A stretch of DNA of 22,725 nt from a virus. Its lineage: Duplodnaviria > Heunggongvirae > Uroviricota > Caudoviricetes. This document shows positions 1 to 22,725 of the stretch, in pieces. Every line of letters begins with the position of its first letter. Positions within the stretch are counted from its first letter, which is position 1. Below the pieces are notes generated by a model. It was given only the letters and a program-made list of their open reading frames with translations, was not told the origin of the DNA and searched no databases. The stretch lies in the IMG/VR virus record IMGVR_UViG_2681813227_000023, positions 1-22,725 of that record; one strand, written 5' to 3'. A program made the translations under genes and the position numbers.

Positions 1-195
1 TTAATTATTCTGCTGATTTTCTTCCATCTCGGCTTCTGCCGCCAGTGATTCTATTTTATCTGCGAATATTGCTGACAGTGTTGCAAATTCAGCATCAGTG
101 ACAGCGGGAATTGGAACAAACCTGATCCCGCTGTGTGCAAGCATGTTTGCAGTTTCAAGGCATTTCCTTAAATCTGCTGGTGATGCCCTGTTCAT
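1..195 (-). CDS. Hypothetical small protein (64 aa), translationally coupled to the upstream methyltransferase
   Basis: ATG at 195..193 overlaps the methyltransferase TGA stop (194..192) as ATGA; own stop TAA at 3..1. The 104-aa version in the ORF track begins at a GTG inside the methyltransferase gene and is less likely. No recognisable motif. Confidence 0.4.
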   Translation of the reverse strand: MNRASPADLRKCLETANMLAHSGIRFVPIPAVTDAEFATLSAIFADKIESLAAEAEMEENQQNN

Positions 196-842
196 GCTGC
201 ACGCTCCCGCCCCTGATTGTCTGTTGGTGACAGCGGAGCATTGCTGAATGCATTTGTTAATCCGGCAATATCCAACGCGTATCCAGGGTGTAGTTGCACT
301 GCCGGGTCTTCGCACTGATTACCCCAAACATCGAAGCCATGAGACGACTGGCGGGCGAACAGTTCAATGCGAGAAACATCGCCTAACAATTGCACAAGTT
401 TTTCACGAACGATATCTGGTTTTCTTGAATGCTCAAGCCGCGGTGCGGTAAATGACTGAACGATCCCTGCATTAATGCGCGTAGGTAGTTTTCCCTTTAC
501 CGCAAACAGGCAATCTTCACTATTGGCGCGAGTCATGTGTCCCATACCCATAACCAGTTTATCTGGTTGTCGACTACCACATTTTATCCACGTGAAGCCC
601 TTCATGGTCATCAGACGGAATCCCCAGGCTTCAACAACTTTTAGTGCTTCGAGTGGTTGTGTTGGCACCCACCACATGGCCAACAGACAGTTTTTATCGG
701 CCAAGTCCCACACAGGAAGGCGGCAGATATCCAGCACACTCATAACCGGATATTTAAAACCTGCACCGCGATTACCATCTGCGGCTTTGTCCCGGTATAC
801 CCAGGGTGGATCTGCATAGATTAGTGTGTATTTCTTATTCAT
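192..842 (-). CDS. MT-A70 family DNA N6-adenine methyltransferase (216 aa)
   Basis: N-terminal MNKKYTLIYADPPWVY contains the DPPW catalytic motif typical of MT-A70/phage adenine methyltransferases. ATG at 842..840 preceded by GGGGTGG; the ORF-track GTG at 854 is an upstream alternative. Confidence 0.8.
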   Translation of the reverse strand: MNKKYTLIYADPPWVYRDKAADGNRGAGFKYPVMSVLDICRLPVWDLADKNCLLAMWWVPTQPLEALKVVEAWGFRLMTMKGFTWIKCGSRQPDKLVMGMGHMTRANSEDCLFAVKGKLPTRINAGIVQSFTAPRLEHSRKPDIVREKLVQLLGDVSRIELFARQSSHGFDVWGNQCEDPAVQLHPGYALDIAGLTNAFSNAPLSPTDNQGRERAA

Positions 843-1134
843 AAACCACCCCACAACATCCTATGCCGCTATAGTCGCCACGGCGAAGGCCGTTACCTTT
901 TGTGATACATTGGTCCCTGCGAACCGCGATCCTTGCACGCTCAACATCACCAGAAGCAACATCCATACACTGAAGCCAAAGGTGGGCGGCAATGCGGAAC
1001 TGCCCTTTTTTCTCTCTTTCAATCGCGCGTTTTTCGATCTCTATCGCCGCAGGAGTAACGGCAACAACCTTTGAAGGGCTGCGCATTGAAACCTTATTCA
1101 TGTGATATTTTTCAAGTCGGCTTAACTTTCTCAC
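835..1134 (-). CDS. Hypothetical protein (99 aa from GTG at 1134; 89 aa if ATG at 1101)
   Basis: Open frame whose TAA stop (837..835) overlaps the methyltransferase start by 8 nt in another frame. GAGAGGG lies about 9 nt upstream of the GTG. No recognisable domain. Confidence 0.35.
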   Translation of the reverse strand: MRKLSRLEKYHMNKVSMRSPSKVVAVTPAAIEIEKRAIEREKKGQFRIAAHLWLQCMDVASGDVERARIAVRRDQCITKGNGLRRGDYSGIGCCGVVYE

Positions 1135-1243
1135 TTAATCCAACCCTCTCTGAAAATTAATGCCAGCAGATAAAGCCATGCTGTAACAGAGGCCAGGAAT
1201 AAGTACCATCCTGACCATTTGCTCCAGTGCCTTAGCAGCGCAC

Positions 1244-1492
1244 TCATGCAGCGTTGCTCACGGGACGATATACACGTTGCTGAACAGGAGGTTTTTTACC
1301 CTGGAACTCTGCCGGGCTTGCTGCCTGACGTTCATCAAGCCAACGCTCAACTTCGTCACGGTTCCATGCGCAGCGTTTATCGGTGATATACCAGCGTTTA
1401 GGAAATTCCCCTGCGCGCTCCATACGGTCGATAGTGCTCCATGACAGTGGCACCACCGCCAGGAGTTCCTTCTTACCTAATGCACCTTTCAT
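1244..1492 (-). CDS. AlpA-family phage regulatory protein / excisionase-like HTH protein (82 aa)
   Basis: Sequence ...WSTIDRMERAGEFPKRWYITDKRCAWNRDEVERWLDER matches the AlpA/Xis-like winged-helix signature (K/R-G-EFP ... W..EV..WL). ATG at 1492 with AGAGAGG upstream. Confidence 0.7.
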   Translation of the reverse strand: MKGALGKKELLAVVPLSWSTIDRMERAGEFPKRWYITDKRCAWNRDEVERWLDERQAASPAEFQGKKPPVQQRVYRPVSNAA

Positions 1493-1541
1493 AAATACCT
1501 CTCTTGGTTGCAGTGCGGCGCGCGTGGCGCCGCGGTGGTGG

Positions 1542-2423
1542 TTACATAGATGTTTCGTTTAATTCTTCTCGACGAACGCTGTAAACATCGGTGGCTTTTG
1601 CCAGCAGTTCGTCATCATCTGAAAGTTTTTGTGCAATGTATTTGTAAGCCTTATCCAGTTCGGAGACAGTGCTGTAATTCATCGCTGCGCTGGTAAAGGC
1701 CATCAGCATTTCTTCTGGATCACGGCTATCCGCTTTACGCGTTTGCTCATCAGGCTTTTTCACTGTTTTAGCGTTGATCAGACTGTTCATTCCCGCAGCA
1801 GTGGTCGTTTGCGGAGTAATGTCTCGCTCAACGCGCGGTGCCGTTTCCTGTAATTCGTCAGGGGTGTAAACACCGAGAAGTACATCAGGAGCGTGCAGGC
1901 GAGCCCATCGTTTCGTGCAAAGATAGGCAAGCTGCTGGCGCGGATCCTGCTCCCACAATGGAGAGTTACGCACTCCGGCTTGCGCCATACTGATGGTAAG
2001 CTCACGGGGTTCTGCTTCTCCTTTAAGAACTGCTGACACAGTTACCGTCAGATTCGGTGATTTATCTGTTTTGCCGTTAACATTCGACCAGTCACCGCTC
2101 CAGCGATAATTCAGGCGTGTCGCTAGCAGGCTGGAAGAGGATACAACCGCGTTTACCAACTGTGCTTCGTAGCCTAACGTTCCGTTTACCACATGCGTTT
2201 TCTGCGCCACGGCGAAAGGGTTCATTCCCCACTGTGCCGCCTGCATGGTCACCGCCAGGCAATCGGCAGGTTTGCCTTCAAGATGTTTCGGCACAGTCGC
2301 TTTGCTTTGTGACATCAACTCCGCGAAACGCACCAGTTGATTCATGCCCTCGGGGCTGAAGATTGCCGCAGCAGTGCCTACAGTTGCGCCTGGTTGTGAT
2401 GTGATTGCGATATCATTGCTCAT
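1542..2423 (-). CDS. Single-strand annealing recombinase, Bet/RecT family (293 aa)
   Basis: WGMNPFAVAQKTHVVNGTLGYEAQL and a later ERDITP segment resemble lambda Bet (YGLNPW...GIVPVVGVDG; ERDITP). Start ATG overlaps the upstream exonuclease stop (ATGA). Confidence 0.75.
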   Translation of the reverse strand: MSNDIAITSQPGATVGTAAAIFSPEGMNQLVRFAELMSQSKATVPKHLEGKPADCLAVTMQAAQWGMNPFAVAQKTHVVNGTLGYEAQLVNAVVSSSSLLATRLNYRWSGDWSNVNGKTDKSPNLTVTVSAVLKGEAEPRELTISMAQAGVRNSPLWEQDPRQQLAYLCTKRWARLHAPDVLLGVYTPDELQETAPRVERDITPQTTTAAGMNSLINAKTVKKPDEQTRKADSRDPEEMLMAFTSAAMNYSTVSELDKAYKYIAQKLSDDDELLAKATDVYSVRREELNETSM

Positions 2424-3241
2424 ACGTACATATCCTGTTTACGTGCCCAGTCAGGGCGTTTAATAATTTCCACTCCGCCCCATTCATCGTTGATGCGGCA
2501 TTCGTGATAGGTATTCAGATCCCGGCGGAACAGAGCGTTCCCGGCATCGACATCTGGCGCATCCAGCTCGAACACGCGTACCGGATACCGACCACAATCA
2601 ATGCTTTCGCTCACGGCAAGAAAGAAAAAACCATGCGGCTGACCAGTAACCCTCATTGCGCCTTCGCGGTACATTGCGTCCTGCACGTGGTAGCGGAATT
2701 CCTCGATGTGACGTGCAAAACGGTCCATATCTGCAACCTTTTTCACGTCGACGATCACGTTGTGCTCGTTCAGCCATTTGTCTGGACGAATTCGGCACAA
2801 CTCACCCGTCTCTTCATCGTTCCAGTACATTGATGCTTCGCAGTAACCAGGTGCTTCCAACATCCAGCGTGCCGCTGGATGAGCCATTGCGCTATCACGC
2901 ATCAGCTCCAGTTTTCGCCACTGCTCGACATCAAGTACCGTAATACCCATATCCGCCACATCACGAAGAAGCATTTCTTCGTCAGCTTTACCTTGTTTTG
3001 TCCGACGATCGAATTTCGGTGAAACGATGAAGCGTTTGTCGAATTCTCCAGGTTCCAGAAGCAGGCAGTGCAATGCGGTTCCCATATCCAGTGCAGACTT
3101 TTTCTCTTCGTCTTCTGGTGCTGCCTGAACCCATTTAAGAAGCGCCGGATTCTTGGCAACCATGTCCAGTTGCGACTTACTCACGCCGTCACCTGCGTGG
3201 TAGTCTTCGTTGCTGATGTCGAAATAAATTCCCGGTTTCAT
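2420..3241 (-). CDS. PD-(D/E)XK exonuclease, RecE C-terminal-domain-like / exonuclease VIII-like (273 aa)
   Basis: N-terminal GIYFDISNEDYHAGDG and a D...VDVKK nuclease core (CRIRPDKWLNEHNVIVDVKKV). Sits directly upstream of and coupled to the Bet/RecT gene, the usual exo plus annealase pairing. Confidence 0.7.
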   Translation of the reverse strand: MKPGIYFDISNEDYHAGDGVSKSQLDMVAKNPALLKWVQAAPEDEEKKSALDMGTALHCLLLEPGEFDKRFIVSPKFDRRTKQGKADEEMLLRDVADMGITVLDVEQWRKLELMRDSAMAHPAARWMLEAPGYCEASMYWNDEETGELCRIRPDKWLNEHNVIVDVKKVADMDRFARHIEEFRYHVQDAMYREGAMRVTGQPHGFFFLAVSESIDCGRYPVRVFELDAPDVDAGNALFRRDLNTYHECRINDEWGGVEIIKRPDWARKQDMYV

Positions 3242-3537
3242 GCCGCGTCCCTCTGCCCATCAAGCTGATCTGCCAGATCCCAGCGGGCGATAATTGCCAT
3301 TGCCTCGCGCCGATAGGCATCCATCAGTTCTTCGAACTCAGGGCTGTCTTTAGCAGCCTCCAGTACTTCCTGACGAACGCCTTTGCCTGTTACAACGTCG
3401 AAAGTTGAGGACAGTTGATGAAGTCGGATGCTCTCAATCAGTTCAACTTGTCGGTCATATAGCTGTTCTGACAGGCGGTAGTCCTTGTCGAATGCCAGCA
3501 TGATTTTTTGAAGATTTTTCTGCTGATTAACGTTCAT
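3238..3537 (-). CDS. Hypothetical early protein (99 aa)
   Basis: ATG at 3537..3535 (MNVNQQK...) with GGGAGGG 7-8 nt upstream; stop overlaps the exonuclease start (ATGA). No recognisable domain. Confidence 0.55.
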   Translation of the reverse strand: MNVNQQKNLQKIMLAFDKDYRLSEQLYDRQVELIESIRLHQLSSTFDVVTGKGVRQEVLEAAKDSPEFEELMDAYRREAMAIIARWDLADQLDGQRDAA

Positions 3538-3539
3538 TA

Positions 3540-3692
3540 TCAGCCCTCCCATATCTCGTTATCGTTGGCCACATCGCGAGCTTCTTTGCTGACGAAAGCC
3601 CACTTAATGCCTTCCTGTAAGGTGCGGAACTTCCAGCTCATGAATCCGCATGCAGTAACGCAGTACCAACCGTTGATGATTTTCCACTGCAT
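3540..3692 (-). CDS. Small ORF, 50 aa (MQWKIINGWYCVTACGFMSWKFRTLQEGIKWAFVSKEARDVANDNEIWEG), absent from the supplied ORF track
   Basis: Hand-translated: ATG 3692..3690, TGA 3542..3540. Its stop lies 2 nt before the ATG of the next gene (TGATAATG) and GAGGT lies 9 nt upstream of its start. First ORF downstream of the leftward operator pair. Confidence 0.35.
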   Translation of the reverse strand: MQWKIINGWYCVTACGFMSWKFRTLQEGIKWAFVSKEARDVANDNEIWEG

Positions 3693-3711
3693 AACTTGTT
3701 ACCTCGGTCTG

Positions 3712-3726
3712 TTACCGTTGAGGTAA
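3712..3726. promoter_or_regulatory. Operator-like palindrome TTACCgttgaGGTAA (leftward operator region, site 1)
   Basis: Perfect 5-bp inverted half-sites with 5-bp spacer; one of six copies in the window. An extra TTACC half-site lies at 3699..3703. Confidence 0.5.
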
Positions 3727-3774
3727 TAATTATGCGTATTTGGTTTGATGTCAATAGATATGAGTTAAAAAAAA

Positions 3775-3789
3775 TTACCCATTAGGTAA
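3775..3789. promoter_or_regulatory. Operator-like palindrome TTACCcattaGGTAA (leftward operator region, site 2)
   Basis: Same motif, 63 bp centre-to-centre from site 1, between the repressor-gene terminator and the first leftward ORF. Confidence 0.5.
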
Positions 3790-3802
3790 TAGTATAGGCA
3801 AT

Positions 3803-3826
3803 AAAAAAGCCGCCAGAAGGCGGCTT
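3803..3826 (-). terminator. Rho-independent terminator downstream of the repressor gene
   Basis: On the minus strand GCCGCC-TTCT-GGCGGC followed by TTTTTT, about 20 nt after the repressor stop codon. Confidence 0.65.
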
Positions 3827-3846
3827 ACTTACTGAAAAGTATGATT

Positions 3847-4431
3847 TTATTGTTTGTTTTTTTCGTTCTGGTTGATGACAAATTCAATGTAACTTTCGAT
3901 CTTTGCTTTCTCGGTTTCAGGTAACAATGCGTAGCGCGAGCGGTCATAGTTGATAGTTGCAGGGTCGTGCGGGTGAATCAGTAGTTCATATCCGTGACGC
4001 CCGAATGCGGATGCAACATTCTCCAGGGTGGAAATGGAAACGCTGACCTCATTGTTTAACAGGCGGCTGATTGTCACCTGGGCGACGCCGGATGCGCGGT
4101 GAAGTTTTCCCTGTGTTGAAAGGTCGCGGCTTTCGCTCATCCAGCGTTCCAGGTTGTGAGCCGCCAGCTGACCAATGTCGCTTGGGCCGACAGGCTGAAA
4201 ACCTTCCTGAGAAAGCGAGCGATCGATATCAAGCCAGTTACGGGGTTTATTGGCGGCAGCTTCAATTTTTCGCGCAACCTGGTCGCCGATAACCTTCTTG
4301 CCAAGAGCCCAGCGGTTTACCAGATTTGCCTGAGTTCCAAGTTTTTCTGCCATCCGCGTCTGAACACCATTGAATTCACGGTCGATCAAGTCGTTGAGAT
4401 TTTGCCTGCGGACGTCCTGGATACTTTTCAT
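3847..4431 (-). CDS. Putative immunity repressor with two HTH-like segments and no S24 peptidase domain (194 aa)
   Basis: HTH-like stretches QTRMAEKLGTQANLVNRW and VAQVTISRLLNNEVSVSISTLENVASAFG. Transcribed divergently from a Cro-like gene across an operator-bearing intergenic region. No G-S-M / Ser-Lys dyad autocleavage motif seen. Confidence 0.65.
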   Translation of the reverse strand: MKSIQDVRRQNLNDLIDREFNGVQTRMAEKLGTQANLVNRWALGKKVIGDQVARKIEAAANKPRNWLDIDRSLSQEGFQPVGPSDIGQLAAHNLERWMSESRDLSTQGKLHRASGVAQVTISRLLNNEVSVSISTLENVASAFGRHGYELLIHPHDPATINYDRSRYALLPETEKAKIESYIEFVINQNEKNKQ

Positions 4432-4486
4432 TTTCTGGAAAATCGCCTCATATATGAATCAGTAGATGATTCAATTTAAAGCAATA

Positions 4487-4501
4487 TTACCCAACAGGTA
4501 A
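4487..4501. promoter_or_regulatory. Operator-like palindrome TTACCcaacaGGTAA in the repressor/cro intergenic region
   Basis: Same motif as above; further GGTAA (4514..4518) and TTACC (4535..4539) half-sites follow. Confidence 0.5.
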
Positions 4502-4585
4502 ATGCACCCCACAGGTAACTATCCTTGATTTTTGTTACCTTATGGGTGAATATTTATTATCTGAAATAAATATCAGGCAATAGCT

Positions 4586-4816
4586 ATGAGCGATAACGGA
4601 CATTTCGATTTCAAAAAGCACTGGCTTGCACTTACTCCGGATGAGCGTGAAGCCTTCGCACAGGAAGCCGGAACGACGAGTCACTATATCCAGACTCACT
4701 TAACAGGTAAGCGCAAAATGCCAGGTAAGGTATTGATGAATGGGCTTTTTAAAGCCTGTAAAACAAGACAATGGCTGCGCTCAAAAGCAGAACTGGCATA
4801 CTTCTTCTACTCATGA
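4586..4816 (+). CDS. Cro-like small DNA-binding regulator (76 aa)
   Basis: Small basic protein transcribed divergently from the repressor; HTH-like segment FAQEAGTTSHYIQTHLTGKRK. Assignment rests mainly on position. Confidence 0.55.
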   Translation: MSDNGHFDFKKHWLALTPDEREAFAQEAGTTSHYIQTHLTGKRKMPGKVLMNGLFKACKTRQWLRSKAELAYFFYS

Positions 4817-4835
4817 TATCCAGCCACAACCCTCT

Positions 4836-4861
4836 GTAGACCGCCATCCGGCGGTCTTTTC
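4836..4861 (+). terminator. Rho-independent terminator after the cro-like gene
   Basis: Stem AGACCGCC / GGCGGTCT with ATCC loop followed by TTTT, about 20 nt after the stop. Confidence 0.55.
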
Positions 4862-4966
4862 ATATCTATTCGCACCTCAAAGGTAATAAAAAACCAAATC
4901 TGGTTGACCTTTTTTTTGTGTCAGCACAAAATGACCGTAATCCCAATACTAATAACAGGGCTTACC

Positions 4967-5167
4967 ATGGAAATCATTACACGTATTGATGCCGCAAAGC
5001 GCGGACTTAAACGCTACTACACCGGAAAACCATGTAAGCACGGACATGACAGTGAACGCTGGGTTTACAACGGACACTGTGTTGAGTGCACCATGGAATC
5101 AAACCGTCGTATCAGGGCAGAGATTAAGCAGATCATGATTAATTCCTCCCCACAACATTCAAGCTGA
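4967..5167 (+). CDS. Small putative zinc-binding protein (66 aa; C-x-H-G-H ... C-x-x-C), cII-position gene
   Basis: ATG at 4967 with AGGG 9 nt upstream (the ORF-track start at 4904 is TTG). KPCKHGH...HCVEC motif. Function unknown. Confidence 0.45.
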   Translation: MEIITRIDAAKRGLKRYYTGKPCKHGHDSERWVYNGHCVECTMESNRRIRAEIKQIMINSSPQHSS

Positions 5168-5182
5168 TAGCGGAGATTAATC

Positions 5183-5998
5183 ATGAGCAGACATGCAACA
5201 GATTGGGCCTGGGAGACAGATCCGGGTAGCTCATCATTAAAGCTCATACTGCTCTCGATGGCTGACAGAGCCGATGAATATAACCTCTGCTACCCCAGCA
5301 TAGAACGCCTCGTTAAAGACACTTGCCTGAATAAAAAAACCGTGCAGGCCGGGCTTATATCGCTCATGAAAATGGGGCTTATTTCAGATACCGGAGAGAG
5401 AAAGGGAGCGACAAAAAGAGTGCGGGTTTTCTCTCTTAATATAACCAAAAACGGGAACATTAAAGGCAACCGGGAGGGGGGCAATGAACCCGAAAACGGT
5501 AATGTTACCGAAAACGGGAATATACCCAAAAACGGGATGTTGAATGATCCCAAAAACGGGATGTTGAATGATCCCAAAAACGGGATCCAGAACCAGTCAT
5601 ATAACCAGTCATTTAACCAAGAGAGGGAGAGCAGGACAAAAAGCGGGGATTCTGTGCCTCATGACCCCGGAGCAAACAACGCCGTGATGAATAACTTTGT
5701 TCCTCCTGGTGGGCCAGGGCAATTAGGCAAATTTGTCATGCATGAACAATGGCAGCCATCAGATGACTTTCTTCGGAAAAGCTCATTGCAGGGGATCTAC
5801 CTGGACAGTCTGCCAACGGCACAGGAACTTGCAGAGTTCAGAATTTACTGGATGGCTGAGGGTAAGGCATACCATCAGGCACAGTGGGAGCAGAAGCTGG
5901 CAAGGCGGCTGCAGATTAGCAGACAGAAGCAATCAACATTACCTGATAACAACGTTCCGCACTGGAACAGCCCTGAAGCATGGGAGGATTTCTTGTGA
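5183..5998 (+). CDS. Replication initiator (lambda O-like role): N-terminal winged-helix, internal iteron-encoded repeats, DnaT-like C-terminus (271 aa)
   Basis: N-terminal ...LKLILLSMADRADEYNLCYPSIERLVKDTCLNKKTVQAGLISL resembles phage replisome-organiser HTH domains. Central low-complexity KNG-repeat region is encoded by DNA iterons. GGAG SD before ATG 5183. Sits directly upstream of the P-like gene. Confidence 0.7.
   Translation: MSRHATDWAWETDPGSSSLKLILLSMADRADEYNLCYPSIERLVKDTCLNKKTVQAGLISLMKMGLISDTGERKGATKRVRVFSLNITKNGNIKGNREGGNEPENGNVTENGNIPKNGMLNDPKNGMLNDPKNGIQNQSYNQSFNQERESRTKSGDSVPHDPGANNAVMNNFVPPGGPGQLGKFVMHEQWQPSDDFLRKSSLQGIYLDSLPTAQELAEFRIYWMAEGKAYHQAQWEQKLARRLQISRQKQSTLPDNNVPHWNSPEAWEDFL
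5445..5586. repeat. Iteron array (six copies of approximately CC(C/A)AAAACGGGA) inside the initiator gene: candidate replication origin
   Basis: Copies at about 5445, 5489, 5507, 5525, 5548 and 5572, the last three within an almost exact 24-bp tandem repeat (atcccaaaaacgggatgttgaatg); further short AACCAGTCAT repeats follow. Confidence 0.6.
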
Positions 5999-6780
5999 AC
6001 AACGTTTTTACCGCGATACAAAACCGTGACGGAGAAGCCCTTTCTCGCATGTCAGGTTATGAGCATCAGTACGTCAACAATGACAATGTGGTGAACATGT
6101 CAGCAGAGAGGCTTGTTGATGCCCTTTTTAAACAGCTGAAACAACTGTTTCCGGCGGCAGTGGTAACCAACCTGAAGACGCCAGAGCAGGAAGTTGCTGC
6201 AAAACAGCAGTGGATTGCTGCGTTTGCCGAAGGGGGGATCCGAACCCGTGAACAGGTTTCTGCTGGTATGCGCCACGCCCGCGCCAGTGAATCTCCGTTC
6301 TGGCCGTCTCCAGGGCAATTTATCAAGTGGTGCAAAGACAGCAAGATGGTTCTTGGCGTCACCATTGACGATGTGATGGCGGAGTTTCACCGGTACAGCA
6401 AGGAAAAAAGTTTATATCCTGGTGGTCCCGAAAGATTCCCGTGGCGACATCCGGTTATGTACTGGGTCGTATGTGATACCCGCCGTGCAATGTATCAGCG
6501 CCAGCTTAGCGAGATTGAGGTTGAGAAACACGCGCGCAGGCTGCTCGATGATTGGGCGAAAAAGGTGGCTTCCGGACAGCAGATACCCGATCCGGTGATC
6601 AGCATACAGGCAAAGCCAGAGCCCATGAGTACGCCTCCGGACACAGGGAGAGACGTTTACCATCCACCAGGGCGAAGTTTCGGGTGCATGCCTAACGCCG
6701 CCACCCTTGGGGGAATAACACCGGCGCAGTGGCTGATGGAGGAATACAGGCGGGGAAAGGCGGCAGGATTTATCAAGTAA
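5980..6780 (+). CDS. Replication protein P-like helicase loader
   Basis: KQQWIAAFAEGGIRTREQVSAGMRHARASESPFWPSPGQFIKWCKD aligns with lambda P (RRQWVLAFRENGITTMEQVNAGMRVARRQNRPFLPSPGQFVAWCRE). Start is ATG 5980 or GTG 5995 (GTGA overlap with the initiator stop). Confidence 0.8.
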   Translation: MGGFLVNNVFTAIQNRDGEALSRMSGYEHQYVNNDNVVNMSAERLVDALFKQLKQLFPAAVVTNLKTPEQEVAAKQQWIAAFAEGGIRTREQVSAGMRHARASESPFWPSPGQFIKWCKDSKMVLGVTIDDVMAEFHRYSKEKSLYPGGPERFPWRHPVMYWVVCDTRRAMYQRQLSEIEVEKHARRLLDDWAKKVASGQQIPDPVISIQAKPEPMSTPPDTGRDVYHPPGRSFGCMPNAATLGGITPAQWLMEEYRRGKAAGFIK

Positions 6781-6817
6781 TACCAGCGCGATAGCGCATT
6801 TTTTTACGTCTCAATAA

Positions 6818-6832
6818 TTACCCATCAGGTAA
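6818..6832. promoter_or_regulatory. Operator-like palindrome TTACCcatcaGGTAA downstream of the P-like gene
   Basis: Same TTACC-N5-GGTAA motif, outside the immunity region. Confidence 0.45.
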
Positions 6833-6879
6833 CAAAACATTCTAAACTCTATTGATTTCGTGTCTTATGTGGTTTTTAA

Positions 6880-6894
6880 TTACCTTAGAGGTAA
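6880..6894. promoter_or_regulatory. Operator-like palindrome TTACCttagaGGTAA just upstream of the 6898 start codon
   Basis: Same motif, 62 bp from the 6818 site; its right arm overlaps the ribosome-binding region of the next gene. Confidence 0.45.
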
Positions 6895-6897
6895 ATC

Positions 6898-7251
6898 ATG
6901 AGAAAACAGATACAGGCTCTTGGTCGACTCAAAACAGGCCAGATGAACAAAACAGAATCTGCGTATTGCCAGCACCTTGAGCAGCGTAAACGTGCAGGGG
7001 AAATCGCCTGGTATCGATTCGAGGGTATCAAGTTGCGGTTAGCTGACAACTGCTTCCTGACTGTAGATTTTGCCGTGATGTTGGCTGACGGGCAGTTGGT
7101 GATGGTGGACGTTAAGGGAAGTAAGTCAGTCTTTACTGACGATGCGAGAGTCAAGATGAAGGTTGCGGCAGACAGCTATCCGTTTGTCTTTCAGGTTGCT
7201 TATCCAAAACCTAAAAAGCTCGGTGGTGGATGGGAGGTTGAGGAACTATGA
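6898..7251 (+). CDS. DUF1064-like phage protein (117 aa)
   Basis: Recalled resemblance to DUF1064 phage proteins (ESAYCQHLEQRKRAGEIAWYRFEGIKLRL...FLTVDFAVMLADGQLVMVDVKG). Stop overlaps the HNH gene start. Confidence 0.5.
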   Translation: MRKQIQALGRLKTGQMNKTESAYCQHLEQRKRAGEIAWYRFEGIKLRLADNCFLTVDFAVMLADGQLVMVDVKGSKSVFTDDARVKMKVAADSYPFVFQVAYPKPKKLGGGWEVEEL

Positions 7252-14547: not shown

Positions 14548-14754
14548 ATGTGCATGGGTAGCTCACCGTCAGTGCCTGCAACACCAGAAGTTCAGGCAGC
14601 ACCACAGGAGCAGGATGCCGCCGTTGTTGATGCCCGCAACGAAGAAACTCGTCGCCGTCGCGCTGCTGCTGGTCGTAGTTCTACGCTGCTTACCGGTTCT
14701 CAGGGCGACACATCAACCGCTAATACCAGCGGTAAAACGCTACTTGGTCAGTAA
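14548..14754 (+). CDS. Hypothetical small Arg-rich protein (68 aa) preceding the portal gene
   Basis: ATG with GGAG SD; the leader GGAGTCATTGA is repeated identically before the portal ATG. Arg-rich stretch EETRRRRAAAGR. The overlapping 14528 frame looks less coding-like. Confidence 0.45.
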   Translation: MCMGSSPSVPATPEVQAAPQEQDAAVVDARNEETRRRRAAAGRSSTLLTGSQGDTSTANTSGKTLLGQ

Positions 14755-14768
14755 CCGGAGTCATTGAA

Positions 14769-16448
14769 ATGGCGGAAACAACTAAAGAGCGATTGAACAA
14801 ACAGTTCGCACAACTTGAAAGCGAGCGTCAGTCGTTCGAGCCGCACTGGCGCGAGTTGAGTGATTACATCAACCCGCGTGGTTCCCGCTTTCTGACTTCT
14901 GAGGTCAACCGTAACGATCGACGCAATACACGCATTATTGATTCAACCGGGACTATGGCGGCGCGCACTCTCGCCAGCGGCATGATGTCAGGCATCACAA
15001 GCCCCGCGCGTCCGTGGTTTCGCCTGGCTACGCCAGATCCTGAAATGATGGATTATGGCCCTGTTAAGTTGTGGCTTGAGGCAGTGCAGAACCGCATGAA
15101 CGATATGTTCAATAAGTCGAATCTCTATCAGTCGCTGCCGCAGTTATACGGAAGCCTCGGCACATACAGCACCGGTGCAATGGCGGTACTGGAGGATGAC
15201 GAGGACATCATTCGCACAATGCCATTCCCGATAGGCAGTTACTACCTTGCTAACTCACCTCGTGGCAGTGTGGACACCTGTTTTCGCAAGTTCTCTATGA
15301 CTGTTCGTCAGCTTGTTCAGGAGTTCGGGCTAAATAACGTCAGCGAATCCGTAAAAAGCATGTGGGAAAGCGGCACCTACGAGAAGTGGATTGAAGTGAT
15401 GCATTCGGTTTACCCGAACATTGACCGCGATACATCGAAGCTGGATAGCAAGAACAAGCCATTCAAATCGGTTTATTACGAGGTTGGCGGCGATAACGAC
15501 AAGTTGTTGCGTGAGTCCGGATTCGATGAGTTTCCAATTATGGCTCCGCGCTGGGAAGTTAACGGCGAAGATGTTTATGGATCATCATGCCCGGGTATGC
15601 TGGCGCTTGGACCTGTTAAGGCATTGCAGCTTCTCCAGAAACGCAAGTCGCAGTTGATTGATAAAGCCACCAATCCGCCGATGGTTGCTCCGACTTCCCT
15701 CAAGAATCAGCGCGCCTCCCTTCTTCCTGGCGACATCACGTATATCGATCAGATTACTGGTCAGGATGGTTTCAGGCCTGCTTATCTGGTTAACCCCAGT
15801 ACAGCAGATTTGGTGGCAGACATTCAGGACACTCGTCAAATCATTAACAGCGCCTACTTTGTCGATCTGTTCATGATGTTGCAGAACATCAATACCCGCT
15901 CGATGCCTGTGGAAGCGGTGATCGAAATGAAAGAAGAAAAACTTCTGATGTTGGGGCCGGTTCTGGAGCGTCTGAACGACGAATGTCTTAATCCTCTCAT
16001 TGACCGCGCTTTCTCGATGATGGTGCGTAAAAACATGCTGCCGCCACCGCCTGACGCGATGGAAGGTATGCCCCTGAAGGTCGAATACATTTCCGTCATG
16101 GCTCAGGCGCAGAAGTCTATCGGCCTGTCCAGTCTGGCGTCTACGGTCAACTTCATTGGTCAACTTGCGCAAGCGAAACCAGAAGCTCTCGACAAACTCA
16201 ACGTTGATCAGGCGATCGATGCATTCGCTGATATGTCCGGAGTGTCTCCAACCGTCATTGTTCCGCAGGAACAGGTTGAGCAGGCTCGCCAGCAACGGGC
16301 ACAGCAACAACAGCAGCAACAAATGATGGCGATGGGGATGGCGGCGGCACAGGGTGCCAAGACGCTAAGCGAAGCTAAAACTTCGGATCCGAGTGTTTTG
16401 TCAGCTATGGCGAATGCAGTTAGTGGTCAGGGTGGGCAATCACAATGA
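14769..16448 (+). CDS. Portal / head-to-tail connector protein, T7 gp8-like (559 aa)
   Basis: Size, position after terminase, and Gln/Ala/Met-rich C-terminus (QARQQRAQQQQQQQMMAMGMAAAQGA) resembling the T7 gp8 C-terminus. Confidence 0.75.
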   Translation: MAETTKERLNKQFAQLESERQSFEPHWRELSDYINPRGSRFLTSEVNRNDRRNTRIIDSTGTMAARTLASGMMSGITSPARPWFRLATPDPEMMDYGPVKLWLEAVQNRMNDMFNKSNLYQSLPQLYGSLGTYSTGAMAVLEDDEDIIRTMPFPIGSYYLANSPRGSVDTCFRKFSMTVRQLVQEFGLNNVSESVKSMWESGTYEKWIEVMHSVYPNIDRDTSKLDSKNKPFKSVYYEVGGDNDKLLRESGFDEFPIMAPRWEVNGEDVYGSSCPGMLALGPVKALQLLQKRKSQLIDKATNPPMVAPTSLKNQRASLLPGDITYIDQITGQDGFRPAYLVNPSTADLVADIQDTRQIINSAYFVDLFMMLQNINTRSMPVEAVIEMKEEKLLMLGPVLERLNDECLNPLIDRAFSMMVRKNMLPPPPDAMEGMPLKVEYISVMAQAQKSIGLSSLASTVNFIGQLAQAKPEALDKLNVDQAIDAFADMSGVSPTVIVPQEQVEQARQQRAQQQQQQQMMAMGMAAAQGAKTLSEAKTSDPSVLSAMANAVSGQGGQSQ

Positions 16449-16741
16449 CAGATTACGAAGACGATCAACTGAAAGAAGAAAACGCCCGTAAGCAACGTGA
16501 CATGGCACAGCGTGAAATTGATGACATTCGCTTTGTCATGAGCAGTGAACAGGGGCGTCGGGTTGTCTGGTCGGTGCTGGAGAAAGGCCGTGTGTTTTCC
16601 GCTATCTCACCGATGGACGCTATGGCAATGGCATTTAATGAGGGGCAACGCAATCTGGCGCTGGAACTGTTTCAGCGCGTTATGGCGCATTGCCCTGAAC
16701 AGTATTTGAAGATGGCCAAAGAGGCCAGTGAACAGGAGTGA
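16445..16741 (+). CDS. Hypothetical morphogenesis-module protein (98 aa)
   Basis: ATGA overlap with the portal stop; stop 2 nt before the scaffold start. Confidence 0.5.
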   Translation: MTDYEDDQLKEENARKQRDMAQREIDDIRFVMSSEQGRRVVWSVLEKGRVFSAISPMDAMAMAFNEGQRNLALELFQRVMAHCPEQYLKMAKEASEQE

Positions 16742-16743
16742 TC

Positions 16744-17439
16744 ATGAATTTATTTGAGCGTTTGCTGTATCGCCGTCTTTGCAATGAGCAACCAGTCGAT
16801 GGTGGAGCAGCTCCGGCTGCGTCAGAACCGTCAGCGCCTGCAGGTGATAACCCTGCTCCAGTTGGTGATCCATCACAACAGGAAGGTGATAAGCCACAAC
16901 CTGTTGCTGATGGCGATAAACCTGCTGATGACAAAAAGCCTGAAAACGATAAGCAGGATGAAAAAAAGGACGGCGATAAACCAGAGGGTGCGCCTGAAAA
17001 GTACGAGTTTCAGGCTGCCGAAGGCGTAGAGCTGGATACAGAAGCGTTGAAGGAATTCGAGCCGGTGGCGCGAGAACTAAACCTGACCAACGAGCAAGCG
17101 CAAAAGCTGGTTGATGCTTATCCGAAGATTCTGGCAGGTGTTCAGCAGCGCCAGGCAGAAGCCTGGCAGAAAACAACCGAGCAGTGGGCTGCGGATGTAA
17201 AAGCCGACAAAGAAATCGGTGGCGACAAGTTGATTTCTAACCTTAGCGCCGCACAGCGTGCGCTTGACCAGTTCGGGACACCTGAACTCAAAGAATATCT
17301 GAACACCACCGGGCTGGGTAATCACCCTGATCTGGTCAAAACGTTCGTGAAAATCGGAAAGGCGATGTCTGAAGATGGCATGGTCACCGGTGGTAATGAA
17401 GGCCAGCGTAGTGCGGCCGAAGTGCTCTATGGCAAATAA
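16744..17439 (+). CDS. Putative scaffolding protein (231 aa)
   Basis: Highly acidic, Pro/Asp/Lys-rich low-complexity N-terminal half and helical C-terminal half, located between portal and major capsid genes. ATG 16744 with AGGAG SD. Confidence 0.6.
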   Translation: MNLFERLLYRRLCNEQPVDGGAAPAASEPSAPAGDNPAPVGDPSQQEGDKPQPVADGDKPADDKKPENDKQDEKKDGDKPEGAPEKYEFQAAEGVELDTEALKEFEPVARELNLTNEQAQKLVDAYPKILAGVQQRQAEAWQKTTEQWAADVKADKEIGGDKLISNLSAAQRALDQFGTPELKEYLNTTGLGNHPDLVKTFVKIGKAMSEDGMVTGGNEGQRSAAEVLYGK

Positions 17440-17453
17440 GAGAGGAAATGACA

Positions 17454-18440
17454 ATGGCTGTTAAAGGCTTAACTGCGCTAACGCTGGCTGACTGGGGTAA
17501 GCGCGTCGATCCAAACGGGAAAGTCGATAAGATTATCGAGCTTCTCAATCAAACTAACCCAATTCTTCAGGATATGCCTTTTGTTGAAGGAAACCTTCCT
17601 ACCGGACACCGAACCACCATTCGTTCTGGTTTACCTTCCGCTACCTGGCGTTTGCTGAACTATGGCGTACAGCCAAGCAAATCAACCACAGTGCAGGTCA
17701 CCGATTCCATTGGCATGCTGGAAACCTATGCTGAAGTCGATAAGTCTCTGGCTGATCTGAACGGTAATACTGCCGAATTCCGTCTGTCTGAAGACCGAGC
17801 ATTTATTGAAGCGATGAATCAGGCGATGGCGCAGACACTGTTTTACGGTGATTCCAGCGTTAACCCTCAGCAGTTTATGGGACTGTCCTCCCGATATTCC
17901 AGCCTGTCTGCGGGTAATGCTCAGAACATCATTGATGCTGGTGGCACGGGTACAGATAACACTTCAATCTGGTTAGTGGTGTGGGGCGAAAACACCGTGC
18001 ATGGCATCTTCCCGAAAGGACAGAAGGCTGGCATTCAGATGGAAGATAAAGGCCAGGTGACACTGGAAGATGCTAATGGCGGCAAGTACGAAGGTTATCG
18101 TACCCATTATAAGTGGGACAACGGGCTGACATTACGTGACTGGCGCTATGTAGTTCGTATCGCAAACATTGATGTCAGTAATCTTGACGCTCCTTCTACT
18201 GCCGCGAATATCGCAAAACTGATGATTCGTGCCCTTCATCGAATCCCAAATCGTGGGATGGGACGTCCTGTTTTCTACATGAACAGAACCATTAACGAAG
18301 TGCTTGACCTGCAATCTCTGGAGAAGAGTTCTCTGGCGATCAGCGTGAAAGAGACAGAAGGCGAATGGTGGACAGCACTTCGTGGTGTGCCGATTCGCGA
18401 AACTGACGCACTTCTGGAAACAGAAGCCCGCGTGGTGTAA
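17454..18440 (+). CDS. Major capsid protein (328 aa from ATG 17454; ATG 17448 also possible)
   Basis: About 330-aa protein after the scaffold gene, strong GAGAGGA SD, and a terminator after the next two small genes, as expected for a highly expressed coat gene. Confidence 0.75.
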   Translation: MAVKGLTALTLADWGKRVDPNGKVDKIIELLNQTNPILQDMPFVEGNLPTGHRTTIRSGLPSATWRLLNYGVQPSKSTTVQVTDSIGMLETYAEVDKSLADLNGNTAEFRLSEDRAFIEAMNQAMAQTLFYGDSSVNPQQFMGLSSRYSSLSAGNAQNIIDAGGTGTDNTSIWLVVWGENTVHGIFPKGQKAGIQMEDKGQVTLEDANGGKYEGYRTHYKWDNGLTLRDWRYVVRIANIDVSNLDAPSTAANIAKLMIRALHRIPNRGMGRPVFYMNRTINEVLDLQSLEKSSLAISVKETEGEWWTALRGVPIRETDALLETEARVV

Positions 18441-18491
18441 CGCCTGTTATTAACCTGTGGGCCGCAACAGGCCCACTAATGGAGAAAGAAG

Positions 18492-18929
18492 ATGATCACC
18501 GACAAACTGTTGATGTTCTCCGAAGCACAGGCGGTAACTGATACCGCGGCTTCTACTGACGTAATCGATCTCGGTCCAATTGACGGAAACCGTCGCGATA
18601 TCGGTGTGGGTTACCCGCTTGAGTTTTGGGTGCTGGTTAACGAAGCCGCCACGGCAAGTGGTGAGGCAACTGTAAACATCCAGTTGCAGACGAGTGAGAA
18701 TAACAGCTCATGGTCCACTATTTATGATAGTGGCGCACTGGCAAAGGCTACCCTGACAGCAGGTAAACGAGTTGTTTCTGCAAAGGTGCCTGCCGGTGTT
18801 CTGCGATATCTGCGTGTTAACTACTCCGTCGCAACTGGCCCACTAACGGCCGGCAAATTCACTGCGGGTATCAGTCTGGATGTTGATGCCAATACGCCGT
18901 ACCCGATCCGCTCAAAAGTAACTGGTTAA
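18492..18929 (+). CDS. Putative capsid-associated structural protein (145 aa)
   Basis: Position immediately after the capsid gene; beta-rich composition. No confident family assignment. Confidence 0.45.
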   Translation: MITDKLLMFSEAQAVTDTAASTDVIDLGPIDGNRRDIGVGYPLEFWVLVNEAATASGEATVNIQLQTSENNSSWSTIYDSGALAKATLTAGKRVVSAKVPAGVLRYLRVNYSVATGPLTAGKFTAGISLDVDANTPYPIRSKVTG

Positions 18930-18939
18930 GGTGATATCG

Positions 18940-19275
18940 ATGTCAGGTGAGAAACCAAGATACCGCGTTCTGCGCCTCTCTCATATCCATAACACACTGT
19001 GGCCGGAGGGGGCAGAAATCGAATACGAAGGTGAGCCTGGTAGCGCACTGGAACCTGTTAACGATGCAGCCAGACAGGCAAAAGCAAAGGTAGCAGGAAA
19101 GGTGTCTATGGCAGCAACCAGCACCAAAATCATCAACGATGTGTCAGATGATGGTGAACTGGATAAGCTCCGTGAAGAGTACGAATTGCTCTTTAACGAG
19201 AAGCCACACCATAACGCTAAAGCCGAAACGCTCCGCGAGAAGATCGCAGATAAGCGTAAAGAACTGGGCGTGTAA
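18940..19275 (+). CDS. Hypothetical structural-module protein (111 aa)
   Basis: ATG 18940 with AAGGTGA SD; followed by a strong terminator. Confidence 0.45.
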   Translation: MSGEKPRYRVLRLSHIHNTLWPEGAEIEYEGEPGSALEPVNDAARQAKAKVAGKVSMAATSTKIINDVSDDGELDKLREEYELLFNEKPHHNAKAETLREKIADKRKELGV

Positions 19276-19293
19276 GCCTCGCGAATCCGACAA

Positions 19294-19313
19294 GGGGCTT
19301 CGGCCCCTTTATT
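19294..19313 (+). terminator. Rho-independent terminator (GGGGC-TTCG-GCCCC plus TTTATT)
   Basis: GC stem with UUCG tetraloop and U-tract directly after the capsid-gene cluster. Confidence 0.65.
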
Positions 19314-19325
19314 GCAGGAGTGTAT

Positions 19326-19649
19326 ATGGAACTCGTAAACCTCAAAACCGGCACTGACAGCTACCAGGATGAGAGCGGAGAAACCAGAACTCGCGATGAA
19401 TACCCGTGGGGGCTGTGCATCACTCTTAATAACGACACATTGAATAAGCTGAAGGCGCAACCTCAGGGCGTCGGAACAGAAGTGATGATAACTGCAAAGG
19501 CTGTTATTCGAGGCCTGTCTGCCAGAGAAACTGACGATGGTGTTAATCGCAGCGCCGATCTGCAGATCACTGATATGGCGATCGCTCCTGTTTCCGGGGA
19601 TGTAGAAAAATCAGCGGCTGAAACTCTGTACGGTAACGGAGGTGAGTGA
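19326..19649 (+). CDS. Hypothetical structural protein (107 aa) sharing a C-terminal SAAE(V/T)LYG motif with the scaffold protein
   Basis: ATG 19326 with AGGAG SD. C-terminus ...EKSAAETLYGNGGE versus scaffold ...QRSAAEVLYGK. Confidence 0.45.
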   Translation: MELVNLKTGTDSYQDESGETRTRDEYPWGLCITLNNDTLNKLKAQPQGVGTEVMITAKAVIRGLSARETDDGVNRSADLQITDMAIAPVSGDVEKSAAETLYGNGGE

Positions 19650-20254
19650 TGGCCTCTGTAGTAGAGATCTGTAATCGTGCGCTGTCCAATATTGGCAATA
19701 GCCGCAGCATTAACAGCCTGACGGAAGCCAGCAAGGAAGCGGGGGAATGTTCGCTGCACTTTGAGGCCTGCCGTGATGCTGTGCTTTCTGATTTTGACTG
19801 GAACTTTGCTACCAAACGCGTGGCGCTTGCAGATACGAGCAATCCACCGCCTGACTGGGAATATGCGTACCAGTACCCGTCCGATTGTCTGCGCATTACT
19901 GAAATTATGCTTCCTGGTGTACGCAATCCAACAGCAGCAATGCGCGTTCAGTACGAAGTTGGTGCAGACACCAACGGAACAGGAAAATTGATCTATACAG
20001 ACCAGCCGCAGGCATGGCTCAAGTATGTCTCTCGCGTTTCAGATGTGAACATGTTTGATGCCATTTTTATGGAGGCGCTGGCCTGGCGTCTTGCGGCAGC
20101 CATTAACATGGCGCTGACTGGGAATGCGGATCTCGGTACATTTGCTCTCAATATGTACAATCGCGTGATTCTTAGTGCTGGTTCGCATAGCCAGAATGAA
20201 TCACAGGAACCACAGCCACCGGTTGACGAGTTTACCATTGCGAGGTTGTCCTGA
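19649..20254 (+). CDS. Putative head-tail adaptor / tail tubular protein A-like (201 aa)
   Basis: Size and position match T7 gp11; N-terminal VEICNRALSNIG...INSL resembles the gp11-type N-terminus (VNDILASIG...VSTL). TGATG overlap with the upstream stop. Confidence 0.5.
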   Translation: MASVVEICNRALSNIGNSRSINSLTEASKEAGECSLHFEACRDAVLSDFDWNFATKRVALADTSNPPPDWEYAYQYPSDCLRITEIMLPGVRNPTAAMRVQYEVGADTNGTGKLIYTDQPQAWLKYVSRVSDVNMFDAIFMEALAWRLAAAINMALTGNADLGTFALNMYNRVILSAGSHSQNESQEPQPPVDEFTIARLS

Positions 20255-22725
20255 TGGCTATCAGTTGGATCCAGCCCAGCTTTGCTGGTGGTGAGATTGG
20301 ACCGTCGTTGTACGGTCGTATCGACATGGCGAAGTACCAGGTGGCATTGCGCAAGTGCGATAACTTTATCGTGCGGCAGTATGGCGGCGTTGAGAATCGA
20401 CCTGGTACGCGTTTTGTCGGTGCCGCCAAATACCCAAATCGGAAATGCCGCCTGATCCCGTTCCAGTTCTCGACGGTTCAGACCTATGCTCTGGAGTTCG
20501 GACACCAGTACATGCGCGTTATCAAAGATGGTGCGTTGGTGCTGAACAGCAGCAATGTTATTTATGAAATTGCCACGCCATATACTGAAGCCGATCTGTT
20601 CCGAATTAAATTCACGCAAAGCGCAGACGTGCTTACGCTTGTTCATCCGGCATACCCGCCGAAAGAGTTGCGTCGCTATGCGCATGACAACTGGCAACTG
20701 GTTGATGTGGTAACGAAGAACGGACCATTTGAAGATATCAATATTGACGAGTCAGTGACGGTTTATGCCAGCGCCAGCACCGGGACAATTACGTTAACGG
20801 CAAGCGCCTCTATTTTTGGCGCGGAGCAGGTAGGCAAATTGTTCTATCTGGAACAGCCAGCAGTGGATTCAGTACCGGTATGGGAAACCAGTAAGAGTAC
20901 GTCGATTGGCGATATTCGCCGTGCAGACAGTAACTACTATCGCGCCGTTACAGCAGGCAAAACAGGTACTTTGCGCCCTTCGCATACAGAAGGCACATCA
21001 TGGGATGGCTGGGGCGGATCCGGTGATGATGATACTGGCATTGAGTGGGAATATCTGCACAGTGGTTTTGGCATTGCCCGTATCACTGCTGCAAATGGAA
21101 CTACTGCAACTGCCGAGGTGATTTCCTATATCCCTTCGCAGGTAGTTGGCGAGGATAATGCCAGCTATAAATGGGCTAAATATGCCTGGAACAGTGTTAA
21201 TGGTTATCCTGGCACTGTTGTTTATTATCAACAACGTCTTTACTTCGCCGCATCGACTGCGTTCCCTCAGACTATCTGGGCCAGCCGTACCGGGGATTAT
21301 AAGGATTTTGGCAAAAGCAATCCTACGCAGGATGACGACAGAATTATCTACACCTATGCCGGGCGTCAGGTTAATGAGATCCGTCACCTGATTGATGTTG
21401 GTTCTCTGGTGGCGCTGACTTCCGGAGGTGAGTACGTCATCACCGGCGACCAGAACAAAGTGTTAACCCCATCATCATTTGCATTCAGCTCTCAGGGATC
21501 AAATGGCTCAAGCAACGTCCCACCAATTGCCGTAGCGAATATTGCTCTGTTCGTCCAGGAGAAAGGCAGTGTTGTCCGTGATCTGGCCTACTCATTCGAT
21601 GTTGACGGCTATCAGGGGAACGACCTGACCATCCTTGCCAATCATCTTTTTCAGAAGCACAGCATTGTTGACTGGTGCTTCTCTATTGTCCCTTACTCCA
21701 GCGCCTTCTGCATTCGTGATGACGGTAAATTACTGGTGATGACCTATTTGCGTGATCAGCAGGTTTTTGCATGGGCACCACAATCCAGTACCGGAAAATA
21801 TGAAAGCACATGCAGTATCAGCGAAGGCAATGAAGATGCGGTGTATTTCGTCGTTAACCGAACCGTTAACGGGCAAACAGTGAGATACATCGAGCGGCTG
21901 TCCAGCCGTTTATTTACCAGCGATGAAGATGCTTTCTTTGTTGATTCTGGCCTTAGCTATGATGGAAGAAATACGTCTGACAGAACGATGACCATCACTG
22001 GTGGCTCTGGCGAATGGGATTATCGCGCGGAATATACAATCAGTGTTTCTGGTGGTGCGTACTTCACCAGTAGTGATGTCGGCGCGCAACTACAGTTCCC
22101 TTATGCCGGAACTGATCCTGATACTGGCGATGAAGTGTCAAAAGAATTACGTTGCGACATTATTTCTGTAACCAGTAATACCGCAGTAGTGGTTCGTGCT
22201 AACAGGAACGTCCCGCCATCCCTCAGGAATGTGTCCACCACGAACTGGCAGATGGCGCGCCGGACATTTGGAGGCCTGTCTCATCTTGAAGGCCAGACCG
22301 TAAACATTCTCTCTGATGCGAACGTGGAACCACAGAAAGTGGTTTCCGGAGGTGCCGTCACGCTGGAATCTCCGGGGGCTGTAGTGCACATCGGCCTGCC
22401 AATAACTGCTGAATTCGAAACACTGGATATCAACATTAACGGACAGGAAACGCTGCTGGACAAAAAACAGGTGATCCCCTCCGTTACTCTGGTTGTGAAT
22501 GCCAGTCGCGGCATCTGGGCGACTACGCCTGGCGGTAAATGGTACGAATATCCACAGCGTGAATTCGAGTTCTACGATGATCCTGTTGATGATGCTACCG
22601 GAAAAGTAGAAGTGAAACTGGACAGTAACTGGGGCAAAAACGGACGTGTAAAAATCCGTCAGCTTGATCCGTTGCCGCTGTCTGTTCTTGCCGTTATTCC
22701 TCGCCTTACTGTTGGGGGATTCTGA
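20254..22725 (+). CDS. Putative tail tubular protein B / nozzle protein, T7 gp12-like (823 aa)
   Basis: Size and position match T7 gp12; N-terminal PSFAGGEIGPSLYGR...GGVENRPGT parallels T7 gp12 NLKGGISQQPD...GLQKRPP. Stop codon is at the window end. Confidence 0.55.
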   Translation: MAISWIQPSFAGGEIGPSLYGRIDMAKYQVALRKCDNFIVRQYGGVENRPGTRFVGAAKYPNRKCRLIPFQFSTVQTYALEFGHQYMRVIKDGALVLNSSNVIYEIATPYTEADLFRIKFTQSADVLTLVHPAYPPKELRRYAHDNWQLVDVVTKNGPFEDINIDESVTVYASASTGTITLTASASIFGAEQVGKLFYLEQPAVDSVPVWETSKSTSIGDIRRADSNYYRAVTAGKTGTLRPSHTEGTSWDGWGGSGDDDTGIEWEYLHSGFGIARITAANGTTATAEVISYIPSQVVGEDNASYKWAKYAWNSVNGYPGTVVYYQQRLYFAASTAFPQTIWASRTGDYKDFGKSNPTQDDDRIIYTYAGRQVNEIRHLIDVGSLVALTSGGEYVITGDQNKVLTPSSFAFSSQGSNGSSNVPPIAVANIALFVQEKGSVVRDLAYSFDVDGYQGNDLTILANHLFQKHSIVDWCFSIVPYSSAFCIRDDGKLLVMTYLRDQQVFAWAPQSSTGKYESTCSISEGNEDAVYFVVNRTVNGQTVRYIERLSSRLFTSDEDAFFVDSGLSYDGRNTSDRTMTITGGSGEWDYRAEYTISVSGGAYFTSSDVGAQLQFPYAGTDPDTGDEVSKELRCDIISVTSNTAVVVRANRNVPPSLRNVSTTNWQMARRTFGGLSHLEGQTVNILSDANVEPQKVVSGGAVTLESPGAVVHIGLPITAEFETLDININGQETLLDKKQVIPSVTLVVNASRGIWATTPGGKWYEYPQREFEFYDDPVDDATGKVEVKLDSNWGKNGRVKIRQLDPLPLSVLAVIPRLTVGGF

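Follow-up and report, generated by a model that had tools for sequence, protein, structure and literature searches.

An orphan MT-A70 adenine methyltransferase with exchangeable small neighbors in the leftward early operon of a phiV10-type prophage

Introduction

Among the assayed relatives of the phage methyltransferase described here, the closest is gp5 of the Stx2a phage phiPA8, which forms a 1:1 complex with PNB-2 (gp6), encoded by the adjacent upstream gene, and is redirected by this partner to 16S rRNA (PMC10810198). With PNB-2 present, 16S rRNA methylation and more spontaneous induction were reported; changing the DPPW motif to APPA abolished function of the phiPA8 homologue, and the purified enzyme alone was almost inactive in vitro on unmethylated GATC DNA (PMC10810198). 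A terminator lies just upstream of gp6-gp5, and a promoter there is cited from unpublished RNA-seq of the same authors (PMC10810198). Passages of PMC10810198 and Table 3 of PMC6602927 state that M.EcoGV from E. coli O104:H4 C227-11, called 'highly similar' to phiPA8 gp5 in the former, methylates GATC in vivo when overproduced, which the authors of PMC10810198 argued to be an overexpression artefact. Two further members of the family, p32 of Serratia phage BZS1 and M.EfaBMDam of Tn1549, are GATC-specific, p32 by an MboI/DpnI assay (PMC7556043). Lambda Orf63, whose family also appears at the locus, is a small intertwined dimer and a pro-lytic protein of the exo-xis region (PMC10869804).

Here we analyze an MT-A70 gene and its two overlapping small neighbors in a prophage window, by which we mean the whole 22,725-nucleotide stretch of DNA, and weigh what the three genes might do.

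Results

The trio closes the leftward operon of a phiV10-type prophage

The window shares 98.4% identity with phage phiV10 (NC_007804), and the element is a phiV10-type (Uetakevirus) prophage in which the methyltransferase gene is already annotated. Of 5426 complete E. coli genomes, 559 contain the same DNA. The prophage is located next to guaA, its integrase converging on the DUF1382 gene, and both in phiV10 and in one E. coli chromosomal prophage the integrase gene lies 3 nt past window position 1. Order and overlaps of the three genes are those of PhiV10p33, PhiV10p34 and PhiV10p32 (protein identity 97-100%), annotated as a DNA methyltransferase, a PerC-family transcriptional activator and a DUF1382 protein, whereas the phiV10 RecT allele is unlike that of the window (73-74% identity). 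What is known already is an annotated gene flanked by two known small-protein families; in the searchable literature we found no experimental characterization of PhiV10p32, PhiV10p33 or PhiV10p34, and no mention of the RefSeq accession WP_000163456.

The three ORFs and their two overlaps, as first called, were confirmed, all on the minus strand (Table 1), and both small ORFs proved to be genuine, translationally coupled genes, being conserved and matching Pfam families (PF07131, PF06069). Overlaps of 4 or 8 nt occur at six of the seven operon junctions in our junction table, and because the neighbors are also swappable (see below), those of the methyltransferase gene are not special. The AlpA-type gene, whose product is probably an excisionase or a regulator, begins an accessory segment that runs from the recombination genes to the integrase. 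Upstream of the operon a consensus scan returned a single minus-strand promoter-like site, at 3754-3726, which is a candidate promoter for the leftward early operon ending in the three genes, and the phiV10 annotation places a terminator at the relative position matching the hairpin next to it. Between 3726 and 1 a simple consensus scan found no minus-strand promoter-like or terminator-like site, whereas phiPA8 has a terminator, and by its authors' account a promoter, ahead of the methyltransferase gene pair.

Table 1. Features of the trio, its operon and the methyltransferase gene, in window coordinates.
Feature	Coordinates	Strand	Basis or remark
DUF1382 / lambda Orf63 homologue, 64 aa	1..195	minus	last gene of left operon, converging on integrase
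ATGA stop/start overlap, methyltransferase/DUF1382	192..195	minus	sequence
MT-A70 (beta-class) N6-adenine methyltransferase, 216 aa	192..842	minus	orthologue of phiV10 PhiV10p33
Variable C-terminal tail of methyltransferase, aa 188-216	195..281	minus	alignment with phiPA8 gp5 ends at 187
Catalytic motif IV DPPW, aa 11-14, GAT CCA CCC TGG	801..812	minus	sequence
8-nt overlap ATGAATAA, PerC-like stop/methyltransferase start	835..842	minus	sequence
Small PerC-family protein of 99 aa, GTG start codon	835..1134	minus	Pfam PF06069, PHROG 868
38-aa membrane protein gene, same operon	1131..1247	minus	phiV10 annotation, PHROG 17484; 4-nt overlaps on either side
AlpA-type small HTH protein	1244..1492	minus	Pfam PF05930, E 3.1e-5; phiV10 and chromosomal annotation
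Promoter-like site TTGACA-17-AATTAT, 10/12 matches	3726..3754	minus	consensus scan, consensus match only
Terminator-like hairpin ending repressor gene (3847-4431)	3807..3826	minus	just upstream of candidate left-operon promoter

The methyltransferase is a compact MT-A70 protein with a variable tail

Read from an ATG at 840-842 to a TGA at 192-194 on the minus strand, the methyltransferase matches Pfam PF05063 over all 172 profile positions (E 2.8e-22; 79.9 bits, cutoff 23.9), the Pfam core covering residues 5-176 of 216, and it falls into PHROG 359 (DNA methyltransferase). Within the DPPW motif, P12 and W14 occur without exception in 20 homologues, and conservation of D11 and P13 is 90% or higher. 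The full-length match and the intact motif are direct observations and bear out the identity as an MT-A70 adenine methyltransferase given in the first-pass annotation. On these features the protein is predicted to be a small single-domain SAM-dependent N6-adenine enzyme, and its clade is one carried next to the integrase by temperate enterobacterial phages.

Matches by sequence in the PDB were Tetrahymena MTA1/AMT1 and METTL3. The same two, METTL3 and MTA1, led the Foldseek search (E ~1e-9, TM ~0.6) with a low-confidence AF2 model that was built from a 20-sequence alignment, had a mean pLDDT of 61.6 and is good for fold assignment only, not for the TRD or the tail; the model predicts a METTL3/MTA1-like Rossmann fold. 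Every MT-A70 enzyme with a solved structure acts as a heteromer, an observation that counts against the explanation we favor below.

Beyond residue 187 the proteins part ways. Tails diverge across the homologue alignment, the tail type of the window recurs in homologues that are 67% and 81% identical, and pLDDT drops below 50 from residue 202. The 27 C-terminal residues of the STEC-type enzyme that were proposed to bind PNB-2 are replaced here, the alignment ending at 187, and tblastn detected neither PNB-2 nor PNB-1 anywhere in the window. The idea that tail type tracks one neighboring gene was rejected, as the same tail is found beside DUF1382 or NinI, at loci with an upstream DUF1317 gene and at others that lack PerC.

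Characterized relatives suggest GATC specificity

Over residues 1-187 the enzyme is 82% identical (154/187, BLASTP) to phiPA8 gp5 (M.EcoPA8orf6770P), and the HK639 enzyme is 44% identical to it and 75% identical to BZS1 p32. This close relation to characterized members places the enzyme, as judged from sequence, in the phage/transposon 'Dam-like' MT-A70 subfamily. By analogy with three characterized relatives its specificity is most likely GATC. Site counts carried no signal for or against this specificity: the window holds 88 GATC sites, equal to the mononucleotide expectation of 88 and 0.70 times the number expected from a Markov model, a level similar to that of other palindromes, with no sign of GATC-related selection.

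The closest assayed relative is 82% identical and specificity can change at such a distance, which counts against the favored explanation, as do the near-inactivity of the purified phiPA8 enzyme on unmethylated GATC DNA, its authors' view of the M.EcoGV result, and the unremarkable GATC frequency of the window.

Two small proteins from known families flank the enzyme

Downstream, the ATG of the DUF1382 ORF (193-195) overlaps the methyltransferase TGA (192-194) to give ATGA. Its product matches Pfam PF07131 along all 60 profile positions (E 1.3e-30) and the NMR dimer of lambda Orf63 (PDB 8DSB, E 5.8e-13), and is 49% identical to phiPA8 gp4, which is encoded directly downstream of the phiPA8 methyltransferase. 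The families found on either side of the methyltransferase in the phage group of the window, DUF1382 and DUF1317, are also each other's neighbors in lambda, 933W and BP-4795.

Upstream, the PerC-like ORF begins with a GTG preceded by GAGAGGG and stops with a TAA at 835-837. The protein scores 30.1 bits against PF06069 (cutoff 22.6), over profile positions 5-50 of 90 only, and belongs to PHROG 868, transcriptional activator (E 2e-61). Its first 11 residues are absent from the phiV10 RefSeq annotation, which starts 11 codons later; they are conserved in homologues down to ~60% identity, so the 99-aa call is right, and all 99 residues are conserved in homologues, as the length first given for this ORF would have it. 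AF2 predicted a three-helix core (pLDDT 80-90) followed by a disordered yet invariant tail, YSGI...GVVY. Foldseek returned no significant structural neighbor for this model (all E >1); a likeness to peptide-binding modules of the MIT/TPR kind was weak and non-significant, and HTH folds showed no resemblance. The PerC-like protein was also tried as a PNB-2 relative and rejected, given no BLASTP alignment and an hhalign probability of 0.1%.

PerC-domain genes abut adenine methyltransferases of three different families, repeatedly. In a reverse look-up of PerC-like genes chosen irrespective of methyltransferases, covering prophage PerC-like clades only, they preceded D12-class or PF05869 Dam methyltransferases in five of seven cases. 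PerC-methyltransferase fusion ORFs also occur (P0005, 297 aa, and P0002, with 3 and 2 member sequences), which may be frameshift or assembly artefacts. Our literature search found no paper linking PerC/Pch to methyltransferases.

Neighbors are exchanged among relatives

At near-identical loci the DUF1382 gene is present in 44 of 63 and replaced in 19, and the ATGA joint is kept where a 219-aa NinI-like phosphatase takes its place. It is absent next to the methyltransferase in all 51 representatives from other species, and at three loci (L121, L123 and L124) it lies upstream of the methyltransferase instead. The PerC gene varies as well: none is nearby at 38 of the 51 species-level homologues, many relatives lack it or have it apart from the methyltransferase, epsilon15-type relatives have a DUF1317 gene or >700 bp between the two, and the 8-nt overlap is specific to the phiV10 lineage. 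Overall, the ORF immediately upstream of the methyltransferase comes from >25 unrelated families among relatives. Neither small ORF is a conserved partner of the methyltransferase, and the neighbors are swappable.

The adjacency of methyltransferase and DUF1382 is kept between phiV10-type and Stx2a phages despite identities of 82% and 49%. Together with the recurring PerC-methyltransferase pairing, it hints that the independence of the neighbors may be incomplete.

Orphan status of the methyltransferase

The window was found to encode neither a restriction endonuclease nor a further methyltransferase, with no nuclease family among 30 further ORFs, so the methyltransferase is an orphan; none was present either among the phiV10 features listed for 1-35,680 of the 39,104-bp record. 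The first-pass statement that no restriction endonuclease adjoins the gene was therefore correct for the window and for these phiV10 features. Among 54 neighbors of homologues in other species there was likewise no restriction-enzyme family, the sole nucleases being RusA and an HNH/NUMOD4 homing-type endonuclease. In PADLOC the small proteins had no match and the methyltransferase matched generic Type II MTase models only, and PHROGs categorizes the PerC-like protein under transcription regulation and DUF1382 under unknown function.

Discussion

We see about an even chance that the gene encodes a Dam-like GATC methyltransferase that tunes phage development, flanked by independent accessory genes, and does not serve anti-restriction. 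What is reported for close relatives points to control of phage development rather than escape from restriction. As the second-to-last gene of a ~3.7-kb leftward early operon, a placement that gives it company with the recombination genes, the methyltransferase would be made with them on infection or induction, to judge from promoter and terminator scans and from gene order. A Dam-like enzyme would methylate GATC in DNA and, by analogy with phiPA8 and with lambda/phi24B Orf63, could shift the balance of lysis and lysogeny or of induction, possibly via GATC sites in the phage's own origin. The flanking ORFs, a PerC/Pch-family regulator upstream and an Orf63-family pro-lytic dimer downstream, would be independent accessory genes of the lambda exo-xis type, and the overlaps would reflect the compact translational coupling used throughout the operon.

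A different role had been proposed at first, in which the methyltransferase protects phage DNA from host restriction and the small ORFs might form part of an anti-defence module. Orphan phage methyltransferases often do protect, as general knowledge has it and as discussed in PMC5778455; an early-operon gene would act before packaging, GATC methylation would block MboI/DpnII-type enzymes, and other phages of the family pair the methyltransferase with C5 and D12 methyltransferases or a DndB/DGQHR protein. Restriction evasion is nonetheless improbable, GATC being methylated by the E. coli host in any case: relatives are GATC-specific (PMC7556043, with passages of PMC6602927 and PMC10810198) and duplicate host Dam, and an enzyme of the same predicted specificity would add little protection in E. 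coli. Nor does the protein, with a Pfam core at 5-176 of 216 residues, have a separate target-recognition domain for a new specificity, and the sole biological phenotype reported for relatives, shown for the close phiPA8 homologue, is altered spontaneous prophage induction (PMC10810198). The anti-defence part of the proposal fares no better, the PerC and DUF1382 families having other described roles and no PADLOC match. Somewhat less remote, though still unlikely in our view, is a heteromeric holoenzyme in which the methyltransferase is nearly inactive alone and the PerC-like protein (835-1134) is its specificity or adaptor subunit, the target possibly being 16S rRNA or another RNA. By analogy, PNB-2 of phiPA8 offers a real precedent for a small coupled protein as specificity partner, an option that the first-pass annotation had raised too, with an enzyme whose core is 82% identical (PMC10810198), and the eukaryotic MT-A70 enzymes are obligate heteromers. 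The 8-nt gene overlap fits such a pairing, as do the PerC-domain ORFs adjoining MT-A70 genes in several separate clades, the five of seven look-ups in which PerC-like proteins precede D12-class or PF05869 Dam methyltransferases, and a helical-bundle model with an invariant disordered tail and weak, non-significant MIT/TPR likeness. Fusions of 147-152 aa, in which a PerC domain is combined with a weak MarR-type wHTH, recall the wHTH-plus-tail layout of PNB-2, and the PHROG 359 profile has ~117 extra N-terminal positions before its MT-A70 part. However, the PerC-like protein is unrelated to PNB-2, which the window does not encode; DUF1317 or >700 bp intervenes in epsilon15-type relatives; PerC is missing from the surroundings of 38 of the 51 species-level homologues; and the same methyltransferase tail type occurs at loci without a PerC gene within 4 kb (L015, L126). 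PerC/Pch is moreover already described as an anti-H-NS regulator (PMC4764244), and its adjacency to methyltransferases could be positional, both being typical early-region cargo in sampled prophages that are related.

The broader version, that PerC-domain proteins are dedicated partner subunits or controllers of phage adenine methyltransferases and that the one in the window sets the substrate, a DNA motif or RNA, or the activity of the MT-A70 enzyme as PNB-2 does, strikes us as doubtful, on a par with restriction protection; if true, the PerC/Pch virulence regulators, whose mechanism is poorly understood, would gain a methylation-linked mode of action. We consider it very improbable that the methyltransferase and the downstream DUF1382/Orf63 protein are a functional pair traveling as a cassette, for example with the helix-binding cleft of the Orf63 dimer docking the C-terminal tail. 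Such a pair would account for the gene order, methyltransferase then DUF1382, that phiV10-type podophages and phiPA8-type Stx2a siphophages have in common despite 82% and 49% identity, for the second DUF1382 gene of the Stx2a phages, which sits in the ordinary exo-xis region and makes the methyltransferase-side copy an extra, for the three loci where DUF1382 still abuts the methyltransferase on its other side, and for the pro-lytic or induction phenotypes reported for both proteins. Yet in 19 of 63 near-identical prophages a phosphatase gene takes the place of DUF1382 while the tail of the methyltransferase stays the same, the 51 homologues in other species lack it alongside, many DUF1382 genes occupy the ordinary exo-xis context without a methyltransferase (lambda, 933W, VT2-Sakai, BP-4795), and the tail that would be docked differs between phiV10-type and Stx2a phages.

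A developmental role for the predicted GATC methyltransferase would matter beyond this locus. Roughly one in ten complete E. coli genomes has a prophage of the phiV10 type, whose methyltransferase is closely related to the Stx-phage enzyme that is reported to govern spontaneous induction and with it the release of Shiga toxin. Should the phiV10-type enzyme tune induction as well, lysogen stability would be affected in many commensal and pathogenic strains, whether through GATC methylation, for instance at the three GATC sites of the origin iterons (5546, 5570 and 5584), or through methylation of RNA together with another partner. The literature disagrees between GATC DNA methylation and partner-dependent rRNA methylation, and this natural variant allows a clean test because its catalytic core is kept while tail and neighbors differ. 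The recurrent pairing of PerC-domain and adenine methyltransferase genes is an unexplained lead worth a phylogeny-corrected survey.

Set against known systems, the gene resembles M.EcoGI/II and Hia5 in being an orphan, prophage-encoded adenine methyltransferase. Those enzymes are phage methyltransferases with an anti-restriction rationale and are silent in lysogens, and M.EcoGI/II is a 349-aa DPPY beta-class enzyme with a TRD and Hia5 a Dam-related alpha-class one, neither of them MT-A70; a non-specific methyltransferase of M.EcoGII or Hia5 type was accordingly rejected, these being other families. METTL3-METTL14 and the ciliate MTA1c/AMT1 share fold and DPPW with the enzyme and are its best PDB matches in sequence and structure, MTA1c acting on DNA, yet they are eukaryotic, only ~20-25% identical, and obligate heteromers that include subunits dedicated to binding nucleic acid. 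PerC of EPEC and Pch of EHEC prophages are, like the PerC-like protein, small, prophage-encoded and built on the Pfam PerC domain; anti-H-NS activation of LEE was shown for Pch and not for the subfamily of the window (PMC4764244). Lambda Orf63 (PDB 8DSB) belongs to the family of the 64-aa ORF, and both lie between recombination genes and integrase, although the lambda gene has other exo-xis ORFs such as DUF1317 as neighbors and, unlike that of the window, no methyltransferase. PhiBZS1_p32, the HK639 enzyme and M.EfaBMDam of the 'Dam-like' subfamily are likewise small MT-A70 enzymes, ~44% identical to the one described here as measured on HK639, with genes adjoining the integrase of temperate phages much as this gene lies near its own. 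M.EcoGV, which stands together with relatives annotated as GATC enzymes in REBASE, is connected to the enzyme by way of phiPA8 gp5, on the description given in a passage of PMC10810198. In phiPA8 gp5 itself the C-terminal ~21-29 residues are unrelated to the tail seen here, and the gene is coupled to the small ORF upstream by ATGA where the window has the 8-nt PerC/methyltransferase overlap; in common the two have the MT-A70 family with its DPPW motif, a place close to the integrase and a DUF1382 gene directly downstream.

Gene organization and genomic context

The first 1134 bases of the window hold three genes, all on the minus strand, in which an MT-A70 adenine methyltransferase gene is flanked upstream by a PerC-like gene and downstream by a DUF1382 gene, a homologue of lambda orf63. 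The first-pass annotation had described an orphan methyltransferase overlapped by small ORFs on both sides, and the whole of that observation was confirmed, down to the ATGA joint and the 8-nt overlap. The PerC-like gene starts at a GTG preceded by GAGAGGG, and its residues 1-11 are kept in homologues down to ~60% identity; the 99-residue reading from this start is the correct one. Six of the seven junctions in the left operon are 4- or 8-nt overlaps, the ATGA joint persists where a NinI-like phosphatase gene takes the place of DUF1382, and the overlaps between the three genes carry little information.

Coordinates of the features discussed. L-numbers denote fetched loci that carry relatives of the methyltransferase or the PerC-like protein; other positions are those of the window.
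Feature	Position	Strand	Detail
DUF1382 ORF	1-195	-	64 aa; Pfam DUF1382, E 1.3e-30
ATGA junction, methyltransferase/DUF1382	192-195	-	sequence
MT-A70 methyltransferase ORF	192-842	-	216 aa; Pfam MT-A70, E 2.8e-22, whole profile matched
DPPW motif of the methyltransferase	801-812	-	residues 11-14
8-nt overlap ATGAATAA, PerC-like/methyltransferase	835-842	-	sequence
PerC-like ORF	835-1134	-	99 aa; Pfam PerC, 30.1 bits (cutoff 22.6)
RecT ORF	1542-2423	-	
RecT and PD-(D/E)XK nuclease ORFs	within 1542-3241	-	overlapping
Promoter-like site TTGACA-17-AATTAT	3754-3726	-	consensus scan
Replication initiator gene	5183-5998		
Six iterons, core CCNAAAACGGGA	5437-5614	+	~18-24 nt each
GATC sites in the last three iterons	5546, 5570, 5584		
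DUF1382/Orf63 paralogue downstream of MT-A70 gene, Stx2a phages	L139 2887-3099; L140 2056-2268		
PNB-2 gene	L139 1873-2304		
67-aa ORF upstream of MT-A70 gene, Stx phage P27	L138 3301-3504		
PerC-domain genes directly upstream of MT-A70, D12-class or PF05869 Dam genes	L146-L152 (Sodalis, Lonsdalea-type, other prophages); L023-L026, L031, L049		often 4-8-nt overlap

Over bases 1-1500 the window shares 98.4% identity with Escherichia phage phiV10, a temperate, epsilon15-like podophage in the genus Uetakevirus. Of 5426 complete E. coli genomes, 559 contain the same DNA, nearly always as a single chromosomal copy. The methyltransferase is an orphan: 30 further window ORFs include no restriction enzyme, and neither do the listed phiV10 features, which cover positions 1-35,680 of 39,104 bp. 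Those 30 ORFs fall into phage replication, nin-type, terminase, portal and capsid families, and include no nuclease or second methyltransferase family. Among 54 neighbours in other species, Pfam assignments gave NinB, RusA, SSB, antiterminator Q, other methyltransferases, a DndB-like protein and an HNH/NUMOD4 homing-type endonuclease, with no restriction-enzyme family.

The integrase gene is convergent with the DUF1382 gene and stops 3 nt past window position 1, both in phiV10 and in a chromosomal copy next to guaA. Upstream of the three genes, on the same strand, lie genes for a 38-residue membrane protein, an AlpA-type protein, RecT, a PD-(D/E)XK nuclease and one more ORF; past them are a terminator-like hairpin and then the gene for the repressor. 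Consensus scans found a single minus-strand promoter-like site upstream of the operon and no promoter-like or terminator-like site on that strand from there to position 1; from these scans and the gene order we therefore infer that the three genes form the distal end of a ~3.7-kb leftward early operon. RecT is only 73-74% identical to phiV10 RecT between flanking genes at 97-100%, and is therefore a mosaic allele swap. RecT and the nuclease are separate ORFs in the window, whereas the phiV10 RefSeq record gives a single 1761-bp RecE-RecT fusion. CTAG is strongly depleted in the whole window (2 observed, 17 expected under a Markov model), as is usual in enterobacterial sequence, and this has no bearing on the methyltransferase finding.

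Flanking genes across relatives

Loci encoding methyltransferase relatives, 51 of them in species-representative genomes and 80 on viral contigs, were scanned by tblastn and profiles. Of the 63 loci whose enzyme is at least 95% identical, 44 have DUF1382 downstream and 19 have it replaced at the gene boundary, with the methyltransferase tail unchanged; three loci with a ~82% identical enzyme have it upstream instead, and it was found nearby in none of the 51 other species. The ORF abutting the methyltransferase start belongs to more than 25 unrelated families, of which DUF1317 (8 loci) and PerC-like (6 loci) are the largest. In Uetakevirus, each of the 36 phage records that have this PerC subfamily encodes the methyltransferase as well, but in the epsilon15, SPN1S, Tyrion and BUCT phages a DUF1317 gene or more separates the two. 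The methyltransferase occupies the equivalent of the lambda exo-xis-type accessory region.

Several clades other than Uetakevirus also have a PerC-domain ORF directly preceding the MT-A70 gene, among them Lonsdalea and Acerihabitans, with 74-82-residue proteins, and Buttiauxella and Dryocola, with 147-152-residue proteins in which a weak MarR-type winged HTH is fused to the PerC domain. When seven PerC-like proteins were looked up without regard to methyltransferases, five had an adenine methyltransferase from another family (D12 class or PF05869 Dam) no more than two genes downstream, and a C5 methyltransferase and PAPS-reductase-like gene often lay beside it. This recurrence raises the idea that PerC-domain proteins are dedicated companions, partners or controllers, of phage adenine methyltransferases, which we think improbable; the enrichment may be positional, since the prophages are interrelated and early regions often carry methyltransferases. 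Pch, the homologue of PerC in EHEC, has been described as an anti-H-NS regulator in which no DNA-binding fold can be recognised (PMC4764244), and our literature search found no paper tying PerC or Pch to methyltransferases. In two proteins from public assemblies, P0005 (297 aa) and P0002 (263 aa), the PerC-like protein and the methyltransferase are joined in one reading frame, in P0005 with ...GIGCCGVV running straight into MTKKYTLIY...; having only 3 and 2 member sequences, respectively, these fusions may be frameshift or assembly artefacts.

Predicted structures

The AF2 model of the methyltransferase, built from a shallow alignment, was of low confidence (mean pLDDT 61.6); its top PDB matches were METTL3 and Tetrahymena MTA1 (E ~1e-9, TM ~0.6), in agreement with a PDB sequence search, and these solved relatives are all heteromeric. 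The PerC-like model has a three-helix core (pLDDT 80-90) and a disordered tail holding an invariant YSGI...GVVY motif, and a Foldseek search with it gave no significant match. The methyltransferase matches the PHROG 359 profile at positions 118-321 of 329, so at least some phage members carry ~117 extra N-terminal residues; in PHROG 21315 the MT-A70 part occupies positions 238-409 of 415.

Characterised relatives and a probable Dam-like activity

The methyltransferase gene is already annotated and its family partly characterised. Serratia phage BZS1 p32, an MT-A70 enzyme that shares 75% identity with its counterpart in phage HK639, renders plasmid DNA from a dam- host MboI-resistant and DpnI-sensitive and leaves HinfI and Hin1II sites open, and is therefore GATC-specific; Tn1549 M.EfaBMDam, of the same subfamily, is likewise GATC-specific, and the authors note that genes of this type adjoin integrase (PMC7556043). 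The window's enzyme is 44% identical to that of HK639. M.EcoGV of E. coli O104:H4, highly similar to the enzyme (gp5) of Stx2a phage phiPA8, methylates GATC in vivo when overproduced (PMC10810198) and is listed as GATC-specific in a separate methylome paper (PMC6602927). In phiPA8, disruption of gp5 reduces spontaneous induction and amoeba killing, a defect not complemented by a DPPW-to-APPA mutant (Gong, Chakraborty, Koudelka; PMC10810198). The purified phiPA8 enzyme alone is nearly inactive on DNA, unmethylated GATC DNA included; it co-purifies 1:1 with gp6 (PNB-2), a predicted winged HTH protein encoded immediately upstream, and the complex prefers 16S rRNA in 30S subunits (PMC10810198). 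The authors propose the STEC-type C-terminal 27 residues as the part that binds PNB-2 (PMC10810198).

We lean, with roughly even confidence, towards a Dam-like, probably GATC-directed N6-adenine DNA methyltransferase that modulates phage development as one member of an exo-xis-type set, because three increasingly distant characterised relatives share GATC specificity, the partner required for rRNA activity is absent here, the enzyme is without a separate recognition domain, and in a Dam-positive host there would be little to gain against restriction. The enzyme would be made upon derepression of the left early operon, methylate adenine N6 in DNA, probably at GATC, and act alongside the other modulators. 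Our confidence goes no higher because the closest relative's enzyme alone is poor on DNA in vitro and MT-A70 enzymes usually need partners. The earlier interpretation was supported in part: the enzyme is an orphan MT-A70 methyltransferase, and the partner idea has a precedent in PNB-2. A holoenzyme of the methyltransferase and the PerC-like protein is conceivable but doubtful; the flanking ORFs belong to known families and are not conserved partners, and a functional pair with the Orf63 homologue seems very improbable. The anti-restriction and anti-defence part of the earlier interpretation was not supported: classical restriction protection would bring little gain to a host that is already Dam-positive, and we consider it unlikely.

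The iteron array, the probable origin of phage replication, lies inside the replication initiator gene and is followed by AACCAGTCAT(A/T)T twice. Its last three iterons contain three GATC sites, so the origin is a candidate methylation target if the enzyme is GATC-specific.

Comparison with phiPA8 and Stx phages

In Stx phage P27 the MT-A70 gene is preceded by another ORF, whose product shares with PNB-2 only the last ~10 residues (LYIDEFENAL). The recombination joint therefore falls within the extreme 3' part of the upstream gene, so that the ribosome-binding site and ATGA overlap of the methyltransferase are preserved. Over residues 1-187, gp5 of phiPA8 (KP682374) and the window's enzyme share 82% identity, with a conserved core, but the tails are unrelated past residue 187. 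Homologues of PNB-2 or PNB-1 were found nowhere in the window by tblastn, and neither BLASTP nor a profile comparison revealed any resemblance of the PerC-like protein to PNB-2. A terminator lies upstream of gp6-gp5 in phiPA8, together with an author-inferred promoter, whereas the consensus scans gave no counterpart in the window. Some Stx2a phage records hold a second DUF1382 copy several kb away. The phiPA8 study left the downstream gene, gp4, unexamined (PMC10810198); it overlaps the methyltransferase end by 41 nt and encodes a DUF1382 protein that shares 49% identity with the one in the window, so a DUF1382 gene follows the methyltransferase directly in phiPA8 as it does here.

Follow-up and report, generated by a model that had tools for sequence, protein, structure and literature searches.

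Lambda Gam is an inhibitor of the host RecBCD nuclease. The small division inhibitors lambda Kil, Rac KilR and P22 Kil are encoded just upstream of gam, and in P22 the small proteins Arf and Abc1 assist Erf. The N-terminus MNAYxxxDRIExxxW is the best-conserved part common to Gam and GamL. In lambdoid phages, GamL is the second type of anti-RecBCD sequence (PMC12315714). Gam's N-terminal helix, which carries this motif, goes into the ssDNA channel of RecB (PMC5218532). Gam was also shown to cause hypersensitivity to ciprofloxacin (PMC5218532), and the RecBCD-guard systems P2 Old and retron Ec48 respond to Gam and gp5.9 (bioRxiv 10.64898/2026.07.10.737580). Among lambdoid phages, an abundance of Chi accompanies the lack of an anti-RecBCD gene (PMC3784561; PMC12315714 Table 1).

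The window, that is, the whole stretch of 22,725 nucleotides analysed here, is ~97% identical to phiV10, and its source is a phage of the phiV10/epsilon15 type (Uetakevirus). Two small ORFs on the minus strand are the first two genes past the leftward promoter and are followed by the genes of an exonuclease and RecT (table 1). The 50-aa ORF extends from an ATG at 3692-3690 to a TGA at 3542-3540 and the 99-aa ORF from an ATG at 3537-3535 to a TGA at 3240-3238, with TGA-TA-ATG as their junction (TA at 3539-3538). The GGGAGGG of the 99-aa ORF falls within the final codons (W-E-G) of the 50-aa ORF. An alternative version of 104 aa begins at ATG 3552 in the ORF listing; the 99-aa start was chosen over it, since GGGAGGG is located 6 nt upstream of this start and all homologues begin with MN(V/I)xQQ. 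The stop of the 99-aa ORF overlaps the ATG of the exonuclease (3241-3239) as ATGA, and the 3′ end of the exonuclease gene overlaps RecT. The earlier note described two coupled, uncharacterised small ORFs at the head of the leftward operon, feeding into the exonuclease/annealase pair. Its coordinates and its TGA-TA-ATG junction proved exact when read from the sequence, and position and coupling hold up to the ATGA overlap with the exonuclease. The status of both ORFs was also described correctly, as the public annotation of them and of their phiV10/epsilon15 counterparts is hypothetical, and PHROG 898 and 856, whose profile matches span the full length of the two proteins, are listed as function not known. 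No functional study of phiV10 p38/p39 or of epsilon15 gp36/gp37 came up in literature searches. The 50-aa ORF is annotated in the public records of phiV10, TL-2011b and epsilon15 and is absent from the annotation of phage Tyrion.

Table 1. Features of the leftward early region, in order of decreasing position in the window.
Feature	Position	Strand	Basis
Prophage repressor, 194 aa, two HTH domains, SPC32H Rep / epsilon15 gp38 type (phiV10 p40)	3847..4431	-	Pfam HTH_3, PHROG 8
Intrinsic terminator of repressor gene	3807..3826	-	8-bp stem, 6 G-C pairs, then T-run; terminator also marked in phiV10 record
Operator-like palindrome TTACCCATTAGGTAA	3775..3789		Upstream of -35 hexamer; site count
Predicted pL-like leftward early promoter, sigma-70-like	3726..3754	-	Consensus scan, 10/12 matches
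Operator-like palindrome TTACCGTTGAGGTAA	3712..3726		Abuts -10 hexamer and start site; site count
Shine-Dalgarno GAGGT of 50-aa ORF	3701..3705	-	Read from sequence; 8 nt before ATG
50-aa ORF (phiV10 p39 / epsilon15 gp37 / PHROG 898)	3540..3692	-	PHROG 898 E 1.9e-38, positions 1-50 of 50
Shine-Dalgarno GGGAGGG of 99-aa ORF	3544..3550	-	Read from sequence; 6 nt before ATG
99-aa ORF (phiV10 p38 / epsilon15 gp36 / PHROG 856)	3238..3537	-	PHROG 856 E 1.5e-55, positions 1-99 of 99
RecE-like PD-(D/E)XK exonuclease (DUF3799), 273 aa	2420..3241	-	Pfam PF12684 E 2e-21; PHROG 412 exonuclease VIII E 7e-124
RecT single-strand annealing protein	1542..2423	-	Pfam PF03837 E 1e-31; PHROG 561

The two operator-like palindromes are perfect copies of TTACC-N5-GGTAA and flank the predicted promoter, which consists of TTGACA (3754-3749), a 17-nt spacer and AATTAT (3731-3726). 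Sites of this form are found nine times in the window, against 0.34 expected, and the epsilon15 RefSeq record marks repressor-binding sites at the equivalent positions. The repressor of vB_EcoP_ZX5 is identical in sequence to phiV10 ORF40, and its over-expression blocked lytic growth (PMC9782041).

Both small ORFs are real, conserved and co-inherited genes. They co-occur in the same 36 phage records, and purifying selection acts on both of them (dN/dS ~0.2-0.3 for the 99-aa gene and 0.04-0.23 for the 50-aa gene as a whole). Homologues of the 50-aa gene are found in Escherichia, Salmonella, Klebsiella, Raoultella, Hafnia, Dickeya and Scandinavium. The gene order, that is, repressor, 50 aa, (optional insert), 99 aa, (optional insert), exonuclease and RecT, is kept across Enterobacterales prophages, including those of Dickeya, Raoultella/Klebsiella, Scandinavium, Kluyvera, Pseudocitrobacter, Citrobacter and Ca. 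Erwinia, and the same synteny surrounds a 39%-identical member of the 99-aa family. A 100-aa protein of Dickeya at the equivalent position is not detectably related. The 99-aa gene also keeps its place beside other exonuclease types, as in epsilon15 and in the loci L113 and L115. The earlier note had named a lack of conservation in related phages as evidence against its proposal; the ORFs were found to be conserved, syntenic and under purifying selection.

In terms of its sequence profile, the 99-aa protein most likely is a distant, unannotated relative of lambda Gam. It is acidic (net charge -6 and pI 4.7; GamS -10 and 5.0) and predicted to be all-helical, with helices at residues 3-49, 56-63 and 66-98. 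In hhalign comparisons, the 99-aa family scored 24% against GamS alone, 70% against Gam only, 73-78% against four Gam/GamL sequences and 91% (E 1e-6) against nine Gam plus GamL sequences, and the values went down to 50% with a broader alignment of the family. The register was constant in all runs (family 25-88 to Gam 26-90), and the similarity covers ~60 C-terminal residues, including D-x-x-E-F-x-E-x-M ... R ... I-A. Column and block shuffles reached maxima of 17.6-30.2, as opposed to the real score of 39.6, and 26 other small early proteins from lambda, P22, Rac and related phages scored 0.9% or less against the family.

When the family profile was compared with all 177,635 PDB sequences, the top two matches were lambda Gam (5mbv and 2uuz, E 0.09-0.16), by a narrow margin (Gam E 0.16, next match E 0.46). 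For the family member P0120 the best Pfam match is Gam (E 0.004), with residues 31-94 on profile positions 33-96 of 98, and its 17.7 bits are below the PF06064 gathering score of 25 bits; the 99-aa protein of the window has no Pfam match, even at E <= 10. Within a set of 4,251 six-frame ORFs, the top non-family matches of the family HMM are all Gam (best E 6.7e-4). In the same set the Gam HMM places nine of ten family members right after Gam and GamL, with a single interleaved ORF (rank 36) which originates from a lambda-type Gam locus. Among the matches listed, no ORF of other loci outranks these nine, and the tenth member, from BUCT711, sits among unrelated ORFs at E 20. The best match of lambda Gam or phiES15 Gam to phiV10 by tblastn is the 99-aa ORF, and phiV10 encodes no canonical Gam, GamL, Abc2 or MuGam. 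All Gam scores of the family are below formal thresholds; the profile similarity is consistent in register and in both search directions and at no point formally significant.

No significant plain-sequence similarity of the 99-aa protein to lambda Gam was detected, single-sequence phmmer of both small proteins against the PDB gave nothing meaningful, and the Pfam, NCBIfam and PADLOC scans of both returned nothing (Pfam and NCBIfam also at E <= 10). The 99-aa family comprises only 31 clusters in an exhaustive representative search, and no bridge sequences to Gam were found among them. A related-locus search with the Gam alignment retrieved only near-identical lambda Gam genes, and no diversity was gained.

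The apparent specificity and reciprocity of the similarity, with Gam at the top in the PDB, Pfam and the local ORF set, together with the constant register and the lower scores of the shuffles, argue against a different and somewhat unlikely reading of the 99-aa protein. According to this, it is unrelated to Gam and acts as a coiled-coil accessory factor of RecE/RecT, on the model of Arf and Abc1 with Erf, the likeness being one of equal-length acidic helical proteins. Arf and Abc1 are themselves among the 26 proteins that score 0.9% or less, and the persistence of the 99-aa gene beside other exonuclease types also speaks against it. On the other hand, this reading agrees with Gam scores that are sub-threshold and depend on the alignment (50 to 91%), as well as with the tight ATGA coupling of the gene to the exonuclease. 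It also agrees with the missing N-terminal motif. MNAYxxxDRIExxxW was not found in the 99-aa family, the N-terminus of which does not align there and instead reads MN(V/I)xQQxxLxKIM; against GamL alone, the family scored 1-1.5% in hhalign. Structure searches with the 99-aa protein gave no fold match and did not retrieve Gam, and its fold was not found to superpose on that of GamS (2UUZ/5MBV). Finally, the genomes are rich in Chi, as is usual in phages without an inhibitor. The missing motif, the structure searches and the abundance of Chi also count against a genuine Gam function of the 99-aa protein. The sites on the top/bottom strand are 8/0 in phiV10, 6/0 in TL-2011b and 0/4 in BUCT711, where a third-order Markov model expects ~3.2-3.5 on the site-bearing strand, and all of them are co-oriented with the late genes. 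The genome correlate of anti-RecBCD carriers, which are mostly Chi-free, was thus not seen in these three phages.

With the relationship to Gam as the preferred reading, two statements of the earlier note hold in part. The stated lack of resemblance to gam, kil, abc or ral is correct for the 50-aa protein, and for the 99-aa protein it applies to plain similarity but not to profile methods, which retrieve Gam. The proposal of a novel anti-RecBCD candidate gains support for the 99-aa gene, though as a diverged representative of inhibitors already known and not as a new kind. For the other two functions proposed in the note, anti-restriction and host shut-off, the analysis gave no support with either protein.

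The 50-aa ORF is regarded as a real gene because of its conservation, and not because of its length: synonymous sites are saturated (dS of at least 1), whereas dN is 0.02-0.09 in codons 1-26. ORFs of 50 codons are common by themselves in the window, with dozens in the ORF listing. An AlphaFold2 model (pLDDT 73) has strands at residues 2-6, 9-13 and 19-22 and a helix at 25-49, and the protein is thus predicted to be a folded mini-domain of three strands plus a helix. In fold comparison, DNA-binding domains of the AP2/integrase type, which have this make-up, are a possible match, one not clearly set apart from other three-strand-plus-helix folds. The N-terminal, sheet-forming half is near-invariant across genera, which suggests the binding of a conserved partner, either a host protein or nucleic acid. 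A membrane peptide was rejected, as the 16-residue hydrophobic stretch averages ~1.0 (own Kyte-Doolittle estimate) and is folded as sheet by AlphaFold2. The "Bagel" PDB match in phmmer was a 15-residue aromatic stretch and not meaningful.

No detectable relatives of known function were found for the 50-aa protein. Profile comparison was negative for lambda Kil, cIII, Ral, Ea10, orf60a, orf61 and orf63 and for P22 Abc1, Abc2, Arf, Kil, C3, 17, Ral and 24, and it ruled out the Rac candidates RacC, YdaE, YdaF, YdaG, RcbA, RalR and the RecE N-terminus. For the 50-aa protein, hhalign did not exceed 1% with lambda Kil, cIII or Ral, with the KilR family, with any of these P22 proteins or with the Rac proteins. 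Of the remote-homology searches and structure prediction which the earlier note suggested, the searches led to lambda Gam, below threshold, for the 99-aa protein and to no relatives of known function for the 50-aa protein, and the predicted structures were a small fold for the latter and an all-helical protein for the former, with structure searches that did not retrieve Gam.

Two functions may be considered for the 50-aa protein, both of them unlikely as they stand. It may be a regulator of the immunity module, that is, a nucleic-acid-binding mini-domain which tunes early transcription or the lysis-lysogeny decision and has no part in host takeover. Equally improbable is a Kil-like host-takeover peptide, for example, an inhibitor of cell division or replication. 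The small gene lies immediately before the Gam-like gene, which is the kil slot in lambda, phiES15, HK639, SEN34 and CobraSix, and a near-invariant sheet half with saturated synonymous sites is expected of a protein that binds a conserved host protein, but the similarity to lambda Kil, the KilR family and P22 Kil is absent (hhalign 0.1-0.2%). That the ORF is not a gene and its conservation reflects a DNA or RNA element (operator, leader or antisense RNA) is hardly credible: its distance of at most 30 nt from operator and promoter and its omission by the Tyrion annotators would fit, but the peptide is conserved over saturated synonymous sites, the Shine-Dalgarno is good, the small predicted fold is confident, RNA folding is ordinary (z -0.65) and no Rfam match is found at the ORF.

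An explanation of the whole locus can be proposed, with about an even chance of being right. Release of the repressor from the two TTACC-N5-GGTAA operators would allow a single early transcript to be made from the leftward promoter; its first four cistrons (50-aa, 99-aa, RecE-like exonuclease and RecT) are translationally coupled. The 99-aa protein, as an acidic, all-helical and divergent member of the lambda Gam lineage, would form a dimer through its C-terminal two-thirds and mimic a DNA end, and in this way it could shield phage DNA ends and recombination intermediates from a host end-processing nuclease. RecBCD would be the default target, and its blocking would let the phage RecE/RecT pair act. 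Since the N-terminal helix is unlike that of Gam and GamL, the docking mode, and even the target nuclease, may differ. The 50-aa product is an early protein in its own right, with a three-stranded sheet predicted to pack against a helix, and its gene is inherited together with the 99-aa gene and the repressor. In a bolder and very unlikely version, the pair would be a two-part counter-defence unit, composed of a Gam-derived DNA-end mimic retargeted by its replaced N-terminal helix and an invariant 50-aa mini-protein acting together with it on a conserved host hub, and the Gam fold would then have a third branch with new specificity. Retargeted in this way, from RecBCD to some other nuclease of the host or of a defence system, the mimic would account for the Chi-richness of the genomes.

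If the 99-aa protein works as a Gam relative, Uetakevirus and many Enterobacterales prophages would shift from the class with a recombinase but no RecBCD inhibitor to the class of inhibitor carriers. In this case, the surveys of Chi against inhibitors (PMC3784561, PMC12315714) would either be blind to such cases in a systematic way or have an instructive exception, namely Chi-rich genomes with a Gam-like gene. The compact RecE/RecT pair would have a natural partner of the Gam type, useful for recombineering, and nature would have provided a test of which half of Gam is the important one, as the 99-aa family keeps the C-terminal part and GamL the N-terminal helix. With a sheet half that hardly varies from genus to genus, the 50-aa protein is well suited as a small target in the search for partners. 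Neither of these points is very surprising, since recombination modules are already suspected to be reservoirs of unrecognised RecBCD modulators (bioRxiv 10.64898/2026.07.10.737580).

Among the known systems, P22 Arf, Abc1 and Abc2 (recombination accessory and anti-RecBCD proteins) are similarly small and set in the pL recombination module, but hhalign gives 0.9% or less with both ORF families. The 50-aa gene shares its relative position and similar size with lambda Kil, Rac KilR and P22 Kil; unlike them, it lacks any sequence or profile similarity to Kil/KilR, and KilR-type proteins are of 62-73 aa. Rac YdaF (DUF1391, 51 aa) is also an early-left gene near the size of the 50-aa ORF, and with an hhalign value of 0.4% it is an analogy of position alone. 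Lambda Gam (GamS; PF06064; 2UUZ, 5MBV) is closest to the 99-aa protein, with 98 aa against 99 aa, an acidic, all-helical character and a long N-terminal helix, and its gene lies directly upstream of those for exonuclease and annealase in the pL operon and is transcribed together with them. In the same way, the position of the 99-aa gene matches gam or gamL in lambda, phiES15, HK639, SEN34, CobraSix and ArgO145. The differences are that the partners of the 99-aa protein are RecE-like/RecT and not Exo/Bet, that the genomes carrying it are Chi-rich and not Chi-free, and that its family is without MNAYxxxDRIExxxW and under the Pfam cut-off. GamL of phi80/HK639 is of 93-94 aa, acidic and found at the same gene position. 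It keeps the N-terminal motif of Gam and has a diverged C-terminal part, whereas the 99-aa family shows the reverse pattern, and GamL itself constitutes a precedent for a Gam-fold protein of very different sequence.

The 50-aa and 99-aa ORFs are both real genes. In comparisons with epsilon15, Tyrion, BUCT554, BUCT711, Raoultella/Klebsiella prophages and one Dickeya prophage, both ORFs are kept with saturated synonymous sites (dS of at least 1) and low dN/dS, that is, about 0.2-0.3 for the 99-aa gene and 0.04-0.23 for the whole 50-aa gene. In detail, codons 1-26 of the latter show dN of 0.02-0.09 (0.20 versus Dickeya). The RNA structure of the leader with the 50-aa ORF showed nothing unusual (z -0.65), and the single match of an Rfam scan of the window was a tRNA.

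The earlier note had placed two coupled ORFs ahead of the exo/annealase pair, and this is confirmed by the coordinates, the Shine-Dalgarno-like GAGGT and GGGAGGG, and an ATGA overlap. GGGAGGG precedes the 99-aa ATG and is embedded in the final codons of the 50-aa ORF, and the 99-aa stop overlaps the exonuclease ATG as ATGA. The coupling of the two ORFs is conserved, since their junction in relatives is an ATGA or GTGA overlap. Public records already carry both as hypothetical (phiV10 p39/p38, TL-2011b gp09/gp08, epsilon15 gp37/gp36), and they define PHROGs 898 (50 aa) and 856 (99 aa), both without assigned function. The Tyrion RefSeq record (locus L100, 2905-3150) lacks the 50-aa ORF and calls an opposite-strand 70-aa ORF (gp39) on that DNA, which is probably a mis-call.

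Features of the window, and insert copies in fetched loci (L-numbers)
Feature	Position	Strand	Remark
RecT	1542-2423	-	
DUF3799/RecE-like exonuclease	2420-3241	-	
99-aa ORF	ATG 3537, TGA 3240-3238	-	ATG two bases past 50-aa stop
50-aa ORF	ATG 3692, TGA 3540	-	GAGGT 8 nt upstream
Sigma-70-like promoter	TTGACA 3754-3749, 17 nt, AATTAT 3731-3726	-	
Perfect TTACC-N5-GGTAA palindromes	3775-3789; 3712-3726		flank promoter on both sides
Repressor terminator	3807-3826	-	
Two-HTH repressor	3847-4431	-	
Operator-like palindromes beyond immunity region	6818-6832; 6880-6894; 11278-11292; 11296-11310; 14443-14457		
tRNA-Arg(TCT)	14044-14120	-	ARAGORN and Rfam (73 bits)
Coiled-coil insert copies	L098 3659-4693; L003 5119-6201; L110 3635-4627; L112 3647-4549; L114 3647-4639; L118 264-1244		
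80-96-aa insert and look-alike 71-aa sequence	L007 5446-5688; L102 3443-3697; L111 3949-4239; L093 903-1118		

The window is from a temperate podophage of the phiV10/TL-2011b type (Uetakevirus) with an epsilon15-like early region. Positions 2145-7050 and 11192-22725 are 96% and 97% identical to phiV10 30379-35302 and 1-11534, respectively. The early-right stretch 7050-11190, from the replication genes to the terminase, is mosaic relative to phiV10, which matches only in short pieces (7854-8075, 8655-8800, 10580-11191). The vB_EcoP_ZX5 repressor is identical in sequence to phiV10 ORF40, and its over-expression blocked lytic growth (PMC9782041); repressor-binding sites are annotated at equivalent places in the epsilon15 RefSeq record. 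Perfect or near-perfect operator-like palindromes number nine in the window versus 0.34 expected. Beyond the immunity region, two of them separate the P-like replication gene from the DUF1064 gene, two more fall just after the small-terminase ORF begins, and one stands alone; this suggests that later operons are also under repressor control.

Exonuclease and RecT are two ORFs with an ATGA overlap in the window (1542-3241) and in TL-2011b, and one fused 586-aa CDS (p37) in the phiV10 RefSeq record (L001 2332-4092); the fusion may be a frameshift or sequencing artefact. The tRNA overlaps a plus-strand ORF (13863-14114), the positional counterpart of the hypothetical protein phiV10p04, where the phiV10 RefSeq record annotates no tRNA. 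The phiV10p04-type CDS may be spurious.

Both families are found only in Enterobacterales. For the 99-aa family, a profile search run exhaustively over 1.84 billion representatives gave just 31 clusters, and tblastn with either protein hit one and the same set of 36 phage records. Repressor, 50 aa, 99 aa, exonuclease and RecT follow one another in this order in Dickeya, Raoultella, Klebsiella, Scandinavium, Kluyvera, Pseudocitrobacter, Citrobacter and Ca. Erwinia prophages and with a 39%-identical metagenomic member. Co-occurrence is strong, not absolute: a Dickeya second slot holds a 100-aa protein unrelated to the 99-aa family, and a different small ORF precedes the most divergent 99-aa member (31% identity).

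The site between the two genes behaves as a conserved accessory-gene slot, with an optional 326-360-aa Glu/Arg/Ala-rich coiled-coil protein. Its copies in E. coli phiv142-3 and Dickeya share 56% identity, and these two gave no match in Pfam or PADLOC. A second insertion point, between the 99-aa gene and the exonuclease, is occupied in some prophages by an 80-96-aa protein (MSK..GGPAFP..LRDYFAAKAMQ..MLKAREE), which may be a further small protein tied to recombination modules. In Klebsiella phage ST11-VIM1phi8.1, a 71-aa sequence upstream of GamL (the phi80/HK639 type of Gam) resembles it by eye.

The 50-aa protein is a well-conserved orphan mini-protein, outside every described functional family. 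AlphaFold2 (33 homologues, pLDDT 73) predicts strands at 2-6, 9-13 and 19-22, followed by a helix at 25-49; the sheet half (MQWKIINGWYCVTACGLMSWKF) hardly varies, and the helix end is variable. Because this surface is invariant, a conserved partner is suggested. Hints at its function come only from its fixed place beside the repressor and from its being inherited together with the 99-aa gene.

The earlier note had held both proteins to be unlike gam, kil, abc and ral products and had named them candidates for novel anti-RecBCD, anti-restriction or host-shutoff functions, an interpretation that is partly supported. For the 50-aa protein the unlikeness to kil, abc and ral stands, as no profile similarity to Kil, cIII, Ral, Arf, Abc or Rac proteins and no PADLOC match was found. 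For the 99-aa protein, single-sequence methods (including Pfam, NCBIfam and PDB) likewise find nothing, but profile methods converge on Gam, at sub-threshold scores.

The hhalign value of the family rises from 24% against lambda Gam alone (GamS, PF06064) to 70% against Gam only, 73-78% against four Gam/GamL sequences and 91% (E 1e-6) against nine, in a constant register (family 25-88 to Gam 26-90). The real score of 39.6 compares with shuffle maxima of 17.6 (column), 24.8 (block-7) and 30.2 (block-11) and about 10 for reversed alignments, and none of 26 further small early proteins (lambda, P22, Rac and related loci) gave more than 0.9%. Among all 177,635 distinct PDB sequences, lambda Gam (5mbv_A, 2uuz_A) gave the best two hmmsearch matches (E 0.09 with the narrower family alignment A4, 0.16 with the broader A7). 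The best Pfam match of family member P0120 is Gam (E 0.004 at 17.7 bits, with residues 31-94 aligned to profile positions 33-96 of 98). In a six-frame set built from all fetched loci (4,251 distinct ORF segments), all top non-family matches of the family HMM are Gam (SEN34 6.7e-4, POCJ13 0.0066, lambda about 0.013, phiES15 0.017). Reciprocally, a Gam-only HMM places nine of ten family members directly behind GamL, with one unprinted ORF from a fetched lambda-type Gam locus interleaved at rank 36; no ORF printed from other loci outranks the nine, and the tenth (BUCT711) falls among unrelated ORFs (E 20). The aligned core in the window protein is D-S-P-E-F-E-E-L-M-D-A-Y-R-R-E-A-M-A-I-I-A, with its Gam counterpart aligned. 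On balance, homology of the family to lambda Gam is rather likely.

That the protein is a true RecBCD inhibitor has about an even chance or somewhat less. Against the link to Gam, all scores are sub-threshold and alignment-dependent (50% with A7 set against alignment A5). The N-terminal motif MNAYxxxDRIExxxW is common to Gam and GamL, whose hhalign match to each other covers residues 1-18 only; unlike both, the 99-aa family lacks this motif, whose helix in Gam plugs the RecB 3'-ssDNA channel (PMC5218532). Furthermore, in lambdoid phages an anti-RecBCD gene and abundant Chi seldom occur together (PMC3784561; PMC12315714 Table 1). phiV10 has eight Chi sites (GCTGGTGG), all on the late-gene strand and spanning L105 6746-27791, versus 1.24 (shuffles) or about 3.4 (third-order Markov model) expected. 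Counts per strand are 6/0 in TL-2011b, 0/4 in BUCT711 and 2/0 in the window (17937, 20284), and all sites in the four are in late-gene orientation. The site nearest to RecT in phiV10 (27791) is about 2 kb off, and the 28-39 kb early region has none.

The literature search found no functional study of the two genes. A preprint of 2026 makes the case that more RecBCD modulators lie hidden in recombination loci, and it offers Old activation as a genetic assay (bioRxiv 10.64898/2026.07.10.737580); the Gam-type candidate and the 50-aa mini-protein are both readily testable.

The 99-aa protein is most like Gam, but as it does not pass several tests for that family it is put outside PF06064 and counted as a Gam variant, probably a cryptic Gam-type gene within a Chi-rich phage lineage. 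It resembles lambda Gam in size (99 versus 98 aa), net charge (-6 versus -10) and helical content, including a long predicted helix at the N-terminus (3-49), and its gene occupies the position of gam/gamL in lambda, phiES15, HK639, SEN34, CobraSix and ArgO145. No Gam, GamL, Abc2 or MuGam was recognisable in phiV10. GamL is a precedent for a Gam-fold protein of very different sequence (PMC12315714); the 99-aa family would be a third Gam type, with a conservation pattern complementary to that of GamL.

Follow-up and report, generated by a model that had tools for sequence, protein, structure and literature searches.

The repressor locus and its prophage

The locus at positions 3847 to 4431 of the window, by which we mean the whole stretch of 22,725 nucleotides that was analysed, is an open reading frame, here called rep, which was confirmed exactly as given. 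A hairpin resembling an intrinsic terminator lies just downstream of it, and a cro-like gene is read in the divergent direction on its other side (Table 1). The product of rep shows 100% identity to the repressor encoded by the Escherichia phages phiV10 and vB_EcoP_ZX5 (ZX5; ORF21) and by ten other records, and the phages with this identical protein include vB_EcoP_PAS61 and the O157 typing phages 9 and 10. At the DNA level, positions 3600 to 5200, which cover the rep-cro region, share 98.4-98.6% identity with phiV10, PAS61, the O157 typing phages 9 and 10, and ZX5.

The gene order of the window follows that of phage SPC32H, both in its left part (methyltransferase, PerC, AlpA, RecT, exonuclease, two small genes and rep) and beyond rep (the divergent cro-like gene, then DnaT-like, P-like replication, terminase, Gp49, tRNA-Arg, portal and capsid genes), while the remaining ORFs of the left arm correspond to the DUF1382, MT-A70, PerC, AlpA, RecT and exonuclease genes of an annotated relative. 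Judged by these sequence comparisons, the window is a phiV10/epsilon15-like prophage (genus Uetakevirus). Its accessory genes differ from those of phiV10 and ZX5, which share the identical repressor. Relatives integrate at guaA. The closest match to the window is L003, a locus described below, in which an IS3-family element is inserted after the gene for an 823-aa protein. We also noted an HNH-endonuclease-like ORF at 7248-7856 (202 aa; phrog_1271, E=4e-23), with the DUF1064/resolvase-like gene on one side and Ea22-like genes on the other; at this position no gene is annotated in the close relative NRZ14408.

Copies of a 15-bp palindrome, TTACC-N5-GGTAA, occur on both sides of rep and elsewhere in the window. 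With at most one mismatch allowed, there are nine of them against 0.34 expected, a number that no shuffle reached. The three sites between rep and the cro-like gene have start-to-start spacings of 17 and 31 bp, to be compared with 17 and 30 bp for the corresponding sites of SPC32H (34390, 34407 and 34437). Furthermore, the GenBank record of epsilon15 annotates the motif as repressor-binding sites, on the syntenic PL side and upstream of the antirepressor gene ant. Positions, enrichment and the epsilon15 annotation together suggest that these sites are operators of the repressor, and the distant ones, at 6818, 11278 and 14443, which all have a syntenic equivalent in SPC32H, may allow the repressor, or another reader of the motif, to act directly on middle and late operons. 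In SPC32H the five base pairs at the centre of each operator are A/T-rich, whereas in the window they are of mixed composition, so that the two phages are probably of different immunity types.

Table 1. Coordinates of rep, of the features around it and of the antirepressor gene. Positions refer to the window unless preceded by L003.
Feature	Position	Strand	Description
rep ORF	3847-4431	-	ATG start; 194 aa
cro-like gene	4586-4816	+	76 aa, divergent from rep; phrog_35 transcriptional repressor, E=5.6e-13
Intrinsic terminator-like hairpin	3807-3826	-	Just downstream of rep; 8-bp stem with 6 GC pairs, T-run
Putative rep-cro operator cluster	4487-4549		15-bp TTACC-N5-GGTAA at 4487-4501 and 4535-4549; variant GCACCCCACAGGTAA at 4504-4518
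PR-like sigma-70 promoter of the cro-like gene	4532-4560	+	TTGTTA-17-TATTAT, from a consensus scan only; overlapped by the putative operator at 4535-4549
Putative PL-side operators	3712-3726; 3775-3789		TTACCGTTGAGGTAA and TTACCCATTAGGTAA, respectively; flank a leftward promoter-like site
PL-like promoter	3754-3726	-	TTGACA-17-AATTAT; would drive the 50-aa/104-aa/exonuclease/RecT operon
Operator-like variant	4872-4886		GCACCTCAAAGGTAA; followed downstream by a promoter-like site (4904-4932) ahead of the replication genes
TTACC-N5-GGTAA pair	6818-6832; 6880-6894		In the gap from the P-like replication gene to the next operon; syntenic SPC32H pair at 35972 and 36034
Palindromes	11278-11292; 11296-11310		Start of the terminase small-subunit region; SPC32H has one, at 12, upstream of that gene
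Palindrome	14443-14457		TTACCTGAAAGGTAA; upstream of the 68-aa/portal operon; SPC32H equivalent at 3175
ant homologue	L003:22031-22288	-	85 aa; about 9.3-9.6 kb past the end of the window; adjoins the tailspike gene

Domain architecture of Rep

On the strength of homology, the product of rep is the immunity repressor (Rep) of this E. coli prophage. Residues 1-190 match residues 2-197 of PDB 5D50_A ('Repressor') with a phmmer E-value of 4e-42, and residues 89-190 match 5D4Z, a Rep C-terminal domain, with E=4e-20; both entries are Rep of the Salmonella phage SPC32H, so that a crystal structure fixes the fold for residues 1-190. A profile of six aligned Reps, from Escherichia, Enterobacter, Klebsiella and Salmonella phages, matched the SPC32H structure with E=3e-103 in a PDB profile search. 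By BLASTP the identity to SPC32H Rep is 42% overall (E=2e-53); it is highest for the N-terminal domain (53%), lower for the C-terminal tail (44%) and lowest for the middle HTH domain (33%). The earlier note had called the protein a putative immunity repressor with two HTH-like segments, and both descriptions hold, the former through this full-length homology and the identity to the phiV10 and ZX5 repressors, and the latter through two Pfam matches, a weaker one of YdaS/HigA type at residues 21-61 (E=3e-4) and one to HTH_3 (XRE-type) at residues 106-147 (E=1.2e-9).

Rep can thus be divided into an N-terminal HTH domain (residues ~1-72), a linker, an XRE-type HTH domain (~89-146) and a C-terminal tail (~147-190), with no S24 domain. 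The putative recognition helix of the N-terminal domain, NLVNRW (N36-L37-V38-N39-R40-W41), is invariant in all six aligned Reps, as are Y148, E149, I160, Y162, D163, Y167, L170, P171, E174, K175, K177, I178 and F184 in the C-terminal part. From its homology to 5D4Z, the tail is predicted to be the part that mediates tetramerisation and binding of the antirepressor Ant. For SPC32H Rep, PMC9986798 assigns both of these functions to the C-terminal domain, and published comparisons ascribe a p53-like tetramerisation fold to its structure.

The absence of an S24 peptidase motif, as remarked in the earlier note, was confirmed at permissive thresholds. Pfam returned no Peptidase_S24 match in Rep at E<=1, and no S24 chain was found among the PDB matches at E<=10, either with the single Rep sequence or with the six-member profile. 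The profile search, which addresses the possibility of a cryptic S24 fold raised earlier, led to SPC32H Rep instead, and the sole LexA-named match of the PDB searches is a 94-aa HTH domain (E=0.59). The dipeptides Ala-Gly and Cys-Gly, the cleavage sites of LexA, lambda CI and UmuD, occur nowhere in the 194 residues of Rep. We propose that Rep, having no protease domain of the LexA/CI type, would therefore stay uncleaved upon RecA activation, and that it has no self-cleaving domain because it is inactivated by a small antirepressor induced by DNA damage. Non-cleavage would follow here from the missing domain, and has an experimental basis for the SPC32H homologue only.

Two other readings of the gene were weighed against these data. 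It is scarcely credible that Rep is a LexA/CI-like repressor that cleaves itself by means of a protease domain diverged past recognition: the sole link to such a mechanism is that many lambdoid repressors work in this way, whereas the entire C-terminal half of Rep aligns with the solved 5D4Z structure and gives no S24 peptidase match, the Pfam and PDB searches were empty of S24 with the family profile included, and neither dipeptide is present. Nor do we give more than minimal credence to the ORF being an antitoxin-like or accessory HTH regulator, rather than the immunity repressor, to which the weak HigA/YdaS-type HTH similarities and the label 'VapI antidote' in the BP9 record might point. 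The ORF occupies the position of a repressor gene, in that a cro-like gene is read divergently from it and putative operator clusters flank it, an adjacent toxin gene is absent, and its homologue in SPC32H is a genetically and structurally defined Rep. Moreover, the identical protein shuts down lytic genes when overexpressed, as in ZX5, where free phage was abolished and the transcripts of endolysin and holin decreased by >99.9% (PMC9782041).

A probable antirepressor gene beyond the window

The earlier note saw no antirepressor gene in the window, and our searches concur. A tblastn search of the window with SPC32H-type Ant gave noise only (best E=0.6), Pfam and PHROGs scans of its ORFs of unknown function yielded no antirepressor family, and the P22-type P22_AR_N domain (PF10547) is likewise absent from it, being found only beyond, at L003:18311-20047. 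The window ends exactly with the stop codon of the gene for the 823-aa structural protein, and synteny with SPC32H places ant beyond this right end. A search with the 823-aa protein led to L003 (GCA_046646205.1), a locus that extends 10 kb past the end of the window; the match between the two was established over two aligned stretches, with 3000 of 3000 nucleotides identical over 19726-22725 and 1400 of 1401 over 13380-14780.

L003 carries, next to its tailspike gene, a homologue of ant (Table 1), whose product matches chain E of PDB 5D50, 'Anti-repressor protein', with E=1.6e-47. A predicted LexA box, TACTGTATATTTATACAGTT, ends ~20 nt before its ATG, and agrees at 18 of 20 positions with TACTGTATATATATACAGTA, which we take to be the LexA consensus; the form of the box upstream of ant can be written TACTGTAT-N-ATACAGT. 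The ant gene of SPC32H (86 aa, minus strand) directly precedes the tailspike gene, and the box TACTGTATGTTTATACAGTG stands just before ant. Despite diverged flanks, the box upstream of ant is kept in seven phages, namely, SPC32H, epsilon15, phiV10, two E. coli prophages (one of them NRZ14408), Enterobacter phage Tyrion and Klebsiella phage BUCT711.

Rep and Ant also go together at a larger scale. Among 50,697 phage records, homologues of Rep were found in 36 and of Ant in 35, and all 35 records with Ant also have Rep; the one record with Rep only is BP9, a 138-kb entry. Every complete phage with this repressor carries ant by the tailspike gene. The Ant-binding part of Rep is 33-44% identical to that of SPC32H, whereas Ant is 86-88% identical, and it is plausible that the Ant of this prophage binds its Rep. 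The link between the window and this ant, a gene that itself lies outside the window, is a probable one that draws on L003, matching over the two stretches, and on family-wide synteny. The suggestion that a LexA-controlled antirepressor be sought elsewhere in the prophage thus led to ant, with its predicted box, in the matching L003, and the conjecture behind it, that induction depends on an antirepressor, gains support from the homology of Rep, from its identity to the phiV10 and ZX5 repressors, and from ant and its box outside the window.

The boundary of the window is probably an assembly break at an insertion sequence, as suggested by three coinciding features: an IS3-family element in L003 (HTH_Tnp_1 plus rve; L003:12560-13773) begins 88 nt after the 823-aa gene, a contig of another assembly (L005) ends 31 nt after this gene, and the window stops at it. 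The first ORF after the element in L003 matches only the C-terminal 247 of the 534 positions of phrog_38128, so that this virion gene looks N-terminally truncated and the prophage may be defective; the L003 prophage may thus fail to form virions even with a functional switch. A deletion, by the IS3 element, of the ejection-protein genes that the loci L002 and L004 possess was considered and rejected, since the 247-aa ORF after the element is dissimilar to the 837-aa protein of L004; the downstream module of L003 also differs from that of L002 and L004.

Within the window there is a perfect LexA-box core, CTGTACTGGTTTACAG, at 13913-13928 (CTGT-N8-ACAG), which was tried as a mark of the missing antirepressor and discarded. 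The neighbouring gene belongs to the Gp49 family (PF13876) and does not encode Ant, and a plus-strand ORF of 83 aa near the core overlaps the tRNA-Arg gene and is not credible. The core is situated ~73 nt upstream of the Gp49-family gene (13469-13840, minus strand), between this gene and tRNA-Arg. E. coli NRZ14408 retains it as CTGTACGGGTTTACAG, whereas SPC32H has no site there. The Gp49-family protein gives a weak PDB match to the anti-CBASS protein Acb4 (E=0.007), and its gene may be under SOS control.

Next to it, a GC-rich, ORF-free stretch of ~320 nt (14121-14440) lies upstream of tRNA-Arg(TCT) (14044-14120) on the minus strand. Its sequence hardly varies from the window to NRZ14408, although the neighbouring Gp49 gene is strongly diverged, and its predicted fold is more stable than that of shuffled sequences on the minus strand (z=-3.3, with 0 of 100 shuffles as good) and less markedly on the plus strand (z=-2.1). 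A search of Rfam gave no match at E<=1. Possible roles for this stretch are that of a structured leader or of a non-coding RNA transcribed together with the phage tRNA.

The proposed switch, its relatives and further Ant-domain proteins

Taking these observations together, we consider it highly probable that lysogeny of this prophage is kept by Rep and that induction proceeds via LexA-controlled Ant, without proteolysis of Rep. According to this proposal, the N-terminal HTH of Rep would bind the TTACC-N5-GGTAA sites, which overlap the early promoters that diverge to either side of rep, and so keep the lytic genes silent. Activation of RecA would leave Rep uncleaved, there being no LexA/CI-type protease domain to respond to it. 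DNA damage would, however, inactivate the host LexA that is expected to sit on the box overlapping the ant promoter. The Ant then produced would bind the C-terminal domain of Rep and convert the DNA-binding tetramer into dimers, whereby the operators would be freed and the lytic cycle started.

Much of this scheme is modelled on SPC32H. The studies of this phage by Kim and Ryu (2013, J Virol) and by Kim et al. (2016, PNAS) are said to have found that Rep remains uncleaved in the SOS response and that LexA represses ant; a point mutation of the LexA box, in phage SPC32N, reportedly makes Ant constitutive. Kim and Ryu are also said to have described the SPC32H-type Ant as small and structurally distinct from earlier antirepressors. 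The breaking of the Rep tetramer by Ant is known from SPC32H crystal structures, and by homology would take place here in the same way. As described in PMC9638917, it is the Rep tetramer that binds DNA, and an Ant tetramer binds two Rep dimers and so breaks the Rep tetramer.

Induction by DNA damage has been recorded for close relatives. Mitomycin C raised the titre of a ZX5 lysogen from 1e7 to 1e9 PFU/mL, and with a DNA-damaging microcin the induction of prophages belonging to the phiV10 species was 21- and 47-fold (bioRxiv 10.64898/2026.05.26.727859). Together with the literature on Rep and Ant, these inductions support an SOS relay that runs from LexA through Ant to Rep and involves no repressor proteolysis, which would make LexA and Ant, rather than repressor cleavage, the route by which SOS-inducing drugs act on such prophages to induce them.

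The proposed switch of this prophage agrees with that of SPC32H in the family of the repressor over its full length, in domain order, genome position and the divergent cro-like gene, in operator motif and spacing, and in an Ant gene by the tailspike with its LexA box. It differs in the sequence of Rep, the two proteins having no more than 42% identity (53% for the N-terminal domain and 33-44% for the C-terminal half). With lambda CI and LexA it shares the role of maintaining lysogeny with SOS-responsive induction, as well as the divergent rep/cro layout and multiple operators; in contrast to them, Rep lacks the S24 domain, the cleavage site and the Ser-Lys dyad, and it would be protein binding, not proteolysis, that inactivates it. 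P22 ImmI (Arc/Mnt/Ant) and coliphage 186 Tum likewise exemplify induction based on antirepressors, and Tum, too, is LexA-controlled. The Gifsy phages, which are siphovirus prophages, have antirepressors that are structurally distinct. The comparison with them covered regulatory logic, which resembles that of the present case: in Gifsy-1 and Gifsy-3, repressors are combined with trans-acting antirepressors under LexA control (Lemire et al. 2011, PMC3121763), that is, an uncleavable repressor and a LexA-repressed antirepressor gene distant from the immunity region.

The Rep family is already characterised, with a mechanism solved structurally for the SPC32H homologue, and the case is an ordinary one that poses no open puzzle. 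As a discovery it is of little importance, the repressor being identical to that of the published phages phiV10 and ZX5. Its use is rather in annotation, where the name SPC32H-type Rep should replace 'helix-turn-helix protein', and the 85-aa gene that stands unnamed by the tailspike in relatives should be labelled Ant.

The E. coli relatives differ from SPC32H in additional proteins that contain an extra Ant-like domain, a Bro-N protein and, in L003, a P22_AR_N protein. The 'anti-repressor' assayed in ZX5 is the Bro-N protein, ORF4, the 85-aa gene having been left as hypothetical (PMC9782041), and it could be asked whether this larger protein encoded downstream of ant, rather than the 85-aa Ant, is the main physiological inducer. 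We regard this as improbable. Overexpression of ORF4 did reduce repressor transcripts by 75%, while prophage titres went from 1e9 to 1e6 (PMC9782041), its C-terminal residues 150-223 share 42% identity with the small Ant, and residues 145-226 of the L003 Bro-N protein match the Ant family phrog_450; the gene is, moreover, on the same strand as ant and downstream of it, and may therefore share the LexA-controlled promoter. However, SPC32H and epsilon15 switch although in them ant is not followed by a Bro-N gene, and in phiV10 a terminator is annotated between the two genes. The overexpression assay is also an indirect one, which in ZX5 covered ORF4 and not the small Ant, and the actions of Ant and Bro-N need not be mutually exclusive. 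While LexA-controlled Ant remains our preferred inducer, the Bro-N protein probably acts on Rep through its Ant-like domain, which is only a mildly new point.

Beyond the end of the window, at L003:18311-21717, there is a module resembling P22 ImmI, with genes for an Arc-like protein of 143 aa, a protein of 55 aa and a P22_AR_N protein of 314 aa, as well as for the Bro-N protein. Both the Bro-N and the P22_AR_N proteins of L003 end in a phrog_450 domain, 42-44% identical to the small Ant, so that, in comparison with P22, the C-terminus of the P22_AR_N protein is replaced by, or fused to, an Ant-like domain. With three carriers of phrog_450 in L003, namely, LexA-controlled Ant, the Bro-N fusion and the P22_AR_N fusion, several inputs per repressor become possible, and it is tempting to speculate, though we would sooner doubt than assert it, that the Ant domain serves as a portable key to Rep by which independently regulated inputs could switch off one repressor.

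Finally, the strong conservation of Ant, set against the 42% identity of the Reps, suggests that Ant might cross-induce heteroimmune relatives within Uetakevirus, as described for the Gifsy phages. Such an asymmetry would fit an antirepressor that reads a few invariant residues of Rep and acts across immunity types.

Follow-up and report, generated by a model that had tools for sequence, protein, structure and literature searches.

A probable replication origin inside the HTH_36 initiator gene of a phiV10-like prophage of Escherichia coli

Introduction

In phages lambda, P22 and L, the coding region of the initiator gene contains a set of iterons particular to each phage (PMC8022706), and iteron number varies, with four copies in lambda and six in Stx phages (PMC7466680). 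The four lambda iterons are annotated in the lambda record at nucleotides 349-433 of gene O, directly past the segment encoding the N-terminal domain. The phage L record carries a putative rep_origin at 31650-31726, which rests on the same kind of inference as the origin proposed here. A paper on iteron plasmid origins (PMC4081077) describes DUE 13-mers that are contacted by the Rep protein as single-stranded DNA, and an analogous winged-helix initiator.

We analyzed a 22,725-nt stretch of DNA (the window, meaning this whole stretch) in which an iteron array occupied a position equivalent to that of the lambda iterons. In both lambda and the window, the iterons share one orientation, contain internal dyads and are found midway along the initiator gene, where the linker is encoded; the N-terminal domain is the presumed binder, the C-terminal domain is taken to couple to the loader, and a P-family gene follows immediately 3'. 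The oriLambda type was represented by gene O of lambda and also by 434, 21, phi80 and Stx phages. A literature search found neither the iteron string nor an origin for Uetakeviruses; the original epsilon15 and phiV10 genome papers lay outside this search and could hold a prior mention.

Results

Gene neighborhood and initiator protein

Judged by its sequence, the window was a phiV10/epsilon15-like (Uetakevirus) prophage of E. coli. At least 80% of it was present in 325 of 5426 complete E. coli genomes, and the initiator gene was 97.5-99.9% identical to its counterparts in phages EC.W1-9, phiv142-3, PAS61 and phiV10. The local gene order began with a double-HTH repressor gene (3847-4431, - strand), followed by two small ORFs, the initiator gene (5183-5998, + strand, 271 aa), a helicase-loader gene of the lambda P family (5980-6780, + strand; Pfam Phage_lambda_P, E=1.5e-56) that overlapped the 3' end of the initiator gene, and a DUF1064 gene.

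The initiator comprised an N-terminal HTH_36 winged-helix domain (approximately aa 1-86; 5183-5440, + strand), a low-complexity linker of the (K/E)NG type that was rich in N, G and K (aa 87 to approximately 179), and a DnaT-like C-terminal domain (aa 180-265). The Pfam profile HTH_36 (PF13730) matched aa 18-67 with E=1.8e-10 and 40.9 bits, and the DnaT C-terminal profile (PF17948) matched aa 184-252 with E=1.2e-15 and 57.5 bits, the gathering cut-off being 25 in each case. All 126 representatives matched PF13730. Solved E. coli DnaT (PDB 9zbt chain D and 6aep chain A) matched the C-terminal domain with E=6.6e-21. The AlphaFold2 model, built from a near-identical alignment, was unusable (mean pLDDT 33.6), so that Pfam was the only source of the winged-helix assignment. 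The two domains, together with the lambda P homologue next to the gene, agreed with a preliminary description of this DNA, in which the gene had been called a replication initiator; its phiV10 RefSeq label is likewise 'replication initiation protein'.

Several other features of the window and its relatives were recorded. A 66-aa ORF directly 5' of the initiator gene (4967-5167, + strand) had a Cys/His-rich pattern and no Pfam match; its positional counterpart phiV10 p42 carries an annotation of similarity to epsilon15 p40. A 202-aa ORF (7248-7856, + strand) overlapped the DUF1064 gene at its stop, by 4 nt, and gave weak HNH_3 and zinc-finger matches. No gene is annotated at its position in phiV10 or the NRZ14408 prophage, and the ORF may represent an inserted free-standing HNH endonuclease. 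A tRNA-Arg gene (anticodon TCT; 14044-14120, - strand) was located between the terminase and portal regions and is also annotated in the NRZ14408 prophage. A phiV10-like repressor-initiator-P block was found near the record end in PP488543 (phage BP9; block at 1-3792) and PP350014 (phage PH444), a pair made up of a 138-kb Vequintavirus record and a 115-kb record; both look like chimeric assemblies or prophage contamination.

Iteron array in the window

When one mismatch was allowed, CCNAAAACGGGA had exactly six matches in the 22.7-kb window, all of them on the + strand and none outside the array; they started at 5445, 5490, 5508, 5526, 5550 and 5574, and the cores spanned 5445-5585. Dinucleotide-preserving shuffles of the window contained on average 0.36 matches and at most 2, and none of 100 shuffles reached six. 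The true repeat unit was approximately 24 nt in a repeat search, with spacings of 45, 18, 18, 24 and 24. Tandem Repeats Finder returned a 24-bp unit (2.6 copies, 100% identity, 5525-5586, score 124) and an 18-bp unit (2.8 copies, 5488-5537), which were the two top-scoring tandem arrays of the window.

All six iterons lay on the + strand. Iteron 1 (5437-5460; core CCAAAAACGGGA, 5445-5456) was an outlier, 45 bp from iteron 2 (5482-5505), whose core CCGAAAACGGTA (5490-5501) carried one mismatch. Iteron 3 (5500-5523) had the core CCGAAAACGGGA (5508-5519), and iteron 4 (5518-5541) shared the core of iteron 1 (5526-5537). Iterons 5 (5542-5565; GATCCCAAAAACGGGATG, core 5550-5561) and 6 (5566-5589; GATCCCAAAAACGGGATC, core 5574-5585) showed dyad symmetry about the A-tract in the form GATCCC-AAAAAC-GGGAT(C/G), with ATCCC/GGGAT arms in iteron 5 and 6-bp arms in iteron 6, the copy adjoining the 12-mers described below. 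Iteron 4 kept the right arm GGGAT with ACCC as its left arm, and the arms of iterons 1-3 were weaker. Across the family, the iteron matrix read Y-CC ... GG-R-A.

The array was placed between the HTH_36 (aa 18-67) and DnaT (aa 184-252) matches. The iterons were in frame, with CC filling the second and third positions of a Pro or Thr codon, and encoded (T/P)(K/E)NG. The preliminary description had reported six in-frame copies in the initiator gene that encode a KNG-rich linker, and the six + strand matches, set against 0.36 in shuffles, bore this out. Its coordinates for the array, 5445-5586, covered the iteron cores but missed the 12-mers, which reached approximately 5625.

Other candidate signals were examined around the array. 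Three GATC sites within 42 bp, in iterons 5 and 6, were rejected as a signal: they were incidental to the half-site, the window total was ordinary, a comparable triple occurred at 19557-19583, and Vibrio relatives lacked such sites. A promoter and terminator scan found nothing above chance. Two hairpin plus T-run sites on the - strand (5533-5576), which had the appearance of terminators, were a by-product of the dyad array: in each, an iteron's right arm and the left arm of the following iteron made up the hairpin, and the complement of the A-tract came after it. DnaA boxes (TTATCCACA-like, at most one mismatch) were absent within 1.5 kb of the iterons, the nearest being at 7200 and 7897. The cumulative GC-skew minimum at approximately 4.5-5.5 kb was discarded as origin evidence because it fell on the switch in divergent transcription and was therefore uninformative.

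Second element: 12-mers and a purine-rich run

Three tandem 12-mers on the + strand (AACCAGTCATAT, AACCAGTCATTT and the degenerate AACCAAGAGAGG; Tandem Repeats Finder) occupied 5591-5625. The word AACCAGTCAT occurred exactly twice in the window, at 5591 and 5603, and a third, degenerate copy, AACCAAGA, lay at 5615; these were the shorter repeats that had been noted after the iterons in the preliminary description. The AACCAGTCAT pair taken alone was not significant within the window; the 12-mers count as significant because they were conserved in relatives. There, two or three tandem 12/13-mers of the form wAGAAYC-N3-CA lay 3' of the last iteron, often followed by an A-rich run. AAYC-N3-CA was enriched 32 times in the 50 nt past the last iteron (70 loci). 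The first 12/13-mer stood at a fixed offset of +17 from the last iteron in 37 of these 70 loci, with a spacing of 12 or 13, and copies were found in more than one frame in 13 loci. The 12-mers at 5591-5625 are a candidate unwinding or ssDNA-contact segment.

A purine-rich run (AACCAAGAGAGGGAGAGCAGGACAAAAAGCGGGGAT, + strand), read directly from the sequence, followed at 5615-5650, a position equivalent to that of the A-rich, strand-asymmetric tract to the right of the lambda iterons. A-rich runs beside the iterons were present in several relatives. The segment beside the iterons was only 58-60% AT (57.5% for 5587-5626), and 30-40-nt segments there ranked at approximately the 90th-94th percentile when the window was scored for low helix stability. 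Less stable 40-mers were found elsewhere, at 4450, 4534, 6812 and 6873, which were far stronger AT-rich spots. A lambda-like, easily melted tract was thus not evident, since the flanking segment was 58-60% AT and its stability was not extreme.

Conservation of the iterons at the DNA level

In tblastn searches, the N-terminal domain and linker were common to phages of Edwardsiella, Vibrio and Acinetobacter and to other E. coli prophages, with differing C-termini. A comparative set of 85 loci was assembled from 80 loci on one-genome-per-species contigs plus phage loci; it covered Escherichia, Edwardsiella, Vibrio, Pseudoalteromonas, Marinomonas, Acinetobacter, Providencia, Yersinia, Enterobacter, Desulfovibrio-like and sphingomonad genomes. 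The cross-locus iteron motif was C-N-R-A-M-A-N-Y-GG, which is degenerate and uniquely registered. Within nucleotides 200-650 of the gene, this motif had 272 matches on the coding strand vs 12 on the other strand (85 loci, which are phylogenetically non-independent, many of the Acinetobacter loci being mutually related). Compared with the remaining 0.8 Mb of flanks, its density there was higher by a factor of 57, and a stricter iteron motif gave a 55-fold enrichment.

The matches were spread over the three reading frames (174, 54 and 44), and more than one frame was used in 52 of the 71 loci with at least two iteron copies. Depending on the frame, one DNA word encoded PKNG, (T/S)QKR(D/N) or VPKTE, often within a single protein. 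In GF-2 and PPompW, one copy (ACC CAA AAA CGG GAT) was read in another frame and encoded TQKRD/E, and one copy in Vibrio phage Her encoded DPKTE. Three consecutive iterons of Acinetobacter sp. ANC 3789 (locus L130, 2843-2900), 17-18 nt apart, were each read in a different frame, giving VPTMEQ, SQQWN and SNNGM in a single protein. At least three iteron-derived peptide motifs were found in 104 of 125 full-length representatives (50% identity), and at least two frames were used in 79 of the 125. Further, bases outside the search pattern were conserved in every frame: 83-94% of copies had A at -7 and -6. A peptide-level explanation cannot yield one word in all frames together with flanking bases that are independent of frame, indicating that the DNA is the conserved level: the iterons are conserved as DNA, not as peptide.

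Co-inheritance with the N-terminal domain

The array was inherited with the HTH_36 N-terminal domain across varied C-terminal domains (DnaT-like, lambda-O-C, Phg_2220_C and unassigned). The genes 3' of HTH_36 initiators varied as well and encoded lambda P, DnaC/IstB-like AAA+, primase-helicase or DnaB-like helicase proteins. No such array was found in the Uetakeviruses SPN1S, Tyrion and ZX5, which have a DnaT-like C-terminal domain with another N-terminal domain; only weak short repeats were seen there. In a subgroup whose N-terminal domain carries a 7-aa insertion, the iteron spacer was AACAAY/AACAGT in 73 of 76 copies. The spacer in other loci was AAAAAC/GAAAAC, and 6 of 187 copies were of the AAC type; these counts, too, come from phylogenetically non-independent loci. 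In these loci the iteron variant tracks the N-domain subfamily, as is required by the earlier claim that the DNA-binding specificity of the initiator is predictable, and this claim thereby gained support at the sequence level.

The initiator of Edwardsiella phage GF-2 (locus L004, 1501-2343) consisted of an HTH_36 N-terminal domain with three GATCCCAAAATTGGGAT iterons and 12-mers, followed by a lambda O C-terminal domain. From lambda O residue 156 on, the identity with lambda was 62% over 144 aa (E=2e-67). The crossover lay just past the 12-mers, and a lambda P gene followed. This layout indicates that the N-terminal domain, array and 12-mers substitute as a unit for the lambda N-terminal domain and ori. 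The description of the array as mirroring lambda ori in gene O held up, both in this swap and in a word that is kept across genera in three frames, on one strand and at one position.

By sequence, the initiator itself does not appear to belong to the lambda O family. The lambda O profile (PF04492, Phage_rep_O) did not match the N-terminal domain of the window even at E<=10 and matched only one of the 126 relatives (E=0.01). BLASTP of the initiator against lambda O returned nothing significant, and hhalign of the N-terminal domain against lambda O gave a probability of 18%, over the recognition helix and wing.

Variation among E. coli alleles

Among 78 near-identical prophage copies, 53 distinct arrays were observed, with 5-9 iterons and a mode of 6. 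One protein cluster had 11 iterons, so that copy number overall ranged from 5 to 11, in whole units, comparable to the difference between lambda (four) and Stx phages (six). Polymorphism was counted on 44 colinear E. coli alleles, in which 5 of 108 sites were segregating in the iteron cores and 12-mers, compared with 21 of 116 between and beside them (p=0.0016); polymorphism in the cores was lower than in the inter-core sequence, third-codon positions included. None of the 12 third-codon positions of the 12-mers was segregating. The most polymorphic stretch was 5615-5650 (10 of 35 sites), and an iteron-like word within it (5636-5650) was rejected as a seventh site for this reason; it is probably not functional. 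Two hotspots were seen: the gap between iterons 1 and 2 (5457-5489), where the peptide was REGG, LEGC, LDGC or REWS, and the iteron-like word of the purine run (5643-5649), which encoded TKSGD, TKTGD or TKNGD.

Discussion

The repeats of the window are conserved at the DNA level, are inherited with the N-terminal domain, and have been exchanged as a module with the lambda N-terminal domain and ori. We consider it very likely that approximately 5437-5650 is the replication origin of the phiV10-like prophage, built on the oriLambda-type plan. Binding, unwinding, helicase loading and origin firing at 5437-5650, which we infer, would proceed in the following way. The N-terminal HTH_36 domain would bind the six same-oriented iterons (consensus AAyrnT-CCC-AAAAAC-GGG-AT), probably as dimers on the ATCCC/GGGAT dyads, to give an O-some-like nucleoprotein complex. 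This complex would strain the neighboring 12-mer and purine-rich segment (5591-5650). The DnaT-like C-terminal domain may then engage a lambda-P-like loader carrying host DnaB, the exposed single strand, or both, leading to helicase loading. Since the linker is encoded by the very stretch that holds these sites, its peptide, (T/P)(K/E)NG, would be dictated by what the DNA requires and not the reverse.

A broader proposal can be offered only tentatively, and we regard it as doubtful. The N-terminal domain, iterons and 12/13-mers might together form one portable origin cassette, widespread among Proteobacteria and combined with at least four solutions for helicase recruitment. Its melt region would be, instead of a generic AT-rich tract, the sequence-specific wAGAAYC-N3-CA, 17 nt from the last iteron, read as ssDNA by the initiator or a host factor, and the half-sites held in common with lambda could stem from deep common ancestry rather than from convergence. 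The HTH_36 initiator N-domain family comprises 527 clusters at 50% identity (E<=1e-10).

Three other explanations of the array were weighed. It is extremely improbable that the repeats are only a low-complexity linker at the protein level, grown by replication slippage and without a cis-acting role of the DNA. Close relatives do differ by entire in-frame units, with copy numbers of 5 to 11, and an N/G/K-rich sequence is typical of disordered linkers. However, such a linker does not explain why one DNA word is read in three frames into the unrelated peptides PKNG, QKRD and PKTE, why flanking bases outside the pattern are conserved in any frame with a strand bias of 272 vs 12, or why polymorphism is lower in the cores than in the intervening sequence, at third-codon positions too. 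Binding by some other factor, either a host protein or the Cys/His-rich protein of 4967-5167, is very unlikely, as is a recombination hotspot at the module boundary. The array does sit exactly at the junction where N- and C-terminal domains are shuffled, and the 66-aa ORF upstream of the initiator has no assigned function; but the array and the HTH_36 N-terminal domain occur together in loci that lack the small ORF, whereas SPN1S has a 67-aa ORF directly 5' of its initiator gene (matched by position) and no array. The lack of a DnaA box within 1.5 kb also speaks against another binding factor.

The iterons could instead be initiator sites that serve regulation (autorepression, a roadblock in the replication operon, titration of the initiator or exclusion of related phages), with opening and helicase loading elsewhere, for example in the intergenic regions near 4450-4560 or 6810-6880, which are strongly AT-rich. 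The only moderate AT content of the tract beside the iterons and the less stable 40-mers at 4450, 4534, 6812 and 6873 would fit this arrangement, as would the known inhibition of phage by ectopic copies of lambda ori (PMC4488673, PMC3349717). We nevertheless judge it unlikely. The conserved 12/13-mers stand 17 nt from the last iteron, at an offset that is constant across genera, and travel with the module in the GF-2/lambda chimera, whereas in diverse loci the N-terminal domain is inherited without the flanking intergenic regions; further, the equivalent layout in lambda is an origin.

The array supplies phiV10/epsilon15-like prophages, which many E. coli genomes carry, with a probable origin and a predicted recognition sequence for their initiator. 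The prediction extends to the large HTH_36 initiator family in Vibrio, Acinetobacter, Edwardsiella and other genera, in whose records the gene is annotated only as 'primosomal protein', 'DnaT-like' or 'helix-turn-helix'. The iteron cores are a concrete target for recoding, and origin/initiator pairs matched to each other and differing in predicted specificity (spacers AAAAAC, AAAATT of the GF-2 type and AACAAY of the Acinetobacter type) could be used for orthogonal replicons. The array is also a clean natural case of a cis-acting DNA requirement that sets a protein linker, as PKNG, QKRD or PKTE by frame. The main interest lies in this unusually clear evidence that a cis site writes the linker and in the conserved 12/13-mer element that is not AT-rich; the concept of lambdoid phage replication is left unchanged by the origin reading.

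Compared with lambda, the iterons of the window share the ATCCC/GGGAT half-sites and the A-tract center with the lambda iterons (ATCCCTCAAAACGAGGGAT), and are 3 bp shorter between the half-sites. The N-terminal domain is HTH_36, not Phage_rep_O, the C-terminal domain is DnaT-like, not lambda O-C, and the flank is 58-60% AT with sequence-conserved 12/13-mers instead of a plain AT-rich tract. The gene 18 origins of P22 and phage L (the latter putative) resemble the window in having iterons inside a lambdoid initiator gene. However, gp18 of phage L is not an HTH_36 protein and has no profile similarity to the window initiator; the L iteron (TGTCCAACGGA) is followed by a strongly AT-rich tract, and gp18 has a DnaB-type helicase as its partner. 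E. coli DnaT (primosomal protein I) acts through its C-terminal domain in PriA-dependent replication restart, whereas the related domain of the window is fused to a predicted origin-binding domain and paired with a lambda-P-type loader. The iteron plasmids (RK2 oriV/TrfA, pPS10 and R6K) share with the window an iteron array adjoining short tandem 12/13-mers; by contrast, the window origin would lie inside the initiator ORF, has no DnaA boxes near it, and has 12/13-mers that are not AT-rich. The array is thus very probably a further example of the well-known lambda design in a different and widespread initiator family, and not a new kind of element.

Follow-up and report, generated by a model that had tools for sequence, protein, structure and literature searches.

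A C-terminal peptide common to the scaffolding protein and the gp10-like protein of a phiV10/epsilon15-type podophage is a candidate coat-docking element

Introduction

In phage P22, the coat-binding element of the scaffolding protein is an extreme C-terminal helix-turn-helix, and the remainder of the protein is elongated and flexible. We know of no second P22 protein that carries this element. In other systems (HK97 gp4, lambda C/Nu3, P2 gpO) the prohead protease gains entry to the procapsid through a C-terminal segment which is shared with, or equivalent to, the coat-binding end of the scaffold. The cargo-loading peptides of encapsulins are likewise short, portable C-terminal elements on a flexible linker, common to different cargo proteins; they bind the lumenal side of an HK97-fold shell and co-evolve with it. 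For the epsilon15/BPP-1/phiV10 group of phages, which have served as models for cryo-EM, the scaffold-coat interface has to our knowledge never been defined. A second protein with the scaffold's own coat-binding peptide is described for phage 80alpha, where both the scaffold and the SaPI1 protein CpmB bind the N-arm of the coat protein through a C-terminal helix-and-hook containing a RIIK motif (Dearborn et al., 2017, PMC5644958).

Here we analyse a 22,725-nucleotide stretch of viral DNA (hereafter the window; IMG/VR record IMGVR_UViG_2681813227_000023) from a podophage of the phiV10/epsilon15 kind, in which the scaffold and a small protein encoded downstream of the coat gene have one C-terminal peptide in common. 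The small protein is a homologue of epsilon15 gp10, an identity of which the first-pass annotation was unaware. According to the summary given by Hryc and Baker (2022), purified infectious virions were reported to contain epsilon15 gp10, which was modelled as an external 'molecular staple' (3J40 chain N, PF21628); the staple role has since been withdrawn in the literature. This history makes a docking hypothesis for the small protein more pointed, yet it does not settle it.

Results

The head module and its scaffold

The genes considered here all lie on the plus strand. The 231-aa product of 16744..17439 (ATG at 16744, stop at 17437-17439) is a homologue of epsilon15 gp6 and phiV10 p09 and has the character of a scaffold: its gene follows the portal/Bbp19-like genes and is directly upstream of the coat gene, and the protein is predicted to be largely helical and partly disordered, with no peptidase or other domain recognised by Pfam. 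An AlphaFold2 (AF2) model built with 49 close homologues is all-alpha at residues 99-210 and disordered at 13-98 and 211-223, with a confidence (pLDDT 41.6) too poor for fold comparison, and searches of the PDB by sequence and by profile returned no relative. A role as a prohead maturation protease or other peptidase was considered and rejected, there being no peptidase family in Pfam at E<=0.1; the 'protease' label traces to PHROG 458 and to similarity to an uncharacterised Salmonella ORF.

Downstream of the scaffold gene are those for the HK97-fold major capsid protein (17448..18440; Pfam GP7, PF20911, E=7e-149; PDB matches 3j4u_A, 8cjz_Y and 3j40_A), a 145-aa Bbp16-like cement or decoration protein homologous to epsilon15 gp8 (18492..18929; Pfam PF21190, E=3e-48; PDB matches 3j4u_H, a cementing protein, at E=6e-29 and 8cjz_B, a capsid decoration protein, at E=2e-22) and a homologue of gp9 (18940..19275, coordinates transferred from phiV10 p12; phrog_590). 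A GC-rich hairpin, AAGGGGC-TTCG-GCCCCTT followed by TATT (19292..19309), separates gp9 from the gp10-like gene and looks like a terminator or attenuator. This resemblance leans mainly on epsilon15, in which rho-independent terminators are annotated at the equivalent position; a scan for consensus terminators did not report the hairpin, and its fold z-score is only -0.9. The gp10-like gene itself (19326..19649; ATG at 19326 after AGGAG, stop at 19647-19649) encodes 107 aa, and its stop overlaps the ATG of the gp11 adaptor gene (tail tubular A-like, 19649..20254) in the sequence TGATG. The overlap suggests translational coupling to gp11, a low-copy protein of the portal vertex, and the position of the gene behind the hairpin, together with coupling to the gene of a 12-copy adaptor, suggests a low copy number.

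The gp10-like protein

Membership of the 107-aa protein in Pfam PF21628 is secure (E=1e-51; score 173.6 bits, cut-off 27; alignment to positions 1-98 of the 98 in the profile): it is a single domain in the size range of about 100-112 aa, with the YPWGLxIxL and LQITD blocks, in a podophage head module with a GP7-type coat. Its homologues include epsilon15 gp10 (phmmer against 3J40_N, E=2e-21), BPP-1 Bbp20 and gp18 of the CP2-like phage PhiXacm4-11. The family comprises 3457 clusters at 50% identity, and its representatives (n=150) are mostly about 95-132 aa long; these thousands of clusters occur in podophages of Proteobacteria. The AF2 model (pLDDT 78) has a beta-rich body with a long beta-hairpin at residues 53-88, and a fold search with it found no relative outside the family and no PDB fold, 3J40 included. 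The idea of an AbrB/SpoVT swapped hairpin, raised by the G-L-x-I-x-L…L-G…G-x-x-V pattern of the core, was dropped for want of any Pfam or fold match, and Pfam likewise gave no peptidase domain or catalytic signature. The protein is acidic (pI 4.4; 4.6 for the scaffold). A low-copy, acidic protein is a poor fit to the abundant virion band of about 12 kDa originally reported, at least as that report is summarised. Of 103 phage records with the same coat family, only about 60 yielded the gene, so its function must be dispensable for some relatives. Gene order is portal, gp10-like, (Bbp19-like), scaffold in 34 loci.

One peptide on two unrelated proteins

The scaffold ends in RSAAEVLYGK (longer end ...NEGQRSAAEVLYGK) and the gp10-like protein in KSAAETLYGNGGE (longer end ...GDVEKSAAETLYGNGGE). 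Translation thus bears out the shared motif SAAE(V/T)LYG that the first-pass annotation had pointed to, with seven of eight residues identical: SAAEVLYG at scaffold residues 223-230 (17410..17433), preceded by the flexible linker VTGGNEGQR, and SAAETLYG at gp10-like residues 96-103 (19611..19634), followed by NGGE and joined to the body by the variable, low-confidence linker APVSGDVEK (19584..19610; pLDDT <50 at 92-96). The two proteins have nothing else in common. BLASTP aligned only a 10-residue stretch of the tails (7/10), and the bodies are unrelated (hhalign probability 0.4%). At the DNA level just 14 of the 24 motif-encoding nucleotides agree, and five of the seven identical residues use different codons, so that the earlier view of a match at the peptide level holds and a recent DNA copy is not its source. 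In the AF2 models each tail forms a short helix after its linker (scaffold residues 224-229, gp10-like residues 97-102), in both cases with pLDDT <50; the low confidence of the two helices is a point against a docking reading.

When the C-terminal 16 residues of all 52 annotated phiV10 CDSs were compared (1326 pairs), only the scaffold/gp10-like pair reached 7/8, and none of 20,000 random tail pairs did so. Among the real genes of the window and of phiV10, those for the scaffold and the gp10-like protein are alone in encoding [LMF]Y[GP] within the last 16 residues. Such single-genome chance statistics are by themselves borderline after multiple testing; it is the comparative data that make the match decisive.

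These data begin with the orthologues, whose loss of the motif was to count against it and in which it is instead retained: an aromatic motif, [LMIFV][YFW]x, lies within the last 20 residues of 133 of 141 (94%) diverse full-length gp10-like representatives, compared with 2.9% of other 20-residue windows. Enterobacterial homologues end in K[ST]AA[EDQ]TLYG, the linker varies in sequence and length while the motif is kept, and some family members carry two tandem copies of it. On the scaffold side, the 120 closest homologues keep AAEV[LI]YG with a single exception (119 of 120). Where a phage with this coat family has no gp10-like gene in its head module, the scaffold tail is still retained (ERMYPNYPA, EERLYGK…), which indicates that the motif is primarily the scaffold's.

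The tails co-vary and follow the coat

The two tails change together between distant phages. The pair reads (scaffold/gp10-like) LISAFYPKK/LKDAFYPDG in epsilon15, ARRLYAASNMNP/AQRLYGASSMSA in BPP-1 (core RLYAASNM/RLYGASSM), RAAKLYD/RAAKFYA in BcepC6B and NRMYPD/ARMYAD in CP2, and DPAKKLFPNM/DPAKAMYPSM, ADLLYPS/ADLLYPS and AEEIMYG/AEEVIYG in loci L095, L146 and L126. A scan of IMG/VR that began from the window protein gave 80 E. coli prophages too alike to inform on co-variation, and was repeated with BPP-1 first; a genome scan with a three-sequence alignment gave 15 loci. In permutation tests from which the anchor residues were excluded, matched tail pairs scored 8.3-11.0 and mismatched pairs 1.5-4.7 (p<=5e-5 with 16-33 lineage representatives; p=0.017 with 8). 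The agreement is imperfect: four loci combine a scaffold MFPxM with a gp10 (L/M)YG (L106, L110, L118 and L128), and two a scaffold LYPNQQ with a gp10 LYG (L104 and L107).

Both tails also track the identity of the coat better than that of their own bodies. In partial Mantel tests, scaffold-tail similarity correlated with coat identity at r=0.49 given the scaffold body (p=5e-4) and with the scaffold body at r=0.18; for the gp10 tail the values were r=0.40 with coat identity and r=0.19 with its own body. With about 16 independent lineages, co-variation of single coat residues with the type of hook was too confounded by phylogeny to be read. The co-variation and this tracking of the coat are new observations of the present work, as are the prevalence of the tail motif in the gp10-like family and the two cassette exchanges described next.

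An exchangeable capsid-shell cassette

Against epsilon15, nucleotide identity is 75-82% on each flank and falls to 40-55% across a cassette at 17395..19650 that holds the scaffold tail, coat, cement, gp9 and gp10-like sequences. The same step is seen in the proteins, with identities of 80% for the portal, 66% for gp5, 72% for the scaffold and 84% for gp11 on the flanks, and of 43% for the coat, 34% for gp8, 37% for gp9 and 42% for gp10 within the cassette. The breakpoints fall at about 17395, just 5' of the scaffold tail, and at the gp10 stop. A metagenomic recombinant (L186) joins an epsilon15-type cassette to a window-type backbone, and in both natural swaps relative to the window (epsilon15 and L186) the block that changed hands begins immediately ahead of the scaffold tail and extends as far as the stop codon of gp10. 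A scaffold with a window-type body and an epsilon15-type tail was predicted and then found (P0224, body 87%); its neighbours are an epsilon15-type coat (95%) and gp8 (98%) and a gp10 ending in DAFYPAGGE. That the scaffold tail was inherited together with the coat gene in both mosaics, and that it tracks coat identity, would indirectly fit a contact between this tail and the coat protein.

Discussion

We propose that the last ten or so residues of the scaffold (…SAAEVLYGK) are a docking peptide for the coat-protein shell, made up of a short helix-prone stretch with a hydrophobic-aromatic-small 'hook' at its end on a flexible linker. The gp10-like protein would carry a copy in kind of this peptide on a linker of its own and thereby be recruited to the scaffold's site on the coat within the assembling procapsid, where it would most likely serve as a mini-scaffold or as a minor protein of the head interior, in part retained in the virion. 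If the docking site belongs to the coat, both peptides would be re-tuned as the coat changes, and co-variation and joint recombination with the coat gene would follow. On balance we consider this account as a whole probable. That the 107-aa protein uses the scaffold's docking motif to reach the same partner, as the first-pass annotation suggested, is strongly supported by the comparison of sequences, namely the co-variation, the family-wide motif and the coat-following tails. We infer that both tails have the coat protein as their partner, although gp8 and gp9 also lie in the cassette and either could be the co-evolving partner instead. An interior docking site, the encapsidation of the gp10-like protein and an action within the capsid are further suppositions of the model.

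The likeness to 80alpha is close in that otherwise unrelated proteins have one C-terminal peptide in common (in 80alpha/CpmB about 16 residues, with a short amphipathic helix before the hook) and in that the small protein, here presumptively, mimics the scaffold and binds the same site on the inside of an HK97-fold coat as a second ligand. The motifs differ (RIIK in CpmB, A-x-x-L-Y-G in the gp10-like protein and scaffold), the CpmB body is a helical dimer whereas the gp10-like body is beta-rich, and coat binding, demonstrated for 80alpha, is deduced from comparison for the tails described here. Moreover, CpmB is the product of a parasitic-island gene and redirects capsid size, whereas the gp10-like protein is phage-encoded and conserved over thousands of clusters. 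As for the prohead proteases, the gp10-like gene is often found in the 'protease slot' directly after the portal gene, but its product, at some 105 residues, has no peptidase domain. Unlike nested protease and scaffold frames, the scaffold and gp10-like genes are separate and non-homologous, which implies that selection, and not shared DNA, maintains the common tail. The encapsulin parallel is limited, since the motif is different, no cargo enzyme is attached, and the shell here is that of a virus which has a true scaffold and packages DNA. The window scaffold has no sequence similarity to that of P22.

The database reading of the gp10-like protein as an external 'capsid staple' with an incidental tail likeness draws on the place of 3J40 chain N in this family, on the NCBI product name 'capsid staple protein' and on the Pfam name, major coat protein-like. 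We regard it as very unlikely. Using AlphaFold, Hryc and Baker (2022) found that only the 130-aa Bbp16-like protein fits the staple density of epsilon15. In the window that role belongs to the 145-aa protein, a Bbp16-type cement as in BPP-1, 8CJZ and PhiXacm4-11, and the gp10-like protein is not homologous in sequence to the cement proteins whose structures are known from these three. Its AF2 model matches neither 3J40 nor any jellyroll, the fold expected of a protein in the two-fold staple density on the outside of the capsid, and an incidental tail would not co-vary with that of the scaffold, as these tails do. The gp10-like protein is therefore not the external staple; the real capsid staple is the Bbp16-like cement protein, the epsilon15 gp8 homologue.

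A different fate after the same docking is possible, though in our view a good deal less probable. The gp10-like protein would then be a transient assembly modulator that leaves with the scaffold and is no true virion component, whether as an auxiliary mini-scaffold, a competitor that helps to drive out the scaffold during maturation or a chaperone capping the scaffold-binding site of free coat protein. It is as acidic as the scaffold, often encoded in the slot adjoining the scaffold gene, and kept in very distant hosts as a core gene of the head module rather than as fast-evolving cargo; CpmB offers the precedent of a small second scaffold with the scaffold's tail, and solved capsid maps of relatives do not contain the protein, save for the withdrawn assignment. 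A disordered or low-copy internal protein could also be missing from icosahedral maps, however, and the report of epsilon15 gp10 from purified infectious virions, as far as it is summarised, speaks for a virion component. If instead the tails bound each other or the scaffold body, with the gp10-like protein as a scaffold-associated factor, homotypic contact would likewise make like peptides co-vary, and the cassette boundaries do not discriminate, since both tails lie inside. We think this unlikely, as the scaffold motif is kept in relatives without a gp10-like gene, coat identity is tracked better than the scaffold or gp10 bodies, and scaffold C-termini contact the coat in characterised systems such as 80alpha and P22. 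In L186, furthermore, the tail was exchanged and the scaffold body was not, which would break a contact between tail and scaffold body but leaves one between tails unaffected. Hardly credible, finally, is a signal read outside the capsid (a degron for a host protease or a chaperone tag), a chance resemblance or a frozen relic. The tail is short and C-terminal like many degrons, and the statistics within one genome are borderline, but chance is excluded by the family-wide conservation and the matched-pair excess, the tails differ sharply among phages of closely related enterobacterial hosts and follow coat type, not host, and the motif is followed by variable, often acidic residues, which sets it apart from known C-terminal degrons.

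Several annotations should be corrected: the scaffold should lose the name 'peptidase', and the gp10-like protein the names 'staple' and 'major coat protein-like'. The tail motif is a concrete candidate for the scaffold-coat docking element of the epsilon15/BPP-1/phiV10 group, and the docking reading offers epsilon15 gp10 a hypothetical role after 15 years as a 'staple' that ended with its reassignment in 2022. The breakpoints, which keep a 10-residue peptide with the gene of its putative partner, would be a natural example of interfaces constraining phage mosaicism. More tentatively, the gp10-like proteins may represent a general class of phage-encoded products that enter HK97-fold procapsids by means of a portable, scaffold-mimicking peptide, a natural 'cargo-loading tag' whose sequence would be re-tuned for each coat protein and which would recombine as a single cassette with the coat gene. 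In that case the A-x-x-L-Y-G tail would be the coat-binding element of epsilon15/BPP-1-type scaffolds as well as a handle for packaging foreign proteins into capsids of this type, and epsilon15 gp10 would be a protein of the head interior that acts in assembly or early in infection. Such a peptide, if portable, would be a candidate tag for bringing proteins into phage capsids.

Results

The region is the head module of a temperate podophage of the phiV10/epsilon15 type (Uetakevirus), with 96% DNA identity to phiV10 over 16400-20300. Annotation transferred from phiV10 and epsilon15 gives the gene order as portal (14769-16448), Bbp19-like gp5 (16445-16741), a 231-aa protein equivalent to epsilon15 gp6 (16744-17439), major capsid protein (17448-18440), a 145-aa protein (gp8; 18492-18929), gp9 (18940-19275), a 107-aa protein (gp10; 19326-19649), adaptor gp11 (19649-20254) and nozzle gp12 (20254 onward). 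A tRNA-Arg gene (anticodon TCT; 14044-14120, minus strand) lies between the large terminase and portal genes, opposite to the head genes. A small ORF at 14548-14754 encodes an epsilon15 gp3-like protein of 68 aa (start MCMG…, end …GKTLLGQ), whose ending persists in very distant relatives (…TKTLLGG/…SLLGS in Pseudomonas phages Ab31 and AF and Vibrio phage 1.021.A; …STVLGG in the counterpart from Microcystis phage Mel-JY33). The N-termini of these gp3-like proteins (MC…, MGKKVKKA…) are similar to T7 gp6.7/gp7.3.

The 231-aa protein is labelled as a protease or peptidase in RefSeq, NCBI and PHROG 458. We found neither a peptidase domain in it nor a solved relative, and this label is probably wrong. 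Its N-terminal region is long, acidic and proline-rich, and a low-confidence prediction is all-helical, with a disordered linker leading to a last short helix. Judged by position and character the protein is the scaffold, as the first-pass annotation had called it.

Translation of both genes reproduced to the residue the shared C-terminal motif described in that annotation, with …NEGQRSAAEVLYGK at the end of the scaffold and …GDVEKSAAETLYGNGGE at the end of the 107-aa, gp10-like protein. Eight-residue cores in the two tails (17410-17433 and 19611-19634) agree at 7/8 positions. Their encoding DNA does differ, as had been stated, with 14/24 nucleotides identical and different codons for 5/7 of the shared residues. 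BLASTP of the two proteins gave no alignment beyond the tail, and profile-profile comparison of their families returned a homology probability of 0.4%. The 7/8 tail match is unique among 1326 phiV10 protein pairs, was reached by 0/20,000 random tail pairs, and the motif occurs near the C-terminal end of no other real gene of this phage. Within a single genome the match is thus unusual, though not overwhelming.

The key lead came from epsilon15, in which gp10 ends …KELKDAFYPDGEDD, not SAAETLYG, and the scaffold ends …SDLISAFYPKK. Gene pairs were drawn from annotated relatives, species-level genomes and IMG/VR, and both tails were read at each locus. The scaffold and gp10-like tails are, respectively, GDARRLYAASNMNP and SSAAQRLYGASSMSA in BPP-1, DARAAKLYDKS and EQRAAKFYANTPTT in BcepC6B, and PWNRMYPDM and KYARMYADDPSMKD in CP2. 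Among the other loci compared, they are SDPAKKLFPNMN and KDPAKAMYPSMLG (L095), AKRFYPNSNMN and ARALYPNSSMN (L105), TAEEIMYGSKD and SAEEVIYGDK (L126), RDAATVLYGE and QDAATLLYGSD (L145), STADLLYPSSS and PAADLLYPSK (L146), and TAAEVLYGG and SAAEVLYGS (L166). Pairs were scored over 12-residue windows anchored on the aromatic residue, with two anchor positions unscored, and permuted using one representative per coat-protein cluster. Matched pairs outscored mismatched ones with coats clustered at 90% (33 representatives, 11.0 vs 4.7), 80% (23 representatives, 10.3 vs 2.5) and 70% (16 representatives, 8.3 vs 1.5), each with permutation p<=5e-5, and at 60% (8 representatives, 6.75 vs 1.18, p 0.017). 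The co-variation is imperfect: one clade combines scaffold MFPxM with gp10 (L/M)YG.

An exhaustive profile search yielded 3457 gp10-like clusters at 50% identity, and nearly all of the 150 clusters listed are ~95-132 residues long. The pattern [LMIFV][YFW]x, most commonly as LYG, falls in the last 20 residues of 133/141 full-length representatives, against a background of 2.9% in other 20-residue windows of the same proteins. Variation is free in the linker N-terminal to the motif and in the 0-6 residues beyond it. Tandem double motifs occur in the gp10-like proteins of L111, L148, L151, L153, L164 and L175; an example from the double-motif subgroup (which includes P0249) ends …ATMLYGSNSENSRIDGLSNALYGGS and the cognate scaffolds end …ASALYSNQQS. 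Conserved motif, variable flanks and tandem copies are typical of short linear docking motifs, and by sequence the gp10-like tail behaves as one on a flexible tether. A gp10-like protein was detected in about 60 of the 103 phage records that contain the coat family. No gp10-like gene was detectable in the head modules of Pseudomonas phages Ab31 and AF and Microcystis phage Mel-JY33, where the scaffolds end …ERMYPNYPA, …EAVLWPTMQQQ and …EERLYGKTT…, respectively. A Vibrio phage missed by tblastn does carry the gene, with matching tails (DRAEQLYGPKS vs scaffold DRVSLLYPNDKTA). Since the scaffold keeps the motif where the gp10-like gene is undetected, these endings indicate that the motif belongs primarily to the scaffold and that the gp10-like protein copies it. 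In P0021 and P0117, both on short ENA contigs, the gp10-like N-terminal part runs into a fragment of ClpP type (PF00574), which probably reflects chimeric gene calling or a junction with another prophage.

Protein identity between the window and epsilon15 is 80% for portal, 66% for gp5, 72% for scaffold and 84% for gp11, and 43% for coat, 34% for gp8, 37% for gp9 and 42% for gp10. A sliding DNA comparison placed the left break at ~17395 within the scaffold gene, right after …VTGG and immediately before the tail, and the right break at the gp10 stop/gp11 start. The divergent block therefore comprises scaffold tail, coat, cement, gp9 and gp10-like protein, with a tail at each edge. In partial Mantel tests over 63 loci, the scaffold tail followed coat identity with the scaffold body controlled (r=0.49, p=5e-4) and the reverse test was weaker (r=0.18); for the gp10 tail, the correlation was stronger with coat identity (r=0.40) than with the gp10 body (r=0.19). 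Tails that track the coat make a prediction that can be tested among close scaffold homologues. Of the 120 closest (>=80% identical), 119 end in AAEV[LI]YG, and the sole exception, P0224, has the epsilon15-type ending SDLVSAFYPKK. Its contig, L186 (Logan ERR3179340, 5001-7806), is a natural recombinant. Portal (94%), gp5 (89%), scaffold body (87%) and gp11 (93%) are of window type, whereas scaffold tail (86%), coat (95%), gp8 (98%), gp9 (73%) and gp10-like protein (62%, ending KELKDAFYPAGGE) are of epsilon15 type. The same cassette, with the same two breakpoints, thus sits in a phiV10-like backbone.

The 107-aa protein matches Pfam PF21628 "Gp10-like" over the full profile (174 bits) and is homologous to the epsilon15 gp10 chain in PDB 3J40 (E=2e-21), which was modelled as an external "molecular staple". 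Hryc and Baker (2022, PMC9207676) found that the 111-aa gp10, as modelled by AlphaFold2, is unlike the staple density, which only the 130-aa protein fitted. The staple assignment is withdrawn, and our data point the same way: in the window the Bbp16-type cement/decoration protein is the 145-aa protein (PF21190; 3j4u_H, E=6e-29; 8cjz_B "capsid decoration protein", E=2e-22), of the family that decorates the PhiXacm4-11 capsid. PDB 8CJZ is a solved capsid of a relative, with a coat of 344 aa and a decoration protein of 130 aa. The names "capsid staple protein", still the NCBI product name of gp10-like homologues, and "Major coat protein-like" (Pfam PF21628) appear to be carried over from the withdrawn assignment. 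In the AF2 model (pLDDT 78), the window's gp10-like protein consists of small N-terminal elements and a beta-hairpin of 17+17 residues, followed by a disordered linker and, at its very end, a weak helix; confidence in the tail is low. A fold search with this model gave zero matches in the PDB, 3J40 included, and only its own family in BFVD.

Within the module the gp10-like gene changes place: it is 3' of the coat in 41 loci, immediately 3' of the portal gene in 34 and 5' of the portal gene in 5, so that a 12-copy ring protein is usually encoded next to it. In the window, gp9 and the gp10-like gene are separated by a GC-rich hairpin (19292-19309) with a TTCG loop and short T-tract, which is followed up to 19325 by AGGAG and then by the gp10-like ATG. 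Terminators are annotated at the equivalent position in epsilon15; a consensus terminator scan missed the window hairpin, and its fold z-score is weak (-0.9). The gp10-like stop and the adaptor start codon overlap in TGATG. Hairpin and overlap together hint at modest gp10-like expression.

Discussion

To our knowledge, the coat-binding element is the scaffold's extreme C-terminus in every well-studied case. The 80alpha scaffold contacts the coat N-arm through an 11-residue helix and a 5-residue hook; SaPI1 CpmB, an unrelated protein, binds the same coat site with a near-identical tail (PMC5644958). The window's pair likewise consists of unrelated bodies with a common terminal peptide on a linker, and the co-variation of the tails and their co-inheritance with the coat gene also fit this model. 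From that fit we infer a common docking site: both tails probably, though far from certainly, dock at one place on the coat-protein shell, most likely its inner face, which would bring the gp10-like protein into the procapsid.

The partner could instead be gp8 or gp9, which travel in the same cassette. Tail-tail contact is less likely, as are a signal read by the host, for example a degron, and the old role of the gp10-like protein as an external staple. If the tails do share a site on the coat, two fates for the gp10-like protein are about equally plausible. One is a minor internal head protein that stays in the virion, which would account for the epsilon15 proteomics, in which gp10 was "putatively identified" in infectious particles as summarised by Hryc and Baker (2022, PMC9207676). 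The other, a transient mini-scaffold or competitor, would account for the acidity and conservation of the protein and for the fact that maps lack it.

We found no mention in the literature of a tail shared by scaffold and gp10-like protein. The principle is already known from 80alpha/CpmB, protease targeting tails and encapsulin cargo peptides. What is new here is the particular motif, the large orphan family that carries it, the way it co-varies with the coat protein, and where the exchanged cassette begins and ends.
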